From NCBI GenBank assembly GCA_964291625.2, contig OZ220089.1, positions 3,296,001-3,360,000 on the forward strand: a stretch of 64,000 nt of DNA, in the 5' to 3' direction. Every line of letters begins with the position of its first letter. Within the stretch, counting starts at the first letter, position 1. A model generated the notes under the pieces. It was not told the DNA's origin. It made no database searches and worked only from the letters and a program-made list of their open reading frames with translations. Of this stretch, positions 1 through 64,000 are shown piece by piece. Origin of the DNA: Candidatus Latescibacterota bacterium (lineage in GTDB: Bacteria; Latescibacterota; UBA2968; UBA8231). Position numbers and translations under genes: made by a program.

Positions 1-128
1 TAGAGGTAGTCGTGCCACTCCTCGTCGCCCGCCGCCGTGGACGGGGAAGGCCGTGGACTGTACTCGCCGCCGTAGTGGAACTCGGAGACGTTGCGCTCGC
101 CGCAGTGGGGGCAGGCCAGCAGCAGCAT
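1..128 (-). CDS. soxD: Sarcosine oxidase delta-subunit family protein (SoxD/MgdB-like), partial, runs off the window edge
   Basis: Translated by hand as MLLLACPHCGERNVSEFHYGGE...EEWHDYL, with the CPxCGxR..EF.YGG zinc motif of SoxD. Its ATG overlaps the TGA of the upstream soxB-like gene (TGATG). Confidence 0.85.
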   Translation of the reverse strand, partial: MLLLACPHCGERNVSEFHYGGEYSPRPSPSTAAGDEEWHDYL

Positions 129-1360
129 CAGTGGCCCACCGCGGCGGCGCCCTTCTCGCCCACGGGGTCGAACTCGGCGAAGCGGGAGAGGCGGAAGGGA
201 TGGATGAGGTCGGGGGTGCGCCCCGTGGCGATCAGCTCGGCCAGGGTCTGGCCGCAGATGGGGGAGGCCTTGAAGCCGTAGGTGCCCCAGCCGGCGTCGA
301 GGTAGAAGCCCTTCACCGGCGTGACCCCCATGAGGGGGCTGTAGTCGGGGGGCATCTCGCACAGCCCCGCCCACTGGCGCAGGATGCGGACCTGCGACAG
401 GAAGGGGAAGAGCTCCAGCACGTGCCCCGAGAGGCCCTCGAGGAAGTCGAGGGAGCCGGCCGTGGAGTAGGAGGTGAAGGGATCGACGCTGGCGCCCATG
501 ACCAGCTCGCCGCGGCCGGACTGGCTGATGTAGACGTGGAGGGAGCCGGAGACGACGACCACGTCGAGGAACGGCTTGAGGGGTTCGGTGACGCAGGCCT
601 GGAGGGGGAAGGTGTCCAGGGGCAGGCGCAGGCCGGCCATGGCGGCCAGGTCGGAGGCCCAGCCGGCCGTGGCCGAGAGCACGGTCCCGGCCGCCACCGG
701 CCCCCGGGTGGTCTGCACGCCGGTGACGCCGCCGGCGGCCACGTCGATGCCGGTGACCTCGGTGTACTGATGGATGTCGACGCCGCGCTCGTCGGCGCCG
801 CGGGCGTACCCCCAGACGACGGCGTCGTGGCGGATGATCCCCCCCGGCGGATGGTAGAGGGCGGCGTGGATGGGGAAGCGGGGGCGGTCCGACAGGTCGA
901 GCTGCGGGCAGATGCGGGCCAGCTCGTCGGGGAAGACGAGGCGGGAGTCGACGCCCTCCAGGCGGTTGACCTCGGCGCGGCGGCGCATGGTGCGCACCGA
1001 GCCGTCGTCGTGGGCCAGGGTGAGGTGGCCGCGGCGGCTGAACATGACGTTGAAATCGAGGTCTTCGGACAGGTCTTCGTAGAGATCGAGGCTGGCGTCG
1101 TAGAAGCGCACGCCCTCGGGGGTGAGGTAGTTGGAGCGCAGGATGGCGGTGTTTCGTCCCGAGCCCCCGGAGCCGATGTAGCTCTTCTCGAGGACGGCCA
1201 CGTCGGTGACGCCGTGGTCCCGGGCCAGGTAGTAGGCGCAGGCCAGTCCGTGGGCGCCGCCGCCGATGATGACGACGTCGTAGCGGTCCTTCAGGGGTCG
1301 GTCGTGCCACATGCGCCGGGGCCTGGCGCCCAGGCCGTGGCGCAGCAGCTTGAAGGGCAT
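128..1360 (-). CDS. soxB: Sarcosine oxidase beta-subunit family FAD oxidoreductase (probably N-methylglutamate dehydrogenase MgdA by context)
   Basis: YDVVIIGGGAHGLA FAD motif, GSGGSGRNT..LRSNY, GWGTYGFKASP and C-terminal EKGAAAVGH. Start trimmed to MPFKLL at 1360. Confidence 0.88.
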   Translation of the reverse strand: MPFKLLRHGLGARPRRMWHDRPLKDRYDVVIIGGGAHGLACAYYLARDHGVTDVAVLEKSYIGSGGSGRNTAILRSNYLTPEGVRFYDASLDLYEDLSEDLDFNVMFSRRGHLTLAHDDGSVRTMRRRAEVNRLEGVDSRLVFPDELARICPQLDLSDRPRFPIHAALYHPPGGIIRHDAVVWGYARGADERGVDIHQYTEVTGIDVAAGGVTGVQTTRGPVAAGTVLSATAGWASDLAAMAGLRLPLDTFPLQACVTEPLKPFLDVVVVSGSLHVYISQSGRGELVMGASVDPFTSYSTAGSLDFLEGLSGHVLELFPFLSQVRILRQWAGLCEMPPDYSPLMGVTPVKGFYLDAGWGTYGFKASPICGQTLAELIATGRTPDLIHPFRLSRFAEFDPVGEKGAAAVGH

Positions 1361-1634
1361 ACGGTGGCGCTCCGGCGCGGAAGTCCACGGGAGAAGGGCG
1401 ATAAGATGGTGGGCCCACGGGGTGCCCGCCACCGGGGGCCGGTGGCCGGCCGCCGGACATCCTGCGCCGCGTCGGGACGCGTGGTCCGGGTTGCCGGCCC
1501 CACTTCCCTTGCGCAACATCAGCGACTTGGGCCTGCGCGCGCCGAAGTGCGATCGGCGAGAGAAATCACGGGAGACCGCGAAGCGCAGGCCCCAGGAGGC
1601 ACGTCGACGCCGCGCGCCTCCGGGAGACGCCGAG

Positions 1635-3650
1635 ATGCCCTCACCCCGCTTCGACCGCAGCCTGCTGCCGCCGGCGGACCTCGAGTTCGTCGTCGTCTCC
1701 GACACCCACTACATGATCGACGTGGGCGACGCGCCCCTGGAGTTCGAGTCGCGCCGCCGCCAGGGCGAGCGGGCCGGGGCCGCCTGGCGCGCCATCGCCG
1801 GCCTCGACCCGGCCTTCGTCGTGCACCTGGGCGACATGGTGCAGGAGTTCCCGGGCCGTCCCGACTACGACCGCGCCGCGCGCGAGGCCCTCGGCCAGAT
1901 CCACGGCGCCGGCCTGTGGGAGCGCTGCCGTTTCGCGGCCGGCAACCACGACATCGGCGACCGGCCCGACCCGACCATGCCCACGGGCGAGGCCACGGAG
2001 GAGAGTCTCGACACCTGGGAGCGCCGGCACGGCCCGTCCTGGCACGCATGGGACGCGGCCGGGATCCGCTTCCTGGTGCTCAACTCGCAGCTGTTCAACA
2101 CGGGCCTGGCCGCGCACGCCCGCCAGCGGGCCTGGCTCGAGGCGCAGCTGGCGGAGGCCGATGGCAGGCCGTGCGTCCTGTTCCTGCACATGCCGCCGTA
2201 CCTCGCGGACCCCGCCGAGCCCTGGCTCGGCCACTACGACAACCTCGGCGAGCCGGACCGCGGCTGGCTCCTCGACCTGGTGCGCCGGCACCGGGTGCTG
2301 GCCATGTTCGCCGGCCACGTGCACTTCCAGTTCTTCGACCACGTGGCCGGGGAGAGCGGCGTCTGCCGCTACTACGTCACCCCCTCCCCGTCCTTCACCC
2401 GACCCGGGTTCTCGCACCTCTTCACCTCGGCCCCGCCCCCGGAGCAGGGCCGGGACGACGAGGAGAAGCTGGGGTTCTTCTTGTGCCGGATGGTCGGCGG
2501 CCGCCTCGACGTTCACCGCCTGCGCATGGCGGCCCTGCTGGCCGCGGGCGACGGTGCCTGCCTGATCACTCCGCTGCCGGCGGCGTGCGAGGGGCCGTCC
2601 CGAAGCAGACCGGGTTTCGACCCGGGCGTCACCCTGCGCCATGCGCTGGCCCCCCGGGCCGAGGTGCCCCTGGCCTGGCCGTCGGTGATTCGCCAGCCGG
2701 TGCGCAACGACTACCCCCTGCTCGCCTGCCTGGAGATGGGCGTCTCGTGGGTGCGCGCGCCCCTGGCCGACCTGGCGGACCCGCTCCAGGCCCGGCGCCT
2801 GGAGGTGCTGCGCGCCGAGGGGGTCCGCGTGCAGGCCGTCGCCCTCGGCGAGGAGGAGGCCCTCGGCCGCGCCGGCGATCTTGCCGGGGCGGACGCCCTG
2901 GAGGTGCAGTTGCCCGGGCGCCTGCTGCCGGACATCCGGTCCCTGGCGGCGCTGGGAGAGGCCGCCCTTCCCCTGGTGCTGTCCCCCGTGCTGCCGGGCC
3001 AGCCGGTGCCGGGCAAGCAGCACCACCGCACGAGGATCGGGTACTTGCCCGAAGAGCTGGACGGCCTCGCCGAGGCCCTCGAGGAGGCGCACCTGACGGC
3101 CGCCGCCGCCTGCCGGCTGGACCCGTCTGACCCTTGGGAGACGGCGCGGCTCCTGGAGCAGGCCCGTGGCCGCAGACCGTTGCAGCTGCAGCTGCTGGCC
3201 GAGATGCCCGGCGTCGACGACGGGACCAACGCTCACTCGGTGGCGCGCGCCATGCTGGCCGCGGCGAGTCTCGACGTGCCCCTCTTCCTGGAGCCGCTGG
3301 TCGACCTGGACCGCACCATGGACGTGGCCCGGGGCCTGCTGGACACGCGCTGCAACCCGCGGCCCCCCTTCGAGGTCGCCCGTTGCCTTGGCGCCCTGCT
3401 GCGCCGGGGAGCCGGCCGAGCGGTCTCCGTCTCCCGGCGCGGGTCCTGCGAGATCGCCTCCCTCGGAGACCATGCCTGCCTGGTGATCGTCGAGGCCGGG
3501 TCCGTCCGTCCGGGTGAGGTGCTGGAGCAGCCGCCCCCCGGGCCCTTGTGGTCGTGCCGGCTCGCCGTGGGCGCGGTCTCCGCCTACCAGCCGCGGACCG
3601 AGCTGAGGCCGGAGGACGGCCCCCTGCTGGTGGTCCGCCGCGCCGACTGA
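1635..3650 (+). CDS. Calcineurin-like metallophosphoesterase with a long C-terminal (possibly TIM-barrel) extension
   Basis: All five metallophosphoesterase motifs are present: SDTH, LGD, GNHD, LH and GHVH. Start at ATG 1635 (MPSPRFD), downstream of GGAG. Confidence 0.8.
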   Translation: MPSPRFDRSLLPPADLEFVVVSDTHYMIDVGDAPLEFESRRRQGERAGAAWRAIAGLDPAFVVHLGDMVQEFPGRPDYDRAAREALGQIHGAGLWERCRFAAGNHDIGDRPDPTMPTGEATEESLDTWERRHGPSWHAWDAAGIRFLVLNSQLFNTGLAAHARQRAWLEAQLAEADGRPCVLFLHMPPYLADPAEPWLGHYDNLGEPDRGWLLDLVRRHRVLAMFAGHVHFQFFDHVAGESGVCRYYVTPSPSFTRPGFSHLFTSAPPPEQGRDDEEKLGFFLCRMVGGRLDVHRLRMAALLAAGDGACLITPLPAACEGPSRSRPGFDPGVTLRHALAPRAEVPLAWPSVIRQPVRNDYPLLACLEMGVSWVRAPLADLADPLQARRLEVLRAEGVRVQAVALGEEEALGRAGDLAGADALEVQLPGRLLPDIRSLAALGEAALPLVLSPVLPGQPVPGKQHHRTRIGYLPEELDGLAEALEEAHLTAAAACRLDPSDPWETARLLEQARGRRPLQLQLLAEMPGVDDGTNAHSVARAMLAAASLDVPLFLEPLVDLDRTMDVARGLLDTRCNPRPPFEVARCLGALLRRGAGRAVSVSRRGSCEIASLGDHACLVIVEAGSVRPGEVLEQPPPGPLWSCRLAVGAVSAYQPRTELRPEDGPLLVVRRAD

Positions 3651-3661
3651 CCCCGCGGGAG

Positions 3662-4153
3662 CTACTCGCGGCGCCGGATGAGCCGGGCGGGAACGCCGCC
3701 GACGACCGAGTACGGCTCGACGTCGCGGGTGACCACGGCTCCGGCTCCGACGATGCTGTGAGCCCCGATGCGAACGCCGCCGATGATCACCGCGTTAGCG
3801 CCGATCCAGACATCGTCCTCGACCACGATCTCCCGGCGGGTCACCGGCTGGTCGACCATGGGCTGGTCGACGCGGTCGTGGCCGTGGCCGATGCTGGCGA
3901 AGACCACGTGGGCGGCCACGGCGACCCGGGAGCCGATGGTGAGGGGCCCGTAGAGGACGCAGTACGGAGCGAAGTGGGTGTGACTGCCGACCTCGATCCA
4001 GGTGGCGCCGGGGTTGACGAAGGCCCCGTGGATGAAGCTCACGTGGTCGCCGAGGCGGATGTTCCCCGGCCGCAGGATCGTCGTGAGGGGACCGAAGTCG
4101 ACGGATTCGCCGATCGCCTGGAAGCCGCTGCGGTCGATGGGATCGCTGTTCAC
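3662..4153 (-). CDS. Hexapeptide-repeat (left-handed beta-helix) O-acyltransferase
   Basis: IVVEDDVWIGANAVIIGGVRIGAHSIVGAGAVVTRDV...VVGGVPARLI, typical of the maltose/galactoside acetyltransferase-like family. Confidence 0.88.
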   Translation of the reverse strand: MNSDPIDRSGFQAIGESVDFGPLTTILRPGNIRLGDHVSFIHGAFVNPGATWIEVGSHTHFAPYCVLYGPLTIGSRVAVAAHVVFASIGHGHDRVDQPMVDQPVTRREIVVEDDVWIGANAVIIGGVRIGAHSIVGAGAVVTRDVEPYSVVGGVPARLIRRRE

Positions 4154-4209
4154 GGATCGCCTCCCGATGGACGGCCGCGGCGCCGTCCGTTGAATGCGGA
4201 GAAATCAGA

Positions 4210-4238
4210 TTGCATTACATGACCGGGGCAAGTATACT
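4210..4238 (+). promoter_or_regulatory. Sigma70-type promoter of the XRE-glx operon, probably giving a leaderless mRNA
   Basis: TTGCAT (4210-4215), 17-nt spacer, TATACT (4233-4238). The ATG at 4246 lies at the expected start-site distance. Confidence 0.6.
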
Positions 4239-4245
4239 CCCGGGG

Positions 4246-4875
4246 ATGGCCGAGTCGAACCACAGGAACGCCGTCGCCGACCCGGCGACCACGGGGGCCC
4301 CGGAGAGCCGCCTGGAGCGTTCCATCGGCCGCCAGATCCGCACCTTCCGGCAGCAGCTGGACATGACCGCCGCCGACCTGTCGCGCGAGGCGGGCCTGTC
4401 GGCGGGGATGCTCTCCAAGATCGAGAACGGCCTGACCTCGCCCTCCCTGGCGACCCTGAGCGCCCTGGCGGGGGCCCTCAACGTCCCGGTGACCGCCCTC
4501 TTCCGCAAGTACGAGGAGGCCCGCGACGTCTCCTTCGTGCCCGCCGGCGCCGGTCTCGACATCGAGCGCCGGGGCACCCGCGCCGGCCACCAGTACCAGC
4601 TCCTCGGGCACACGGTGAGCCGGCGCATGTTCGTCGAGCCCTACCTCATCCACCTGACCGGCGAGTCGGACGTCTTCCCGGTCTTCCAGCACGGCGGCGT
4701 CGAGTTCATCTACATCCTCGAGGGGCGGATCACCTACCGCCACGGGGACCGCACCTGGGCCATGGGTCCGGGCGACTCCCTGTTCTTCGACGCCGAGGCC
4801 CCCCACGGGCCCGAGGAGCTCACCGAGCTGCCCATCCGCTTCCTGTCCATCCTGATCGAGCCGAGGGAGAGCTGA
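4246..4875 (+). CDS. XRE-family HTH transcriptional regulator with C-terminal cupin sensor
   Basis: IGRQIRTFR..LSAGMLSKIENGLTSPSLATL (HTH_3) and cupin FQHGGVEFIYILEG...GDSLFFDAEAPHGP. This type is usually found beside glxBCD. Confidence 0.9.
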   Translation: MAESNHRNAVADPATTGAPESRLERSIGRQIRTFRQQLDMTAADLSREAGLSAGMLSKIENGLTSPSLATLSALAGALNVPVTALFRKYEEARDVSFVPAGAGLDIERRGTRAGHQYQLLGHTVSRRMFVEPYLIHLTGESDVFPVFQHGGVEFIYILEGRITYRHGDRTWAMGPGDSLFFDAEAPHGPEELTELPIRFLSILIEPRES

Positions 4876-4876
4876 C

Positions 4877-5782
4877 ATGTGCGGCATCGCCGGAATCCTG
4901 TTCAAGCGCCCGCCGGAGCACCTGAGCGCCGGCCGGGCCCTGGTGGAGATGCTCGACGGCTGCCAGCACCGCGGCCCCGACTCCACCGGCTTCGCCCTCT
5001 ACGGCCGGGACGAGCCCGGCCGCCTGCGGCTGCGCTTCATCGTCGGCGAGGACGGCTGCGCCGAGGCGGCCTGCGCCCGCATCGCGGAGGTGCTGCACCG
5101 GGAGGGCGCCGCCGTGGTGAGCGAGGAGCGGGTCGGCGGCGACTACCGGGTCACCGTGGAGTTCGACGGCGACCTGCAGAGCTTCGCCTACGCCGTGGAG
5201 CACGCCGCCAAGGTCGTCTCCATCGGCTCGAGCCTGGAGATCGTCAAGGACGTGGGCGGCGCCCGCGACGTGGACGGCCGCTACGGCGTGCACGGCTTCG
5301 AGGGCAGCCACGGCCTCGGCCACGTGCGCCTGGCCACCGAGAGCGACGTCAAGCCCGAGGCCTCCCACCCCTTCTGGGCCACGGGCTTCGCCGACGTGGC
5401 GATCGTCCACAACGGCCAGATCACCAACTACTGGAAGATGCGCCGCCGCCTGGAGCAGCGCGGCTTCGAGTTCGCCACCGACAACGACTCGGAGCTGATC
5501 GCCGTCTACCTGGCGGACAAGCTCTCCCAGGGGGTGCCGCTCCAGGACGCCCTGCGCACCTCCATCGACGACCTGGACGGGACCTTCTCCTTCCTCGTGT
5601 CGACGAAGGACGAGATCGGCTACGCCAAGGACCGCATCGCCGCCAAGCCGATGATCATGTACGAGAACGAGGAGCTGGTGGCGGTCGCCTCGGAGGAGGT
5701 CTCCCTCAACCGCCTCTTCCCCGGCCAGGCCCTCGACACCCGCGAGCCCCCGCCGGGGACCTACGCCACGTGGTCCAGGTAG
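4877..5782 (+). CDS. glxB: Class II glutamine amidotransferase, N-methylglutamate synthase subunit A (GlxB/MgsA)
   Basis: N-terminal nucleophile MCGIAG, HRGPDSTG, GHVRLATES, HPF, VHNGQITNY, TDNDSE. Confidence 0.85.
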   Translation: MCGIAGILFKRPPEHLSAGRALVEMLDGCQHRGPDSTGFALYGRDEPGRLRLRFIVGEDGCAEAACARIAEVLHREGAAVVSEERVGGDYRVTVEFDGDLQSFAYAVEHAAKVVSIGSSLEIVKDVGGARDVDGRYGVHGFEGSHGLGHVRLATESDVKPEASHPFWATGFADVAIVHNGQITNYWKMRRRLEQRGFEFATDNDSELIAVYLADKLSQGVPLQDALRTSIDDLDGTFSFLVSTKDEIGYAKDRIAAKPMIMYENEELVAVASEEVSLNRLFPGQALDTREPPPGTYATWSR

Positions 5783-7695
5783 ATCTCGCCCGGGTCCCGG
5801 TCCGCCAGGCCAACGAGCGCATCCGCGCCCACGGCGAGGCCGGCGAGGACGTGGAGGTCCTCAACCCCGACGCCCGACACCACATCGGCGTCGGCCTCAC
5901 CTCGCCGATCCGCGTGCGGGTGCGGGGGTCGGCGGGATACTTCTGCGCCGGCCTCTCCGACCAGGCCCGCTTCGAGGTCGACAACAACGTCGGCTGGGGG
6001 CTGGCCGACAACATGTACACCGGGTCGGTGGTAGTCCGCGGCAACGCCGGCGCCATCGCCGGGGTCGCCGTCCGCGGCGCCGAGGTCGTGGTCCACGGCA
6101 ACCTCGGCTCCCGCGCCGGACAGGTGATGAAGGCCGGCACCCTGTGCTGCGCCGGCAACGCCAACTTCATGGCCGGCTACATGATGTACGGGGGGCGCAT
6201 CATCCTCCTCGGCGACTCGGGGGAGCGCGTCGGCGAGGACATGACGGGGGGCGAGATCTTCGTGGGGGGCCAGGTCCGCGACCTCGGCAGCGACGCCGAG
6301 CTGACCGACCTGGACGACGGCGACGACGATGGCGTGCGCGAGTTCCTCGACCGCTGGGAGATCCCCTTCCGCGGGTCGCTGCGGAAGATCGTCAACGCCG
6401 GCACGAAGCTGCGCTACGCCACCGAGGAGCCCCAGGTGCGCAGCATTCCCTTCTTCACCTACTCGCGGGACTCGGAGTACTGGAACCCCAAGGTGCAGGA
6501 GGACGTGCACGTCAAGTCGCGCATCGGCCGCTACCGGATCCGCGGCTACGGGGCGGCGCGGCCCCTGCCGCACCTGGCGGACCTCGGCTTCCGCGCCGAC
6601 CTGGGCGCCGCCGGCCGGGCGGAGGACGTGGTCTCCCGGGTCCAGATGCGCACCGAGATCGGCGGCCTCAACGGCGCCGAGCCCCTGAAGCTGAGCATGC
6701 CGGTCATGATCGCGCCCATGAGCTACGGCGCCATCAGCCGCTCGACGAAGCAGGCCGTGGCCATGGCCTCGGCCATGTCCGACATCGCCGAGAACACCGG
6801 CGAGGGCGGCATGAGCGACGCCCAGAGGGACGCGGCCAAGCAGTTGATCTTCCAGTGCCTGGGGGGCCGCCTGGGCTGGAACATCCACGACATGAAGCGC
6901 GCCGACGGCCTGGAGATCTACATCTCCCAGGGGGCCAAGCCCGGCCTCGGCGGCCAGCTGATGGCCAAGAAGGTGACGCCGGAGCTGGCGGCGATCCGCG
7001 GCATCCCGGCGGGCATCGACCTGCGCTCGCCGTCGCGCCACCCGGACATCCTCGGCGCCGACGACCTGGTGATCAAGATCGAGGAGTTCCGCGAGGCCAC
7101 GGGCTACCGCAAGCCGGTGAGCGTCAAGCTCGGCGCCGGGCGGGTGCGCGACGACATCAAGATCGCCGTCAAGGACGGCTTCGACTTCGTCGAGCTCGAC
7201 GGCATGCAGGGGGCCACCGGCGCCGGCAGCGGCGAGGTCATCGACCACGTGGGCATCCCCACCCTGCCGGCGATCATCGAGGCCCTGGAGGCGCTCGAGG
7301 AGATCGGCCGCCGCCAGGACATCGAGGTCGTCCTCATGGGCGGCCTGCGGGACGGCATCGACGCGGTGAAGGCCCTCTGCCTCGGGGCGGACGCCGCCGC
7401 CTTCGGCACCTCGGTGCTCATCGCCGGCGGCTGCATCGCCTGCATGCAGTGCCACGTGGGCCAGTGCGTCACCGGCATCGCCACCCAGGACCCGGAGCAC
7501 GAGAAGCGCTACGAGCCGGCCGTGGAGGCGCGCAACATCCACCGCTTCCTGGAGACCGTGCGCTGGCAGATCGCGGCCCTGACCCACGCCATGGGCTACT
7601 CCAGCACCCGCGAGCTGAACCGCGGCGACCTCGTGGCCCTGACGCCGGAGGCCGCCGAGATCACCGGCCTGCCGCTGGCGCCCGGACCGGGCTGA
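5770..7695 (+). CDS. glxD: Fused GXGXG-domain (GlxC/MgsB) and FMN-binding glutamate-synthase-like (GlxD/MgsC) protein
   Basis: GTG start overlaps the end of glxB. The N-terminal part has GXGXG beta-helix repeats (GSAGYFCAG, GNAGAIAG, GNLGSRAG). The C-terminal part has APMSYGA, TGEGG, QGAKPGLGGQL, DLRSPSRHPD and the Fe-S motif CIACMQCHVGQC. Confidence 0.85.
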   Translation: MVQVDLARVPVRQANERIRAHGEAGEDVEVLNPDARHHIGVGLTSPIRVRVRGSAGYFCAGLSDQARFEVDNNVGWGLADNMYTGSVVVRGNAGAIAGVAVRGAEVVVHGNLGSRAGQVMKAGTLCCAGNANFMAGYMMYGGRIILLGDSGERVGEDMTGGEIFVGGQVRDLGSDAELTDLDDGDDDGVREFLDRWEIPFRGSLRKIVNAGTKLRYATEEPQVRSIPFFTYSRDSEYWNPKVQEDVHVKSRIGRYRIRGYGAARPLPHLADLGFRADLGAAGRAEDVVSRVQMRTEIGGLNGAEPLKLSMPVMIAPMSYGAISRSTKQAVAMASAMSDIAENTGEGGMSDAQRDAAKQLIFQCLGGRLGWNIHDMKRADGLEIYISQGAKPGLGGQLMAKKVTPELAAIRGIPAGIDLRSPSRHPDILGADDLVIKIEEFREATGYRKPVSVKLGAGRVRDDIKIAVKDGFDFVELDGMQGATGAGSGEVIDHVGIPTLPAIIEALEALEEIGRRQDIEVVLMGGLRDGIDAVKALCLGADAAAFGTSVLIAGGCIACMQCHVGQCVTGIATQDPEHEKRYEPAVEARNIHRFLETVRWQIAALTHAMGYSSTRELNRGDLVALTPEAAEITGLPLAPGPG

Positions 7696-7699
7696 CCCC

Positions 7700-10237
7700 A
7701 TGGCCGTCTACGATCTGCTGCGCATCGAGATGCCGGACGCGCCGCCCGGCTTCGCCGACGACACCGGCGACCTCCACTACGTGCCGGCCCCCTGCCAGGT
7801 CGCCTGTCCCGTGGGCACCGACGCGGCCTCCTACATCGGCCTGATCTGGGAGGGGAAGTACGAGGAGGCCTTCGAGGCGATCACGGCGACCAACCCCTTC
7901 AGCTCGATCTGCGGCCGCGTCTGCGACGCCCCCTGCGAGCCCGCCTGCCGGCGCACCGACTCGGACGGCCCGATACAGATCCGCAACCTCAAGCGCTTCG
8001 TCATGGACCGCATCGGCCACCGCTGCGACCCGCCGCCGGTGCCGGTGACGAAGAAGGAAACGGTCGGCATCGTCGGCGCCGGCCCGGCGGGGCTGACCGC
8101 GGCCCACGACCTCGGCGAGGCCGGGTACGCCGTGCACGTCTACGAGATGACGGACCGCCTCGGCGGCATGATGGTCTGGGGGATCCCGGCCTTCCGCCTG
8201 CCGCCGGGGATCATCGACGAGGACATCACGCGCCTGACGCGGCGTTGCCCCGGCCTCGAGGTGCACCTGAACACCGGCCTCGGCCGCGACATCAGCCTGG
8301 CGGAGCTGAAGGAGCGCCACGACGCCGTGCTGCTGGCCATCGGCGCCTGGTGGGGCAAGCCGATGGGGATCCCCGGCGAGGAGCACGAGGGCGTGATCGA
8401 CGGCGTCGGCTGGCTGCGCGAGATCAACGCCGGGGCGCGGCCCCGGCTCCCCAAGAAAGTGGTCGTCGTCGGCGGCGGCGACGTGGCCATGGACGCCTGC
8501 CGCGTCGCCCGGCGGCTGCCCGGCTGCGAGCACGTGCAGGTCCTCTACCGCCGCGGGCCGGAGGAGATCCCGGCGCGCCCCATCGAGCTGGAGGGGGCGA
8601 TCGCCGAGGGCATCGAGTTCGTCTACCACACCCAGCCGGTGGCCGTCGAGCCCCGGGGCGACGGACTCGCCCTCAGGTGCGTGCGCACCGAGCTCGGCGA
8701 GCCCGAGGCCGACGGCCGCCGCCGCCCCGTCAACGTGGCGGGCAGCGAGCACGACTTCGAGTGCGGCCTGGTGATCGCGTCGGTGGGGCAGAAGGGGGTC
8801 TGCGACGAGCTCGACGAGCTGGGCATGATGCGCCCCGACCGCATCGACGCCGACTTCGAGAGCATGCGCACCACCGACCCCAAGGTCTTCGCCGCCGGCG
8901 ACGGCGCCTTCGGCGGCTCGACGATCGTCATCGCCATGCACCACGGGCAGAAGGCCGCCTACTACGTGCGCAACTTCCTCGAGGGCCACGACGAGCCCCT
9001 GCCCTACCGCACCCCCTACCGCACGCGGCGCGTGGAGGTGGCCCAGGACGCCCTGTGGGAGCGGCTGGCCCTGCAGCACCCGGAGTTCCACGGCCTCGGC
9101 CGCGAGCCGGTGACCTTCCCCGAGATCGAGAGCACCTACGACCCGGAGTCGGCCCACAAGGAGGCGGCGCGCTGCTACCGCTGCGACGCCGAGACCGGCA
9201 CCCCCGACTACAGCGTGCAGCACCGCGAGGACCTGTTCTCCATGGCGCGGATGGAGAAGGGCGAGTCCGACAAGCAGCAGGCGATGCTGCGGCGCCGCCT
9301 GGCGCCCCGGGACAACCCCTTCCCCGAGCAGCGGCCGCCGCAGCTGGAGGACCTGGTCTTCCTGCCGGCGAACCTGTCGCGCCTGGTGATCGACCCCTAC
9401 CGCGAGGCCTGCCGCGTCGGCTGCGATCTCGGCGGCTCCCTGGAGCTGGCCCACCCGCTGATGGTCACCGGCTTCGACGGGGCGCCCCGCCAGGTGAAGG
9501 AGGCGGTCGCCACCGGGCTGGCCGAGGCGGAGGCCGTCTACGTGGGGGCGCAGCCCCTGTCCCGGGAGACGGCGGTCACCTGGCTCCAGGTGCTCGGCGA
9601 GGACGGCGCGGAGCCGCGGGCGGAGGCGGCGGGGCTGCTGCGGTTGGTCTCCGGCACCGGGGAGGCGCGACTGCCCGAGCGCTTGCGCGAGGAACAGGTC
9701 ACGGGTCTGGTGGTCTCGCGGCGGGAGCACCTGGAGGCGGCGGTTTCCGCCGCCCTCGAGCAGGACCAGTCCCTGCTGCTGCTCAACGGCCAGGGTCCCG
9801 CGTGGCCCGCCAACGGCTGGGCGGAGCTGGCCGGGGCGCCCGACCTGCGGCTGCTGCGGGATGCCGTGCGCCTGCTGCGGGAACACCGCCGCGAGGGCGA
9901 CGTGGACCTCGTCCACTTCGGCGGGGTCCGCTCCGGCACGGATGCGGCCAAGCTCATCGGCCTGGGCGCCGCGGCCATGGTGATGGGCGTCTCGGCGGGA
10001 CTGGCGGCCGGCGGTCACATTCGGGGCCCGGAGCTGGCCTTCGACGCCGACCTCGGCGCCGAGGAGCGCGCCTCCGCGGTGGCCAACCTGGTCCGCGCCA
10101 ACTGCAGCGAGGCGTCGATGATGGCGCGCTGCTGCGGCAAGACGGTGCTCCACAACATCGAGCCCGAGGACCTGCGGGCCCTGACCCTGGCCACCAGCGA
10201 CAGCACGGGGATTCCGCTGGCGGGGCAGCGGGGGTGA
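7700..10237 (+). CDS. GltD-like FAD/NAD(P)H Fe-S oxidoreductase fused to a degenerate GlxD-type barrel
   Basis: APCQVACP..CGRVCDAPCEPAC (Fe-S), VGAGPAGL (FAD), VGGGDVAMD (NAD(P)H) and EAARCYRC. These are followed by LEDLVFLPANLSRL and C-terminal MARCCGKTVLHNIEPEDLRALT, which resemble the ends of GlxD. Confidence 0.8.
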   Translation: MAVYDLLRIEMPDAPPGFADDTGDLHYVPAPCQVACPVGTDAASYIGLIWEGKYEEAFEAITATNPFSSICGRVCDAPCEPACRRTDSDGPIQIRNLKRFVMDRIGHRCDPPPVPVTKKETVGIVGAGPAGLTAAHDLGEAGYAVHVYEMTDRLGGMMVWGIPAFRLPPGIIDEDITRLTRRCPGLEVHLNTGLGRDISLAELKERHDAVLLAIGAWWGKPMGIPGEEHEGVIDGVGWLREINAGARPRLPKKVVVVGGGDVAMDACRVARRLPGCEHVQVLYRRGPEEIPARPIELEGAIAEGIEFVYHTQPVAVEPRGDGLALRCVRTELGEPEADGRRRPVNVAGSEHDFECGLVIASVGQKGVCDELDELGMMRPDRIDADFESMRTTDPKVFAAGDGAFGGSTIVIAMHHGQKAAYYVRNFLEGHDEPLPYRTPYRTRRVEVAQDALWERLALQHPEFHGLGREPVTFPEIESTYDPESAHKEAARCYRCDAETGTPDYSVQHREDLFSMARMEKGESDKQQAMLRRRLAPRDNPFPEQRPPQLEDLVFLPANLSRLVIDPYREACRVGCDLGGSLELAHPLMVTGFDGAPRQVKEAVATGLAEAEAVYVGAQPLSRETAVTWLQVLGEDGAEPRAEAAGLLRLVSGTGEARLPERLREEQVTGLVVSRREHLEAAVSAALEQDQSLLLLNGQGPAWPANGWAELAGAPDLRLLRDAVRLLREHRREGDVDLVHFGGVRSGTDAAKLIGLGAAAMVMGVSAGLAAGGHIRGPELAFDADLGAEERASAVANLVRANCSEASMMARCCGKTVLHNIEPEDLRALTLATSDSTGIPLAGQRG

Positions 10238-10395
10238 GCTGACCCAACGTCGGTCTGATGTCCGTATATTCGCTTACCGCTTGCACTTGACAGTCAGCCG
10301 TGTCTGTCATGGCGAACCCAGTGCGTGGTCAGGTCCCTTCAACGCTGCCGTGACTGCTTCGAACCCCAATAGTCCGGAGCGAGGATTGGTTCCAG

Positions 10396-11679
10396 ATGCT
10401 CATTGAATTCTCCGTCACCAATTTCAGATCGATCAAGGAGGAGGCTCGCCTCAGCTTGGTGGCCCGTCCCGGCAAGGAACACGAAGAGTCCATCATCACG
10501 GTGGAGAGCCCCGCCGAAGGCGCAAGGCCGATCCGACTTCTTCGCTCGGCCGCGATCTACGGCGCCAACGCAGCGGGCAAGACCAATCTGCTTTGGGGCC
10601 TCAAGACGATGCACGACATCGTGCTACGTGCCTCCGGCAGTGTAGATGAGCTCCCAGTGACCCCGTTCAGGTTCGACCCCGCGTGCAAGACCCAACCGAC
10701 CTCTTTCGAAGTGGTGTGCGTGGCGGAAGGTGTTCGTTACCAGTACGGCTTTTCTGCCACTGCCGAGAAAGTGACCGATGAGTGGCTCTACGCGTGGCCC
10801 AGCGGAAGGCCCCAGACCTGGTTCGAAAGAAGCCGTAGTCGATCGGACAAGCCTGGGCCATGGAAACTAGGCGGGAAGCTCACCGGGGACCGAGAGGTCT
10901 GGAAGAGGGCCACCCGTGCCAACGACCTGTTTCTGTCAACAGCCGTTGCGCTCAACAGCAAGCAACTTCGCCCCATCTTCGACTGGTTTCACAAACGGCT
11001 CCACATCGCCGGAGTCGGCGGATGGCGTCCTGACTTTTCTGTGGATTTCTGTCGAAAGAAGAGCCAGGCAGCCGTAGTCGACTTTCTCAGCGAGGCCGAT
11101 CTCGCGGTTGCTGACATGCGGATTGTTGAGAAGGAGTTCTCTCCCAACATGCTCCCAAAGGGTATGCCGACGAAGCTGAGAGAGAGCATCGCCGAAGCCC
11201 CTGTTGGAGGCAAGACGGTAGATGTCTTTGTGCAGCATCAACCGAGGGGTGGTACACCGGACGAAATGGATATGGACGAGGAGTCTCACGGGACCCAGAA
11301 GATGTTTGCCCTTGCCGGCCCGTGGCTCGACTCCCTTGCCGAGGGCAACGTCATTGTCTTCGATGAGTTGCATGAACACTTGCATCCGCAATTGGTCCGA
11401 TTCCTTGTCGGCCGGTTCCACGATCCTTCAGCCAATCCTCGCGGTGCACAGCTCGTCTTCACGACGCACGATACGTCCATTCTCGATCGGGACGTGTTTC
11501 GGGTTGATCAGATTTGGCTCTGCGAGCGCAATGAGCGCCTCGAGACAACGATTTTCCCGCTGAGTGATTTCCGGCCTCGCAAGGGAGTCAAGAGTCTGGG
11601 AAGGGCATATCTGTCCGGACGATTCGGAGCGCTTCCGTACATCCCTGGGTCCAGCCGTCAGGTATCCAATTCAGACTGA
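10396..11679 (+). CDS. RloA-like ABC/AAA_21 ATPase
   Basis: MLIEFSVTNFRSIK, Walker A YGANAAGKTN, signature ESHGTQKMF, Walker B VFDELHEHLHP, H-loop FTTHD and C-terminal YLSGRFGALP. Visibly lower GC than the flanks. Confidence 0.85.
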   Translation: MLIEFSVTNFRSIKEEARLSLVARPGKEHEESIITVESPAEGARPIRLLRSAAIYGANAAGKTNLLWGLKTMHDIVLRASGSVDELPVTPFRFDPACKTQPTSFEVVCVAEGVRYQYGFSATAEKVTDEWLYAWPSGRPQTWFERSRSRSDKPGPWKLGGKLTGDREVWKRATRANDLFLSTAVALNSKQLRPIFDWFHKRLHIAGVGGWRPDFSVDFCRKKSQAAVVDFLSEADLAVADMRIVEKEFSPNMLPKGMPTKLRESIAEAPVGGKTVDVFVQHQPRGGTPDEMDMDEESHGTQKMFALAGPWLDSLAEGNVIVFDELHEHLHPQLVRFLVGRFHDPSANPRGAQLVFTTHDTSILDRDVFRVDQIWLCERNERLETTIFPLSDFRPRKGVKSLGRAYLSGRFGALPYIPGSSRQVSNSD

Positions 11680-11682
11680 GCG

Positions 11683-12318
11683 ATGGCGCCACGCAGACGT
11701 CGCCATCGCCGGCAGATTCAGCGAAGAGGCCCCCAGCGGGAGCCTTACGATAGAGTGCTTGTGGTGTGTGAGGGCAAGAAGACCGAGCCGACGTATTTCA
11801 AGTCCCTGATACGCCGATTGCGTCTGAGTACCGCGAACGTCGAGGTCGAGGGAAGCGGCTCGGATCCCAGCCAGTTGGTAGAGAAGGCAAAGAGCCTCAG
11901 GAACAAGGAACAGCGACGGGGCGAGCGATACGACGCAGTCTATTGCGTCTTTGACAAAGACGAACATGCGCATTTCGCTGAGGCATCCGATGCAGCGAAA
12001 TCGGCCAACCTGAAGTTGGCTCGCTCTTGGCCGTGCTTCGAATTCTGGCTTCTGCTGCACTTCCTCTATAGTCGCAAGCCCTATGTGCGATCGGGCGACA
12101 GATCCCCGGCGCAGAACTGCGTGAGGGACCTGAGGAAGCACATGCCAAACTACGCGAAGGGAGACGCAGGCGTGTTCGAAGAGTTGGAGGACCGCCTGGA
12201 AACCGGGAATTCCAACGCGAGGCTTGCGCTGGCAGACGCGGAGGCAACAGGGGAGAGAAACCCCTCAACGGAGGTTCATTGCCTCATCGCGTACCTTCAG
12301 GCCCTCAAGGGCAATTGA
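11683..12318 (+). CDS. RloB-like TOPRIM-fold protein
   Basis: VLVVCEGKKTEPTYF, VYCVFDKD, SWPCFEFWLLLHF and NPSTEV are hallmark RloB blocks. Directly follows the ATPase. Confidence 0.85.
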   Translation: MAPRRRRHRRQIQRRGPQREPYDRVLVVCEGKKTEPTYFKSLIRRLRLSTANVEVEGSGSDPSQLVEKAKSLRNKEQRRGERYDAVYCVFDKDEHAHFAEASDAAKSANLKLARSWPCFEFWLLLHFLYSRKPYVRSGDRSPAQNCVRDLRKHMPNYAKGDAGVFEELEDRLETGNSNARLALADAEATGERNPSTEVHCLIAYLQALKGN

Positions 12319-12453
12319 TCGAACCAAGTCTCTGTCGATCCATGGGATTGCCCCGATCTGAGTGCCGCCTGGGGCGAGGGCTGTCAATTCAGACGGAGTG
12401 TGTCTCCGGAGGACCGCGAGCTTGACTGGCCCAGGGCGGACGACTGGTCCGAG

Positions 12454-12670
12454 CTAACCGCTGCCGCCGATCTTCTCCCGCCCCTCCAGGAGTTTGGCCA
12501 CCACCTCTTCGATGTCGCCCTCGTCGACGAAGGGCGACAGGATGTACGATTTCAGGGCCACGATAGGCTCGTCGTAGGCGGTGCGCCGGTAGCAGTCGGT
12601 GGAGGAGATGACGACGCCCCGTCCCCTCCCCCCACATCGCCTCGGAGTGCACGTAGTCGAAGACCTTCCC
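12454..12670 (-). pseudogene. 3' remnant of a gene, resembling the C-terminus of a group II PLP-dependent decarboxylase, frameshifted
   Basis: KVFDYVHSEAM, then a frame change in a G-run, then RGRGVVISSTDCYRRTAYDEPIVALKSYILSPFVDEGDIEEVVAKLLEGREKIGGSG*. Codon usage is host-like and there is no 5' part. Family call from memory only. Confidence 0.45.
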
Positions 12671-12713
12671 TGAGACTCCAGCGGGGGGCGCGGGGATACG
12701 GTACGGCCGCAGG

Positions 12714-14561
12714 TCAGCGCAGGAAGAGCAGCTTGCGCGTCTCCTTCACTGCACCCGTCTCCAGGCGGTAGAGATAGACGCCGCCGGCGACCGGGCGTCC
12801 GTGCTGGTCGCGGCCGTCCCAGGAAACCTCGCCGTAGCCGGCGGCGACCGGACCGTCGATCAGGGTTCGGACCCTCTGGCCCTGCAGGTTGTAGATGTGC
12901 AGGGTCGCCCTGGCGTCGCGGGGAGCCACGAAAGGCAGGACCGTGCTCCCGTTGAAGGGGTTGGGGTAGTTCTGGAGGAGGGTCCAGTCCGAGGGCGTTG
13001 AGGCCGGGGCGTCAGCGGTCCCGATGGCGGTGATGATGTCGGGCGGTCCCGAGGTGCGGAGTTGCTCCACGGTGAGCGCCGCTGGTTCGACGAAGGGCAT
13101 CGGCCACCCGCCGTCGACGAGGGGTTTGGAGCGGACCTCCCGCCCGTCGGACAGGGTGACGACCAGTTCCCACTCCTCGATCGGGGTCTCCGGGTCGCCG
13201 CCGCAGTCCCAGCGGGCGTCGGCGAAGCGGATGTTGTCCACCGCGGGCAGGTCGGGGTTGTAGTCGAACATGGGGTCCACCGTCATCTCGTCGGCCGAGA
13301 GGGTGGTGTAGAGCCGGGTGAGATAGGGTTTCTCGTCGAAGAGCCGGCCCACCTCTTCCAGCGGCTCTACGACGATCCGCTGCAGGTCGTCGGCCAGGGC
13401 GTCGGGATCGAAGGGGAGATCGCCGGTCCAGCGGTCGTAGGCGCGCATGTTGTTGTAGAAGGAGCGCTCGGCGATGTCGAGGAGCCGGCCCTCCTCCCGG
13501 GCGCGGTCGTAGGCTTCGCGGTCGCCGCCGAAGACGACATCGAGCACCCCTTCGTCGAGCACGGCGTCCGACATGGGGATGTGGCGGCGGATCAGGGTCT
13601 GCATCTGGGTGTCGCGGGGGAATCCCTGGGCGAGGGCGGCGTCGAGGAAGTCGGCGGGATGGGTCTTCCCGCGCAGCGCCTCCAGATCGAGCTCTCCGAA
13701 GAAGAACTCGCCCACGATGCTGCTCGGCCCGGCGTAGTCGGTGACGAAGGCCTGGCCTCCCGCCTCGTTCGCCGCCTGGGTGACGACCTCGGGGTAGTTG
13801 AAGCCGCCGCTCCACCAGTCGATCAGGGCCTCGTTGATCCGCACGTGCAGGTAGTTCTCCGGGATGGCGCGCCGGTCGGCCAGGACCCATGCGAGGATCC
13901 CGAGGTCGGGCTCGGTGGCCACCGCCGTGAGGCGGATCGGGATGCCCGGCCTCTCGGCGGCGTAGGTCATGGCGATCGGCTGCAGGTCCCCGACCTCGCT
14001 CTCGGCGGCGAGCTTGAGGGCCAGGAAGTAGAAGCCCTCCTCCACGTACGGTGTCAGGAGGGGAACCCCGAGGTCGCCGAGCTGGTAGCCGTTGTCGACG
14101 AGCCAGTCGACGATCGCCTGGGGGTCCTCGGAGGTGATGACCGCCGTGTCGTAGGGGCCCACCTGTTCCTGGAGGACCACCTCTACTTCCCCTCCCTCCT
14201 CGTCGAGGGCGGTGGGGACGGAGGCCCTCGTGAAGGCGATGGGGAAGCCGCAGTCGTCCTCCTGGAAGTTCAACCGGAAGCCGGGCCGGGTGGTCCACTG
14301 CAGCTGCGTGAAGATCTGGTTGTGGCTCACGGCCAGCTCCGGCACCGCGGGCACCGGCAGGATCCAGGCGAAGTCGGAGGCCGCGCCGCTGTAGAGGAGC
14401 TGCAGGTGGGTGGTGACCGTGCCCTCCCCCTGGACGAAGAGGATGTTCTCGGCCACCTGGTTCATGGGGAAGGTGGTGCAGAAGAAGCCGCCGCAGGCGC
14501 GGGCGGCGGGGGCGCCGAGCAGGAGGGAGAGGAACGCGGCGAGGGGCAGTCTGGCGGTCAT
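12714..14561 (-). CDS. Secreted DUF2330-domain protein with C-terminal FlgD-Ig/T9SS-CTD-like domain
   Basis: Signal peptide ending ARA-CGGFFC; FAWILPVP, VGPYD, IPIRLTAVA and YLTRLYTTLSADEMTVDPMF (DUF2330); C-terminal QNYPNPFN...IYNLQGQRVRTL...WDGRD..GGVYLYRL. GGAG RBS before ATG 14561. Confidence 0.85.
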   Translation of the reverse strand: MTARLPLAAFLSLLLGAPAARACGGFFCTTFPMNQVAENILFVQGEGTVTTHLQLLYSGAASDFAWILPVPAVPELAVSHNQIFTQLQWTTRPGFRLNFQEDDCGFPIAFTRASVPTALDEEGGEVEVVLQEQVGPYDTAVITSEDPQAIVDWLVDNGYQLGDLGVPLLTPYVEEGFYFLALKLAAESEVGDLQPIAMTYAAERPGIPIRLTAVATEPDLGILAWVLADRRAIPENYLHVRINEALIDWWSGGFNYPEVVTQAANEAGGQAFVTDYAGPSSIVGEFFFGELDLEALRGKTHPADFLDAALAQGFPRDTQMQTLIRRHIPMSDAVLDEGVLDVVFGGDREAYDRAREEGRLLDIAERSFYNNMRAYDRWTGDLPFDPDALADDLQRIVVEPLEEVGRLFDEKPYLTRLYTTLSADEMTVDPMFDYNPDLPAVDNIRFADARWDCGGDPETPIEEWELVVTLSDGREVRSKPLVDGGWPMPFVEPAALTVEQLRTSGPPDIITAIGTADAPASTPSDWTLLQNYPNPFNGSTVLPFVAPRDARATLHIYNLQGQRVRTLIDGPVAAGYGEVSWDGRDQHGRPVAGGVYLYRLETGAVKETRKLLFLR

Positions 14562-14752
14562 GGGGGCTCCTTGGCTGATGGTAAGATCGCCGCGGGGGAG
14601 GTCCGTCACCAGTCCAGGGCGAGGTCGTCCCCCCGGAGGTCGATCGAGGGCCGCGGGCGAAGGCGCGGACTCGGCACCGGCGCCCGGCGCCGCAGTGGCC
14701 GCGTGGCGGCGCTGCCCGCCCCCGGCGAGGCACGCGGCCACGGGGTGGAGCC

Positions 14753-14886
14753 AGCGCGGCTCCACGGCGGCGGTGTCCGGCGGCGGGCGCGTACAACTGG
14801 CGCGGCGCTGGTCGCCCCCCGGCGAGGGCCCCCGGCCCGGGTCGGGACTAGCGCGGCTCCGCGGCGGTGGTGTCCGGCGGCGGCGC
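14753..14886. repeat. Imperfect ~37-bp direct repeat duplicating the 3' end of the DUF362-like gene
   Basis: agcgcggctccacggcggcggtgtccggcggcgggcgc (14753-14790) versus agcgcggctccgcggcggtggtgtccggcggcggcgc (14850-14886). Confidence 0.75.
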
Positions 14887-15786
14887 CCACGATCCCGGGA
14901 CCTCCAGTCCGGCCACCTTGATGCTGGCCAGGCGCGACATGCCCAGCCGCAGGCCGCCCGCCGCGAAGAGCGGCGCCAGTCTCTCCTCGCCGGCCCCGAG
15001 AAGCGAGGCGGCGACGCGGTCGACGGCGATGCCGTCGGCGCCGGCCAGCAGCAGCGGCCCTCGGTGTCCGGTCATGTCGAGGAGGGTGTAGTCGACCTCG
15101 GCGAGCAGGGCCAGCTCGACCGGGCCGGGAGCGGATCCGTCGGCGCCGGGGCCCGCCAGCCCCCGGAGGTTGTCGAGGCCGGCCAGGGCTCCCGCCGGAC
15201 GGGCGGCGTTGACGAGGGCGTCGCACTCCAGAAGGCTGATCGGCACCGGGTAGGCGCCGCCTCCTCCGGGCACCTCCGTCTCCTCCAGCTCTTCCTCTCC
15301 CAGATCGAGGATCTCCAGGTCGAGGCCGGCCAGCCCCGGGTCCTCGCGCAGTGCCGCCAGGGCCTGCGGCAGGCCGGCGGCAGGTTCCGCCGGCGCCCCC
15401 GGCACGCCGCCCAACAGCAGGCCGATGCCGGCCTCGGGCGCGATCCGGGCGATCTCCTCCAGCAGGGCGCCGATCACCCGTACGTGGGCGGCCACTCCCC
15501 GGGCGTCCATGGCCCCATGGCCGGGGCGCACCAGGATGCGTTCCGAGGACGGGTCGACGGTCCTGTGGAGGCCGCCGGAGAGGTAGATGGCGCCGCGCAC
15601 GAGGTCGGCCTCGTCGGCCGACGCCGGGGCTCCTTCTCCGGAGGGGGAGGCGGCGCCGACGACGGGGACGTATCCGGGGGTGGCCGCCGAGAGCGCGTCG
15701 GGCCCTCCGGGACCGGGCGGCCAGAGGTGCGGCAGGGCCATCGCGAGGGCCACAGCCAACAGGACCGGGTGGGCCCGGCGCCTCAA
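14848..15786 (-). CDS. Exported protein, weakly DUF362-like
   Basis: TTG start overlaps the glcF stop (TTGA), followed by a hydrophobic N-terminus. LECDALVN and LLAGADGIAVDRVAASLLG resemble DUF362 blocks. Confidence 0.5.
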   Translation of the reverse strand: MRRRAHPVLLAVALAMALPHLWPPGPGGPDALSAATPGYVPVVGAASPSGEGAPASADEADLVRGAIYLSGGLHRTVDPSSERILVRPGHGAMDARGVAAHVRVIGALLEEIARIAPEAGIGLLLGGVPGAPAEPAAGLPQALAALREDPGLAGLDLEILDLGEEELEETEVPGGGGAYPVPISLLECDALVNAARPAGALAGLDNLRGLAGPGADGSAPGPVELALLAEVDYTLLDMTGHRGPLLLAGADGIAVDRVAASLLGAGEERLAPLFAAGGLRLGMSRLASIKVAGLEVPGSWAPPPDTTAAEPR

Positions 15787-17081
15787 GCGGGGTCCGCCTC
15801 CGCCAGCGCCTCGGGGCGGGGGCCTCCCGTGGCCCAGTCGAGGAGCTCGACGGTGTGGACCACCGGGCAGCCGGCGGCCGCCCCGATCTGCTCTAGGCAG
15901 CCGATGTTGCCGGCCGCCACGGCGTCCGGCGCCAGGCCGCGGATGTGATCGGCCTTGCGCTGTTGCAGGGGCCCGGCGAGGTGCGGGCGCAGCAGGTTGT
16001 AGGTGCCGGCGCTGCCGCAGCAGATGTGGCCCTCGGGGATCTCGACCACCTCGAACCCCGCCTCGCCCAGCAGGCGCCTCGGCTGGTCGCGGATCTTCAG
16101 TCCGTGCTGCAGGGAGCAGGCGTCGTGGTAGGCCAGGCGCAGGGGCGGGACCTCGATGGTCTCGCCGAGGCCGAGGTCCGCCACGACTTCGGCGATGTCG
16201 CGGGTCGCCGCGGCCACCCGCTCGCTGGCGCCGGCGCGTTCGGGATCCTCGGCGAAGATGTGCCCGTACTCGCGCACGGCGGTGGCGCACCCGGAGGTGG
16301 TGAGCACCACGCCGTCGACTCCCTCGTCGAGGAGCCGGCTCCAGACGCCGACGTTGTTCGCCATCCACCGCAGGCTCCGCGGCCGTTCCCCCATGTGCCA
16401 GGTGAGGGCGCCGCAGCACCCGGCCTCCCCGGGGATCACCACCTCCACCCCGAGGCGCGTCAGCAGGCGCACGGCGGCGTCGTTGATCGCCGGTCCGAGG
16501 ACCGACTGGGCGCAGCCGGTGAGCAGGGCCGCCCGCAGGCGCGTCGCGCCCTCGGCGGGATGAACGCCCGGCGTCGCCAGTCTCGCCGGCGCCGGCAGCC
16601 GCCGGGGCGCCATGGCCGCCAGATGCCGGAACCGCCGCGGCAGCAGGGCCGCCAGCGGGCGGGTCCAGCGGGCCAGGTGCAGGGCGAGGCGGAAGCGGCC
16701 CGGATGGGGCAGCAGCCGCGTGATCAAGGCGCGCTGCAGGCGGTCGGCCAGCCCGCGCCGGCGCATCTTCTCGAGTCGGGGACGGGCGTCGTCGAGCAGC
16801 CTCGAGTAGAGGACGCCGCTCGGGCAGGTGGTCTCGCAGGCGAGGCAGCCGAGGCAGTTGTCGATGTGATCGAGAGTCGCCGTCGAGGGTTTCACCCGCC
16901 CCTCGAGGACGCTCTTCATCAGGTAGATCCGGCCCCTCGGTCCCTCCAGCTCGTTGCCGGTGAGCAGGTAGGTGGGACAGGTGGCGTTGCAGAACCCGCA
17001 GTGCACGCAGGTGCGCAGGGCGGTCTCGGCGTCGCGCACCGAGGCCTCGGCCCGGAGATCGTCGGGGATGTCGGTGCGCAC
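15783..17081 (-). CDS. glcF: Glycolate oxidase iron-sulfur subunit
   Basis: CVHCGFCNATCPTY..GNELEGPRGRIYLMK, CLGCLACETTCPSGV and two CCG domains (GCCGAL, ICCGSAGTYNLL). Start trimmed to GTG 17081. Confidence 0.9.
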   Translation of the reverse strand: MRTDIPDDLRAEASVRDAETALRTCVHCGFCNATCPTYLLTGNELEGPRGRIYLMKSVLEGRVKPSTATLDHIDNCLGCLACETTCPSGVLYSRLLDDARPRLEKMRRRGLADRLQRALITRLLPHPGRFRLALHLARWTRPLAALLPRRFRHLAAMAPRRLPAPARLATPGVHPAEGATRLRAALLTGCAQSVLGPAINDAAVRLLTRLGVEVVIPGEAGCCGALTWHMGERPRSLRWMANNVGVWSRLLDEGVDGVVLTTSGCATAVREYGHIFAEDPERAGASERVAAATRDIAEVVADLGLGETIEVPPLRLAYHDACSLQHGLKIRDQPRRLLGEAGFEVVEIPEGHICCGSAGTYNLLRPHLAGPLQQRKADHIRGLAPDAVAAGNIGCLEQIGAAAGCPVVHTVELLDWATGGPRPEALAEADPA

Positions 17082-17172
17082 GGTGGGCCGTAGGGTTCGG
17101 AGGGTGGGGAGGTTTGAGCGGGCCGGTGTTGTTGTGGAAGTTACGGGCGCCCTGATACACCGGCAAAGAGAG

Positions 17173-18288
17173 ATGATGAGGATCGTCGACGGCGTCCCAC
17201 TCGCCCCGTACACCAGCCTCGGCCTCGGCGGCGAGGCCCGCCACTTCGCCCACTGTACCTCCGAGGAGGAGGTCCGCGAGGCCCTGCGGTGGGGCCGGTC
17301 CCGTGGCCTGCCCGTGCACGTCCTGGGCGGCGGCAGCAACACCCTCTTCGACGACGCCGGGTACGACGGCCTCGTGCTGCACGTGGGGCTCCTCGGCGTG
17401 CGCATCGAGGAGAGCGGGGGCGTCGCCGCCGTCTCCGCCGCCGCGGGCGAGGACTGGGACGCCCTCGTGCGCCGCTGCATCGAGGTGAACCTGTCCGGCA
17501 TCGAGTGCCTCTCCGGCATCCCCGGCCAGGTGGGGGCCACGCCGATGCAGAACGTGGGCGCCTACGGCCAGGAGGTCAGCGACACCATCGTCGAGGTGCG
17601 GGCCATCGAGCGCGATTCCGGGGAGGGCCGGACCTTCGCCAACGGCGAGTGCGGCTTCGGCTACCGGACCAGCCGGTTCAAGGCCGAGGACCGCGACCGC
17701 TGCATCATCACCGGGGTCACCTACCGGTTGCCGAAGAGCCGCCGTCCCGAGATCCGCTATCCCGAGCTGCAACGCCGGCTGGAGGCGGACGGCGTCGACC
17801 TGGAGAGCCTGGCGGCGGGAGGGCCGGCGTCTGCGGCCGTGCGCGACGCCGTCCTGGACCTGCGCCGCGGCAAGGCGATGCTTCTGGACAGCGGGCCGGA
17901 CTCGCGCTCGGCGGGGTCCTTCTTCCTGAACCCCGTGCTCACGGGGGACCAGCTGGCCGATGTGCGGGAGCGCTGGCGGGAGCGGGGCGGGTCCGCCGCC
18001 GAGATCCCGGTGTATCCCGCCGGAGGCGGACGCAACAAGGTGGCCGCCGCCTGGCTGGTGGAGCGCGCCGGCTTCGCAAAGGGGACCCTCCGCGGCGGCG
18101 CCGCCATCTCGGAGCGCCACGCCCTGGCCCTGGTCAACCGGGGCGGCGGCAGCGCCGACCTGCTCGCCCTGGCCGGCGAGGTCGCCGCCGGCGTGCGCGA
18201 GACCTTCGGCGTGTCCCTCGAGCCCGAGCCGGTCTACGTGCCCCCGGATGGAGGCGCTGGCGGCGGGTCCGCAGAGGAGAGCGGCTGA
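17173..18288 (+). CDS. murB: UDP-N-acetylenolpyruvoylglucosamine reductase
   Basis: LGGGSN, GIPGQVGATPMQNVGAYGQE, FGYRTSRFK, SAGSFFLNP, HALALVN, LEPEP. Confidence 0.95.
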   Translation: MMRIVDGVPLAPYTSLGLGGEARHFAHCTSEEEVREALRWGRSRGLPVHVLGGGSNTLFDDAGYDGLVLHVGLLGVRIEESGGVAAVSAAAGEDWDALVRRCIEVNLSGIECLSGIPGQVGATPMQNVGAYGQEVSDTIVEVRAIERDSGEGRTFANGECGFGYRTSRFKAEDRDRCIITGVTYRLPKSRRPEIRYPELQRRLEADGVDLESLAAGGPASAAVRDAVLDLRRGKAMLLDSGPDSRSAGSFFLNPVLTGDQLADVRERWRERGGSAAEIPVYPAGGGRNKVAAAWLVERAGFAKGTLRGGAAISERHALALVNRGGGSADLLALAGEVAAGVRETFGVSLEPEPVYVPPDGGAGGGSAEESG

Positions 18289-19004
18289 TGTCGACGATCC
18301 TGGTGATGCAGCACCACCCCGTGGAGGACCTCGGCACCATCGAGCCGGCCCTGAACGAGCGCGGGTTGAAGACCGAGTACGTGCACTCGTACGCCGGGCA
18401 GCCGGTGCCCCGGGACATGGAAGGCTTCCGGGGCCTGGTGATCATGGGCGGGCCCATGGGGGTCTACGAGGGCGACCGCTACCCGTGGCTCAACGACGAG
18501 ATGCGCCTGGCCGAGCGGGCCCTGGAGGCCGGGCTCCCGGTCCTCGGCGTCTGCCTGGGCAGCCAGCTCCTGGCCGCCGTCCTCGGGTCCCGGGTGCGCA
18601 AGGGCGAGGCCCGCGAGATCGGCTGGCACGAGGTCCGGCTGGGCGAGGCCGCCGCCGAGGACCCCCTGTGGAGGGAGACGGCCGCGGCCGGCGGCCGGTT
18701 CGATGCCTTCCACTGGCACGGCGACATCTTCGACCTGCCCGAGGGCGCCGGGTTCCTGGCCTCCTCGGAGCAGACGGCCTGCCAGGCCTTCGTCTACGGC
18801 GGCAACGCCTACGGCCTGCTCTTTCACATGGAGGTGACGGAGAAGGGCGCCTGCGAGATGATCACCTCCTTCGAGGACGAGGCGCGCGAGGCGGGGCTCG
18901 AACCCGCCCACCTCCTCGAGGAGACGCCGGCCCGGCTCGCCGAGCTCCATCGCGTCGGCGGCCCCGTCTACCGGAACTGGGCCGGACTGGCCGCGGGCAG
19001 GTGA
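18288..19004 (+). CDS. Class I glutamine amidotransferase (GMP-synthase-like, stand-alone)
   Basis: MGGPMGVY, GVCLGSQL (catalytic Cys), WHGD and FHME (His-Glu). ATG overlaps the murB stop. Confidence 0.88.
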   Translation: MSTILVMQHHPVEDLGTIEPALNERGLKTEYVHSYAGQPVPRDMEGFRGLVIMGGPMGVYEGDRYPWLNDEMRLAERALEAGLPVLGVCLGSQLLAAVLGSRVRKGEAREIGWHEVRLGEAAAEDPLWRETAAAGGRFDAFHWHGDIFDLPEGAGFLASSEQTACQAFVYGGNAYGLLFHMEVTEKGACEMITSFEDEAREAGLEPAHLLEETPARLAELHRVGGPVYRNWAGLAAGR

Positions 19005-19582
19005 GGCGCCCCTTCCGACCGTGGTGGGCGGGGCTGCCCCTGCTCGTCCTCCTCCTACCCGCCGAGGCCGGCCGCAACCTGGCCATCGACGCCCTGACCC
19101 GGGCCACCACCTGGAACGAGCACGAGGGGGACCCGGCCTGGCTCACCGACGGCCTCGTCCCGCCCGAGGCCGGGGCGCGCCCTTTCGTCTGGAAGTCCAA
19201 GGGCATCCTGGTCTTCACCTGGGAGGGGATCAGCGAGATCGAGGGCGTGCGCATCCGCGTCGGTGAGATCGCCAACGACTACCAGGTGCGCACCTTCGTG
19301 GGGGGCCGCCTCGAGGACGAGGGCGCGGCACGCGATCCTCCGGGGACGCAGACCGCCCGGGTGGAGGACTTCTCCCGCGTCGTCGACAGCTGGGTGGAGA
19401 TCGCGTTTCCCGCCGGGGCGCAGGCCGACAACCTGGAGTTGCGCGCCTTGGGGCCGGCTCACTTCTTCGAGGTCGAAATCCTGGCCGCCGCCCCCACCCC
19501 GATCCGCGACCGGAGCTGGGGGGTGGTGAAGCTGGAAGCCTCGGCCGCCGCCAACCATCCGCCACAGAGGAGTCAACCATGA
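19001..19582 (+). CDS. Secreted hypothetical protein (discoidin/beta-sandwich-like) with C-terminal SWGVVK tail
   Basis: GTG overlaps the upstream TGA. Signal peptide ending AEA; NLA...LTDG..W...FFEVEI pattern; tail PTPIRDRSWGVVK. Confidence 0.6.
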   Translation: MRRPFRPWWAGLPLLVLLLPAEAGRNLAIDALTRATTWNEHEGDPAWLTDGLVPPEAGARPFVWKSKGILVFTWEGISEIEGVRIRVGEIANDYQVRTFVGGRLEDEGAARDPPGTQTARVEDFSRVVDSWVEIAFPAGAQADNLELRALGPAHFFEVEILAAAPTPIRDRSWGVVKLEASAAANHPPQRSQP

Positions 19583-20511
19583 TCGACAGAAAGGTCCTGG
19601 GCGCCTACGCCGCCATCGGCGCCCTGTCCCCCGATGAGCAGGTCGGCTGGTACCGGCGCGCGGCCTCCGACTGGAACCTGGGCTGCTTCGAGATCCCGCT
19701 GCTGGCCGGGGTGCCGCTGAGCGAGCCCGTGCAGCAGGTCTTCTCCGAGGTGTCGGCGTCGCTGGTGGTGACCCTGGTCGCCCAGTGGGCCGTCAAGGGC
19801 CAGTCCAACGTCGCCTACGGCCTCGGCTCGACCGAGGAGCGGGGCCGGCGCGAGGCCGTCCTCGACGCGCAGTCGGTGATCCAGCAGTGCCTGCGCCTGC
19901 AGCGGGAGGGCATCGGCATCGCCGCCCTGGAGGTCCACGTGGGGCAGCGGACCGGGGGACCCGTGGCTCATTCCGTGTCCCTCTACCGGAGCCTGCTGGA
20001 GCTGCGCGGCGCCCTCGCCACGGTCCTGCCCGACTGCCGCCTCGCCGTGGAGATCACCGACAGCCTGGCCGCCGATCACGCCATCCCCTTCCCGAGTGCC
20101 AAGAAGGCCTCCCTGAACACGGCCGAGCTCCTCGACGCGGTGGGCGCGGCCAACGCCCCGGGGGGTCCTCCGGTATCGGCGGTGATCAACTGGGGCCGAC
20201 TGCTGATCAACGGCGACCGGCCCCTGGACGTGGTGGAGGAGGTCCTGGCCTCGCCCGTGCCCCTGGCCGGGGTGATCCTGTCCGGGGCGGCGGCCACACC
20301 CGACGGCTTCGCCGACGGCCACAACTCGCACCTCGACCCGGAGAGCGGCTTCACCCTGGCCGACGGCGAGGCCTGCGCCGAGCGGCTGGGGCGCGCGTCC
20401 GAGTCCGCCTTCCTGGGGATGAAGTGCAGCGCCAAGACGGGGGCGGGAGTGCGGGGTTTCGATGCGGCCGAGGTGCTGCAGGCCGAGGCGGACTTCCTCA
20501 ACCGAGTGTAG
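19579..20511 (+). CDS. DUF4862-family TIM-barrel protein
   Basis: LGAYAA at the N-terminus, YGLGSTEERGRREA, LYRSLLEL, INWGR and VILSGA resemble DUF4862. ATG overlaps the previous stop and has a GAGGAG RBS. Confidence 0.65.
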   Translation: MIDRKVLGAYAAIGALSPDEQVGWYRRAASDWNLGCFEIPLLAGVPLSEPVQQVFSEVSASLVVTLVAQWAVKGQSNVAYGLGSTEERGRREAVLDAQSVIQQCLRLQREGIGIAALEVHVGQRTGGPVAHSVSLYRSLLELRGALATVLPDCRLAVEITDSLAADHAIPFPSAKKASLNTAELLDAVGAANAPGGPPVSAVINWGRLLINGDRPLDVVEEVLASPVPLAGVILSGAAATPDGFADGHNSHLDPESGFTLADGEACAERLGRASESAFLGMKCSAKTGAGVRGFDAAEVLQAEADFLNRV

Positions 20512-20518
20512 GCGCCCC

Positions 20519-21361
20519 GTGAAGATGGGCTACACCACCTGGGGCATGCCGCGGGTGCCCATCGACGATGCCTTGCGGCACCTGGCGGGGCTCGGCTTCG
20601 ACTGCGTCGAGATCGCCGTCATCCGCGGCTTCACCACCGAGCTGGACACCCTCGACGCCGCCGAGCGCCGGCGCATCCGGCGCCTCCTCGACGACCACGG
20701 CCTGGAGCTGACCGCCGTCGGCGGCCACGCTTCCCTGCTGAGCCGGGAGGCGGACGCCCACGCCGAGAGCTGGCGCCGCCTGACGGGGGCGGTGGACCTG
20801 TGCGTCGACTGGGCCGGCCCCCAGGGCCCCCCGGTGCTGGACAGCGTCCTCGGCAGCACGCCGGAGACCTGGAACGGCGGCGAGGGGTTCGTCCTCGAGC
20901 GGCTGGGGGAGATCGTCGGCTACTGCGCCTCCCGGGGGGTGGTCCTGGCCCTGGAGCCGCACATCGGCGACGGGCTGTGCGAGCAGCCGGAGAAGATCGT
21001 CGAGCTGCTGCGGCAGGTGGACTCGCCGTACCTGCGGCTCAACTTCGACATCAGCCACTTCGAGGTCAGCGGCATCCCCACGGGACGCAGCGTGGAGCTG
21101 CTGGCGCCGTGGGCGGCGCACACCCACGTGAAGGACCAGCGGGGGCGGGTGCCCGACTTCGAGTTCCTGATCCCGGGGGAGGGGCCCTTCGACTACGGCG
21201 ACTACCTGCGCAGGATGGACGCGGCCGGCTACACGGGCTGCGTAACCGCGGAGGTGAGCATGGCCGTGCACCGCCGGCCGGGGTACGATCCCATGGAAGC
21301 CGCGGCGCTCTGCCACCGGACCCTGCAGCGGGCCTTCCGGGAGACGGGACTGCACGGCTGA
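20519..21361 (+). CDS. Sugar phosphate isomerase/epimerase (xylose-isomerase-like TIM barrel)
   Basis: GFDCVEI, LALEPH, NFDISH, HTHVKD, PGEG and GYTGCVTAE metal-binding motifs. Confidence 0.88.
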   Translation: MKMGYTTWGMPRVPIDDALRHLAGLGFDCVEIAVIRGFTTELDTLDAAERRRIRRLLDDHGLELTAVGGHASLLSREADAHAESWRRLTGAVDLCVDWAGPQGPPVLDSVLGSTPETWNGGEGFVLERLGEIVGYCASRGVVLALEPHIGDGLCEQPEKIVELLRQVDSPYLRLNFDISHFEVSGIPTGRSVELLAPWAAHTHVKDQRGRVPDFEFLIPGEGPFDYGDYLRRMDAAGYTGCVTAEVSMAVHRRPGYDPMEAAALCHRTLQRAFRETGLHG

Positions 21362-21416
21362 ACGGGCAGGCATCCCTGCCTCACCGGCCGGCGCACCCGG
21401 CGCTCCTGCGTCTTGG

Positions 21417-22271
21417 TTACCTCGCCGAGGCCGGACGCTGGAAGACCGGCTTCGCGGGGGTCGACTCCGACTCGCTGAAGCGGTAGCCGCCGCCGTCGAA
21501 CCCGGGCAGCTCCCCCGGGTCCCGCACGTCGTTGTCGACCAGCCACCGGGCCATCAGGCCGCGGGCGTGCTTGGCGAACATGCCCAGCACCTTGAACGTC
21601 CCCTTCGACTCGTCCTGGAAGGCCGGGTGCACCACCGGGCACGGCAGCTCCTTCTCGCGCACCGACCGGTAGTACTCCTGGCTGGCCAGGTTGCAGATCC
21701 AGGCGGGGTTCTCCTCGGCCAGCCCCTCGGTGATGGCGCCGCCCCAGAACTGGTAGAGGTCCTTGCCGCGGGGGGTCTGCAGCTTCGTCCCCATCTCCAG
21801 CCGGTAGGGGAGCATGAGATCCAGGGGTCTGAGGAAGCCGTACAGGCCCGACAGGATGCGGATGCGCCGCTCGGCGCGGTCGATCCCCCGGCCCTTCAGG
21901 GAAGGGGCGTCGAAGCCCTGGTAGACGTCGCCGGTGAAGGCCCACAGGGCCTGCTTGCCCGGCGGCGGCGAGGCCGCCCGGCCCGCCTGGCCCGCCTGCT
22001 TCGCCTGCCGGCGGAGGACGGCTGGATCGAAGCTCTGGTAGCGCCGGAAGTTGAGCTCGGCGAGTCGCTCGCTCAGGCCCATCAGGCCGGCGAGCTCGAC
22101 GGCGGACTTCTCCTTGAGCAGTCCGGCCAGCTCCCCGGTCTGGGCGCCGAGGAACGGGGGAACTCCGGCCCGGGCCGTGGGCGCCGGCGTCTCGAAGTCG
22201 AGGGACTTGGCCGGGGACAGCAGGATCAGGGGCGGCTTGCCGGCTTTCCTGGAGGACTTGGTGTCAGCCAT
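21417..22271 (-). CDS. yaaA: Peroxide-stress protein YaaA (DUF328)
   Basis: ILLSPAKSLDF, AFTGDVYQG, ILSGLYGFLRPLDLMLPYRLEMGT, NLASQEY, AKHARGLMAR. Confidence 0.93.
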   Translation of the reverse strand: MADTKSSRKAGKPPLILLSPAKSLDFETPAPTARAGVPPFLGAQTGELAGLLKEKSAVELAGLMGLSERLAELNFRRYQSFDPAVLRRQAKQAGQAGRAASPPPGKQALWAFTGDVYQGFDAPSLKGRGIDRAERRIRILSGLYGFLRPLDLMLPYRLEMGTKLQTPRGKDLYQFWGGAITEGLAEENPAWICNLASQEYYRSVREKELPCPVVHPAFQDESKGTFKVLGMFAKHARGLMARWLVDNDVRDPGELPGFDGGGYRFSESESTPAKPVFQRPASAR

Positions 22272-22438
22272 GCTCTGGTTCTCCGGATGGAGGGTCGGCG
22301 CCCCTGGGGGCGTCGGGATCGCCGCGGGCCGGCCGAGTCGGGCGTACCACCTCGGCCTGCACGGCGCCTGCGAATTTCAGCGCCGGCACCGGGCCTCGCA
22401 AATGGCTCTCGCAGCCGTCCGGGGCCTCGGCGGAAGGT

Positions 22439-22972
22439 TCAGGCCCCGCCTTGGAGGAAGCCGACGTAGCGCAGGCCGCGGTAGCGCTGATCGAGGTCCA
22501 TCCCGTAGCCGACGACGAACACGTCCTCCACCTCGAACCCCCGGTAGTCGATCGGCACCGGGACCCGGCGCCGGCCCGGCTTGTCCAGCAAGGTGCAGAC
22601 GCGGACCCCGGAGGGGCCCTGCCGCCGCAGGTGATCGAGGACGGCGCGCATGGTCTCGCCCGTGTCGACGATGCCGTCGACGACGAGCACGGCCCGTCCC
22701 GCGACGTCGACCACGAGGTCGCCGGCCAGGTGGACGCGGCCCGTGGAGCGGGCCCCCACGTAGGACGCGGCGTCGAGGAAGTCGAAGACCAGGTCGGGGC
22801 GCCAGGAGGCCGGCAGGAGCCGGAGGAGATCCATCATGAAGGGGACGGCGCCGTTGCGGATGCCCACGATCACCGGCGGCTCGTCGTGGTCGGCGGCGAT
22901 CTCCGCGGCCAGCGCCGCGACCCTGCCCTCGATGGCGGCCTCGTCGAAGAGGACGCGGACGGGGGCGGACAT
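22439..22972 (-). CDS. hpt: Hypoxanthine phosphoribosyltransferase
   Basis: ASYVGARSTG, VLVVDGIVDTGET (PRPP loop), LLDKP, FVVGYGMDLDQRYRGL. Confidence 0.88.
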   Translation of the reverse strand: MSAPVRVLFDEAAIEGRVAALAAEIAADHDEPPVIVGIRNGAVPFMMDLLRLLPASWRPDLVFDFLDAASYVGARSTGRVHLAGDLVVDVAGRAVLVVDGIVDTGETMRAVLDHLRRQGPSGVRVCTLLDKPGRRRVPVPIDYRGFEVEDVFVVGYGMDLDQRYRGLRYVGFLQGGA

Positions 22973-23307
22973 CAGGCTCCCCCGGCCTGCTCGAGGGCCT
23001 GCAGCAGGAGGGCCCGGTCCTCCTCCAGGTCGGGGGGCAGGTGCCGCTCGATGACGAAGACGCCGTCGGAGGACTGCTCCAGGTAGCGGCAGATCGTCTG
23101 CACGTGGAAGTCGCCTCGGACGGAGCGCAGGCCGGAGGCCGAGACCCGGCGGCGGATGTCGCTGCGCAGGTGGTATTCCAGGAGCACGGGGAACCGCTCG
23201 ACCAGCTCGTGCACCGCGAACAGGACGCGGACCGCCTCCAGGAAGGGGATGGCGCCGGCCGACTCCGGCGACCACTCGTTTTTCTTGACCACCCAGTTGG
23301 GATCCAT
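22972..23307 (-). CDS. Hypothetical protein (111 aa), translationally coupled to hpt
   Basis: MDPNWVVKKNEWSP... with host-like codon usage. Its stop overlaps the hpt ATG. Confidence 0.65.
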   Translation of the reverse strand: MDPNWVVKKNEWSPESAGAIPFLEAVRVLFAVHELVERFPVLLEYHLRSDIRRRVSASGLRSVRGDFHVQTICRYLEQSSDGVFVIERHLPPDLEEDRALLLQALEQAGGA

Positions 23308-23322
23308 GGCCGCGGAAATGTA

Positions 23323-23361
23323 GCGAGAGGGGCTGTCGAGGCGAGCGACAGCCCCTCTCGC
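23323..23361. terminator. Perfect 16-bp stem-loop downstream of recA (terminator-like or processing hairpin, no clear U-tract)
   Basis: gcgagaggggctgtcg, 7-nt loop, cgacagcccctctcgc. Confidence 0.55.
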
Positions 23362-23468
23362 AGGGGAGGGCCGGGGAGGCTGGGGAGTGGGGAGGGGAAA
23401 CGGGGAGGCGGCCCCCACGGGGTGGGGTTCCCGGAAAGCTCTGCAGGGGGCCGCTCCCGGGGAGTGCG

Positions 23469-24572
23469 TCAGGCAGCTGCCTTCTGTCTCTTGGCCGGCG
23501 CCGCCGCTTCCTCGCCGCCGTCGCCGCCGGGCTCGGGGTCCGTCCCGGGCAGCGGGATCTCCAGCAGGTGGCGCACCTCGTCCTCGATCTGTCCGGCGAG
23601 CTGGGGATTCTCGCGCAGGAAGAGGCGGGCGTTCTCCTTGCCCTGACCGAGGCGCTCGCCGCCGTAGGAGAACCAGGTGCCGCTCTTGTCGACGACCCGG
23701 TGCTCGACGCCCAGGTCGATCAGGTCGCCCTCGCGGGAGATACCCACGTCGTCGCCGCGGAACATGATGTCGAACTCGGCCTCGCGGAAGGGCGGCGCCA
23801 CCTTGTTCTTGACCACCTTGATGCGCGTGCGCCGTCCGATGACCTCCTCGCCGTCCTTGATGGTGCCGATGCCGCGGATGTCGAGACGGACGGAGGCGTA
23901 GAAGCACAGGGCCCGGCCGCCCGTGGTCGTCTCGGGGTTGCCGAACATGACGCCGATCTTCATGCGCAGCTGGTTGATGAAGATGACGGTGGTGCGCGAC
24001 TTCTGGATCGATCCGGTGAGCTTGCGCAGGGCCTGGGACATGAGCCGGGCCTGCAGGCCCATCTGCGAGTCGCCCATCTCCCCCTCGAGCTCGGCGCGCG
24101 GCACGAGGGCGGCCACCGAGTCGACGACGATCACGTCGATGGCGCCGGAGCGCACCAGCGTGTCGGTGATCTCCAGCGCCTCCTCGCCGCAGTCGGGCTG
24201 GGAGACCAGCAGGTTCTCGACGTCGATGCCGAGGCGGCGGGCGAAACCGACGTCGAGGGAGTGCTCGGCGTCGATGAAGGCGGCCGTGCCCCCGCGCTGC
24301 TGGGCCTGGGCGACCGCGGTGAGGGCGCACATCGTCTTGCCCGCCGACTCGGGGCCGAACATCTCGATGACCCGGCCCCGCGGCAGACCGCCGATGCCGA
24401 GAGCGGCATCGAGCGAGAGACACCCCGTAGGGATGACGTCGACGTCGACAACCTGGGACTCACCCAGGCGCATGATGGCGCCCTTGCCGTACTGCTTTTG
24501 CACCTGGGCGAGGGCCTGATCCATGGCCTTCTGCTTGTCCTTCGGTGCGTCGCCGGTGTTTTTGGAGACCAT
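23469..24572 (-). CDS. recA: Recombinase RecA (with several atypical residues)
   Basis: [73 protein letters not shown] before ATG 24572. Confidence 0.97.
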
Positions 24573-24639
24573 CGCTTGACTCCTCTTGAAGGGGTGGGGC
24601 CGCGAGCCACGGGCCGCTTTTGGAGTGGGCACCTTGTCG

Positions 24640-24678
24640 ATGCACAAAAGAATAGTGCAGATTTGTGCATATTGTCAA
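24640..24678 (-). promoter_or_regulatory. recA promoter overlapped by a palindromic operator (candidate SOS box)
   Basis: Minus strand: TTGACA (24678-24673), 18-nt spacer, TATTCT (24654-24649). Inverted repeat ATGCACAAA-N13-TTTGTGCAT at 24640-24670. Confidence 0.7.
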
Positions 24679-24890
24679 GGGATTTCACGACTAGGGGACG
24701 AATCAAGGAACGTGCCATCTCCGCGAGCTGCCGACCCCTCGCGCAACTCCCAGGAATATCAAAGGGTTGTGATCCGGCGGGGATGCGGTCCGCCAGGAGG
24801 GGCCGTGTGCAGCGGGGGACATCGGCGTGAACCGGGGTTCACGCAGGGGGATGAGCGGTGTCAGCGGCGGCCGGGGAGGCCGCCCGGCGA

Positions 24891-25760
24891 TCAGGAAGGC
24901 GCCGCGGCGATGATCAGCCGGGGGAGGCCGGCCACGTCGGGACGCATCTCGGGCTCGCCGAAGCCGGCGTCGCGGACCAGGCGGGAAGCCTCCTCGGACT
25001 GGCGGGCCCCGATCTCGAGGAACAGCCGGCCCCCCGGCTCCAGGTGAGGCAGGATGGTCCCGGCAACCCTGCGGATCAGGTCGAGCCCGTCGGGGCCGCC
25101 ATCGAGGGCCAGGCGCGGCTCGTGGTCGCGGACCTCGGGCTCAAGGGTCTCCAGATCGGCGGTGGCGATGTAGGGAGGGTTGCAGAGCACGGCCCGATAG
25201 CGCCGCGCCCCCAGGGGGGCGCACAGGTCCCCGCACACGAAGCGGATGCGGTCCTCGAGCCCGTGGCGCCGGGCGTTCCGCCGCGCCAGGACCAGCGCCT
25301 CATGGGACAGATCGCTGGCCACCACCTGGACGCCCTCGTGCTCGCGGGCGATGGCGATGGCGATGGCGCCGGAGCCGCAGCCCAGGTCGAGGACGGGTCC
25401 CGGGGGGGCGTCGGCGAGAAAGGTCAGGGCCTCCTCCACGAGCAGCTCGGTCTCGGGGCGGGGCACCAGGACGCTGTCGTCCACGTGCAGGTCGAGGAGG
25501 CGGAACCCGGCCTCGCCGGTGATGTACTGGGACGGCCGCCCCGCCAGGCGCTGGCGCACGAAGCCGCGGAAGGCCTCGACCTCGGCGGCGGCGAGGATCC
25601 TGTCGAACTGCAGGTAGAGGTCGAGCCGGCGGATGCCGAGAGCGGCGGCCAGCAGCAGTTCCGCCTCGAGGCGGGCGCTGTCGAGGCCCCGGGAGTCGAG
25701 AAAGCCGCTGGCCTCCTGCAGCAGGTCGAGGAGTTTCCAGCGGCGTCCGTCGCCGGCCAT
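24891..25760 (-). CDS. prmC: Release factor glutamine methyltransferase
   Basis: VLVPRPETE, LDLGCGSGAI, NPPY, EPRLALDGGPDGL; located downstream of prfA. Confidence 0.95.
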   Translation of the reverse strand: MAGDGRRWKLLDLLQEASGFLDSRGLDSARLEAELLLAAALGIRRLDLYLQFDRILAAAEVEAFRGFVRQRLAGRPSQYITGEAGFRLLDLHVDDSVLVPRPETELLVEEALTFLADAPPGPVLDLGCGSGAIAIAIAREHEGVQVVASDLSHEALVLARRNARRHGLEDRIRFVCGDLCAPLGARRYRAVLCNPPYIATADLETLEPEVRDHEPRLALDGGPDGLDLIRRVAGTILPHLEPGGRLFLEIGARQSEEASRLVRDAGFGEPEMRPDVAGLPRLIIAAAPS

Positions 25761-26860
25761 CAGCCCGGAGGGGGCCCGGCGGCCAGGACGCGCTGCTGCT
25801 CGGCGGAGATCAGCTCCTCGACGAAGGCATCGATGCCCCCGTCGAGGACCTCCTCGAGCTGGTACAGACTGAGCTTGACGCGGTGGTCGGTGACCCGGCC
25901 CTGGGGGAAGTTGTAGGTGCGGATCTTGTCGCTGCGGTCCCCGGAGCCGATCTGCTGTCGGCGCTCCCGCGACAGCTCCGCCTCCTGCTTCGCCTTCCGG
26001 AGCTCCAGCAGCCGCGCCCGCAGGACCTTCAGGGCCTTGGTCTTGTTCTTCAACTGGGACTTCTCGTCCTGGCAGCTGACCACCAGGCCGGTGGGCCCGT
26101 GGGTGACGCGGACGGCCGAGTCGGTGGTGTTGACGCTCTGGCCGCCGGGGCCGCCGGAGCGGAAGACGTCGATCTCCAGATCTTCGGGATCGATGTGAAC
26201 GTCCACCTCCTCGGCCTCGGGGAGGACCGCCACCGAGGCCGCCGAGGTGTGGATCCGGCCGCTGGCCTCGGTCTTGGGGACCCGCTGCACGCGGTGCACG
26301 CCGCTCTCGAACTTGAGGCGGCCGAAGGCGCCGGCGCCCGAGACCAGGAGGACCGCTTCCTTGAATCCGCCGGCGGGGTTGGTGCTCGACGACAGGGGCT
26401 CGATGGCCCAGCGGCGGCGCTCGGCGTAGCGGTCGTACATCCGGTAGAGATCGGCGGCGAAGAGTCCGGCCTCGTCGCCGCCGGCCCCGGCGCGGATCTC
26501 GACGATGGCGTTGCGGGCGTCGTTGGGGTCCCTGGGGACCAGCAGCAGCTTGAGGGCCTGTGTGAGGGTCTCGACTTCGGGGTCGAGCGTCTCCAGCTCG
26601 GCCCGCGCCAGCTCGAGAAGCTCCTCGTCCCCGCCGTCGGCGAGGATCTGCCGCGCCTCGTCCCGGCGGACCAGGACCTCCCGGTAGCGCGCCGTGGTCT
26701 CCACGGTCTCCTTGAGATCGCCCGCCTCCCGGGCCAGCTTGCGGAACTCGGCGGCGTTGCGCGCCACCTCCGGTTGGGAGAGCCGCTCGTTGAGCTCGGC
26801 GTAGCGCCTATCGATCTCCTCCAGCCGTTCGAGCACGTCAGCCGCCTCCCTCAGCGGCAT
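25760..26860 (-). CDS. prfA: Peptide chain release factor 1
   Basis: [21 protein letters not shown] (PxT motif of RF1), [30 protein letters not shown]. The exact start is uncertain. Confidence 0.97.
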
Positions 26861-26871
26861 CCTTCGGAGAC

Positions 26872-26921
26872 AAAAAAAGGGTGATGGGCCGAAGCGCCGA
26901 GCGCGCCTCCGCCCATCACCC
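26872..26921 (-). terminator. Intrinsic terminator after rpmE2
   Basis: Minus strand: gggtgatgggc...gcccatcaccc stem followed by T7. Confidence 0.85.
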
Positions 26922-26940
26922 GTCGTCGCCGCCGAGGCGG

Positions 26941-27267
26941 CTAACCGTCGGTCGCTTCGGCAGCCGGCGCCTCGGCCGGCGCCTCCTCCGCCTCGTCTCC
27001 CTCGTCCGTCTTGCCGGCGTTGAAACCCGCGTAACGCTGGCGGAACTGCTCGATGCGGCCGCCCCTCTCGGAGAGCTGCTGCTCCTTGCCGGTGTAGAAG
27101 GCGTGCGAGGCGGAGCTGAGGTCGAAGCGGATGACGGGGTACTCCCGTCCGTCGTCCCAGGCCATCTTCTCGTCGGAAGTCGCCGTCGACCGCGTCAGCA
27201 CCTTGAAGTCGACGCTGACGTCGTAGAAGATGACCGGTCTGTACTCTGGGTGGATGTCTTGTTTCAT
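26941..27267 (-). CDS. rpmE2: 50S ribosomal protein L31 type B (Zn-independent)
   Basis: [16 protein letters not shown]...[30 protein letters not shown]. No CxxC motif; acidic C-terminal tail. Confidence 0.93.
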
Positions 27268-27346
27268 CGCTCCGGCTCGCTGCGAGTCACTGACGGGGAA
27301 AATAAGACACGGCTTGGTATCGGCAAGAGGTCTCCGGCGGGGGCAC

Positions 27347-28783
27347 TCAGTCGTTCATCGCCTTGAGGAACTCCTCGTTCGACGTCGTGCCGTCCATGCG
27401 CTCGAGGAGGAACTCCATGCCCTCCACGACCCCCATCTGGTTGAGGATGCGGCGGAGGATGTGGGAGCGGGTGAGCTCGAACTCCGAGAGCAGCAGTTCC
27501 TCCTTCCGCGTCGCCGTGGCGGTCACGTCCATGGCCGGCCAGGTGCGGCGGTTGCTCAGGCGCCGGTCGAGGGTGACCTGCATGTTGCCGGTGCCCTTGA
27601 ACTCCTCGAAGATCACCTCGTCCATGCGGCTGCCCGTGTCGACGAGGGCGGTGCCGATGATGGTCAGGGAGCCGCCTTCCTCGACGTTGCGCGCCGCCGC
27701 GAAGAACCGGCGCGGGTGCTGCAGGGCCGTGGAGTCGACGCCGCCGGTGAGGATGCGTCCCGAATGGGGCGTGACCACGTTGTAGGCCCGCGCCAGGCGG
27801 GTGATGCTGTCGAGGAGGATCACCACGTCGCGGCGGTGCTCGGTGAGGCGCTTGGCCTTCTCGATGACCATCTCCGCCACCTGCACGTGCCGCGTAGCCG
27901 GCTCGTCGAAGGTGGAGCTCACCACCTCGCCCTTGACCGAGCGCGACATCTCCGTCACTTCCTCGGGGCGCTCGTCGATGAGCAGCACGATGAGGACGCA
28001 CTCGGGATGGTTGGTGGTGATGGCGTTGGCCAGGTTCTGCAGCAGCATCGTCTTGCCGGTGTACGGCGGGGCCACGATCAGTCCGCGCTGCCCCTTGCCG
28101 ATGGGCGAGAGCAGGTCGAGGATGCGCGTCGTCATGTTCTTGGGATTGTGCTCGAGCTGGAGCCGCTCCCGTGGATGCAGGGCCGTCAGGTTCTCGAAGA
28201 TCGTCTTGTTCTTCGTGACCTCGGGGTCCTCGAAGTTGATCGCCTCCACGCGCAGCAGGGCGAAGTACTTCTCGTCGTTCTTGGGCGGCCGCACCTGTCC
28301 GGAGATCGTGTCTCCCGAACGCAGGCTGAAACGCTTGATCTGGGAGTGGGAGACGTAGATGTCGTCGGGTCCCGGCAGGTAGTTGTAGGTCGGGGACCGC
28401 AGGAACCCGAAGCCCTCCTCGAGGACCTCGAGGACGCCCTGGGCGAAGAGCAGGCCGCTGCGCTCGGTCTGCGCCTTCAGGATCGAGAAGATCAGCTCCT
28501 GCTTGCGCAGCGAGTGGTAGTCCAGCACGCCGAGGTCCTTGGCCAGCGACTGCTGGTCGAGGATGTTCATCGCCTGCAGCTCGATGATGTTCAGGCGCTC
28601 GACCCGCGACCTGGACTCGGAGGTGTTCTCGGGGCGTTCCGGGCGCTCGCCGCGCTCGGGGAGACCGTCGCCGTCCTGGGTTGGCGCCTGGCGCACGACC
28701 GGAGGCCGGTCGCGGTTGCTGCGGTAGCGGGAGCGGCTGTTGCCGCGCTCGGTGCGTTCGCTGTTCGGGCGCTGCGGGGGCAT
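27347..28783 (-). CDS. rho: Transcription termination factor Rho
   Basis: [61 protein letters not shown]. Confidence 0.97.
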
Positions 28784-29057
28784 GCGGATCGTTACCTTTC
28801 GAAGGGTGGGCCGGTTGCTGCGGAGGGGGGCTTGAAGTGAGGCGGCGGAGCCGCCCGGGGGGGACCGGCAAGGAACTGCCGGCCGTGCAAGTCAGATCTC
28901 GTAAGACCGGATACCGCCGCGCCGCAGGTCCGTCGACGGGAACCGCGGACACTGGTCAGCCGGCTGGCTGCGCTGGGGTATTCGAGTTGAGATCAGGGGG
29001 ATCCGGAAGTGGAGCCCCGGACGTTGGGAGGAAAGCGGCTTTCAACAGCGTTCGGTC

Positions 29058-29086
29058 AAGTTATCCAAGCCGCCCGGCGTTGTCAA
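29058..29086 (-). promoter_or_regulatory. Sigma70-type promoter for rho-rpmE2
   Basis: Minus strand: TTGACA (29086-29081), 17-nt spacer, TAACTT (29063-29058). Confidence 0.6.
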
Positions 29087-29133
29087 GCGCAAACACCCCG
29101 GGACGCCGCGTCCCCCGGCCCGCCCGGGAGCCT

Positions 29134-29162
29134 TTGACCCGGTTCGGGGGGAGGGGTAGCTT
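29134..29162 (+). promoter_or_regulatory. Sigma70-type promoter for dnaG
   Basis: TTGACC (29134-29139), 17-nt spacer, TAGCTT (29157-29162); divergent from the rho promoter. Confidence 0.55.
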
Positions 29163-29194
29163 GTCCGCGCCCGGTCCTCTCTCCGCCCCTGCCC

Positions 29195-31024
29195 ATGCCC
29201 GAAATCCCCCGGGATACCATCGAGCGCGTCAAGGCGGCCACCGACATCGTCGAGGTCGTCTCGGAGCACGTCCAACTCCGTCAACAGGGCCGCAACTGGC
29301 TGGGGCTGTGCCCGTTCCACAACGAGAACACGCCCTCCTTCAACGTCAATCCCGAGCTCCAGATCTATCACTGCTTCGGCTGCGGCGTCGGCGGCGACAT
29401 CTACAAGTTCCTCCAGGAGATCGACAAGGTCTCCTTCTTCGAGGCCCTCACCTTCCTCGCCGGGCGCGCCGGGATCTCGCTGCCGCGGTCCGGGGGCGCC
29501 GCGGCCGACGACGAGCGCAACGACCGGCTCTTCGGGGCCAACGAGCTGGCGGCGAAGTACTTCCAGTACATGCTGCGCCGTCCCGAGGGCGCGGCGGCGC
29601 TGCGCTATCTGCACCGCCGCGGGGTCACCGACGAGACCGCCGAGGCCTTCCGCCTCGGCTACGCCCCGGGGGGGTGGACCAGCTTCCTCGACATGGCGAC
29701 GAAGCCCAGGAGAGGCTTCCGCGCCGAGGAGCTTGAGCAGGCCGGCCTCGCCCTGCCGGGCCGCTCCGGCCGCGGCCACTACGACCGCTTCCGCGACCGC
29801 GTCGTCTTTCCCATCACCAACCTGTCGGGCCGCACCATCGGCTTCGGCGCGCGGGCCCTGCGCGACGACGACGAGCCGAAGTATCTCAACTCTCCGGAGA
29901 CCCCCATCTATCACAAGAGCGGCGTGCTCTACGGGATGGCCGCGGCCCGGGAGTCGATCCGCCGCCGCCGGACGGCGCTGGTGGTCGAGGGATACATGGA
30001 CGTCGTCGGCCTGGCGCAGCACGGCGCCACCCACGTCGTCGCCTCCTCCGGGACTTCCCTGACGCCGGGGCACGCGCGCCTGCTGGGGCGGTACGCGGAG
30101 CGCGTCGTCCTGCTCTTCGACGGCGACGCCGCCGGGGGTGCGGCGGCCGAGCGCGGTGTGGAGGTGCTCCTCGGGACGGAGCTCGACACCCGCATCGCCA
30201 CCCTTCCCGCCGGTCAGGACCCCGACAGCTTCGTCCGCCGGGAGGGCGGCGCCGGGGCTTTGGAGGAGCTCGTCGAGTCGGCGCCCCCGGCCCTCGACGT
30301 CTACCTCGACCGCCTGGCGGCGGCCGTCGACCTGACCTCCGTCGCCGGCCGCGCCCGCGCCGTGGACCGGCTGGTCCCCCTGTTCTCCCAGTGCCGGGAG
30401 GAGGTCCGGCGCGACCTCATGCTGCGCCGCGTGGCCCAGCGCTTCGAGGTCGACGAGCAGGCGCTGCGGCGGGACGTGGCCGCCGCCATGTCCCGGCCGC
30501 GGCGGGCCCGCCCCGAAGAGCCGGCGGCTCAGGCTCCCCGGCCGCGGACGGCGGGAGGCGCTCCGAAGCCGGCCACGGGGAGCGAGCTCGAGCGCCAGTT
30601 CGTCGGCCTGCTGCTGCAGCACCCGGAGTTGATCGTGCGCAGCCGGGAGCACCTCGCTTCGGAACTCTTCGGCGATGCCGACGTCCGCCGCCTGGTGGAC
30701 TATCTCACCGGCCATCCGCCGGAGGACGGCCACGTCGACCTCACGGCCTTGCTGAACCACGTGGACGAGGATCTCCGGCGCCTGGTCTCCACCTGCGCCA
30801 TGGAGAGCTTCGACCCCGGCCACGTGGAGGAGCTGTGGAGCGATCACCTGCACCGGCTGCGGCGCGCCGACCTCACGCGCCGCATCGACGACGCCACCCG
30901 GCAGCTGCGGCGGGCCTCGGAGGCCGGCGCCGCCGGCGAGGTGGAGCGGCTCCAGGCCGACCATCGCCGGCTGGTGGTGGAACGGACGCGGCTGGAGGGG
31001 CAGGGATCGGCTGCCCCGTCTTGA
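29195..31024 (+). CDS. dnaG: DNA primase
   Basis: CHC2 zinc finger CPFH..TPSF..CFGC, YDRFRDR, KYLNSPET, TOPRIM VEGYMD, FDGDAAG, DPD. Confidence 0.97.
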   Translation: MPEIPRDTIERVKAATDIVEVVSEHVQLRQQGRNWLGLCPFHNENTPSFNVNPELQIYHCFGCGVGGDIYKFLQEIDKVSFFEALTFLAGRAGISLPRSGGAAADDERNDRLFGANELAAKYFQYMLRRPEGAAALRYLHRRGVTDETAEAFRLGYAPGGWTSFLDMATKPRRGFRAEELEQAGLALPGRSGRGHYDRFRDRVVFPITNLSGRTIGFGARALRDDDEPKYLNSPETPIYHKSGVLYGMAAARESIRRRRTALVVEGYMDVVGLAQHGATHVVASSGTSLTPGHARLLGRYAERVVLLFDGDAAGGAAAERGVEVLLGTELDTRIATLPAGQDPDSFVRREGGAGALEELVESAPPALDVYLDRLAAAVDLTSVAGRARAVDRLVPLFSQCREEVRRDLMLRRVAQRFEVDEQALRRDVAAAMSRPRRARPEEPAAQAPRPRTAGGAPKPATGSELERQFVGLLLQHPELIVRSREHLASELFGDADVRRLVDYLTGHPPEDGHVDLTALLNHVDEDLRRLVSTCAMESFDPGHVEELWSDHLHRLRRADLTRRIDDATRQLRRASEAGAAGEVERLQADHRRLVVERTRLEGQGSAAPS

Positions 31025-31073
31025 CCCTGCCGGGCGGCGGGGGCACCTTTTCCCGGCCGGGTCGTGCGTTCTC

Positions 31074-31150
31074 GGGCCCATAGCTCAGCTGGTCAGAGCG
31101 GCGGACTCATAATCCGTTGGTCCCAGGTTCGAACCCTGGTGGGCCCACCA
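31074..31150 (+). tRNA. tRNA-Ile2 (anticodon CAT, lysidine type); elongator Met less likely
   Basis: GGGCCCA/TGGGCCC acceptor stem, anticodon loop CTCATAA, GGTTCGAA T-arm, ACCA end. Confidence 0.85.
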
Positions 31151-31162
31151 GGTCCCCATCGC

Positions 31163-31239
31163 GGGCGATTAGCTCAGTTGGTTAGAGCGCCGGTCTCACA
31201 TACCGGAGGTCGCTGGTTCAAATCCAGCATCGCCCACCA
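31163..31239 (+). tRNA. tRNA-Val (CAC)
   Basis: GGGCGAT/ATCGCCC acceptor stem, ccggt-CTCACAT-accgg anticodon arm, encoded CCA. Confidence 0.93.
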
Positions 31240-31337
31240 TGTGCAACGGCCCCGCCGGCGGCCCCCGGCCGGGGCCGTTCCGTTGCGCTCTCCGGCCTTG
31301 GCCGCGATCTCCTGGCCCGTAGACGGGAGGTGTCCCC

Positions 31338-31514
31338 ATGGCGCTCCGCCGCCTTCTCGCGCTCCTGCTCCTGCTCGTCCTGCTGACCTCCTGCGGCAGG
31401 GGGTTCTTCACGACCAGTTCCCCGGGCGTGGAGCCCGAGCCCCCTCCGGGAGACCCCACCGACACCGGCCCCGTGCCGGAGGCGACACCCGCGCAGACGG
31501 CCCCCGGGGCCTGA
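31338..31514 (+). CDS. Small (58 aa) proline-rich lipoprotein, below the ORF-track length cut-off
   Basis: GGAGGT RBS; MALRRLLALLLLLVLLTSC (lipobox) followed by a P/T/E-rich tail. Confidence 0.6.
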   Translation: MALRRLLALLLLLVLLTSCGRGFFTTSSPGVEPEPPPGDPTDTGPVPEATPAQTAPGA

Positions 31515-31619
31515 CCTCGTGAGCCGGCCTCACACCCGACCCGGCGACGGGCCGGGGCGGAACCGGTGTCTGTGCAATCGAAGGCGGGCCCGGCCCGCCC
31601 CCGGAGGGAGAGTCCTCCT

Positions 31620-31649
31620 TTGACACCCAACCTGTTGGAGAACAGATTG
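31620..31649 (+). promoter_or_regulatory. Promoter of the fab cluster with an overlapping palindrome
   Basis: TTGACA at 31620-31625; near-perfect inverted repeat CAACCTGTT-GGAG-AACAGATTG at 31628-31649. Confidence 0.5.
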
Positions 31650-31712
31650 TTACGGCGGTTTTTGGCGGGTCGGCGCCACCCTGATCGGGCGGAGGTTCGC
31701 GGCTGAGGCCAG

Positions 31713-32717
31713 ATGGCGGATCTGTTCATCCACGGTATGGGGCACTTCCACCCCGAGAACACCATCGACAACGCGTTCCTCGAGGAGTTGGATATCGGCA
31801 CCGACGACCGCTGGATCCTCGAGCGGGTGGGGATCCGCGAGCGCCGCACGGTGCTGCCCCTGGACTACATCCGCCAGACCCGCAACGGCGACCCTCGACA
31901 GGCGCGGGAGGCGGCGGTCTACGACAACGCCGAGACGTCGGTGCGCGCCTCCGGCCTGGCCCTCGAACGGGCCGGAGTCGGCCGCGAGCAGATCGGACTG
32001 GTGATCGCCGGCGGGTGCTACCCCGACACCGCCATCCCGGCCGAGGCCAGCCGGATCGCCGCGGCCCTCGAGATCGACGCGCCGGGGATCGACCTCAACT
32101 CCGCCTGCTCCACCTTCGGCGCCCAGATGCACTTCCTGTCCTCAATGTCCGGCCTTCCCCCCTTCGTGCTCGTCGTCAACCCGGAGAACACGACCCGCGC
32201 CATCGACTACGGAGACCGCCGCACGGCGGTGCTGTGGGGCGACGGCACGAGCGCCGCCGTCCTCTCCTCGCGGGAACCGGGCCCTCTGCGGGTGGTGGAG
32301 ACGACCCTGGCGGCCGACTCGGCGCGCTGGGAGGCTGTGCGCATCCCCCGCTTCGGCCACTTCTGGCAGGACGGCAACGCGGTGCAGCGCTTCGCCATCA
32401 AGACGACCGCTTCCTCCGCCGAGGCCCTTCTGCCCGGCGCCCGCGAACGCACCGCGGCAACGGGCGGCCGGGTGCGTTTCATCGGCCACCAGGCCAACCT
32501 GCTGATGCTCGAGGCCGTGGCCCGGCGGCTCGGCCTCGAAGAGGACGCCCACTGGTACAACGTCGACCGCTTCGGCAACACCGGGGCCGCCGGGGCGCCC
32601 GGGGTCCTCTCCCAGTGCTGGGACGACATGAACGAGGGCGACTCCCTCATCCTGGTCGTCGTCGGCGCGGGGCTGACCTGGTCGGCGATGCGCATCGACG
32701 CGGGGGACGGTCCGTGA
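31713..32717 (+). CDS. fabH: Beta-ketoacyl-ACP synthase III family
   Basis: Cys-His-Asn triad (NSACS, GHQAN, FGNT); also WGDG and VGAGLTW. Confidence 0.88.
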   Translation: MADLFIHGMGHFHPENTIDNAFLEELDIGTDDRWILERVGIRERRTVLPLDYIRQTRNGDPRQAREAAVYDNAETSVRASGLALERAGVGREQIGLVIAGGCYPDTAIPAEASRIAAALEIDAPGIDLNSACSTFGAQMHFLSSMSGLPPFVLVVNPENTTRAIDYGDRRTAVLWGDGTSAAVLSSREPGPLRVVETTLAADSARWEAVRIPRFGHFWQDGNAVQRFAIKTTASSAEALLPGARERTAATGGRVRFIGHQANLLMLEAVARRLGLEEDAHWYNVDRFGNTGAAGAPGVLSQCWDDMNEGDSLILVVVGAGLTWSAMRIDAGDGP

Positions 32718-33304
32718 CCTACGCCGAGTTCACCGAGCGCGGGTACTACCACGCCGAGGAGCTGCTGGCCCTGTCGCAGGGCAACCTCGTCGACGACGCG
32801 CCCGAGGAGTTCATCCGCCTCCCGGCTCCACCCATGCTCATGATCACGCGGGTCACCGAGCTCGAGCGCCGGGGGCCGCGGGGCCGCATCGTCGGCGAGC
32901 AGGACATCGCTCCCGCCGACTGGTTCTTCCATTGCCACTTCCGCTCCGACCCGGTGCAGCCCGGATGCCTCGGCGTCGACGGCGTCTGGCAGCTCGTGGG
33001 ACTCTACATCGCCGCCTGCGGCGCCCCGGGCTCGGGGCGGGCCCTCGGCTGCAAGGAGGTCGAGTTCGCAGGCCAGATCCGCCCCTACAACCGGACCGTG
33101 CGCTACGAGGTCGACATCCGCCGGTTCTCCCAGCTCAGGGAGTCCGGATCGGCCGTCGCCATCGGCACGGCGAAGGTCCTGGTCGACGGCGAGCACATCT
33201 ACACGGTGAAGGACGCCAAGGTCGGCATGTTCCTCGGCATCGCCTACCCCGACTACCCGCGGCGCTCGGAGCACAGCGTCGGCGGCATCATGGACCGAGC
33301 CTGA
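32714..33304 (+). CDS. fabA: FabA-type 3-hydroxyacyl-ACP dehydratase/isomerase
   Basis: LPAPPMLM, WFFHCHFRSDPVQPGCLGVD (His/Asp dyad), GSGRALG, VEFAGQI. GTG overlaps the fabH stop. Confidence 0.88.
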   Translation: MTYAEFTERGYYHAEELLALSQGNLVDDAPEEFIRLPAPPMLMITRVTELERRGPRGRIVGEQDIAPADWFFHCHFRSDPVQPGCLGVDGVWQLVGLYIAACGAPGSGRALGCKEVEFAGQIRPYNRTVRYEVDIRRFSQLRESGSAVAIGTAKVLVDGEHIYTVKDAKVGMFLGIAYPDYPRRSEHSVGGIMDRA

Positions 33305-33762
33305 TGCTGACGCCGGAGCAGGTCCTGGACCTCATTCCGCAGCAGCGGCCCTTCCGGTTCATCGACCGCCTCGTCGAGCTGGGCGAGGCCAGTGCCGTGG
33401 GCGAGTACACTTTCCGCGACGACGAGACGTTCTACGCCGGCCACTTCCCGGGGCATCCCGTGACCCCGGGGGTGATCCTCATCGAGACCATGTGCCAGAC
33501 GGGTCTGGTGGCCCTCGGCATTCACCTGCTGGGCATGGAGCTGCCGGCGCCGGAGGTGGCGAAGACGGTCACCCTCTTCACCGATGCCGAGGTCGAGTTC
33601 GAGCGCGTCGTGGGGCCGGGGGAGACGGTGCGCGTCTCCGCCGAGAAGATGTTCTGGAGAAGGAGGAAGCTGAAATCGAAGGTCGAGCTGAAGCTGGCCG
33701 ACGGGACCTACGTGGCCGGCGGCACGGTCTCCGGAATGGGAGTCGCCCGTGAGCAATTCTGA
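33304..33762 (+). CDS. fabZ: FabZ-type 3-hydroxyacyl-ACP dehydratase
   Basis: IPQQRPFRFID and FYAGHFPGHPVTPGVILIE (His/Glu dyad). Confidence 0.85.
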   Translation: MLTPEQVLDLIPQQRPFRFIDRLVELGEASAVGEYTFRDDETFYAGHFPGHPVTPGVILIETMCQTGLVALGIHLLGMELPAPEVAKTVTLFTDAEVEFERVVGPGETVRVSAEKMFWRRRKLKSKVELKLADGTYVAGGTVSGMGVAREQF

Positions 33763-35032
33763 AACGCGCGTCGTGGTCACCGGCATGGGGGTGCTGGCCC
33801 CCAACGGCCACGGCCTGGAGGAGTTCGGCCGGGCCCTTCGCGACGGGGTGAGCGGTATCGCCTTTCACCAGCAGCTGGCCGATCTGAACTTCGCCTGCCA
33901 GGTGGGCGGCGTTCCCGACGACGTGGAGGCGATCCAGGACCGCTACCTCACCGGCGAAGAGCTGTTCGCCATGAACGCCAACATGGTCTACGCCGCCATC
34001 GCCACCGTCGACGCCTGGACCGACGCCGGCCTGGACCTGCCCGAGCCCGACAGCGCCGAGCCCGACTGGGACACGGGCGGGATCATCGGCACCGGCATCG
34101 GCGGCATCGACACCATCGCCGAGACCCTGGCGCCGCGCACCCAGGCGGGCCGGGTGAAGCGCCTCGGCAGCACCATGGTCGAGCAGATCATGTCGAGCGG
34201 CAACAGCGCCCGCATCGCCGGCAAGCTCGGCCTGGGCAACCAGGTGAGCACCAACTCCAGCGCCTGCAACACCGGCACCGAGGCGGTCATCCAGGGCTAC
34301 CACCGCATCCGCGACGGCCTGGCGAAACGCATGCTGGCCGGCGGCTCCGAGGGCCACTCCCACTACATCTGGGCCGGCTTCGACGCCATGCGCGTCCTCA
34401 ACCGCACGAAGAACGACGACCCCGAGGGCGCCTCCCGACCGATGAGCGCCAGTGCCGCCGGGTTCGTCCCCGGGTCGGGGGCGGGCGTGCTCATGCTCGA
34501 GGAGCTGGACAGCGCCCGGGAACGGGGCGCCCGCATCTACGCCGAGGTCATCGGCTGCGCCCTCAACTGCGGCGGCCACCGCCAGGGGGGCAGCATGACG
34601 GCGCCAAACCCCGTGAGCGTGCAGCGCTGCCTGGGGGCGGCCCTCGACATGGCCGGTATCTCCGGCGAGGAGGTGGACGCCGTCAACGGCCACCTCACCG
34701 CCACCTTCGCCGATCCCCACGAGGTCCACAACTGGGCCAGCGCCCTCGGCCGCGAGCCTCGCGACATGCCCTGGATCCAGAGCACCAAGTCCCTCATCGG
34801 CCACGGCCTCGGTGCCGCCGGCGGCCTCGAGTGCGTCGCCGCCGTTCTCGAGCTGCACGAGGGATTTGTCCACGGGTCGCTGAATTGCGAAGATCTGCAC
34901 CCCGAGTTGGAGGCCTACGCCGACCGCATTCCCCACGAGAGCGTGGAGGCCCCCGATCTCGCGGTCATCGCCAAGGCCAGCTTCGGCTTCGGAGACGTCA
35001 ACGGCTGCGTCATCTTCCGGAAGTTCGACTGA
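33749..35032 (+). CDS. Beta-ketoacyl-ACP synthase I/II (FabB/FabF family)
   Basis: RVVVTGMG, SSACNTG (Cys), NGHLTAT (His), KSLIGHGLGAAG (His), SFGFG. Confidence 0.9.
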   Translation: MSNSETRVVVTGMGVLAPNGHGLEEFGRALRDGVSGIAFHQQLADLNFACQVGGVPDDVEAIQDRYLTGEELFAMNANMVYAAIATVDAWTDAGLDLPEPDSAEPDWDTGGIIGTGIGGIDTIAETLAPRTQAGRVKRLGSTMVEQIMSSGNSARIAGKLGLGNQVSTNSSACNTGTEAVIQGYHRIRDGLAKRMLAGGSEGHSHYIWAGFDAMRVLNRTKNDDPEGASRPMSASAAGFVPGSGAGVLMLEELDSARERGARIYAEVIGCALNCGGHRQGGSMTAPNPVSVQRCLGAALDMAGISGEEVDAVNGHLTATFADPHEVHNWASALGREPRDMPWIQSTKSLIGHGLGAAGGLECVAAVLELHEGFVHGSLNCEDLHPELEAYADRIPHESVEAPDLAVIAKASFGFGDVNGCVIFRKFD

Positions 35033-35069
35033 CCAGAAAACCACTTCACCGCAACGAAGGAACGACACG

Positions 35070-35318
35070 ATGAACACGCAGGAAGTCTTCGACAAGGTCG
35101 TCGCCATCCTCAAGCCCTTCGCCAAGAACGAGGAAGCCCTGTCGGGGGTCTCCATGGCGACGTCGCTGCAGAACGACCTGGAGGTCAACTCCGCGCGGCT
35201 CGTCGATATCGTGCTGGAGATCGAGGACGCTTTCGGCATCGAGGTCTCGGACGACGACGCCGACCAGGTGGCCACCGTGGGCGACGCGGTGAACCTGATC
35301 GTGGCCACCTCGGGCTGA
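35070..35318 (+). CDS. Acyl carrier protein (NSA-type phosphopantetheine motif)
   Basis: DLEVNSARLVDIVLEIEDAFGIEVSDD..TVGDAV; AAGGA RBS. Confidence 0.9.
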   Translation: MNTQEVFDKVVAILKPFAKNEEALSGVSMATSLQNDLEVNSARLVDIVLEIEDAFGIEVSDDDADQVATVGDAVNLIVATSG

Positions 35319-35354
35319 TCCCCGCCGCACCCCCTCCACTACCCGGCCGGCCTC

Positions 35355-36188
35355 GTGCGCATACCCGCCGATGAACGGGCCAGCCTGAACCACGTCGAGC
35401 GTCTCGGCCTCGCCTTCGCGGGGTGGATGAACGAGACGCCGGCGGTGCAACGCGCCTTCTACTGGCTCAACCTGCGCCTGCAGCGGCGGTTCGTGATGCT
35501 GGGCACCAGCCGCCGGACCCACCTGATCGGGCTCGAGCGGGTTGCCTCCCTGGAGCCCGACCGCGGCGTGATCATGGCGGCCAACCACCGCACCTTCCTC
35601 GATCAGTTCTTCATCCTCGCCTACCTCGTGGAGCACGTCGGGTTCTGGCGGCGCTGGTTCTTCCCCGTGCGCTCCAACTTCTTCTACGACAACCCCCTCG
35701 GCATTCTCGTCAACTTCCTGGCCAGCTCCTGCAACATGTACCCGCCGATCTTCCGGCCGCGGGCCAAACGCGGCGTCACCCGCGCCAGCCTCGACTTCCT
35801 GATCGAGCAGCTGCGGTCGCCGGAGACCTTCGTCGGCATTCACCCCGAGGGCACGCGGGGCAGGGGCCCCGACCCCTACGAGCTGCTGCCCGCCGAGCCC
35901 GGGTTCGGACGCGTCCTCCTGCAGTCGCAGGCCATCGTCATTCCCGTCTTCATCAACGGGATCAGCGACAACCTGGCCCGCGAGACGGTCTACAACTACA
36001 CCGGCTCGGGCCCCCCGGTGATCGTCGCCTTCGGCGCCCCTGTCGATCTGTCGTCTCTCGACGGGGAGGACCCGCGGCTGCTGCGCAACCAGGTCAAGGC
36101 GGGACGGCGGGTGCTTGCCGACGTGGCCAGGCTGGCGGAGGAGGAGCGCGAGCTGCGTCAGCGGCTCGAAGCCGGGGAGGCCTCCTGA
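35355..36188 (+). CDS. PlsC-like lysophospholipid acyltransferase
   Basis: ANHRTFLD (HX4D), HPEGTRG, VIPVFI. Confidence 0.88.
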   Translation: MRIPADERASLNHVERLGLAFAGWMNETPAVQRAFYWLNLRLQRRFVMLGTSRRTHLIGLERVASLEPDRGVIMAANHRTFLDQFFILAYLVEHVGFWRRWFFPVRSNFFYDNPLGILVNFLASSCNMYPPIFRPRAKRGVTRASLDFLIEQLRSPETFVGIHPEGTRGRGPDPYELLPAEPGFGRVLLQSQAIVIPVFINGISDNLARETVYNYTGSGPPVIVAFGAPVDLSSLDGEDPRLLRNQVKAGRRVLADVARLAEEERELRQRLEAGEAS

Positions 36189-36781
36189 GGCAGGGCGGCG
36201 AAGGCCGCGAAGGGTCCGTCGTGGGAGAGGCTGATGTCGATGCCGGACGGCCGCCCGTCGAGCAGCAGCCGGGGCGGGGCCAGTCCGTCCCGGGCCCCGG
36301 GGTCGCGGGGCCTCTCGATGGCCAGGCGCGGCTCCTGCAGGCCGAAGTGGGCGGCCACCCCGCGCCGGGCGAGGTCGCGCACGGCCTGGCTCTGGTGGCG
36401 GCCCCCGGGGATGGGCTGCACGCCGGTCACCGCCCGCGCGGGATCTCCGCCGCCATGGACCGCCACCGCGTGGACCCACAGCGGGTCCGTTGAGAGCCGG
36501 ACTGCCATCACGACATCCCGGTACCGAACCCGGCTCATGGCGGTGTCCACCTCGTAGAGGCGCGGCGCGAAGACCAGGCCCGGGCGCACCTTTCCCGCCG
36601 CCTTGTAGGCGGCCTCCTTGGCGGCCCACAGCGACCACAGCAGCACCATGGGCTCGCCGCTGCCGGACAGGCGGTGGCGCTCGCCGGGAGCGCACACGCG
36701 CGCGACGAAGCGGGGCCGGAGGTGGTGCTCGGCGATCTCCGGGTCGTCCAGGTAGACCAGATCGTTGCCGACGGCGTTCAC
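36158..36781 (-). CDS. 4'-phosphopantetheinyl transferase
   Basis: VGNDLV, LWAAKEAAYK, ISLSHDG. Convergent with and overlapping the acyltransferase. Confidence 0.88.
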   Translation of the reverse strand: MNAVGNDLVYLDDPEIAEHHLRPRFVARVCAPGERHRLSGSGEPMVLLWSLWAAKEAAYKAAGKVRPGLVFAPRLYEVDTAMSRVRYRDVVMAVRLSTDPLWVHAVAVHGGGDPARAVTGVQPIPGGRHQSQAVRDLARRGVAAHFGLQEPRLAIERPRDPGARDGLAPPRLLLDGRPSGIDISLSHDGPFAAFAALPQEASPASSR

Positions 36782-36904
36782 CTTGGCGTTCCGCTCTCCT
36801 TGGGAGGGGGATGGGCCTGGGGTGGACCCGTACCTAGGCGAAGGGGCCCGCCCCCGCGCAAACTGTGTTGACGGTTTCAGGACCCGCGCTTTGGTTCAAA
36901 CCCA

Positions 36905-37840
36905 ATGCGTGACGCCTCGGTCCTCCTTCCCGCAATCACCGCCTGCCTGCTCACGGGGGCCCTCGCCGGCTGTGGCGAGCCGGAGCTGGAACCCTGGCAG
37001 GTGCGGGTCCGCGGCGGCCAGAAGGCCCTCCACGACAAGCTCTACGACCGGGCCGTGACCCACTTCGGCGCCGCCCTGGAAGAGGCTGGCGCCGCGGGGT
37101 CCCGCGAGGGCCGGTTGGCCGCTCTCACCGGGTTGGCCATGGGCCGCGCCATGAGGGGCGACCTGGTCCAGGCCGAGAGCCTGTACGTCGAGGTGCTGGC
37201 CCTTCAGCGGGAGCGGATGGCGGCTGACAGCCTCTCGGGCCTGGTCCTGGCGCGCACCCTCGGCTCCCTCGCCGAGATCAGCCTGCGTCTCGGCCGCGTG
37301 GAGCGGGCCGAGAGCCACTGGTCCGAGATCCTGCAGCTGGGGAAGGAGGGTCTCGTGGATCTGCTCCCCGAGGAGCGAACGATGTCCTATACCCTGCACG
37401 GTCTCAGCAGGGTCCTGAGGTCGCGCGGCGACACGTCGCGGGCGGACTCCCTCGGCCAACGCGCCCTCGCCCTGCAGCTCTACGCCTTCGGCTTCGAGAA
37501 CGCCATCGGCAACGATCTGGGGAAGGCGGAGCAGTACTACGGTGAGTCCCGCGGCCATTTCGAGAGCCTGTACGGACCCGATCACGAGGACGTGGCACTC
37601 GCTCACCATGCCCTGGGCCGCCTGTACGAGTACCAGGGCCGGCGGGACGAGGCCGTCACCCAGTACCAGCGCGCCGTCGCCTCGTATCAGGGGGCCGGCG
37701 GGCCTCCCCTCGACCTGGCACTGGTCATGGAGGACCTGGCGGCGATCCTGGATGCCGGCCAGGCCGACGAAGCCGCCCGCCTCAGGCGGCGGGCCTCCGC
37801 CCTGCGCCAGGGCCGTCCGCCCGGGTCCGCAGTCAACTAG
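36905..37840 (+). CDS. TPR-repeat lipoprotein
   Basis: Lipobox ALAGC; kinesin-light-chain-like TPRs (YGPDHEDVALAHHALGRLYEYQGRRDEA). Confidence 0.75.
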   Translation: MRDASVLLPAITACLLTGALAGCGEPELEPWQVRVRGGQKALHDKLYDRAVTHFGAALEEAGAAGSREGRLAALTGLAMGRAMRGDLVQAESLYVEVLALQRERMAADSLSGLVLARTLGSLAEISLRLGRVERAESHWSEILQLGKEGLVDLLPEERTMSYTLHGLSRVLRSRGDTSRADSLGQRALALQLYAFGFENAIGNDLGKAEQYYGESRGHFESLYGPDHEDVALAHHALGRLYEYQGRRDEAVTQYQRAVASYQGAGGPPLDLALVMEDLAAILDAGQADEAARLRRRASALRQGRPPGSAVN

Positions 37841-38649
37841 CCCACCCTCCCGCGCCGATCTCCGGCCCGGCCCTGCGGCTCCTCGACGAGCCGGCGGCGG
37901 CGGAGCATGCGCAGCACCCACCAGGCCCCGAGAGCGCCGAGCAGGTGCTTGCAGGTGTGGCCGCTGATCCATCCACCGGCGGCGTACACCCACGGGTCGA
38001 GGATCTCGGCGCCCTTGGCGAGCCCATAGATCACGGCCGCCCCGTAGAGATCGGAGCCGCGCGTGTACGGCGAAGGCAGGAGGCGGACCATGAGGGGCAC
38101 AAAGACCACCGGGTAGGCCTGCGCCACGATGTAGTAGCGGAGGTCTCCGGCTCCCGCCTGCTCGGTGAAGTGCCAGTAGAGCACGCTGAAGAGTCCGAAG
38201 GCGACCAGCGGCGGCAGCGCCAGGAGACCCGCGCGCCGGTCCACGCGTTCGGCGAGGGCGGCGGCGAGAAAGGCCATGAAGGCGGCGCTCATGGGCAGGC
38301 GGTCCCACACCAGGGTCCCGTTGCCGGGGTCCAGGTGATACCAGGCGGAACCGAGCCCGACGAGCGCCACCGAGAGGAAGAGGACCTGGTAAGGCAGCGC
38401 GTCCGCCGGACGCTGGAAGGCCTGCTCGGTCCCGGCGAGGCGGAAGAGCGCGCGCAACCCCCACAGACCCACCAGGAGGAAGGGCAGGTTGGAGATCACG
38501 TTGAGGCAGTGGGGGATGCCGAGGAGGGTCCTCTGATCGGCGAACCGGTGATAGGCGGCGTCCTGCGCGATGGGGGCCTGCAGGAAGACGGCGGTCCAGA
38601 AGGCGACGGTGAGGCAGGCGAGCAGCCGCAGGCGGTGGTCGCGGTTCAT
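37837..38649 (-). CDS. Alkaline (phyto)ceramidase-like / CREST-family membrane hydrolase
   Basis: PIAQDAAYHRFADQR, NVISNLPF, GSAWYHL, WDRLPM, GDLRYY, SGHTCKHL. Confidence 0.82.
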   Translation of the reverse strand: MNRDHRLRLLACLTVAFWTAVFLQAPIAQDAAYHRFADQRTLLGIPHCLNVISNLPFLLVGLWGLRALFRLAGTEQAFQRPADALPYQVLFLSVALVGLGSAWYHLDPGNGTLVWDRLPMSAAFMAFLAAALAERVDRRAGLLALPPLVAFGLFSVLYWHFTEQAGAGDLRYYIVAQAYPVVFVPLMVRLLPSPYTRGSDLYGAAVIYGLAKGAEILDPWVYAAGGWISGHTCKHLLGALGAWWVLRMLRRRRLVEEPQGRAGDRRGRVG

Positions 38650-39953
38650 CGGGGCCTCCGCATCCACGATGCCCACACCGCCCCCGCCATGACGCACATC
38701 AGGGGGAGGGCGGGCAGGTGGTACCTGGGCATGACCACGGGTCCGGGCAGAACCAGGTAGTAGGCCACGAAGGCGAGGAAGATGCAGCCGAGGAACCACT
38801 CCCGGCGGTGCATCCAGCGGCCGAGCTGGACCAGGCATCCGAGGTAGGTCGCCCCGACGACGGCGAGGGCCGGCAGCAGGGGCAGCAGCAGCCAGGTGCG
38901 GTCGCCGAAGTAGTGGCGCACGGCGGCGAGAACCCCCTGGCGGTGCAGAGCGTCGAGGGTGCCCCGGCCCGACTGCGTCAGTCCGAGAATCTCGTAGAAG
39001 GAGGGCGCGTCGGGCAGCAGGATCGAGGGGTTGAAGTGCAGGCGCAGATAGGTCCACTTGTGGGCGTCGATCAGCTCCCGGGCCCTGGCGAGCTTGTAGC
39101 CGGTGCGGGCGTCCTCGTCTGGATAGCGGCGGGGATGGGCGGCGAACTCGGCCTCGGCCTCGCGGACCCAGCGGTCGCGCAGGGTGACGCGGGGGATCCC
39201 GGTCACCACCGACACGAGGGCGGCGCAATTGTGGTAGTAGAGCGTGTTGCCGACGTTGGTGTCGAGGCGGAAGCCGCCGCCGGCGAGGGAGTTGCGGTAC
39301 ATCCACGGAGCCAGGACCGCGGCGAAGATCAGCAGACAGCCCGCGGCCCCCATCAGCCGTTGGCGCACGGGGAGGCCCTGGAAGACGAGGACCAGGAAGA
39401 GGCAGGGCACGATCCACAGCAGTCCCGTGGGGCGGATCAAGGTACCGGTGGCGTCGAGGAACACGGCCAGCCACAGATCCGGCAGCCTCCGGCGGTAGTA
39501 GAAGCGGGCGAAGAAGTAGAGCATCCACGCCGTGACCAGGGCGAAGAGGGTGTCGGAGAGGTAGAACGGAGCCTGGGCGATGCTGGTGAGGTTGAGGGCC
39601 AGCAGCAGGGCGGCCACGGTTCCCCCCGCGGGGCCTCCGAACCAGCAGCCGACGCGGTACACGGGGACGCAGGTGAGGGCCCCGAGGACGCAGAAGAGGA
39701 GCACCGGAAGGTGAAGGCCCTTGCCGAGGACGCCGAAGACGAGGGCCAGGAAGGCCGGGTACCCGGGGCCGCGCAGGGTGTACGGCTCGGTCTCTCCCGG
39801 GGCTCCGACGTAACGGCCCTCTTCGAGCAGGGCCAGCGCCGGCTGCACGTACGAGGGCGTGTCGGGCCGGAAGAAGGCGGTCTCCGGCGCGGACATGCCG
39901 GGAATGGCCGCGCCGAGGCGCAGGATCGCGGCCAGGAGGACGACCCACCACAC
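38646..39953 (-). CDS. GT-C fold membrane glycosyltransferase (ArnT/PMT-2-like)
   Basis: Multi-TM protein with PDTPSY, RGPGYPAFL, LSDTLF, LIRPT, PWMYRN and PRYHLP. The start is uncertain (39953 to ~39983). Confidence 0.75.
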   Translation of the reverse strand: MWWVVLLAAILRLGAAIPGMSAPETAFFRPDTPSYVQPALALLEEGRYVGAPGETEPYTLRGPGYPAFLALVFGVLGKGLHLPVLLFCVLGALTCVPVYRVGCWFGGPAGGTVAALLLALNLTSIAQAPFYLSDTLFALVTAWMLYFFARFYYRRRLPDLWLAVFLDATGTLIRPTGLLWIVPCLFLVLVFQGLPVRQRLMGAAGCLLIFAAVLAPWMYRNSLAGGGFRLDTNVGNTLYYHNCAALVSVVTGIPRVTLRDRWVREAEAEFAAHPRRYPDEDARTGYKLARARELIDAHKWTYLRLHFNPSILLPDAPSFYEILGLTQSGRGTLDALHRQGVLAAVRHYFGDRTWLLLPLLPALAVVGATYLGCLVQLGRWMHRREWFLGCIFLAFVAYYLVLPGPVVMPRYHLPALPLMCVMAGAVWASWMRRPR

Positions 39954-39979
39954 GCTCCGGCGCGGTGTCCGGGCTTCGG

Positions 39980-40930
39980 TCAGGGCAGCGGGCCTTCGAT
40001 CCGGTCGACCAGATCGACGGTGTGGATCACGTCGCGGAGATCCGTAAGGGGCGCCTCGCCCTTGTCGATGCAGTCGAGGAAGTGCTCGTGCATGGTGAGG
40101 GTGCCCTCGTAGCGGCGCACATCCTGCTCGTCGACGCCGTCCACCTCCCAGCCGCCCATGACGGTGGTGCGGTCGTCCTCGTGGATCTCGATCTGGCGCG
40201 GGATCTGCATGTAGCACCCGACTCCCACGCCGTGCAGCTCGGAGCGCAGCACCCGCCCTCCCGAGGCGCGGTTGCCGAAGACGACGCCCGTGGCGCCGTT
40301 GTCGAAGCGGACCATGGAGGTGTAGCAGTTGCGGCTCTCGCCCCCGAAGCGGTCCCGGTACGCCGTGACCTCCACCGCCTCGCCGCCGGCCATGTGACGC
40401 AGCAGGTCGACGACGTGGATCACGTCGTCCCACAAGGTGGTGCTGAACTCCTTCCCGTCGCCGCCGAGGACCCGCTTGTTGAAGGTGACGCTGGCCACCG
40501 ACACGGGCCCCCTGGCGGCCACGCGGCGCATGGCCTCGCGGGTGACGGCGGCATACCGGCGCTGGAGCCCGACCATGCAGGACACGTCGTTGGCGACGGC
40601 GGCGTCCAGCATCTGCCGGGTCTCGCCGCTGTTGGCGCCGGGCGGTTTCTCGATGAAGAGGTGCTTGCCGGCGTTGAGACAGTCGAGAGCGGGGTTCAGC
40701 ACCCATCTCTCGTGCATGACGCAGTAGACCACGTCGAGGTCGACGGTGGCCAGCATCTCCCGGTGGTCGCTGAAGGTGCGCTCGAAGCCGTACTCGTCGA
40801 CGACGAGTTGCAGGCGCTCCGCGTCGAGCTCGCAGACGGCGGCGATCTCGACGCCGTCGAGGCGGGCGAGAGCGGGATAGTGGGCGCTGCGGGCGCGTCC
40901 TCCGGCGCCGATGAAGCCGGCCTTGAGCAT
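39980..40930 (-). CDS. Gfo/Idh/MocA family oxidoreductase
   Basis: MLKAGFIGAGG, GKHLFIEKP, VGLQRRY, DDVIHVVDL. Confidence 0.9.
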   Translation of the reverse strand: MLKAGFIGAGGRARSAHYPALARLDGVEIAAVCELDAERLQLVVDEYGFERTFSDHREMLATVDLDVVYCVMHERWVLNPALDCLNAGKHLFIEKPPGANSGETRQMLDAAVANDVSCMVGLQRRYAAVTREAMRRVAARGPVSVASVTFNKRVLGGDGKEFSTTLWDDVIHVVDLLRHMAGGEAVEVTAYRDRFGGESRNCYTSMVRFDNGATGVVFGNRASGGRVLRSELHGVGVGCYMQIPRQIEIHEDDRTTVMGGWEVDGVDEQDVRRYEGTLTMHEHFLDCIDKGEAPLTDLRDVIHTVDLVDRIEGPLP

Positions 40931-41009
40931 GGGGGTTTCCGTCCTTGGCCGGTAATTACCGCCGCGGCAAACCACGCCGCAACCAAAGCCCCGGCCGGAA
41001 GGCCCGGTA

Positions 41010-41037
41010 TTGACCCTGTCGGCGGCTATCCTATTAT
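41010..41037 (+). promoter_or_regulatory. Sigma70-type promoter upstream of the zinc-ribbon gene and rnpB
   Basis: TTGACC (41010-41015), 16-nt spacer, TATTAT (41032-41037). Confidence 0.55.
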
Positions 41038-41115
41038 ATCGGGTTTGGTATTTCGCGACCGGCCGGTCCGTCGGACCCGTGCGGCAGCCACTCGCTCCAC
41101 ACAGAGAGGAGTCCT

Positions 41116-41832
41116 GTGTCCCTCAAGGATGGTTTGCAGCAGTTGCTCAGGGTCCAGGACGTCGACCTCGAGCTCAAGGCCCTCGAAGAGGCCAAGAGCA
41201 AGTATCCCGCGGAGATCGAGGAGCGGCGCGGCGAGATCGACCGTGCGGAGCAGGACCTCAAGGAGCTCACCGAGCGCCTGGAGGATCAGCAGCGCCGACA
41301 GCGGCACTTCGAGCACGAGCTCGAGGACGCCCGCGAGCAGTTGAAGAAGCTGGAGGCGCGTTTTTCCGAGGTCCGCACCAACAAGGAGTACGACGCGCTC
41401 CAGCTCGAGGTCGAGGCCTGCAAGTCGAGGATGTCGGAGTACGAGGGCCAGATCCTCGAGCTCATCGAAGCGAGCGAGAGCGTTCGCGAGCAGGTCGATC
41501 TCGAGAAGCAGGATGTCGACGTGGTCCGCGAGGAACAGCAGTCGCGGATCGACGAGCTGCAGGGCCGCCTCGATTCCCTGCAGGGGGAGGTCGACGCCGT
41601 GCAGCAACGCCGTGAGTCCGAGGCGGAGGGGATCGACGGGGAACTGCTGCGCACCTACGAGATCTCCCGGAGCAACCGCGGGCTGACGGTGGCCGCCGTG
41701 CGCAAGGGCGCCTGCGGCGCCTGCTTCCGCCAGCTGCCGGCGCAGATGAAGAGCCGCGTCCGCCGCCACGAGCAGGTCGTCAGCTGCGAGAGCTGCGGCG
41801 CCCTGCTGGCCTGGGACGAGGAGTCTTCCTGA
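41116..41832 (+). CDS. Coiled-coil protein with C-terminal C4 zinc ribbon (DUF164/CT398-like)
   Basis: Long heptad region, VRTNKEYDAL, ACGAC...CESCGALL; GAGGAG RBS; typical neighbour of rnpB. Confidence 0.88.
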   Translation: MSLKDGLQQLLRVQDVDLELKALEEAKSKYPAEIEERRGEIDRAEQDLKELTERLEDQQRRQRHFEHELEDAREQLKKLEARFSEVRTNKEYDALQLEVEACKSRMSEYEGQILELIEASESVREQVDLEKQDVDVVREEQQSRIDELQGRLDSLQGEVDAVQQRRESEAEGIDGELLRTYEISRSNRGLTVAAVRKGACGACFRQLPAQMKSRVRRHEQVVSCESCGALLAWDEESS

Positions 41833-41861
41833 GGCGGCCTCATGGCGCCAGGGCATCGAAC

Positions 41862-42237
41862 GGCCGGAGTGGTTCGGGTGAACGCGGGGCCGGCGCCGCC
41901 GGCCCTGAGGAAAGTCCGAGCTCCACAGGGCAGGATGCTGGGTAACGCCCAGGGGGGGCGACCCCACAGAAAGTGCCACAGAAAACAGACCGCCCGGCTC
42001 GCGCCGGGTAAGGGTGAAAAGGTGAGGTAAGAGCTCACCGCGTCGCCGGCGACGGGGACGGCACGGCAAACCTCATCCGGAGCAAGGCCAAATAGGGGAG
42101 GAGAGGTGGCCCGCCTCGCAACGACTCCCGGGTAGGCCGCACGAGGCGGCGGGCAACCGCCGTCCCAGATGAATGCTCACCCGGAGACCGGCGCAGCCGA
42201 TCTCCGACAGAACTCGGCTTACAGAACCACTCCGGCC
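41862..42237 (+). ncRNA. rnpB: RNase P RNA, bacterial type A
   Basis: P1 ggccggagtggttc/gaaccactccggcc; GAGGAAAGTCCGAGCT, AGTGCCACAGAAA, GGTAAGAGC, GAGCAAGGCCAAATAG, AGATGAAT, ACAGAACTCGGCTTA. Confidence 0.97.
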
Positions 42238-42243
42238 CTTCAC

Positions 42244-43329
42244 GTGCAGACCTCCCTTCCCCTCTTCATCCTCCTGTTGTGCAGCGCCGCCGCGGCGCAG
42301 GAGACCTCGTGGGCCCTGGTGGAGACCCTCTACGTCGAGTCCCCCTCCGGCGGCCGGCTCGAGGGCCGCATCGACTGGACCGCGGGGACCCTCACCGTCA
42401 CCGGCGAGGCGCCTGCCGGAGAGGAGGGCAGCCCCGCCCGGCAGCGCCTGGCGGGATTCCGCGCCGCCAGGACGGCGGCCCTGGCCGGGCTCCTGGAGGC
42501 CGTGACCAAGGTGCGCGTCGACGCCCGCACCCGGGTCGGCAGGGTCATGACGGCCAGCGGGCCGGTTCGCGAGCGGGTGGCGCAGCTGGGGGGTGACGCG
42601 CGGGTGGTGTCCGGCTCCCGCCGCGAGGCCCGGGGCGTCTGCCGGCTGGAGGTGCGCCTGCCCCTTCTCGGGGATCTCGCCCGGGCCGTGCTGCCGCCGG
42701 CATCGGAGCGGTCCGTCTCGCTGCCGCCGACGGAGCTTCCGGCGCGCGACTCCCTGATCGCATGGCTGCCCGGGGGGCCGTTCACGGGGCTCGTCGTCGA
42801 TGCCCGGGGCACGCAGCTGCGTCCGAGCCTGTCGCCGCGGATCGTCGACGACGGCGGTCGTGTCATCTATGCAGCCGGTCACGTCGACCGGGCTCTGGCG
42901 GTACGCTCGGGCCTGGCCGGCTGGGAGCGGGACCTGCGCCGCGCCATCCTCAGCGAGCGCGTCCGTGGGGAGCCGGCTCACCCCTTCCTGGTGGAGGCGG
43001 CCGGCGTCTCGGGCCCCTTCCGCGCCGATGCCGTGATCCGCGCCGACGACGCGACACGCCTGCAGCTGGCCGACCTGCACGGTGACTTCCTCTCCAGGGG
43101 ACAGGTGGTCATCGTCGTCGGACCGAAACCGCCGCCGCCACCTGAGCCGCCGGTGGTGGGCGCGGCCCCCGTCCCCGACAGCCTGGCGGACCTGGCGGTG
43201 ACCAATACGGCCGGGTTCCTCGACAGCCTGGCGGCTCCGGTCGTGTACCGGGACTTCCTCGATTCCCTGCTTCACGCGAGGGCCCGGGCCCTGGCCGATA
43301 CGGTCCCCGACTCCGGGAGCTCTCCGTGA
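42244..43329 (+). CDS. Exported LPP20-like protein
   Basis: Signal peptide ending AAA-Q; IDWTAGTLTVTG, RAAR..A..LLEAV..VRVDA, FTGLVVDARG..PSLSPRI. Start trimmed to the GTG just after rnpB. Confidence 0.65.
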   Translation: MQTSLPLFILLLCSAAAAQETSWALVETLYVESPSGGRLEGRIDWTAGTLTVTGEAPAGEEGSPARQRLAGFRAARTAALAGLLEAVTKVRVDARTRVGRVMTASGPVRERVAQLGGDARVVSGSRREARGVCRLEVRLPLLGDLARAVLPPASERSVSLPPTELPARDSLIAWLPGGPFTGLVVDARGTQLRPSLSPRIVDDGGRVIYAAGHVDRALAVRSGLAGWERDLRRAILSERVRGEPAHPFLVEAAGVSGPFRADAVIRADDATRLQLADLHGDFLSRGQVVIVVGPKPPPPPEPPVVGAAPVPDSLADLAVTNTAGFLDSLAAPVVYRDFLDSLLHARARALADTVPDSGSSP

Positions 43330-44159
43330 GCACCTTCTCCGACCGTCTGTCGCGGGCCGTCGCCGCCAACGGCTCGCTCCTGTGCGTCGGGCTCGACCCG
43401 GTCCCCGAGCGCCTGCCCGCCGGCCTCGCCCGCAACGCCTCCGGCGTCCTGGAGTTCAACCGCCGCCTGGTGGAGGCCACGGCGGACCTCGTCTGCTGCT
43501 TCAAGCCCAACCTCGCCTTCTACGCCGCTCTCGGCGCCGGCGGGTGGGACGTCCTGGCGGCCACCATCGAGGCCGTCCCCGACCCGGTGCCGGTGGTGGT
43601 CGACGCCAAGTGCGGTGACATCGGACCCGTGGCCGGACGCTGGGCCCATGCGATCTTCACCGAGCTCGGCGCCGACGCCGTCACCGTGACTCCCTACATG
43701 GGCTCCGACGCCGTCCTGCCCTTCACCCGCCACGCCGACCGCGGCGTCTTCCTCGTCTGCCTGACCTCCAACCCGGGGGCCGCCGACTTCGAGGCGGCCG
43801 CCGTCGAGGGCGGGGACCGGTTGTGGGAGCGGGTGGCGCGCCGGGCCCTGGAGTGGAACGCCGAGCACGGCAACTGCGGACTCGTGGTCGGCGCCACTCG
43901 CGCCGAGTCGATGGCCGGCTTGCGGAGGTTGGCCCCGGAGCTTCCCTTTCTGGTGCCCGGCGTCGGCGCCCAGGGGGGGGATCTGGCCGGGTCGGTGGCC
44001 GGCGGTTTGCGCAGCGACGGGGCGGGGTTGCTGATCAACGCCTCGCGCGGCGTCATGCACGCCTCCGAGGGCGCCGACTTCGCCGAGGCGGCGCGCGCCG
44101 AGGCCGACAGGCTGCGGCGCGAGATCAACCGGGTTCGGGGTGTAGCGCAGTCCGGTTAG
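43326..44159 (+). CDS. pyrF: Orotidine-5'-phosphate decarboxylase
   Basis: LCVGLDP, FKPNLAFY, DAKCGDIG, TSNPGA, GLVVGAT, LVPGVGAQGG, INASR. The stop codon lies inside tRNA-Pro. Confidence 0.95.
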   Translation: MSTFSDRLSRAVAANGSLLCVGLDPVPERLPAGLARNASGVLEFNRRLVEATADLVCCFKPNLAFYAALGAGGWDVLAATIEAVPDPVPVVVDAKCGDIGPVAGRWAHAIFTELGADAVTVTPYMGSDAVLPFTRHADRGVFLVCLTSNPGAADFEAAAVEGGDRLWERVARRALEWNAEHGNCGLVVGATRAESMAGLRRLAPELPFLVPGVGAQGGDLAGSVAGGLRSDGAGLLINASRGVMHASEGADFAEAARAEADRLRREINRVRGVAQSG

Positions 44160-44213
44160 CGCACCTGCTTTGGGAGCAGGGGGTCGTCGGTTCGAATCCG
44201 ACCACCCCGACCA
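44136..44213 (+). tRNA. tRNA-Pro (TGG)
   Basis: CGGGGTG/CACCCCG acceptor stem, cctgc-TTTGGGA-gcagg anticodon arm, GGTTCGAATCC, ACCA end. Confidence 0.95.
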
Positions 44214-44278
44214 CTTGCACGGTTGGCCCCTATTTCCACCGGTCCGTATCTTGACACACCGGCCCACAAGGCTCGCAG

Positions 44279-44355
44279 GTGCCCATAGCTCAGTTGGACA
44301 GAGCATCTGCCTTCTAAGCAGAATGTCCCAGGTTCGAGTCCTGGTGGGCACGCCA
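44279..44355 (+). tRNA. tRNA-Arg (TCT)
   Basis: GTGCCCA/TGGGCAC acceptor stem, tctgc-CTTCTAA-gcaga anticodon arm, GCCA end. Confidence 0.95.
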
Positions 44356-44368
44356 TTCTTCGACGTGT

Positions 44369-44446
44369 GGTGGATGTAGCTCAGTTGGTTAGAGCGCCAG
44401 GTTGTGGCCCTGGAGGGCGCGGGTTCAACTCCCGTCATCCACCCCA
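44369..44446 (+). tRNA. tRNA-His (GTG)
   Basis: G-1 plus GTGGATG/CATCCAC, C discriminator, ccagg-TTGTGGC-cctgg anticodon arm, CCA end. Confidence 0.95.
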
Positions 44447-44498
44447 TTCGCGGCCCTTTGCGAGTCCCTCGCTCAGGGCCGTCTTCTCTTGATCCTCC

Positions 44499-44981
44499 GT
44501 GCACTCCGAGAAGCTCCTCTCCCGCTCCGCCCTCCTCGATCTGCGCGCCCGCTGCCGCCGCGACGGCCGCGTCGTGATCTTCACCAACGGCTGCTTCGAC
44601 CTGCTGCACCGCGGCCACGTGGAGTATCTGCAGGAAGCCCGAGCCCTGGGCGATCTCCTCGTCGTCGGTCTCAACGACGACGACGGGGTGCGCCGGTTGA
44701 AGGGTCCGGGGCGCCCCCTGGTGCCGCAGGGGGACCGCGCCGCCCTGCTGTGCGCCCTCGATGACGTGAACGCCGTCACCCTCTTCCCCGGAACCAGCGT
44801 CGAGCCGCTGGTGGCGGACCTGCTGCCCGACGTGCTGGTCAAGGGAGGCGACTACTCCCTGGACGAGGTCGTCGGCCGCCGGGTGGTGGAGGCGGCGGGG
44901 GGCCAGGTGCTGGTCCTGTGCCACGTCTCCGGGCGGTCGACGGAGGGCCTCATCGGCCGGTCGTCTGCCGCCTCCGCGTGA
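44499..44981 (+). CDS. rfaE2: D-glycero-beta-D-manno-heptose 1-phosphate adenylyltransferase
   Basis: VIFTNGCFDLLHRGHVEYL, VGLN, LKGPGRP, PDVLVKGGDY, RST. Confidence 0.9.
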   Translation: MHSEKLLSRSALLDLRARCRRDGRVVIFTNGCFDLLHRGHVEYLQEARALGDLLVVGLNDDDGVRRLKGPGRPLVPQGDRAALLCALDDVNAVTLFPGTSVEPLVADLLPDVLVKGGDYSLDEVVGRRVVEAAGGQVLVLCHVSGRSTEGLIGRSSAASA

Positions 44982-45042
44982 TCGCCTCTCCGCCGCTGGA
45001 CGTTTGCGGACGGCCTGCGCATCTTAGGAAAGGCTGCCGAGA

Positions 45043-45765
45043 ATGAGAGCGAACCTGCCACCAAGACCGCTGTTGTGCCTCCTCCTCGCCGCCGCCCTGG
45101 CCGCGGCCGGGTGCGCCGGCACCGCTCCAGGGACCCGGCCGGCGGACAACTCCGCCGACCTGCGCGAGAAGCTGGAGGCCATGGGCCGCGATCAGCAGGC
45201 CTACGCCGACCGCGGGGAGGACCTCGCCGAGCGTCTGCGGCGGGCCGAGGAGAGCCTCGCCGCCCTGCACGAGCGGGTGGCCGCCCTCGAGGGATCCGGC
45301 GTCTCCGGCGCCGGCGCCATCCCCCCGGCGGGCGGCTCGAGTTCGGGCCCGGCCAGCCCCGTCGCAAGGACCGGCGCAGACCCGACCTTCGATGCCGCCG
45401 CCGCTTACGCCAGCGCCCGCGATCAGCACCGGAAGCGCCGCTTCGACGAGGCGGTGGCCGCATTCACCGAGATCCTGGAGCGCGCCCCCGACAGCGATCT
45501 GGCCGACAACGCCCGCTACTGGATCGGCGAGGCCCGCTACCTGCAGCGCCGGTTCCGCCCGGCCCTGGCGGAGTTCACCAAGGTCCTCGCCTACCCCTAC
45601 ACCGAGAAGGCCGACGACGCCCAGCTGATGATCGCCCGGTCCTACCTGGCCCTGGGCGAGTCCGACCAGGCCATGGCCGCCTTCCGCAAGCTCCTGCAGA
45701 ACTACCCCGGCAGCGAGTACGTCGACGAGGCGCGCGAGGAGCTGCGGCAGCTGGAGGGGCCGTGA
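45043..45765 (+). CDS. cpoB: Tol-Pal system TPR lipoprotein CpoB/YbgF
   Basis: Lipobox AAGC, coiled coil, LADNARYWIGE, KADDAQL, YPGSEY. Confidence 0.8.
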   Translation: MRANLPPRPLLCLLLAAALAAAGCAGTAPGTRPADNSADLREKLEAMGRDQQAYADRGEDLAERLRRAEESLAALHERVAALEGSGVSGAGAIPPAGGSSSGPASPVARTGADPTFDAAAAYASARDQHRKRRFDEAVAAFTEILERAPDSDLADNARYWIGEARYLQRRFRPALAEFTKVLAYPYTEKADDAQLMIARSYLALGESDQAMAAFRKLLQNYPGSEYVDEAREELRQLEGP

Positions 45766-46367
45766 TCCCGGCCCCCCGCCGCGCCATCTTCCTCGCCGCG
45801 GTCCTTCTCCTGCAGGCCGGCGGCGCCGGCGCCCTCGGGCCGAGCAATCTCGATCTCGTCTCCCGGGCCGCAACCCGGGCGGTGCAGGAGGCGGTGGCCG
45901 GCCTCGACACCGCCGGGCACGGCGAGGGCTTCGAGAGACTGAGCCTCCTGCCCGCCGCCAAGGACGACTCCAACTGGCTCTTCGAGCACCTGCTCCTCGA
46001 AGAGCTGCTCACCCGGGGCCTGGCGGTGACCGCCGACACCTCGGCGGCGTCCACCCACCTGTCGTACCGGGTCATCGAAGTCGCCGTCACCGGGCGGTCC
46101 GGGCTGCTGACCAACAACGTCACCCGCCGATGCCGGGTGGGCCTGCAGCTGGATCTCGACATGGGGGGCGAGCGTCTGTGGTCTGGCGAGGGGAGGGCTT
46201 GGCTGAGAGACCGCATTCCGAAGGGAGAGCTCGAGGCCCTCCAGCAATCCCGCTTCGACTTCGCCGAGACCGAGATGGAGAAACGCACTTGGGGCAAGTA
46301 CGTGGAACCGGCCATCGTCAGCTCCGTCCTGGGCTCCCTGGTCTACCTCTTCTACTCGAATCGCTGA
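45762..46367 (+). CDS. Hypothetical exported protein with a C-terminal hydrophobic segment
   Basis: GTG overlaps the cpoB stop; signal peptide; ends VEPAIVSSVLGSLVYLFYSNR; its stop overlaps the bamD ATG. Confidence 0.7.
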   Translation: MIPAPRRAIFLAAVLLLQAGGAGALGPSNLDLVSRAATRAVQEAVAGLDTAGHGEGFERLSLLPAAKDDSNWLFEHLLLEELLTRGLAVTADTSAASTHLSYRVIEVAVTGRSGLLTNNVTRRCRVGLQLDLDMGGERLWSGEGRAWLRDRIPKGELEALQQSRFDFAETEMEKRTWGKYVEPAIVSSVLGSLVYLFYSNR

Positions 46368-47122
46368 TGTCCCTCCGCGGACTCGCCTGGTTCCTGGCGG
46401 CGGCCGTTCTCGCCGGGTGCGCCGGCAAGAAGGACCCGGAGCGGTTGCAGGGCGCCGGGTTCTACTACGACAAGGGGGTGGAGGACTTCGAGAAGGGCCG
46501 CTATCTGCGGGCGGTGGACAACTTCCAGCGGGTGCTGAGCAACTACCCGGGTTTCGCCGAGGTTGCCGAGGCCCAGTACTACCTGGCCGAGTCTTTCTTC
46601 CACCTCCAGGAGTACGTCAGCGCCGTCTTCGAGTACGAACGGCTCGTCGACACCTATCCCTCCAGCGCGCGGCTCGTCGAAGCCCAGTACAAGATCGGGG
46701 AGTCCTACTTCGAGCAGAGCCGCCGCGCCGAGCTCGACCAGGCGGAGACCTACCAGGCCCTGGCGGCGTACCGCCGGTTCATCGAGGACAACCCCGGCAG
46801 TCCGCTGGTGGCCGACGCCAACGGGCGCATCCGCGAGTGCCGGGGCCGGCTCGCCGAGAAGGACTTCCTCGCCGCCCGGCTGTACCACCGCCAGGGGCAC
46901 CTCGACGCGGCGAAGATGACCTACGAGCAGATGGTCCGCGCCTATCCGGACACCGAGTGGTACTGGCACGGGCTGGCCAGCATCGGCCGCATCCACAGCC
47001 GCCAGGGCCGGCCGGAAGAGGCGCGGGATCTGTGGGAGCAGGTGCTCTCCGGCACCGGGGACGAGAAGCTGCTCGAGGACGTGCGCGAGTGGATGGCCGA
47101 GGCCGGGCAGGACGCCGAGTGA
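46367..47122 (+). CDS. bamD: Outer membrane protein assembly factor BamD
   Basis: Lipobox LAGC, TPRs, ELDQAET..A...F...NPGS, RLAEKDFLAARLY. Confidence 0.88.
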   Translation: MSLRGLAWFLAAAVLAGCAGKKDPERLQGAGFYYDKGVEDFEKGRYLRAVDNFQRVLSNYPGFAEVAEAQYYLAESFFHLQEYVSAVFEYERLVDTYPSSARLVEAQYKIGESYFEQSRRAELDQAETYQALAAYRRFIEDNPGSPLVADANGRIRECRGRLAEKDFLAARLYHRQGHLDAAKMTYEQMVRAYPDTEWYWHGLASIGRIHSRQGRPEEARDLWEQVLSGTGDEKLLEDVREWMAEAGQDAE

Positions 47123-47126
47123 GGCC

Positions 47127-47711
47127 GTGGGGGAGCGTCTCGGGATCCTGGGAGGCACCTTCGACCCCGTCCACTGCGGCCACCTCCTGCTGGCGCGCCA
47201 CGTCCTGGAGGCCCTCCGCCTCGACCGGGTGCTCTTCGTGCCCGCCGCCGAGCCGCCCCACAAGACCGAGCTCCTGACCGCCTCCGACCACCGCTGGCGG
47301 ATGGTCCGCGCCGCCGTCGAGGGCCACGACCGCCTGGAGGCCAGCGACCTCGAGCTGCGCCGCCCCGGGGTCTCGTACACCGTCGACACCCTGCGGCGGC
47401 TCCGCGGCGAGCGCCCCCGGGACGAGCTGTTCCTCATCATCGGCGCCGACAACGTGCCGGAGCTGGACGGCTGGCACGACCCGGAGGGCATCCTCGAGCT
47501 GGCCACGGTGGTCGCCGGCTCCCGGATCGAGGCGGGGAATCTCCCCGGCGGCGCCTTCGCCGACCGCGTCGAGCGTGTGGACACGCCCGTCTTCGACATC
47601 TCCTCCACCGAGATCCGGCGCCGGGTGCGGGCCGGCCTCCCGGTGCGCTGCCTGGTGCCCGAGGCGGTGGAGGGCTACATCGCCGACCACGGACTCTACG
47701 GGGCCTCATGA
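47127..47711 (+). CDS. nadD: Nicotinate-nucleotide adenylyltransferase
   Basis: GILGGTFDPVHCGH, PPHK, SYTVDTL, IIGAD, ISSTEIR. Confidence 0.95.
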   Translation: MGERLGILGGTFDPVHCGHLLLARHVLEALRLDRVLFVPAAEPPHKTELLTASDHRWRMVRAAVEGHDRLEASDLELRRPGVSYTVDTLRRLRGERPRDELFLIIGADNVPELDGWHDPEGILELATVVAGSRIEAGNLPGGAFADRVERVDTPVFDISSTEIRRRVRAGLPVRCLVPEAVEGYIADHGLYGAS

Positions 47712-48880
47712 GCCGTTCCTTCTTCACCCACCTGGAGTGCACCCGCACCGCCGCGCGCTACGACCTCGACGGGCTGCACAACCTCTCCGACGCCGGGGCG
47801 CCCCTCTTCGCCCGCTACGACCTGGCCGCCGCCCGCGGCGCCGTGGCCCGCGAGGAGCTGGCCGGGCGGGCCCCTTCCATGTGGCGCTACCGCGAGGTCA
47901 TGCCCCTGCGGGCCGGGGACGAGGCCGTCACCCTCGACGAGGGCTGGACGCCCCTGCGCCGGGCCCGCCGCCTGGGCGACTGGAGCGGCTTCGATCGTCT
48001 GTGGGTCAAGGACGAGTCCGTGAACCCCACGGGCTCCTTCAAGGCCCGGGGCCTGTCCGCGGCGGTCACCGCCGCCGCTTGCCGTGGAGCCGCCAGGGTC
48101 GCCATCCCCACTGCGGGGAACGCCGGCGGCGCCCTGGCCGCCTACGCCGCCGCCGCCGGCCTGGAGTGCCACGTCTTCATGCCCCGGGACACGCCCGCCG
48201 CCTTCCAGGTCGAGGTGACCGCCTGCGGCGGCCGGCTGGAGCTGGTGGACGGCCTGATCACCGACTGCGGGCGCATCGTCGGCGAGCGCCGCGAGGCCGA
48301 GGGCTGGTTCGACATGTCCACCCTGAAGGAGCCCTACCGGGTGGAGGGCAAGAAGACCATGGGCTACGAGCTGGCCGAGCAGCTCGGCTGGAGCCTGCCC
48401 GACGTCGTCGTCTACCCCACCGGCGGGGGCACCGGGCTGATCGGCATGTGGAAGGCCTTCGAGGAGATGGAGCAGCTCGGCTGGATCGAGCCCGGCCGCA
48501 GGCCGCGCATGGTCTCGGTGCAGGCCGCCGGCTGCGCCCCCATCGTGCGCGCCTTCGAGGCCGGCCGCGAGTACGCCGAGCCCTGGGCCGACGCCCGCAC
48601 CATCGCCTCGGGCCTGCGCGTGCCCGGCGCCGTGGCCGACTTCCTCATGCTGCGGGCCCTGCGCGAGAGCGGCGGCACGGCGGTGGCCGTCACCGACGAG
48701 GAGCTGATCGCCCGGAGCCGGGACCTGGCGCGGCACACGGGGATCTTCCCGGCCCCCGAGGGCGGCGCCACCCTCGCCGCCCTGCTGGCGCTGAAGGAGC
48801 GGGGTTGGCTGGACGCAGACGAGCGCGTCGTGCTCTTCAACACCGGGTCGGGCTACAAGTACCTGGAGGCCCTGTCTTGA
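47708..48880 (+). CDS. thrC: Threonine synthase
   Basis: TLDEGWTPL, KDESVNPTGSFKARG (PLP lysine), AGNAG, EPYRVEGKKT, YPTGGG, PEGGA, FNTGSG. Confidence 0.9.
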   Translation: MSRSFFTHLECTRTAARYDLDGLHNLSDAGAPLFARYDLAAARGAVAREELAGRAPSMWRYREVMPLRAGDEAVTLDEGWTPLRRARRLGDWSGFDRLWVKDESVNPTGSFKARGLSAAVTAAACRGAARVAIPTAGNAGGALAAYAAAAGLECHVFMPRDTPAAFQVEVTACGGRLELVDGLITDCGRIVGERREAEGWFDMSTLKEPYRVEGKKTMGYELAEQLGWSLPDVVVYPTGGGTGLIGMWKAFEEMEQLGWIEPGRRPRMVSVQAAGCAPIVRAFEAGREYAEPWADARTIASGLRVPGAVADFLMLRALRESGGTAVAVTDEELIARSRDLARHTGIFPAPEGGATLAALLALKERGWLDADERVVLFNTGSGYKYLEALS

Positions 48881-48904
48881 CGATGTAAGGGGCCGCCGTA
48901 CTTT
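48877..48904 (+). promoter_or_regulatory. Promoter of tRNA-Arg(ACG), with the -35 overlapping the thrC stop
   Basis: TTGACG (48877-48882), 16-nt spacer, TACTTT (48899-48904). Confidence 0.55.
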
Positions 48905-48918
48905 CATTCCCGGTCCGT

Positions 48919-48995
48919 GCACCTATAGCTCAATTGGATAGAGCATCTGACTACGGATCAGAAGGTTGGGGGTTCGAGTCCTCCTGGGTGCACCA
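48919..48995 (+). tRNA. tRNA-Arg (ACG)
   Basis: GCACCTA/TGGGTGC acceptor stem, tctga-CTACGGA-tcaga anticodon arm, ACCA end. Confidence 0.95.
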
Positions 48996-49098
48996 CCTTT
49001 TCCTCCGGCCCTTCCCGGCCATCCCCATCCGCACCGCCTGGCCCCTCGCACTCGAGCAGCCGTCCCCTCACGGCCAGCGGGCGCCCCAGAACTCCCGG

Positions 49099-51708
49099 AT
49101 GACATCGCGCAAGTCCACGCCTGAACGCCTCGTAGCCGTCTGCCTGCTGCTGTCGTCCCTCCTCGCCTCGCCGTCGTCCGCCCGGACCTCCGCGTCGATC
49201 GAAGGGGTGGCCGTCGACGAGAGCGGCATCCCGCTGCCCGGGGTCCGGGTGACGGTGAGCGGTGCCGGAGGGCCGATCGAGGTGGTGACGGGCGAAGACG
49301 GCGCCTACACGGCCGCCGGTCTGGCGGCCGGGGACTACCTCGTCCGCGGGACCCTGCCGCGGTTCCGGATGGAGGGGATCCGGGTCTCGCTGGCGGCGGG
49401 CGCCGAGGCCCGGGTCGACATCGTCATGCGGCGGGCGTGGCAGCTGGAGTCGGTCAGCGTCGTCGCCGAGGAGCCGCGGATCTTCGCCAGCAACGTCGTG
49501 GCCGAGCCGATGGTCCTGCAGCAGTCGAAGATCACCAGCGTCACGTCGGTGGTGGACAATCTCCCCGGCGTCTCCATCCAGGAGGGGGACGCGTACGGCT
49601 TCGACGACTGGTCGAGCAACGTCGCCGTCCGCGGCTTCCAGGTGACGATCAGCGAGGCCCAGATCGGCACCACCATCGACGGCTTCCCCAACGGCACCTC
49701 CGACTACTTCAGCGGCGCCAAGGCGAACCGCTTCCTCGACCCGATGAACCTCGGGGGCGTGGAGGTGTCGCAGGGGACCGCCGACATCGGCTCCCGGTCG
49801 GTGGAGGCCCTGGGGGGCACCTTCAACTACCTCACGGACGATCCGGCCGCCAGGCGGACCTATACCGCCTCCGTCACGCAGGGCGAGAACGAGGGCCAGC
49901 GGTTCGCCATGCGGGTCGACACGGGACCGCTGTTCGGCGGCGGGACCCGCACCTGGCTCACCGCCGTCCGCCAGGAGGCGACCGACTGGGTCCAGGGCTC
50001 GGCGCGCAACGAGCGCGAGCACCTGGCCGCCAAGCTCGTGTCGTCCCGCGGCGGCCTCGACCTGACCGGCTACATCTCGTACGACAGCATCCACGAGGAC
50101 ACCTACCAGCGGCTCTACGGCGAGGCCGACTTCCGGGCCAACCCGCGCTGGGACCGCCTGGTCGGCGACTGGCCCGCCGTGCCCTACCTGAACCAGTTCT
50201 ACCGGCCCGGCTGGCAGACCCGGCGCAACAACACCCTCGCCTACCTGAAGGCGGAGTGGCCCTTCAGCGACGCCGTCTCGCTGAACCTGGGCGCCTACTT
50301 CCACCGCAACCGGGGCCGCGGCGACTGGCTGCCGCCCTACATCGTCGACGTCATCGACGACGGCGGCGGACCGGAGTCGGAGCTGGCGGGCCTCGCCCCG
50401 GTGCAGGGCGGCGACCAGCTCGGGCTGATCTACTTCGTGGACCGCGACCGGGCCGCGGTGGGACCGGCCGACGGCTGCACCTCGTCCTTCCTCTTCAACT
50501 ACTACGGCTCGGGAGGCGCGGCCGTCGACCCGGCGTGCCACCCGGAGGCCACGGCGGTGCAGTCGTACCGCCACAGCCACTACGGGAAGGACCGCCTAGG
50601 GGTCACCCTCGACGAGGAGTGGCTCACCACCATCGGCGGGACCGCCAGCTCCCTGCGCGCCGGCCTCTGGTACGAGGACTCGCGCCGCGACCTGGGCCGG
50701 GACTGGCACCGGATGCTGGACCCGACCCTGAGCTTCCAGTGGGAAGAGCGGGCCTACTGGCACCAGTACGAGTGGGACTTCCCGCAGCACGTCCTCAAGT
50801 GGTACGTGGAGGAGACGCTCTACGCCGGCCCCCTGGCCCTCAGCGGCGGCGTCAAGCAGTTCCTCGTCGGCGTATCGCGCCAGGACCTGTTCGGCGTCGA
50901 CGAGGACCTCGAGGTCGACTCCGACTCGGAGCTGCTGCTCTCGGGCGGCGTGACCTGGGAGACGCCGGTGGCCGGGCTCGACCTCTTCGCCGGGTACGCC
51001 GAGAACTTCAAGGCGATCAGCAGCACCCTGCTGGAGGTGCCGGGCCGCAGCCTGGACGAGCTCGAGCCGGAGACGGCCTCCAACATCGACGTGGGGCTCC
51101 TGTACGCGGGGGACCGGGCCGCCATGAGCGCGACCTGGTACTCCATCGACTTCCAGGACCGGATCTTCTACCTCGGCCCGCAGACGACGGCTGGTCCCAA
51201 CTACCTCATCCCGGGCGGCGGCGCCTACTTCAACGCCGGCGGGATCGAGACCAGCGGCCTGGAGCTGGCCGCCACGGTGCAGATGCCGCGGCAGCTGGCC
51301 CTCTACACCTCCTTCACCCACAACAACTCGGAGTACGTCGGCAGCGGCGATCCCCTGGTCGACGAGAGCCAGGGCATCGTACCGGGGACCGACGTGGCCG
51401 GCGTGCCGGAGCGCCTGTGGGTCGTCTCCCTCGACCGCAGCGGCCCTCTCCGCGCCGGGCTGAGCGCCAAGTACACCTCACGGCGCCGGGTCAGCCTGAC
51501 AGCCGACTGGTACGCCGACGCCTACTGGCTGACTGACGCCTACGTCGCCTTCTCCGGCGAGGCCCTGAGCGACCTGCTCCGGTCGGTGGAGTTCTCGATC
51601 GTGGCGAACAACCTCTTCGACAAGGCGTATCTCTCGGCCATCACCGAGAACGCCGCCTGGCTCGGAGCGCCTCGGACGGTCTCGATGACGACGACGGTCT
51701 CGTTCTGA
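49099..51708 (+). CDS. TonB-dependent receptor with N-terminal carboxypeptidase-regulatory-like domain
   Basis: Signal peptide; IEGVAVDESGIPLPGVRV; plug LPGVSI..VRGF..IDGFP; LEPETA; NNLFDKAY..GAPRT..VSF with terminal Phe. Start trimmed to ATG 49099. Confidence 0.92.
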   Translation: MTSRKSTPERLVAVCLLLSSLLASPSSARTSASIEGVAVDESGIPLPGVRVTVSGAGGPIEVVTGEDGAYTAAGLAAGDYLVRGTLPRFRMEGIRVSLAAGAEARVDIVMRRAWQLESVSVVAEEPRIFASNVVAEPMVLQQSKITSVTSVVDNLPGVSIQEGDAYGFDDWSSNVAVRGFQVTISEAQIGTTIDGFPNGTSDYFSGAKANRFLDPMNLGGVEVSQGTADIGSRSVEALGGTFNYLTDDPAARRTYTASVTQGENEGQRFAMRVDTGPLFGGGTRTWLTAVRQEATDWVQGSARNEREHLAAKLVSSRGGLDLTGYISYDSIHEDTYQRLYGEADFRANPRWDRLVGDWPAVPYLNQFYRPGWQTRRNNTLAYLKAEWPFSDAVSLNLGAYFHRNRGRGDWLPPYIVDVIDDGGGPESELAGLAPVQGGDQLGLIYFVDRDRAAVGPADGCTSSFLFNYYGSGGAAVDPACHPEATAVQSYRHSHYGKDRLGVTLDEEWLTTIGGTASSLRAGLWYEDSRRDLGRDWHRMLDPTLSFQWEERAYWHQYEWDFPQHVLKWYVEETLYAGPLALSGGVKQFLVGVSRQDLFGVDEDLEVDSDSELLLSGGVTWETPVAGLDLFAGYAENFKAISSTLLEVPGRSLDELEPETASNIDVGLLYAGDRAAMSATWYSIDFQDRIFYLGPQTTAGPNYLIPGGGAYFNAGGIETSGLELAATVQMPRQLALYTSFTHNNSEYVGSGDPLVDESQGIVPGTDVAGVPERLWVVSLDRSGPLRAGLSAKYTSRRRVSLTADWYADAYWLTDAYVAFSGEALSDLLRSVEFSIVANNLFDKAYLSAITENAAWLGAPRTVSMTTTVSF

Positions 51709-52003
51709 CGGCGTACCGCCCCGTAAATCGAGTAGACCTGTACCTTGTCACGGAGGCCGAAGTCGTCAGCGTGTAGAAGGCGAACGAGGCCTGCCTTGGT
51801 CTGCCGTCTGTCCTCCGTCCGAGCCAGCCAAGGGGGTTATACTTACCGCCAGGACGAGGCATCGTTGGAGGTGCCTTCTCGAGATGGGAACCAAGGTCGA
51901 GGCCCGGGGCTTTCCATCTTCAAGGCAGGGTGCGACAAGGACTCCATACACGCATCGCCGTGATCGGCGGCCATAGCAGGAACTCCAAGGATCGGATGGT
52001 CAC

Positions 52004-53179
52004 ATGCAAATCGAGCAGATCGAAATCAAGAACTACCGCTCCTTCCGCCACGCGGAGTTCGGCAATCTCCCTCGCTTGGCCGTGGTCGTGGGAGCGAACG
52101 GCTCGGGCAAGTCCACCCTGTTCGACGTGTTCTCTTTCCTCAAGGATGCGCTAGCCCAGAACGCGGCCACGGCGGTCGCTCGCCGCGGAGGCTTTCGCGA
52201 ACTCGTCAGCCGCGGGAACAGGGGGCCCATTGAGATCGAGATCAAGTTCCGGGAGAGAGGAGGGCGACTGGCGACCTATCTCTTGCAGGTTGCCGAAGAC
52301 CAGGGACGGGTGGTAGTAGCCCGTGAGATCCTGCGCTACCGAAGAGGAAGCCATGGCAAGCCGTGGCACTTTGTTGATTTCTCACACGGCGCTGGGAATG
52401 CAATCACGAATGAATCCGTCTATGGAGAGGAAGAGGCCGTGGAGGAGAGAGAAGAGTACAAACTCGACGATCCGAGCAGTCTCGCTATCAAGGGTTTGGG
52501 TCAGTTTCGGGAGTTTCGGGTTGTATCCGAATTCCGCGGGCTGATCGAGAATTGGCATGTCTCCGACTTTCACATTGCCGATGCCCGGCCGAGTAGTGAG
52601 GCCGGCTATGCAGAGCACTTGTCGACCCGAGGAGACAATGTGGCCCAAGTTGCTCACTATCTCTATGAGAACCATCCCGAACGATTCAGCCGGATCCTGG
52701 AGGCCATGGGGCAACGGGTTCCGGGTGTGAACGGGGTTGAAGCCAAACCGACTGAGGATGGGCGATTGGTCCTGCGCTTTCGGGACGGAAGCTTCAAAGA
52801 TCCCTTCATCTCCCGATATGTCTCTGATGGTACGATCAAGATGTTCGCCTATCTCGTTCTGCTGTATGACCCTCAGCCGCACCCGCTGCTGGCGGTCGAG
52901 GAGCCCGAAAACCAGCTCTATCCCGAACTGCTGGCTGAGTTGGCCGAGGAGTTCCGAGACTATGCAAGGCGCGGAGGCCAAGTGTTCGTCTCGACTCACT
53001 CTCCAGATTTCTTGAACGGACTGGAGCTGGAGGAGATCTTCTGGCTGATCAAGAAGGACGGCTTCACGACTGTCCGGCGGGCCTCTACCAGCGAGTTGTT
53101 GCGCGGGCTTGTAGCAGAGGGAGACTTGCCCGGAGCGCTGTGGAAGCAAGGGTTGTTTGAGGGGGCTGGGCTCAGGTGA
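52004..53179 (+). CDS. ABC/AAA_21 ATPase
   Basis: IEIKNYRSF, Walker A GANGSGKST, signature VSDGT, Walker B AVEEPENQLYP, H-loop STHS. Visibly lower GC. Confidence 0.88.
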   Translation: MQIEQIEIKNYRSFRHAEFGNLPRLAVVVGANGSGKSTLFDVFSFLKDALAQNAATAVARRGGFRELVSRGNRGPIEIEIKFRERGGRLATYLLQVAEDQGRVVVAREILRYRRGSHGKPWHFVDFSHGAGNAITNESVYGEEEAVEEREEYKLDDPSSLAIKGLGQFREFRVVSEFRGLIENWHVSDFHIADARPSSEAGYAEHLSTRGDNVAQVAHYLYENHPERFSRILEAMGQRVPGVNGVEAKPTEDGRLVLRFRDGSFKDPFISRYVSDGTIKMFAYLVLLYDPQPHPLLAVEEPENQLYPELLAELAEEFRDYARRGGQVFVSTHSPDFLNGLELEEIFWLIKKDGFTTVRRASTSELLRGLVAEGDLPGALWKQGLFEGAGLR

Positions 53180-53748
53180 ACCGGATCGTATTCCTGGTGG
53201 AAGAGGACTCCATGAGGTTCCTGTTGGAAGGTATGTTGCCAAGGTTGTTTCCAGATCTTCTCTTCCAGTGCGTTCCCCACGATGGCAAGCAGGACTTGGA
53301 GAGAAGCATCCCGAGAAAGTTGAGAGCTTGGCGGGAGCCGGGTGTTCGTTTCGTCGTGATGAGAGATCAGGACAGCGCAGACTGTCGTCGAGTGAAGGCG
53401 GACCTTGTCCAACTGTGCAATGAGAGCCGGCGTCGAGATGTGCTCGTCAGGGTGGTTTGCCAAGAGCTGGAAGCTTGGTACATCGGGGAGCCGGATGCTC
53501 TCGAGGTGGCCTTCCCTGAAGCGCGAGCGAGTGCCCTTGCAGAATTGGGCAAGCGCCGATTTCGAGATCCCGATGCCGTAGTCCGGCCTTCTGACGCAAT
53601 TGCCCAGCTGATTCCCGAATTCCAGAAGCGGTCGGGTGCGAGACGCATGGGGGCGGCGCTATCGCGCAACAACCGCTCGCGGAGCTTTCAGGTGTTCGTC
53701 GAGGGAATCGAAGGGCTGTGCGGCTCCATGCAGACCGCGACTGGATAG
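53176..53748 (+). CDS. DUF4276-family TOPRIM-like protein
   Basis: IVFLVEEDSM, GKQDLERSIPRKL, VMRDQDSADC, CQELEAWYIG, FRDPD, NRSRSF. GTG overlaps the ATPase stop. Confidence 0.85.
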   Translation: MNRIVFLVEEDSMRFLLEGMLPRLFPDLLFQCVPHDGKQDLERSIPRKLRAWREPGVRFVVMRDQDSADCRRVKADLVQLCNESRRRDVLVRVVCQELEAWYIGEPDALEVAFPEARASALAELGKRRFRDPDAVVRPSDAIAQLIPEFQKRSGARRMGAALSRNNRSRSFQVFVEGIEGLCGSMQTATG

Positions 53749-53806
53749 CAGGGAGTGGATTTCCAGCAACATGGGATGGGACCCGATGTACCAGGACACA
53801 GGATGA

Positions 53807-55735
53807 ATGGGACCGAGCACTGAAGCCGCCCCACCACCCCTGCCCGGCACCCCCCCGGAGCGGCTGGTGCGGGACTTCGCCAGCCGGGGGATCGTCCTTC
53901 TCTCCCCCGAGAGCCTGGGCATCCCCCCCGAGATCCACGGGCGCATCTACGAGCAGGAGAAACAGGCCGCCCGCGACGGGAAGCCGGTGACGCCGGGGAG
54001 CATCCCCGAGATCCTGGAGGTGCTCGACGCTCCCGGCCTCGTTCAGGCCTGTGACCGCCTCCTGGGCGAGAGCTGGGCGATCGTCCCCTTCACCCACAAC
54101 GCCCCCTTCGCCAGCGGCGGGCGGGACCAGCACTGGCACAAGGACGACAACGGGCCCTACAACGGCCGCAAGCTGCGCCACCACCAGGCGGTGCAGGCGG
54201 AGATGCTCTACTACCCGCAGGCGGTCTCGCCGGAGATGGGGCCCACGGCGACGGTCCCTTACTCCCACTACTGGACCTTCGACCACGAGGAGAATCACGA
54301 CAACTTCGCCGGCGCCGATCACCTCGACTTCGCCTACCAGCTGAGCGGCCTGGAGGGCAAGCCCGCCAGCGGCCCCGACTCCGAGTACGATCCCGAGGAG
54401 ATCCGCCAGGGCCGCACCGCCCACGACCGGCGCCTGCGCGAGGCGGTGACCAACACCGGCTGGCCGCTGGTGCGTTCCTTCGAGGCGGCGCCGCTGGCGG
54501 CGGGCAGCGTCCTGCTCTACTCCCACAACACCTTCCACCGGGGCAACCACCGCCGCGACGACTGGCGGACCTGGCAGGACCGCCCGCGGTTCATGTGGCG
54601 CTTCTGGCTCTACCGAACCACCGACGCGCCGGCCGAGGAGGACGGGTTCGCCGAGGTCGACTGGCGGGATCCGGGCACCGACCCGATGACCGGGGTCGAC
54701 CTGTCCGGGGCGGACGAGGACCTCACCGCGGTCTGGCGCTACCACCACCACTGGATGCGGACCTGCCGCCCGCCCCCGCCGAGGCCGCAGGCCGCCGCCC
54801 TGTCGCCGGCGGCGCGGGAGCAGGAGGCCGAGCGACTGTCCACGCGGCTGCGCGCCCGCCACGAGGCCGCCGAGCCGGTCCGCGTCGGCGCCGCCTACCA
54901 GATCGCCTCCATGGGGGACACGCCCCTGGCCGTGCGGGTCCTGGGTGAGGCCCTCCACGACCACCGCGAGAGCGTGCGCCGGGCCGCCGCCTACGGCCTG
55001 ATCACCGTCGGAGAGGAAGCCACCCCGGCCTTCCTCGAGGCCGCGGCCTCACCCGTCAAGTGGGTCCGCAAGGCGGGCGTCCACGGGCTGGGCGACGCCG
55101 CCCCCCTGACCGGCGAGGTCCTGGAAGCCGTCAGCGCCCGCCTCCACGAGGACCCCTCCGTGTACGTCCGCTCCGTCGCCGCCGGCGCCCTGGGCTGCCT
55201 CGGCCGCCGGGCCGCGGCCACGGGGACCGGCCGCGAGCGCATCCCCGACTGCCTCCGCGCCCTCCTGCGGAGCCTGGACCGGGAGGAGAACCGCCTGGCC
55301 ATGGACCGCGCCCAGGGCCGCAGCATCAAGTTCGTGCGGCCCACCGACGACAGCGACGTCTGCGAGGGCGGCGGCGTCGACTTCGGCCTGGAGCGGTTCG
55401 CGCCGGTGCGCTCCGCGGTGCGCGAGAACGCCCTGTGGTCGATGGTCATCCTCTGCTCCCACGGGGCCTGCGCCGCGGGCGGCGCCCTGGAGCCGGCGAT
55501 CGCGGCGCTGAAGGAGGTGGTCCGGGAGGACGAGAACGTCATCTCCGTGGGCTACGCCATGGACGCCCTGGGCCGACTCGCGCGGACGGGATCGCAGGAC
55601 GAGGCCGAACTACCGGCCATCGCCGATCTGAGGGCGGAGCTGCGGACCGTCCTCGAGCAGTCGCCGGTGCAATGCTGGGAGGCCCTCGTCCGCAGCGGGC
55701 TGGGCCTGCCGCGGACCGACCAGGAGGGAGCCTGA
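53807..55735 (+). CDS. PhyH-family Fe(II)/2-oxoglutarate dioxygenase fused to HEAT repeats
   Basis: QHWHKD (HxD), YYPQ..MGPT, AGSVLL..TFHRG; C-terminal ESVRRAAAYGL, WVRKAGVHGLG, YVRSVAAGALG repeats. Confidence 0.82.
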   Translation: MGPSTEAAPPPLPGTPPERLVRDFASRGIVLLSPESLGIPPEIHGRIYEQEKQAARDGKPVTPGSIPEILEVLDAPGLVQACDRLLGESWAIVPFTHNAPFASGGRDQHWHKDDNGPYNGRKLRHHQAVQAEMLYYPQAVSPEMGPTATVPYSHYWTFDHEENHDNFAGADHLDFAYQLSGLEGKPASGPDSEYDPEEIRQGRTAHDRRLREAVTNTGWPLVRSFEAAPLAAGSVLLYSHNTFHRGNHRRDDWRTWQDRPRFMWRFWLYRTTDAPAEEDGFAEVDWRDPGTDPMTGVDLSGADEDLTAVWRYHHHWMRTCRPPPPRPQAAALSPAAREQEAERLSTRLRARHEAAEPVRVGAAYQIASMGDTPLAVRVLGEALHDHRESVRRAAAYGLITVGEEATPAFLEAAASPVKWVRKAGVHGLGDAAPLTGEVLEAVSARLHEDPSVYVRSVAAGALGCLGRRAAATGTGRERIPDCLRALLRSLDREENRLAMDRAQGRSIKFVRPTDDSDVCEGGGVDFGLERFAPVRSAVRENALWSMVILCSHGACAAGGALEPAIAALKEVVREDENVISVGYAMDALGRLARTGSQDEAELPAIADLRAELRTVLEQSPVQCWEALVRSGLGLPRTDQEGA

Positions 55736-56790
55736 TGGCCATCGAGCTGCTGACGACGGACCAGATCTCGCGGTTCAAGCGCGACGGGTACCTCGTGCTG
55801 CCGGGAGTGCTCGACCCCGGGCTCTGCCGCCGGGCGCGGGACCAGCTGTGGGAGATCGCCGGCGAGCATCTGCCGCGCATGAAGCGGGACGATCCCGCCA
55901 CCTGGGGACCGATCACCGAGGAGGAGAGCGCCCGCCTGGCGGAGGGCCGACCCGAGGGCGGCGGCGACGCCTACTTCAGCGGCCGGGGCCAGCGGTTCTT
56001 CGTGCGCAACGGCGGCGAGGAGCTGCTCCTCGACCTGGCGCCCCGGGCCTTGTGGGAGGTGGCGGAGCAGCTCCTGGGTCAGGGCACGGTCGTGTGGCCG
56101 GCGGGGCTGGACGCCTCGGGCACCGCCAGCGGCCCGGCCTTCATGTGCGACGACGCCGTGGGCGGGCTGGTCTCCCACGTGGGCCACGCCATGGGCTATC
56201 CGACGGAGGGGACCTTCCGCACCGAGCCGGCCCTGCGGCTGCCCGCCACCGGCCCCCTGTGGGTCAACGGCCAGGGCACGCGCGGACTCTACTGCACCCT
56301 GCCCGGGAGCCCGCCCCCGGCGCCAGGGTACCCGGGGGCCCATTCGGACGGCGCCTGCTACGGCCGAATCCGGCTGCAGGTCTCGGCCTACATCGACGAC
56401 CTGCCCCCGGGCTGCGGCGGCTTCACCGTGTGGCCGGGCAGCCACGCCAGGATCTGGCCGGAGCAGTGGGAGGCGTTCCGGGCCGGCGAGAAGCACACCG
56501 ACAAGCACCTGGCCGTGCGCCGCGCCGGCGGCTACAGCGACCCCGTCATCGGCCGCATCAAGGACGACACCGGGCCGGTGGACTGCCACGGTCCGGCGGG
56601 CACCGTGGTCCTGTGGCACACCAAGATCCTGCACATGGCGGGCCTCAACACCTCCACCGACGTGATCCGCCAGGCGACGATCTACGGGTTCCTCAAGACG
56701 CCCGAGTCGCTGCCCGACCCGCTGGTGGTGGACCCCACCGACGGCGGCATCTGGCGGGACTGGTCGGCCGAGGTGCGCGAGGCCGCCTAG
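55735..56790 (+). CDS. PhyH-family Fe(II)/2-oxoglutarate dioxygenase
   Basis: LTTDQISRFKRDGYLVLPG, AHSD, GGFTVWPGSH, GPAGTVVLWH..LH....R. ATG overlaps the previous stop. Confidence 0.85.
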   Translation: MAIELLTTDQISRFKRDGYLVLPGVLDPGLCRRARDQLWEIAGEHLPRMKRDDPATWGPITEEESARLAEGRPEGGGDAYFSGRGQRFFVRNGGEELLLDLAPRALWEVAEQLLGQGTVVWPAGLDASGTASGPAFMCDDAVGGLVSHVGHAMGYPTEGTFRTEPALRLPATGPLWVNGQGTRGLYCTLPGSPPPAPGYPGAHSDGACYGRIRLQVSAYIDDLPPGCGGFTVWPGSHARIWPEQWEAFRAGEKHTDKHLAVRRAGGYSDPVIGRIKDDTGPVDCHGPAGTVVLWHTKILHMAGLNTSTDVIRQATIYGFLKTPESLPDPLVVDPTDGGIWRDWSAEVREAA

Positions 56791-56800
56791 GCGCCGAGCC

Positions 56801-57634
56801 TCACTCGGCGGCGGCCTGTTCCATCCCCGGCAGCAGGACGTAGCGGACCCAGCCGAAGTCGGGATCGATCTCCAGGGCCTTCTCGAAGGCGGCCTTCGCC
56901 TGGTCGCGTTCGTCCCGGTCGAGGTGGGCCAGACCGATCCAGGCGTAGACCTCGCGGTGGCCCCACACCGGATGCAGGGGGTCGGCCGGCTCCTCGACGG
57001 CGAAGAGGACCGCGGCCCTCCGGAACCCCTCCATGGCCCTCTCCTTGTCGCCGCCCCACATGCCGGGGGTGTTGAAGTCGGAAAGGGCCGCGGTCAGCAC
57101 CACCCGGGGGTTGTCCGGGGCGAGTTCCTGCGCCTTGTCGAGGGCCCGCCGCGACCGGCGTCCCAGGAGCATTCCCTTCATCGGGCTCAAGGAGATCTGC
57201 CGCCCGTAGACACTGTTGAGCAGCGCCCAGGCCTCGGCGGACTCCGGGTCGAGGCGGACGACCTGCTTCAGGCTCTCCACGGCGCTCTCGAGGTGCGCGG
57301 AGGCCCGGTCCTTCGAAGCCTCCTCCCGGCCGAGGAGGTGGTTGGCGATGCGGAAGTCGGCGAGGGCCGCGTAGTAGCGGGCCCAGGCCGCCCGCTCGGC
57401 GTCGGCGGCGGCGCGCTCGAAGGCCGCCCGGGCCGCCATCATGAGGTCGAGGTCCCCGCGGTCCATCCCCGCCCGCAGGTCCGCCCTTCCCGAGGCGATC
57501 AGGCTGTCGGCGGGCTGGGCCAGGCTGTCAGCGGGGGCCAGGCGGGCGGCGGCCGGGGACAGGTGGGCGGCGGGTGGGGACAGGCAGGCGGCGAGCGGGC
57601 AGAGACCGAGGGCCAGCAGCGGAAGGTGTCTCAT
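56801..57634 (-). CDS. Exported TPR protein
   Basis: Signal/lipoprotein-like N-terminus; LDPESAEAWALL, LAPDNPRV, TPGMWGGD, ALEIDPDFGWV. Confidence 0.8.
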   Translation of the reverse strand: MRHLPLLALGLCPLAACLSPPAAHLSPAAARLAPADSLAQPADSLIASGRADLRAGMDRGDLDLMMAARAAFERAAADAERAAWARYYAALADFRIANHLLGREEASKDRASAHLESAVESLKQVVRLDPESAEAWALLNSVYGRQISLSPMKGMLLGRRSRRALDKAQELAPDNPRVVLTAALSDFNTPGMWGGDKERAMEGFRRAAVLFAVEEPADPLHPVWGHREVYAWIGLAHLDRDERDQAKAAFEKALEIDPDFGWVRYVLLPGMEQAAAE

Positions 57635-57651
57635 GGCATTCCTCCGGGTGG

Positions 57652-59871
57652 TCAGCGGTTGAGGGTGATCACGGCGCCGAAGTAGACGGACCGGCGGAAA
57701 CGGGTCGTGCGCGGCCGGCGCTCGCCGTAGTCGAGGCTGTAGTCGTAGTCGAGGACGTTGGCGCGGTTGAGCAGGTTGCTCACGGCGAGGAAGAGCACCG
57801 CCTGGTGCCCCCTCCCGAAGGGCCGCAGGTAGCTCAGGCTGCCGTCCAGCCGCCGGAAGGCGGGCAGGCGCTCCGAGCCGACGGGCCCCTGCACCGGCAG
57901 GTAGTAGCCTCCCGCCTCCGCGGGCACAGCGTCGACCACCGGCGTCACCGGACGGCCGGTGGCGTGCTTCAGGGTGAGACCGCCGCTGAGTCCCCCCGCC
58001 AGCCGCGCCTTCCCCACCAGCGTCAGGTTGTGGGTGATGTCGAAGGGCGAAGGGGCCTCCTCGAAGCGCACGTCCCGGCCCAGGTGGCGCGGCTGCAGCC
58101 GCCGCGAGCGCAGCAGGCTGTACGCCGCCCAGCCGCTCACCCGGGTCTGCAGGAAGCCGCCGTGCTTGAGGAACAGGTCCAGCCCCGAGGCCCGGCCCCT
58201 GCCGCCGTTGGTGTAGTTGAGGCGGGGGTCGTAGAGCACCAGGTCCCGGTAGGGCTTGTGGTAGGCCTCCACCCGCATCATCAGGTCCCGGCGCTCGTGG
58301 GTCAGGCCCGCGATCCAGTGCTTCGCCCGCTGGGGTCCCAGGGCCGGGTTGCCGCTGGTGGGGTTGTACGCCTGGGGCGAGGGGAACTGGTGGTAGACCC
58401 CCCAGGCCAGGCGCAGGTCCGTGCGGGGGGTGAAGGACCAGCGCGCCGACAACCGCGGGTCGACGACGAGGCGGCCGGCCAGGTCGTGGTGATCGCCGCG
58501 GACCCCGGCGTTGACGGCGACGGCGTGGGCGGGCTTGAGGTCGACCTCGACGTAGGCGCCGGTGCGCCGGGCGCCGTTGGTGTGGTCCAGCTCGAAGACC
58601 TCCGCCTCCGGGTCGAGGATGTCCCCCCGCCGGGGGACGGTGCCGCGGAAGCGGGTGTCCATCCGCTCCGTCTCGGCGCCGAAGCGCAGCCAGGCGCGGC
58701 CGCCGAGGCCGCCCTCCAGGTCGGCGCGGAGCTTGGCGGTGAGGTCGGCGGGCTCCAGGTCGAGGCTGCCCAACTGCTGGCGCGCCGAGTAGCGGTTGAC
58801 GGAGGCGCTGGTCCGGAGGAGCCAGCCGCGGTGGACGTGGGACCAGTGCAGGTTGTGGAGCCGGCTGGCGCTGCGGTTGCGGTAGAAGCCGTCGAAGGAG
58901 GGCTCGTCGACCCGCACCCCGAGGCGGTCGCCGGTGGCGAAGCTGAAGAGCTTGAGACGCCCCACCGGGGAGTACTGGTAGGAGAGGTTGAGGTTGCCGT
59001 CCCAGGAGCGGGGATAGGTCTCGAAGACTCCCCCCTGGCCGTTGACCCGGAAGAGGAGGTCGGTGAGGCTGAGGTTGCCCGAGAGACGCAGGCCGAGCAC
59101 GTCGGGGACGACCGGCTCGTCGACCCCCAGGGAGAGGGCCGCCAGGCCGAGGTTGAGGGTGGCGAGGCGCCGGGCGGGCATGTCCTGGCTCTCCATGGCC
59201 AGCACCGCCGAGAGGGTGTTGCCGTAGCGGGCCGGAAAGCCTCCCGTGGAGAACACGGTCCCCCGGGTCATGAAGGGGGGGATCGTGCCGAAGACGCCGC
59301 CCGTGGGCGACTCGTGGCGGTAGGGATGGACGACGGTCGCCCGGTCGAGCAGGACCAGGGTCTCGCTCACGTCGCCGCCGCGCACGAAGAGGCCGGCGCC
59401 GTCGTCGACCATGGCGGCGCCGGGGAAGGTCTTCAGCGCCCGGAAGACGTCGGCGGCGGCCCCGGGGGTGGTGACCACGTCCAGCGGGGAGAGGGTGACG
59501 TCCTCCTTCTCGCCGGTGGACCAGGTGCTGGCGGTGACCGCGGTCTCGCCGAGCTCGATGAGGACTCGGCGCAGCACCAGGCGGACGGCGGCGGTGTCGC
59601 CCGGGGCCAGATGCAGGGTGCGCCGCGCCGGCTCGTAGCCGATGAAGGTGGCCACGAGCTGGACCTTGCCCAGGTGCCGGGTGGCGAACCGGAAGCGCCC
59701 GCCGCGGCCGGTGGCGGCCCCGTCGGTGGTGCCGGCGAGCTGCACGTTGGCGAAGGGGACGGGCTCTCCCTCCGCGTCGACGACCTGACCCCGCACGACG
59801 GCCGGATCCTGGGCGTCGACGCCGGCGGCCAGGCAGGCGCTCCCGAGAAGGGCGGCGATCAGCCGGCGCAT
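57652..59871 (-). CDS. TonB-dependent receptor with N-terminal carboxypeptidase-regulatory-like domain
   Basis: VRGQVVDAEGEPVPFANV, DVVTTPGAAADVFRAL..PG, LFVRGG, STGGFPARYGNTLS, VSNLLNRAN. Confidence 0.9.
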   Translation of the reverse strand: MRRLIAALLGSACLAAGVDAQDPAVVRGQVVDAEGEPVPFANVQLAGTTDGAATGRGGRFRFATRHLGKVQLVATFIGYEPARRTLHLAPGDTAAVRLVLRRVLIELGETAVTASTWSTGEKEDVTLSPLDVVTTPGAAADVFRALKTFPGAAMVDDGAGLFVRGGDVSETLVLLDRATVVHPYRHESPTGGVFGTIPPFMTRGTVFSTGGFPARYGNTLSAVLAMESQDMPARRLATLNLGLAALSLGVDEPVVPDVLGLRLSGNLSLTDLLFRVNGQGGVFETYPRSWDGNLNLSYQYSPVGRLKLFSFATGDRLGVRVDEPSFDGFYRNRSASRLHNLHWSHVHRGWLLRTSASVNRYSARQQLGSLDLEPADLTAKLRADLEGGLGGRAWLRFGAETERMDTRFRGTVPRRGDILDPEAEVFELDHTNGARRTGAYVEVDLKPAHAVAVNAGVRGDHHDLAGRLVVDPRLSARWSFTPRTDLRLAWGVYHQFPSPQAYNPTSGNPALGPQRAKHWIAGLTHERRDLMMRVEAYHKPYRDLVLYDPRLNYTNGGRGRASGLDLFLKHGGFLQTRVSGWAAYSLLRSRRLQPRHLGRDVRFEEAPSPFDITHNLTLVGKARLAGGLSGGLTLKHATGRPVTPVVDAVPAEAGGYYLPVQGPVGSERLPAFRRLDGSLSYLRPFGRGHQAVLFLAVSNLLNRANVLDYDYSLDYGERRPRTTRFRRSVYFGAVITLNR

Positions 59872-59873
59872 CT

Positions 59874-60206
59874 TCAGAGCCTCGCCCCGCGGATCACCGT
59901 CTGCAGCGCCTCCAGGTGGCTCCGCAGGGCGCCGGCCCCTTTGCCGGTGAGGCGGTACCAGGTGACCGGCTTGCGGTTCTCGAAGCGCTTGGAGACGTCC
60001 AGGTAGCCGGCGTCCTCCAGCTTGCGCAGGTGGGCCCCCATGTTGCCGTCGGTCTCCTTCAGGTGCCGCTTGAGGCTGGTGAAGGTCATGGCCTCCACGT
60101 CGGCCAGCAGCACGCAGGCGCCCAGGCGGCTGCGGTGCTCCAGCAGCTTGTCCAGCCGCACCAAGCCCTCGGAGGTGACCTCAGCCGGTTGCTGCGGCTT
60201 CTTCAT
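59874..60206 (-). CDS. Winged-helix transcriptional regulator (HTH_34, MarR/ArsR-like)
   Basis: LDKLLEHRSRL, TDGNMGAHLRKLEDAGYL..K.F..RKPVTWYRLTGKG. Confidence 0.88.
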   Translation of the reverse strand: MKKPQQPAEVTSEGLVRLDKLLEHRSRLGACVLLADVEAMTFTSLKRHLKETDGNMGAHLRKLEDAGYLDVSKRFENRKPVTWYRLTGKGAGALRSHLEALQTVIRGARL

Positions 60207-60789
60207 CCTTCGGCTTCATCCACAGGGCGCTGGCCACCAGGGCCGCGGAGGTGGCCAGGCCGACGATGGTCCAGGGCCAGGGCTGGATGTGGTCCACGGC
60301 GGCGGCCCCGCAGATCAGCAGGACCCCCGGCCACAGGGTGCGGCGGTCGAGGTGGAGGCCGCCCAGGAAGAACACGACGCCGGTGAGGAGGGCGAAGAGC
60401 TGGGCGATGACCCAGCCGTCGAACCGGTGGGCCACGGCGATGAAGATCACCGCCACGCCGCCGAAGAAGATCGTGGCCCAGTGCAGGGCGTGGCGGGCGC
60501 CCAGGCCCGGCCTGCGCAGCCCCCGCTTCCTGTCCGATCGGGCGCCGAGGGCGAGGCTGACCAGGAAGCCGGCCACGGGGGCCGTCATCCAGTAGAAGGG
60601 GGCATACTCCATGGCGAAGTCGTTGAGGGCGTACCCGACGGCGAGGACCACGGCCCACATGACGATGATCGCCAGCGTCTTGTACTCGCCCTCGTCCCTC
60701 TCCTCCACCGCCTGGCGGACGAAGGAGACGTCCTCTTCGAGCTTCCGGGTCACCTCGGGGTCCATGGGGGAGTTCTCCTCGCGCGGCAC
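60181..60789 (-). CDS. Membrane protein (~6 TM) co-transcribed with the regulator
   Basis: Six hydrophobic segments after DVSFVRQAVE. The likely true start is ATG 60765 (GGAG RBS). Confidence 0.75.
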   Translation of the reverse strand: MPREENSPMDPEVTRKLEEDVSFVRQAVEERDEGEYKTLAIIVMWAVVLAVGYALNDFAMEYAPFYWMTAPVAGFLVSLALGARSDRKRGLRRPGLGARHALHWATIFFGGVAVIFIAVAHRFDGWVIAQLFALLTGVVFFLGGLHLDRRTLWPGVLLICGAAAVDHIQPWPWTIVGLATSAALVASALWMKPKDEEAAATG

Positions 60790-60821
60790 TCGAGCTGCGC
60801 CTGGGGTGACTGATGCAGAGT

Positions 60822-60856
60822 ACTCTGGAAAATAGAGTCCAGGAGAGGGTTGTCAA
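60822..60856 (-). promoter_or_regulatory. Promoter and palindromic operator of the membrane protein-wHTH-TBDR-TPR operon
   Basis: Minus strand: TTGACA (60856-60851), 16-nt spacer, TATTTT (60834-60829). Palindrome ACTCT-N7-AGAGT (60822-60838) covers the -10. Confidence 0.6.
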
Positions 60857-61019
60857 GTGGTTTCTGCTGCCACCTGGCCCGAATGGCGGGGCCTGCGCGT
60901 GGTGGCCCCGGACCAGGGGTTCAAGTGCCGGGCCGGCCTGATGGAAGCGGTCCAGGTCCTGCTTGACGGCGGGTCCTGAAAGGCGTGCCTTACGAATCTC
61001 TCAGGCAAAAGGAGGAAGT

Positions 61020-62333
61020 GTGTCTGTCGATTCTCTGCGCGAGAGGTATCACAGGGTGCGCAACCACACTCTCGAAATGGCGGCGCTGCTCAGCGAGGAG
61101 GAGTTCTACCACCAGGCCGTGCAGGAGGTGAGCCCGCCGGCCTGGAACCTTGGCCACACCAGCTGGTTCTTCGACGCCGTCATCCTCGGCAGGTACGCCG
61201 GGTCCCTGGGGCAGGACGGCAAGCTCTGGTATCACTTCAACTCCTACTACAAGGGGGCGGGCAGGCACGTGCGCCAGGCCTGCCGCGGAGCGGTACTCGT
61301 CCACGAGGCCCCTCTCCAGAGCATACTGAAGTACCGGTCCGACGTGGACGAGGTGATGGACCTCCTCCTCGACGGCGACCACGGTGAAGAGTTCGACCGC
61401 CTGGTGGAGTTGGGAATCAACCACGAGCAGCAGCACCAGGAGCTGTTCTATACCGAGGTCCTGCGCAACCGGTTCGAGCGCTGCTCAGAAGGCAGGCACA
61501 TCAGCGGCGAGTCCCGTGCCCCGGGCTCGGTGGAGATCCCCCTCCGGTGGATCCCCTTCGAGGAGACCATAGCGGAGGTGGGCAACGTGGAAGGTGGGTT
61601 CGGCTTCGACAACGAGTACGGGGTGCACCGGCAATACATCCATTCCTTTGCCATGATGAACCGCCCGGTGACCAACGGTGAGTATCTGGAGTTCATCGCC
61701 GACGGCGGCTACGAGAACTACGCCTGGTGGTTCGCCGAGGCCTGGGATGACGGCTCCATGCGGCCGGTGCTCCGGCTGGCGGACCGGGAGATTTACCCCC
61801 GGGCCCCCCTCTACTGGAGACGGATCGACGGCATGTGGCAGCGGTTTGCCCTGCAAGGCTGGCAGGAGACGGATCCCCACGAGCCGGTCTCTCACCTGAG
61901 CTACTTCGAGGCGGCGGCCTACGCCAACTGGAAGAGCCACGGCGAGGACAGGATCGTGCGCCTGCCCACCGAGGCGGAATGGGAGCACGCCGCCCGGCGC
62001 ACCGACGCCATGGCGCAGGTGCGCAAGAGTGAGGCGGTGCTTCTGGGAGGGGAGCTGTACCGGCCGGCGATGACGCCCCAGGAAGGGGAGCTCAAGCACA
62101 TGATGGGCAACGTCTGGGAATGGACCAACAGCTCCTATTTGCCCTACCCCGGATTCCGGCCCTACCCCGGCGCCATCGCCGAGTACAACGGCAAGTTCAT
62201 GAGCAACAAGATGGTCCTCAAGGGGGGGAGCTGGGCGACGCCCAAGGACCACATCCGCATCAGCTACCGCAACTTCTGGCCCCTCACCTTCCAGTTCGGC
62301 ATCCCCGGGTTCCGGCTGGTGATGGAGTCATGA
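61020..62333 (+). CDS. egtB: EgtB-family non-haem iron sulfoxide synthase (DinB_2 plus FGE-like domain), divergent
   Basis: SPPAWNLGHTSWFF, FNSYY, NHEQQHQE (His triad), GFDNE, VTNGEYLEFI, RLPTEAEWE, GNVWEW, EYNGKFM, SYRNF. AAAGGAGG RBS before GTG 61020. Confidence 0.82.
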   Translation: MSVDSLRERYHRVRNHTLEMAALLSEEEFYHQAVQEVSPPAWNLGHTSWFFDAVILGRYAGSLGQDGKLWYHFNSYYKGAGRHVRQACRGAVLVHEAPLQSILKYRSDVDEVMDLLLDGDHGEEFDRLVELGINHEQQHQELFYTEVLRNRFERCSEGRHISGESRAPGSVEIPLRWIPFEETIAEVGNVEGGFGFDNEYGVHRQYIHSFAMMNRPVTNGEYLEFIADGGYENYAWWFAEAWDDGSMRPVLRLADREIYPRAPLYWRRIDGMWQRFALQGWQETDPHEPVSHLSYFEAAAYANWKSHGEDRIVRLPTEAEWEHAARRTDAMAQVRKSEAVLLGGELYRPAMTPQEGELKHMMGNVWEWTNSSYLPYPGFRPYPGAIAEYNGKFMSNKMVLKGGSWATPKDHIRISYRNFWPLTFQFGIPGFRLVMES

Positions 62334-62454
62334 GTGCGCCAGCGGCAGCCCCCGGCGGGGCACGAGGTGGCATCTCTCGGGTCACCTCGGGTTCCATGGG
62401 GAGCTCTCTTCTATATTCAGAGCCAGGCAGTATCTCTTGCCGGAGGGATTGAGC

Positions 62455-63339
62455 ATGGAACGCAAGCAACCACGTAGGGGCCGACGGCCCGCATCGATGC
62501 TGGCCATACCCGCCCTGCTGCTGTCGGTAAGCGCCGGTCTGGCTTTGCCCTCGCCGCCCGAAACGGTGGTGGCAGCGCCGTTCACCCCGCCGGAGGATCA
62601 GGGCGATCAGGGCGGCTTCATCCTCCTGAGCTGGGATGCCGTTGAGGGAGCGGACGGCTACCGGCTCTGGCGGGAGGTCCTGGTCGATCGGGTCCTCGAT
62701 GAGGCGGGCAGCACAGTGGAGTTGGAGTCCCCTGAGTTCGTCCTCGTGCCGTGGGGCCGCGTCGACTCGGTGCCTGATGCCGTGGTCAGGGCTGTCGTTT
62801 TCGCGGGAGACATGGGCATGACCCGGTGGGCGGTCACCACCTTGCAGAACACCGGTGCTGGTTGGCTGGAGTCCGAGCCGCGGTTGGATTCGCCAGGCGC
62901 GGGTCAGCCCCTGCCCGCACCGCCCGAGAGGGTGGTGGCCCAACCATTCACCCCGGAGGGGGACACGGGGAACTACATCCTCCTGAGCTGGGATGCGGTG
63001 GACGGAGCCGACGGCTACCGGATGTGGCGGCAGATGCTGGTGGACCGGGTCTTCGATGAGGAGGGCAACCTGGTAGAGCTGGACACCCCCGAGTATGTCC
63101 TCGTGCCTTGGGTCCGGATCGACGCTGTGCCCGGGGAGTCTGTCGCCACCGCCGTCGTCGCTGCCTTGGACGGCGACGCCAACACCCGCTGGGCGATCAC
63201 CACCCTGCAGCGTACCGATGGCGGGTGGCTGGAGTCCGAGCCCCGGTACTTCCAAGTCGGGGTGGAGGGCGCCGGGACGGGGGTCCAGGCGCGCACTTGG
63301 GGGGACGTGAAACAGCAGCCGCGGAAGGATGCAAGATGA
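62455..63339 (+). CDS. Secreted protein with two tandem FN3-like domains and C-terminal TWGDVK tail
   Basis: GGAGG RBS; signal peptide; two ~112-aa repeats (ILLSWDAV.GADGYR.WR...GWLESEPR); ends TGVQARTWGDVK. Confidence 0.8.
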   Translation: MERKQPRRGRRPASMLAIPALLLSVSAGLALPSPPETVVAAPFTPPEDQGDQGGFILLSWDAVEGADGYRLWREVLVDRVLDEAGSTVELESPEFVLVPWGRVDSVPDAVVRAVVFAGDMGMTRWAVTTLQNTGAGWLESEPRLDSPGAGQPLPAPPERVVAQPFTPEGDTGNYILLSWDAVDGADGYRMWRQMLVDRVFDEEGNLVELDTPEYVLVPWVRIDAVPGESVATAVVAALDGDANTRWAITTLQRTDGGWLESEPRYFQVGVEGAGTGVQARTWGDVKQQPRKDAR

Positions 63340-63980
63340 CCGAACAGCCCGCTCCGTATCCCGTCCAGTTCTCGATCGACTACCCCGAGTCCAGCGGCAG
63401 GCTCACGGCCTTCTTCCGGATCGTCCTGGCGATCCCGATCCTCATCGTCGCCGGTCTGCTGACCGGGGGGGTCCTCATGGGGGACATGACCACATCCCTG
63501 TGGACCGATTGGACCTCCGCGTTCTACGTGGGCGGCGTGGTGTGGATCCCCACGATGCTGATGATCGTCTTCCGCCGGAAGTATCCCCGCTGGTGGTTCG
63601 ACTGGAACCTGGAGCTGCTCCGCTTCGTGATCCGGGTCGAGGCCTACCTGCTGCTCCTGCGCGACGACTACCCCTCCACCGACGAGCGCCAGGGGGTCCA
63701 CATCGACGTCCCGTACCCGGACGCGGCAAGCCAGCTCAACCGGATCCTGCCCCTGGTCAAGTGGATCCTGGCGATCCCGCACTACATCGTCCTGGCCTTC
63801 ATCGGAATGCTGGTCGTGGTGGTGACGATCATCGCCTGGTTCGCGATCCTGATCGTCGGCCGCTACCCGAGGGAGCTGTTCCTGTTCGTCGAAGGTACCC
63901 TGCGCTGGGGATTCCGGGTCACCGCCTACGCCTTCCTCCTCAGCACCGACCGGTACCCGCCCTTCCGCTTCGGAGCCTGA
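63336..63980 (+). CDS. DUF4389 membrane protein
   Basis: YPVQFSIDYP, two repeats (FRIVLAIP..KYPRWWF..AYLLLLRDDYP and KWILAIPH..GRYPRELF..DRYPPF). ATG overlaps the previous stop. Confidence 0.88.
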   Translation: MTEQPAPYPVQFSIDYPESSGRLTAFFRIVLAIPILIVAGLLTGGVLMGDMTTSLWTDWTSAFYVGGVVWIPTMLMIVFRRKYPRWWFDWNLELLRFVIRVEAYLLLLRDDYPSTDERQGVHIDVPYPDAASQLNRILPLVKWILAIPHYIVLAFIGMLVVVVTIIAWFAILIVGRYPRELFLFVEGTLRWGFRVTAYAFLLSTDRYPPFRFGA

Positions 63981-64000
63981 CGCAGCCGCTCACCCTCTGC

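What the first reader, a model, noticed from the sequence alone, without database searches (positions are those of the whole stretch)
7700..10237. GltD-like NAD(P)H module fused to a degenerate second copy of the NMG-synthase FMN subunit
Seen: an 845-aa protein starts 4 nt after glxC-glxD. Its N-terminal ~500 aa carry the GltD-type Fe-S, FAD and NAD(P)H motifs. The rest (~9200-10237) keeps GlxD-like ends (LEDLVFLPANLSRL; MARCCGKTVLHNIEPEDLRALT) but lacks TGEGG, QGAKPG and the CxxCxxC..C cluster, all intact in the upstream paralog. Known: N-methylglutamate synthase is described as MgsABC (GlxBCD), homologous to the pieces of GltB, without a dedicated GltD partner. Inference: the inactive barrel may dock an NAD(P)H electron supply onto the active GlxD, giving a GOGAT-like reductive amination (methylamine or ammonia plus 2-oxoglutarate) instead of the redox-neutral exchange. 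This is the best candidate for an undescribed enzyme system here.
Basis: partly seen in the sequence, partly recalled or inferred. Interest (0 to 1): 0.72.

Follow-up and report, generated by a model that had tools for sequence, protein, structure and literature searches.

The report
NADPH reductase subunit for N-methylglutamate synthase
This 845-residue protein joins a glutamate-synthase-type NAD(P)H electron-input module to a dead copy of the catalytic barrel, and together with the two genes before it probably forms an undescribed, electron-driven version of the enzyme that bacteria use to take nitrogen and carbon from methylamine.

Summary
Window 7700-10237(+) encodes 845 aa, starting 4 nt after glxCD. 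Residues 28-500 are a GltD/NfnB-type Fe-S/FAD/NAD(P)H module. Residues 500-845 ("FusC") are a confident TIM barrel, homologous over its whole length to the GlxD synthase barrel, but without TGEGG, QGAKPG and the Fe-S loop.

It is not a decaying gene. The architecture is conserved across phyla and always follows glxB-glxCD (80 of 80 genome loci). In other organisms FusC is fused directly to GlxCD, with or without the reductase, which argues that the barrel sits on GlxCD.

The partner GlxD keeps a GOGAT-like Fe-S motif. Classical GlxD/MgsC has no cysteine there. Every FusC-bearing genome checked (53 of 53) has a GmaS-type ligase.

In this genome an mgdABCD-like plus gmaS operon lacks mgsABC, whereas congeners have mgsABC at that spot and no FusC.

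Best reading (0.55): an NAD(P)H-driven, GOGAT-like N-methylglutamate synthase. The reaction would be gamma-glutamylmethylamide + 2-oxoglutarate + NAD(P)H giving N-methylglutamate + glutamate.

Binding and activity are untested: the complex predictor was unavailable. I found no paper describing this. It is a new variant of a known kind; interest 0.66.

The parts
7700..9199 (+). GltD/NfnB-like electron-input module of the 845-aa protein (residues 1-500). It carries the Cys ligands for two [4Fe-4S] clusters, FAD and NAD(P)H Rossmann folds, and a YRR motif. The 'EAARCYRC' segment, which lies at the N-terminus in GltD and NfnB, lies here at residues 472-496.
   Evidence: Pfam Fer4_20 and Pyr_redox_2. 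PDB matches: 9bov_A 323 bits, StnC 8oh5_C 304, NfnB 4ylf_B 261, GltD 2vdc_G 210. A second phmmer stretch aligns query 472-496 to 4ylf_B 19-43 and 2vdc_G 3-26. Invariant in 44 homologues: C32, C36, C71, C75, C79, C83, C492, C495, Y283, R284, R285.
9200..10237 (+). FusC: a degenerate GlxD-type (synthase) TIM barrel (residues 501-845). It keeps GGxRSGTDAAK and both terminal motifs, and lacks TGEGG, QGAKPG and the Fe-S loop.
5770..7695 (+). glxCD: a GXGXG beta-helix fused to the FMN/synthase barrel, with TGEGG, QGAKPG and the Cys loop C551/C554/C557/C562. The GTG start at 5770 is inferred; homology begins at 5782.
   Evidence: Pfam GXGXG E 1.3e-12 and Glu_synthase E 2e-93. The four Cys are invariant in 34 homologues. 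Motif alignment. Start region read; ORF starts in other loci lie 12 nt before the match.
4877..5782 (+). glxB: a class-II (Ntn) amidotransferase that begins MCGIAG. Its TAG stop at 5780-5782 overlaps the glxCD start.
   Evidence: Pfam GATase_6 and GATase_7; translation; sequence.
4194..4875 (+). A 227-aa protein directly upstream of glxB. Its homologues in other loci match the HTH-cupin regulator PuuR.
   Evidence: Homologues lie upstream of glxB in 8 of 80 genome loci. The L003 and L004 homologues match PuuR at E 1e-14, and the L054 homologue at E 4.2e-13. The window protein itself matched no NCBIfam or Pfam family.
128..1705 (-). A SoxB-family flavoprotein (MgdA-like). It is the first gene of an operon that runs off the window: soxB, (soxD), soxA, (soxG), then a GmaS-type ligase at G000:C1:3290793-3292097.
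   Evidence: TIGR01373 at 488 bits. SoxA family at 829 bits and TIGR03105 at 597 bits (cut-off 469.6) in L088. 83% identical to the SoxB of congener G123.

Best explanation
The protein is the electron-input subunit of a three-protein, glutamate-synthase-like enzyme made of GlxB, GlxCD and this protein.

Proposed mechanism:
1. Residues 1-500 take a hydride from NAD(P)H (probably NADPH) onto FAD and pass single electrons through two [4Fe-4S] clusters.
2. Residues 501-845 are a catalytically dead copy of the synthase barrel. It sits on GlxCD and so holds the reductase where its clusters can feed the Fe-S cluster and FMN of GlxD.
3. GlxB hydrolyses the gamma-glutamyl amide made by the GmaS-type ligase of the same gene neighbourhood, most likely gamma-glutamylmethylamide.
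4. The freed amine is added to 2-oxoglutarate on GlxD and the imine is reduced.

Net reaction: gamma-glutamylmethylamide + 2-oxoglutarate + NAD(P)H gives N-methylglutamate + glutamate. In this genome the enzyme stands in for the classical, cluster-free MgsABC.

Shown here: domain identities, motif losses and retentions, gene linkage, fusion forms, phyletic pattern.
Inferred: binding, cofactors, substrate, direction.
For: (1) Obligate linkage.
- glxCD lies directly upstream in 80 of 80 genome loci.
- glxB lies upstream in all 66 loci whose contig reaches past the start of glxCD.
- An in-frame ATG/GTG lies within -4 to +12 nt of the glxCD stop in 66 of 78 loci.
- In a 151-genome phylum sample, all 17 genomes with this GlxCD subtype (1059 bits or more) also have FusC.

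(2) Fusion forms.
- GXGXG + Glu_synthase + FusC in one chain of about 1020-1030 aa makes up most of the 120 best relatives of P0131. This form occurs in cultured Desulfobacterota.
- All-in-one chains of about 1490-1510 aa exist (P0129, P0311, P0351, P0385).
- 12 of 80 metagenome loci are of the GlxCD-FusC type.

(3) Redox logic.
- The partner GlxD has C-x2-C-x2-C-x4-C, which overlays the C-x5-C-x4-C motif of GltB.
- Eight GmaS-adjacent classical-type GlxD sequences and Rhizobium etli GlxD have no Cys there and carry TGDGG.
- GltD-like modules are known to hand NAD(P)H electrons to a second protein through [4Fe-4S] clusters, and in GltS on to [3Fe-4S] and FMN (PMC8097209, passages).

(4) Pathway context.
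- The own genome has soxB-soxA-(soxG)-GSIII without mgsABC.
- Congeners G123 and G071 have soxB-soxA-soxG-glxB-glxC-glxD-GSIII, with SoxB 83% identical in G123, and have no FusC.
- In the genus, 5 genomes have the fusion type and 4 have the classical type.
- The own genome has no other Glu_synthase-domain gene except canonical GltB.

(5) The ligase is amine-type.
- Own GSIII matches RhGmaS 7cql at 440 bits, against 281 bits or less for GS.
- The GmaS hallmarks named in PMC7948447 hold in 76 of 76 cluster-linked ligases: Lys30, no Asp at the Asp50' position, and Trp at the Glu-flap position.

(6) Co-occurrence with GSIII.
- 53 of 53 FusC-bearing genomes have GSIII over its cut-off.
- GSIII lies within 1 kb downstream in 28 of 42 type-A and 7 of 9 type-B metagenome loci with room.

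(7) Open question in print. The redox cofactor of NMGS is stated to be unknown, with NADH, NADPH or ferredoxin as candidates (PMC6237917, passages).
Against: - There is no direct evidence of binding, cofactors or activity.
- In the GTDB genome loci only 13 of 69 type-A loci with room have GSIII within 1 kb downstream, and 50 of 69 have none within about 8 kb.
- In three alphaproteobacterial genomes GSIII stands alone, without sox genes nearby.
- SoxB is near in only 8 of 80 genome loci and SoxA in 6 of 80, so an N-methylglutamate dehydrogenase is not a regular neighbour.
- Type B loci in anaerobic Desulfobacterota have no reductase beside them, so FusC has a role independent of NAD(P)H input.
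- FusC keeps an invariant FMN-phosphate-type loop (GGxRSGTDAAK) and two invariant Cys (C571, C811) that a pure docking role does not explain.
- The N-terminal module scores higher against StnC/NfnB-type proteins than against true GltD and falls under the curated GltD cut-offs.
- The classical enzyme is recalled, not read here, as redox-neutral. A reductive variant is therefore a change of chemistry, not just of subunits.
Confidence: 0.55

Rival explanations
1. It is a second, split NAD(P)H-glutamate synthase (glutamine + 2-oxoglutarate + NAD(P)H giving 2 glutamate). It would work with the type III ligase as an alternative GS/GOGAT cycle for ammonium.
For: All GOGAT modules have a counterpart: an Ntn amidotransferase with Cys1, a beta-helix, a synthase barrel with TGEGG, QGAKPG and a GltB-like Cys motif, a GltD-like reductase, and a degenerate barrel like the GltS central domain (PMC8097209). 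Many loci lack sox genes. In one alphaproteobacterial order the protein is nearly universal, 31 of 33 genomes.
Against: Canonical GltB is present as well in 6 of 6 genomes checked. The linked ligase has GmaS hallmarks and never the ammonium-binding Asp, 76 of 76. Own GSIII is far nearer to GmaS than to GS, 440 against 281 bits or less. In the own genus it alternates with classical mgsABC at an mgd-gmaS locus. Its distribution in the phylum is patchy, 19 of 151.
Confidence: 0.12
2. It has the same architecture and electron path but another job. Either it acts on a different gamma-glutamyl alkylamide (ethylamine, other small amines), or it runs oxidatively, as an NAD(P)+-linked dehydrogenase that releases the amine and 2-oxoglutarate from N-alkylglutamate.
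For: RhGmaS accepts several amines (PMC7948447, passage). The Asp50' position varies among linked ligases (A 55, T 15, V 5, W 1). PuuR-like regulators point to amine metabolism in general. Several GlxBCD paralog sets with GS-like genes coexist in alphaproteobacterial genomes.
Against: Where a full pathway is nearby, it is the mgdABCD-gmaS set of the methylamine route. In GltS the GltD-to-synthase direction is reductive (PMC8097209).
Confidence: 0.18
3. FusC is not inert. It binds FMN or another phosphorylated ligand, so the 845-aa protein is a self-contained oxidoreductase in the manner of dihydropyrimidine dehydrogenase (GltD-like module plus flavin barrel in one chain), or a ligand-sensing regulatory subunit.
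For: The phosphate-binding loop GGxRSGTDAAK is invariant in all architectures. The model is a full-size FMN-type barrel, Z 21-22 against FMN enzymes. The ESM Atlas feature search lists DPD-family clusters among look-alikes at 0.89, which is a lead only.
Against: TGEGG, QGAKPG and the Fe-S loop are gone. In the alignment to flavocytochrome b2 the positions of the flavin-N1 Lys and the catalytic His/Arg (residue roles recalled, not read here) are not conserved. The protein never occurs without GlxCD next to it, 80 of 80. There is no C-terminal ferredoxin domain as in DPD.
Confidence: 0.1

Closest known systems
N-methylglutamate synthase MgsABC / GlxBCD (EC 2.1.1.21) of methylotrophs and rhizobia
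   Same: The three core modules are shared: a GlxB amidotransferase, a GlxC GXGXG beta-helix and a GlxD FMN barrel. Gene order is the same, and so is the neighbourhood with a GmaS-type ligase and SoxBDAG-like N-methylglutamate dehydrogenase genes (R. etli locus; congeners).
   Different: Here GlxC and GlxD are one chain. GlxD is only 38-40% identical to classical GlxD and forms its own clade. It has a Cys motif and TGEGG where the classical protein has a Cys-free loop and TGDGG. Two modules are added: a GltD-like reductase and a dead barrel.
Bacterial NADPH-glutamate synthase GltBD (and ferredoxin-GOGAT)
   Same: The set of modules and the presumed electron chain are the same: NAD(P)H, FAD, two [4Fe-4S], an Fe-S cluster on the synthase barrel, FMN (PMC8097209). 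The degenerate barrel parallels the GltS central domain, which may itself derive from a duplicated synthase barrel (PMC8097209). The reductase-free type B parallels ferredoxin-GOGAT.
   Different: The modules are split and permuted over three proteins. FusC shows no detectable similarity to the central domain (hhalign 0.2%) and matches the synthase domain instead. The linked ligase is GmaS-type, not GS. The genome also has a normal GltB.
StnC of the Stn transhydrogenase (PDB 8OH5)
   Same: It is among the best sequence matches of the N-terminal module, 304 bits, with the same placement of the RCxxC segment after the flavin domain. It too carries a catalytically inactive enzyme-derived domain that serves assembly (PMC10482914, passage).
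   Different: The dead domain of StnC is formate-dehydrogenase-like with extra clusters. Its partner is a bifurcating StnAB module, not an amidotransferase-synthase.
Dihydropyrimidine dehydrogenase
   Same: A GltD-like module is followed by an FMN-type TIM barrel in one polypeptide (PMC8097209; PDB match 134 bits to the N-terminal part).
   Different: The DPD barrel is an active DHODH-like flavin site followed by a ferredoxin domain. FusC lacks the flavin-ring and substrate motifs and has no ferredoxin domain.

Membership tests
GltD-like NAD(P)H oxidoreductase modules (as defined in PMC8097209) | An N-terminal region with the ligands of two [4Fe-4S] clusters | tested here: met
   Fer4_20 at E 4.7e-23. 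Invariant C32, C36, C71, C75, C79, C83, C492, C495. The C492/C495 pair aligns with the N-terminal RCxxC of NfnB and GltD, so the segment is relocated.
GltD-like NAD(P)H oxidoreductase modules (as defined in PMC8097209) | An adrenodoxin-reductase-like FAD and NAD(P)H domain | tested here: met
   Pyr_redox_2 at E 2e-28, NAD_binding_8, Pyr_redox. Aligned from end to end with NfnB and GltD structures. The YRR motif is invariant; its role in NADPH choice is recalled.
True GOGAT small subunit GltD (NCBIfam TIGR01317 / TIGR01318) | Score over the curated cut-off | tested here: not met
   TIGR01318 scores 255.3 bits against a cut-off of 482.95. TIGR01317 scores 200.2 against 447.7.
Glu_synthase FMN/synthase domain (Pfam PF01645), for the C-terminal barrel | Score over the gathering threshold | tested here: not met
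   16.1 bits against 20.4 for the window protein. Relatives pass: 22-24 bits in G001-G003, and 28-54 bits in P0167, P0168, P0173, P0175.
Glu_synthase FMN/synthase domain (Pfam PF01645), for the C-terminal barrel | Catalytic motifs TGEGG and QGAKPG and the Fe-S Cys loop | tested here: not met
   All three are absent in the motif alignment and fall in gaps in hhalign.
Glu_synthase FMN/synthase domain (Pfam PF01645), for the C-terminal barrel | Fold of the synthase barrel | tested here: met
   Model pLDDT 87.1. Z 18.7, rmsd 3.6, 277 aligned residues to GltS alpha 819-1190.
Classical N-methylglutamate synthase MgsABC/GlxBCD | GlxB with an N-terminal Cys, a GXGXG subunit and an FMN barrel subunit encoded together | tested here: met
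Classical N-methylglutamate synthase MgsABC/GlxBCD | Orthology of the FMN subunit with classical glxD/mgsC | tested here: not met
   38% identity to R. etli GlxD. Separate clade with stem length 0.81. Different loop and TGEGG instead of TGDGG.
Classical N-methylglutamate synthase MgsABC/GlxBCD | Genomic link to gmaS and mgdABCD | tested here: met
   Own genome. Also G005, G004, L066, L126, L201. Not general: 13 of 69 genome loci have GSIII directly downstream.
Classical N-methylglutamate synthase MgsABC/GlxBCD | Formation of N-methylglutamate from methylamine or gamma-glutamylmethylamide | not testable with these tools
   Needs an enzyme assay.
GltS central domain (Pfam PF04898) | Sequence similarity to the central domain | tested here: not met
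   No PF04898 match at E up to 10. hhalign of 53 FusC sequences against 6 central domains gives probability 0.2%. The structural match to GltS falls on residues 819-1190, not 423-780.
Dihydropyrimidine dehydrogenase | An active flavin barrel plus a C-terminal 2x[4Fe-4S] ferredoxin domain | tested here: not met
   No ferredoxin domain after the barrel. DHO_dh only at E 0.19.

The most novel reading that the evidence does not exclude
This is a third class of glutamate-synthase-like enzymes: a 'methyl-GOGAT' that, together with GmaS, runs a GS/GOGAT-style cycle putting methylamine nitrogen straight into the glutamate pool at the cost of NAD(P)H (or of ferredoxin in the reductase-free type B of sulfate reducers). 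Its dead barrel is an independent, still recognisable repeat of the duplication-and-decay of the synthase barrel that has been proposed for the GltS central domain. It would do the same job of building the amine tunnel and seating the reductase.
Probability: 0.4. Interest if true: 0.8.

Novelty: new variant of a known kind. Interest (0 to 1): 0.66.

Why it matters
The N-methylglutamate route is a main way for marine and soil bacteria to use methylamine. The text I read says the redox partner of its synthase is still unknown (PMC6237917).

This gene set offers a version of the enzyme with its own NAD(P)H reductase and an Fe-S cluster on the catalytic subunit. The question 'redox-neutral exchange or reductive amination?' therefore becomes testable with defined proteins.

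The system is not rare:
- at least 821 clusters at 90% identity;
- relatives in 340 pattern-matched stretches of species genomes;
- 31 of 33 genomes of one alphaproteobacterial order.

gmaS-based surveys of methylamine users, and annotation that calls these genes 'glutamate synthase' or 'FAD-dependent oxidoreductase', may therefore miss or misname a common step.

It also gives a sequence-traceable example of a synthase barrel turned into a structural module, which bears on the origin of the GltS central domain.

Tried and rejected
Only the C-terminal domain was folded. The full-length protein and the GlxCD-FusC fusion were not folded, and the model's coordinates were not readable. The distance between C571 and C811 and the placing of conserved residues could therefore not be checked.
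- The ESM Atlas had no model.
- My early idea that C492, C495, C571 and C811 form an extra cluster was dropped. C492/C495 align with the N-terminal RCxxC of GltD/NfnB.
- The idea that this cluster is the organism's only GOGAT was rejected, because a canonical GltB exists.
- FusC as a homologue of the GltS central domain: no signal.
- No copy was found on plasmids. Two weak tail matches only.
- dmmABC (dimethylamine monooxygenase) was checked as a possible identity. The passages I read do not describe it as glutamate-synthase-like.
- The SAR11 glxB/glxD genes named in PMC3870248 were not compared.
- One search repeated the phylum sample by mistake, because G005 is the same genome as G093.
- RNA evidence: contigs of two sponge metatranscriptome runs of one study carry pieces of a relative that differs in about 1-4% of letters, across the cluster. 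They cover 29 of 30 bins of the whole 12.5 kb, and DNA carry-over is not excluded. This is no evidence of expression or of an operon transcript.
- The FusC tree with type B nested among types A and C is a FastTree with a midpoint root, and no support values were read. It is a hint only.
- Literature: searches found no paper on a GltD-like partner or fourth subunit of GlxBCD/MgsABC. The library holds only CC-licensed PMC papers and bioRxiv, and no supplements were opened.
Full report
**What is there**

The window has 72% G+C. Third-position G+C picks out the real frames.

- On the + strand lie a 227-aa protein (4194-4875), glxB (4877-5782), glxCD (GTG 5770 to 7695) and the 845-aa gene (7700-10237).
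- GlxB begins MCGIAG.
- GlxCD has GXGXG plus Glu_synthase at E 2e-93.
- The 845-aa protein has Fer4_20 (residues 30-104) and Pyr_redox_2 (122-416).
- Its best NCBIfam rows are PRK12771 and PRK12814, both under their cut-offs. The true GltD models are far under theirs.

**The C-terminal 345 residues (FusC)**

Single-sequence family scans barely see this part: Glu_synthase 16.1 bits, under the 20.4 cut-off, and FMN_dh E 0.0014. Several independent comparisons nevertheless show a GlxD-type barrel.

- BLASTP against the upstream GlxCD gives E 7e-8.
- hhalign of 53 FusC against 34 GlxCD sequences gives 97.9% locally and 98.5% globally, colinear with GlxCD 211-637.
- tblastn against split GlxD genes gives E 1e-23 to 4e-26.
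- BLASTP against Rhizobium etli GlxD gives E 1.6e-19.
- The fold model is confident: pLDDT 87.1, pTM 0.84.
- The model matches FMN-dependent barrels at Z 21-22 (rmsd 3.2, about 250 residues).
- It matches the synthase domain of A. brasilense GltS (819-1190) at Z 18.7 with the longest alignment in the list, 277 residues.
- Foldseek agrees on the superfamily.

TGEGG, QGAKPG and the Cys loop are missing. GGxRSGTDAAK and both terminal motifs are kept.

**The N-terminal module**

- It is closest to StnC/NfnA/NfnB-type proteins (323-261 bits) and then to GltD (about 210 bits).
- Residues 472-496 ('...EAARCYRC') align with the very N-terminus of NfnB and GltD. The CxxC pair that looked like a new site is therefore the relocated part of the usual ligand set.
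- YRR after the second Rossmann strand is invariant and aligned with the same motif in GltD and NfnB. That it marks NADPH use is recalled knowledge.

**Not a decaying gene**

- At least 821 clusters at 90% identity share the C-terminal part. Most rows of the best 120 are 830-860 aa long, apart from fragments.
- Mean column identity is 70% over the whole protein (44 sequences) and 60% over FusC (53 sequences).
- FusC is monophyletic on a long stem. The base of the tree joining FusC, partner GlxD, split GlxD and GltB is unresolved (quick IQ-TREE; the careful search did not finish).

**Linkage**

- In 80 of 80 genome loci glxCD lies directly before the gene.
- glxB precedes glxCD in all 66 loci whose contig goes that far. 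The other 14 contigs end inside glxCD.
- Record titles span Gemmatimonadaceae, Latescibacterota, Gamma- and Alphaproteobacteria, Planctomycetota and Acidimicrobiia.

**Other architectures**

A profile search of 1.84 billion representatives found 1039 hits, 114 of them at E 1e-30 or better. Four forms appear.

- Type A is this one.
- Type B is GXGXG + Glu_synthase + FusC in about 1020-1030 aa. It makes up most of the 120 best relatives of P0131 and includes Desulforhabdus, Desulfosarcina, Desulfospira, Desulfobacter, Desulfococcus and Desulfocicer records.
- Type C is all in one chain of about 1490-1510 aa.
- Stand-alone barrels of about 360 aa also exist.
- P0131 itself was seen on 3 contigs from 2 sources; P0129 on one.
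- Of 80 metagenome loci, 48 are type A, 12 type B, 1 unsure and 19 too short to classify.
- Type B loci show no reductase next to them.

These fusions are the main support for FusC sitting on GlxCD. They also show that FusC is needed without the reductase.

**Redox logic**

- The partner GlxD has GGC-IAC-MQC-HVGQC, which overlays GltB's C-x5-C-x4-C. All four Cys are invariant.
- The GlxD of the classical glxBCD-glnT type has GDNDP...YDDWHxGxDPAG with no Cys, and TGDGG. This holds for 8 sequences and for R. etli GlxD.
- A third class of split GlxD has the Cys with a 17-residue insert.
- In GltS the Fe-S cluster on the synthase barrel exists to receive electrons from GltD or ferredoxin (PMC8097209, passages).

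**Pathway context**

- Just outside the window lie a SoxA-family gene and a type III ligase (597 bits against a cut-off of 469.6). They continue the SoxB gene at 128-1705(-).
- Congeners G123 and G071 carry soxB-soxA-soxG-glxB-glxC-glxD-GSIII (G071's stretch ends within soxA). SoxB is 83% (G123) and SoxA 66-67% identical to the own genes.
- The split GlxD of these congeners is 84-85% identical to rhizobial and Paracoccus glxD. The R. etli locus has the same layout.
- The own genome has no glxBCD between soxG and the ligase. Its only Glu_synthase-domain genes are GltB and this glxCD.
- In the genus, 5 genomes have FusC and 4 have the classical set next to GSIII.
- In the 151-genome sample FusC occurs in 19 genomes, all GSIII-positive. 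Of the 132 genomes without FusC, 55 are GSIII-positive, and 54 of these 55 have a split GlxD-type match.
- G005, which is the same genome as G093, has soxB-soxA-soxG-GSIII without mgsABC. G004 has GSIII beside soxB. G001-G003 have GSIII alone.
- One alphaproteobacterial order has FusC in 31 of 33 genomes and GSIII in 33 of 33.
- GSIII follows FusC within 1 kb in 13 of 69 type-A genome loci, 28 of 42 type-A metagenome loci and 7 of 9 type-B metagenome loci.

**The ligase**

- Own GSIII is nearest to RhGmaS (7cql, 440 bits) and to a 'glutamate-methylamine ligase' (9qur, 415 bits). GS entries reach at most 281 bits.
- PMC7948447 (passages) names Ala in place of the ammonium-binding Asp50', Trp in place of the Glu-flap Glu, and Lys30'.
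- All 76 linked ligases have Lys and Trp, and none has Asp: A 55, T 15, V 5, W 1.

**Reading**

Taken together, the protein is best seen as the beta-like subunit of a GOGAT-style enzyme that takes the place of classical MgsABC. NAD(P)H electrons would reach the GlxD flavin through Fe-S clusters, and FusC would act as a structural fourth module.

The GltS central domain is described as a truncated barrel that lines the ammonia tunnel and may stem from a duplicated synthase barrel (PMC8097209). FusC looks like a second, still traceable case, although it shows no similarity to the central domain itself.

StnC is a precedent for a GltD/NfnB-like module carrying an inactive enzyme-derived scaffold (PMC10482914).

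**Limits**

- Binding, cofactors, substrate and direction are inferred.
- Many loci show no ligase or sox gene nearby.
- The invariant phosphate loop and C571/C811 of FusC are unexplained.
- Papers were read as passages found by search terms, not in full, and no supplements were opened.
- Searches found no description of this architecture.

Noticed in passing
window 10396-12318 (+): Directly after the gene lies a low-G+C island (57-63% against about 72%). It holds an AAA_21 ATPase and an RloB-like protein that match the AbiLi (E 3.5e-91) and AbiLii (E 3.6e-26) abortive-infection pair.
   Followed up: partly
P0001 residues 571 and 811 (window about 9410 and 10130): Two cysteines (YREAC and MARCxGK) are conserved in FusC of all four architectures, in 52 and 50 of 52 sequences. 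They have no counterpart in GlxD or GltB. No explanation was found, and the model's coordinates were not readable.
   Followed up: partly
L089, L091-L094, L108-L116: A third class of split GlxD has NC...(17-residue insert)...CxHCHTGxCP, and some members have QGCKVG instead of QGAKPG. It is linked in alphaproteobacterial genomes to a GS-like gene (32% to GSIII, Val at the Asp50' position) and an Amt transporter, with no reductase nearby. Its electron donor is unknown.
   Followed up: partly
P0131, P0288-P0349; L124-L137, L201: A large family of about 1025-aa GlxC-GlxD-FusC proteins occurs in cultured sulfate reducers. The usual gene order is PuuR-like, glxB, this gene, GmaS-type ligase. No sox genes appear in most of these loci, so a methylamine-type ligase system exists in anaerobes without an evident N-methylglutamate dehydrogenase.
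   Followed up: partly
G000:C1:3290793-3292097 against G071, G082, G115, G123: Within one genus the type III ligase comes in two kinds: about 597 bits in genomes with FusC, and about 670 bits (435-aa frames) in genomes with classical glxBCD. The two kinds are 48% identical. The ligase seems to have been exchanged together with the synthase.
   Followed up: no
window 15783-17540 (-) and 16972-18288 (+): Two long high-GC3 frames overlap by about 570 nt on opposite strands. One is a CCG/4Fe-4S dicluster protein (GlpC/HdrD-like). The other has FAD_binding_4 plus MurB_C. At least one start or frame call must be wrong.
   Followed up: no
window 12714-14765 (-): A 683-aa protein with DUF2330, a FlgD Ig-like domain and a weak Por secretion tail.
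   Followed up: no
window 4100-10300: Near-identical sequence turns up mainly in sponge metagenomes of several studies, which suggests a sponge-associated lineage. I did not try to trace any sample.
   Followed up: no
L054, L068: Two Rhodospirillales genomes carry the fusion-type set, a classical glxB-glxC-glxD-GSIII set directly after it, and a third glxB/glxC on the other strand, all within 19 kb.
   Followed up: partly
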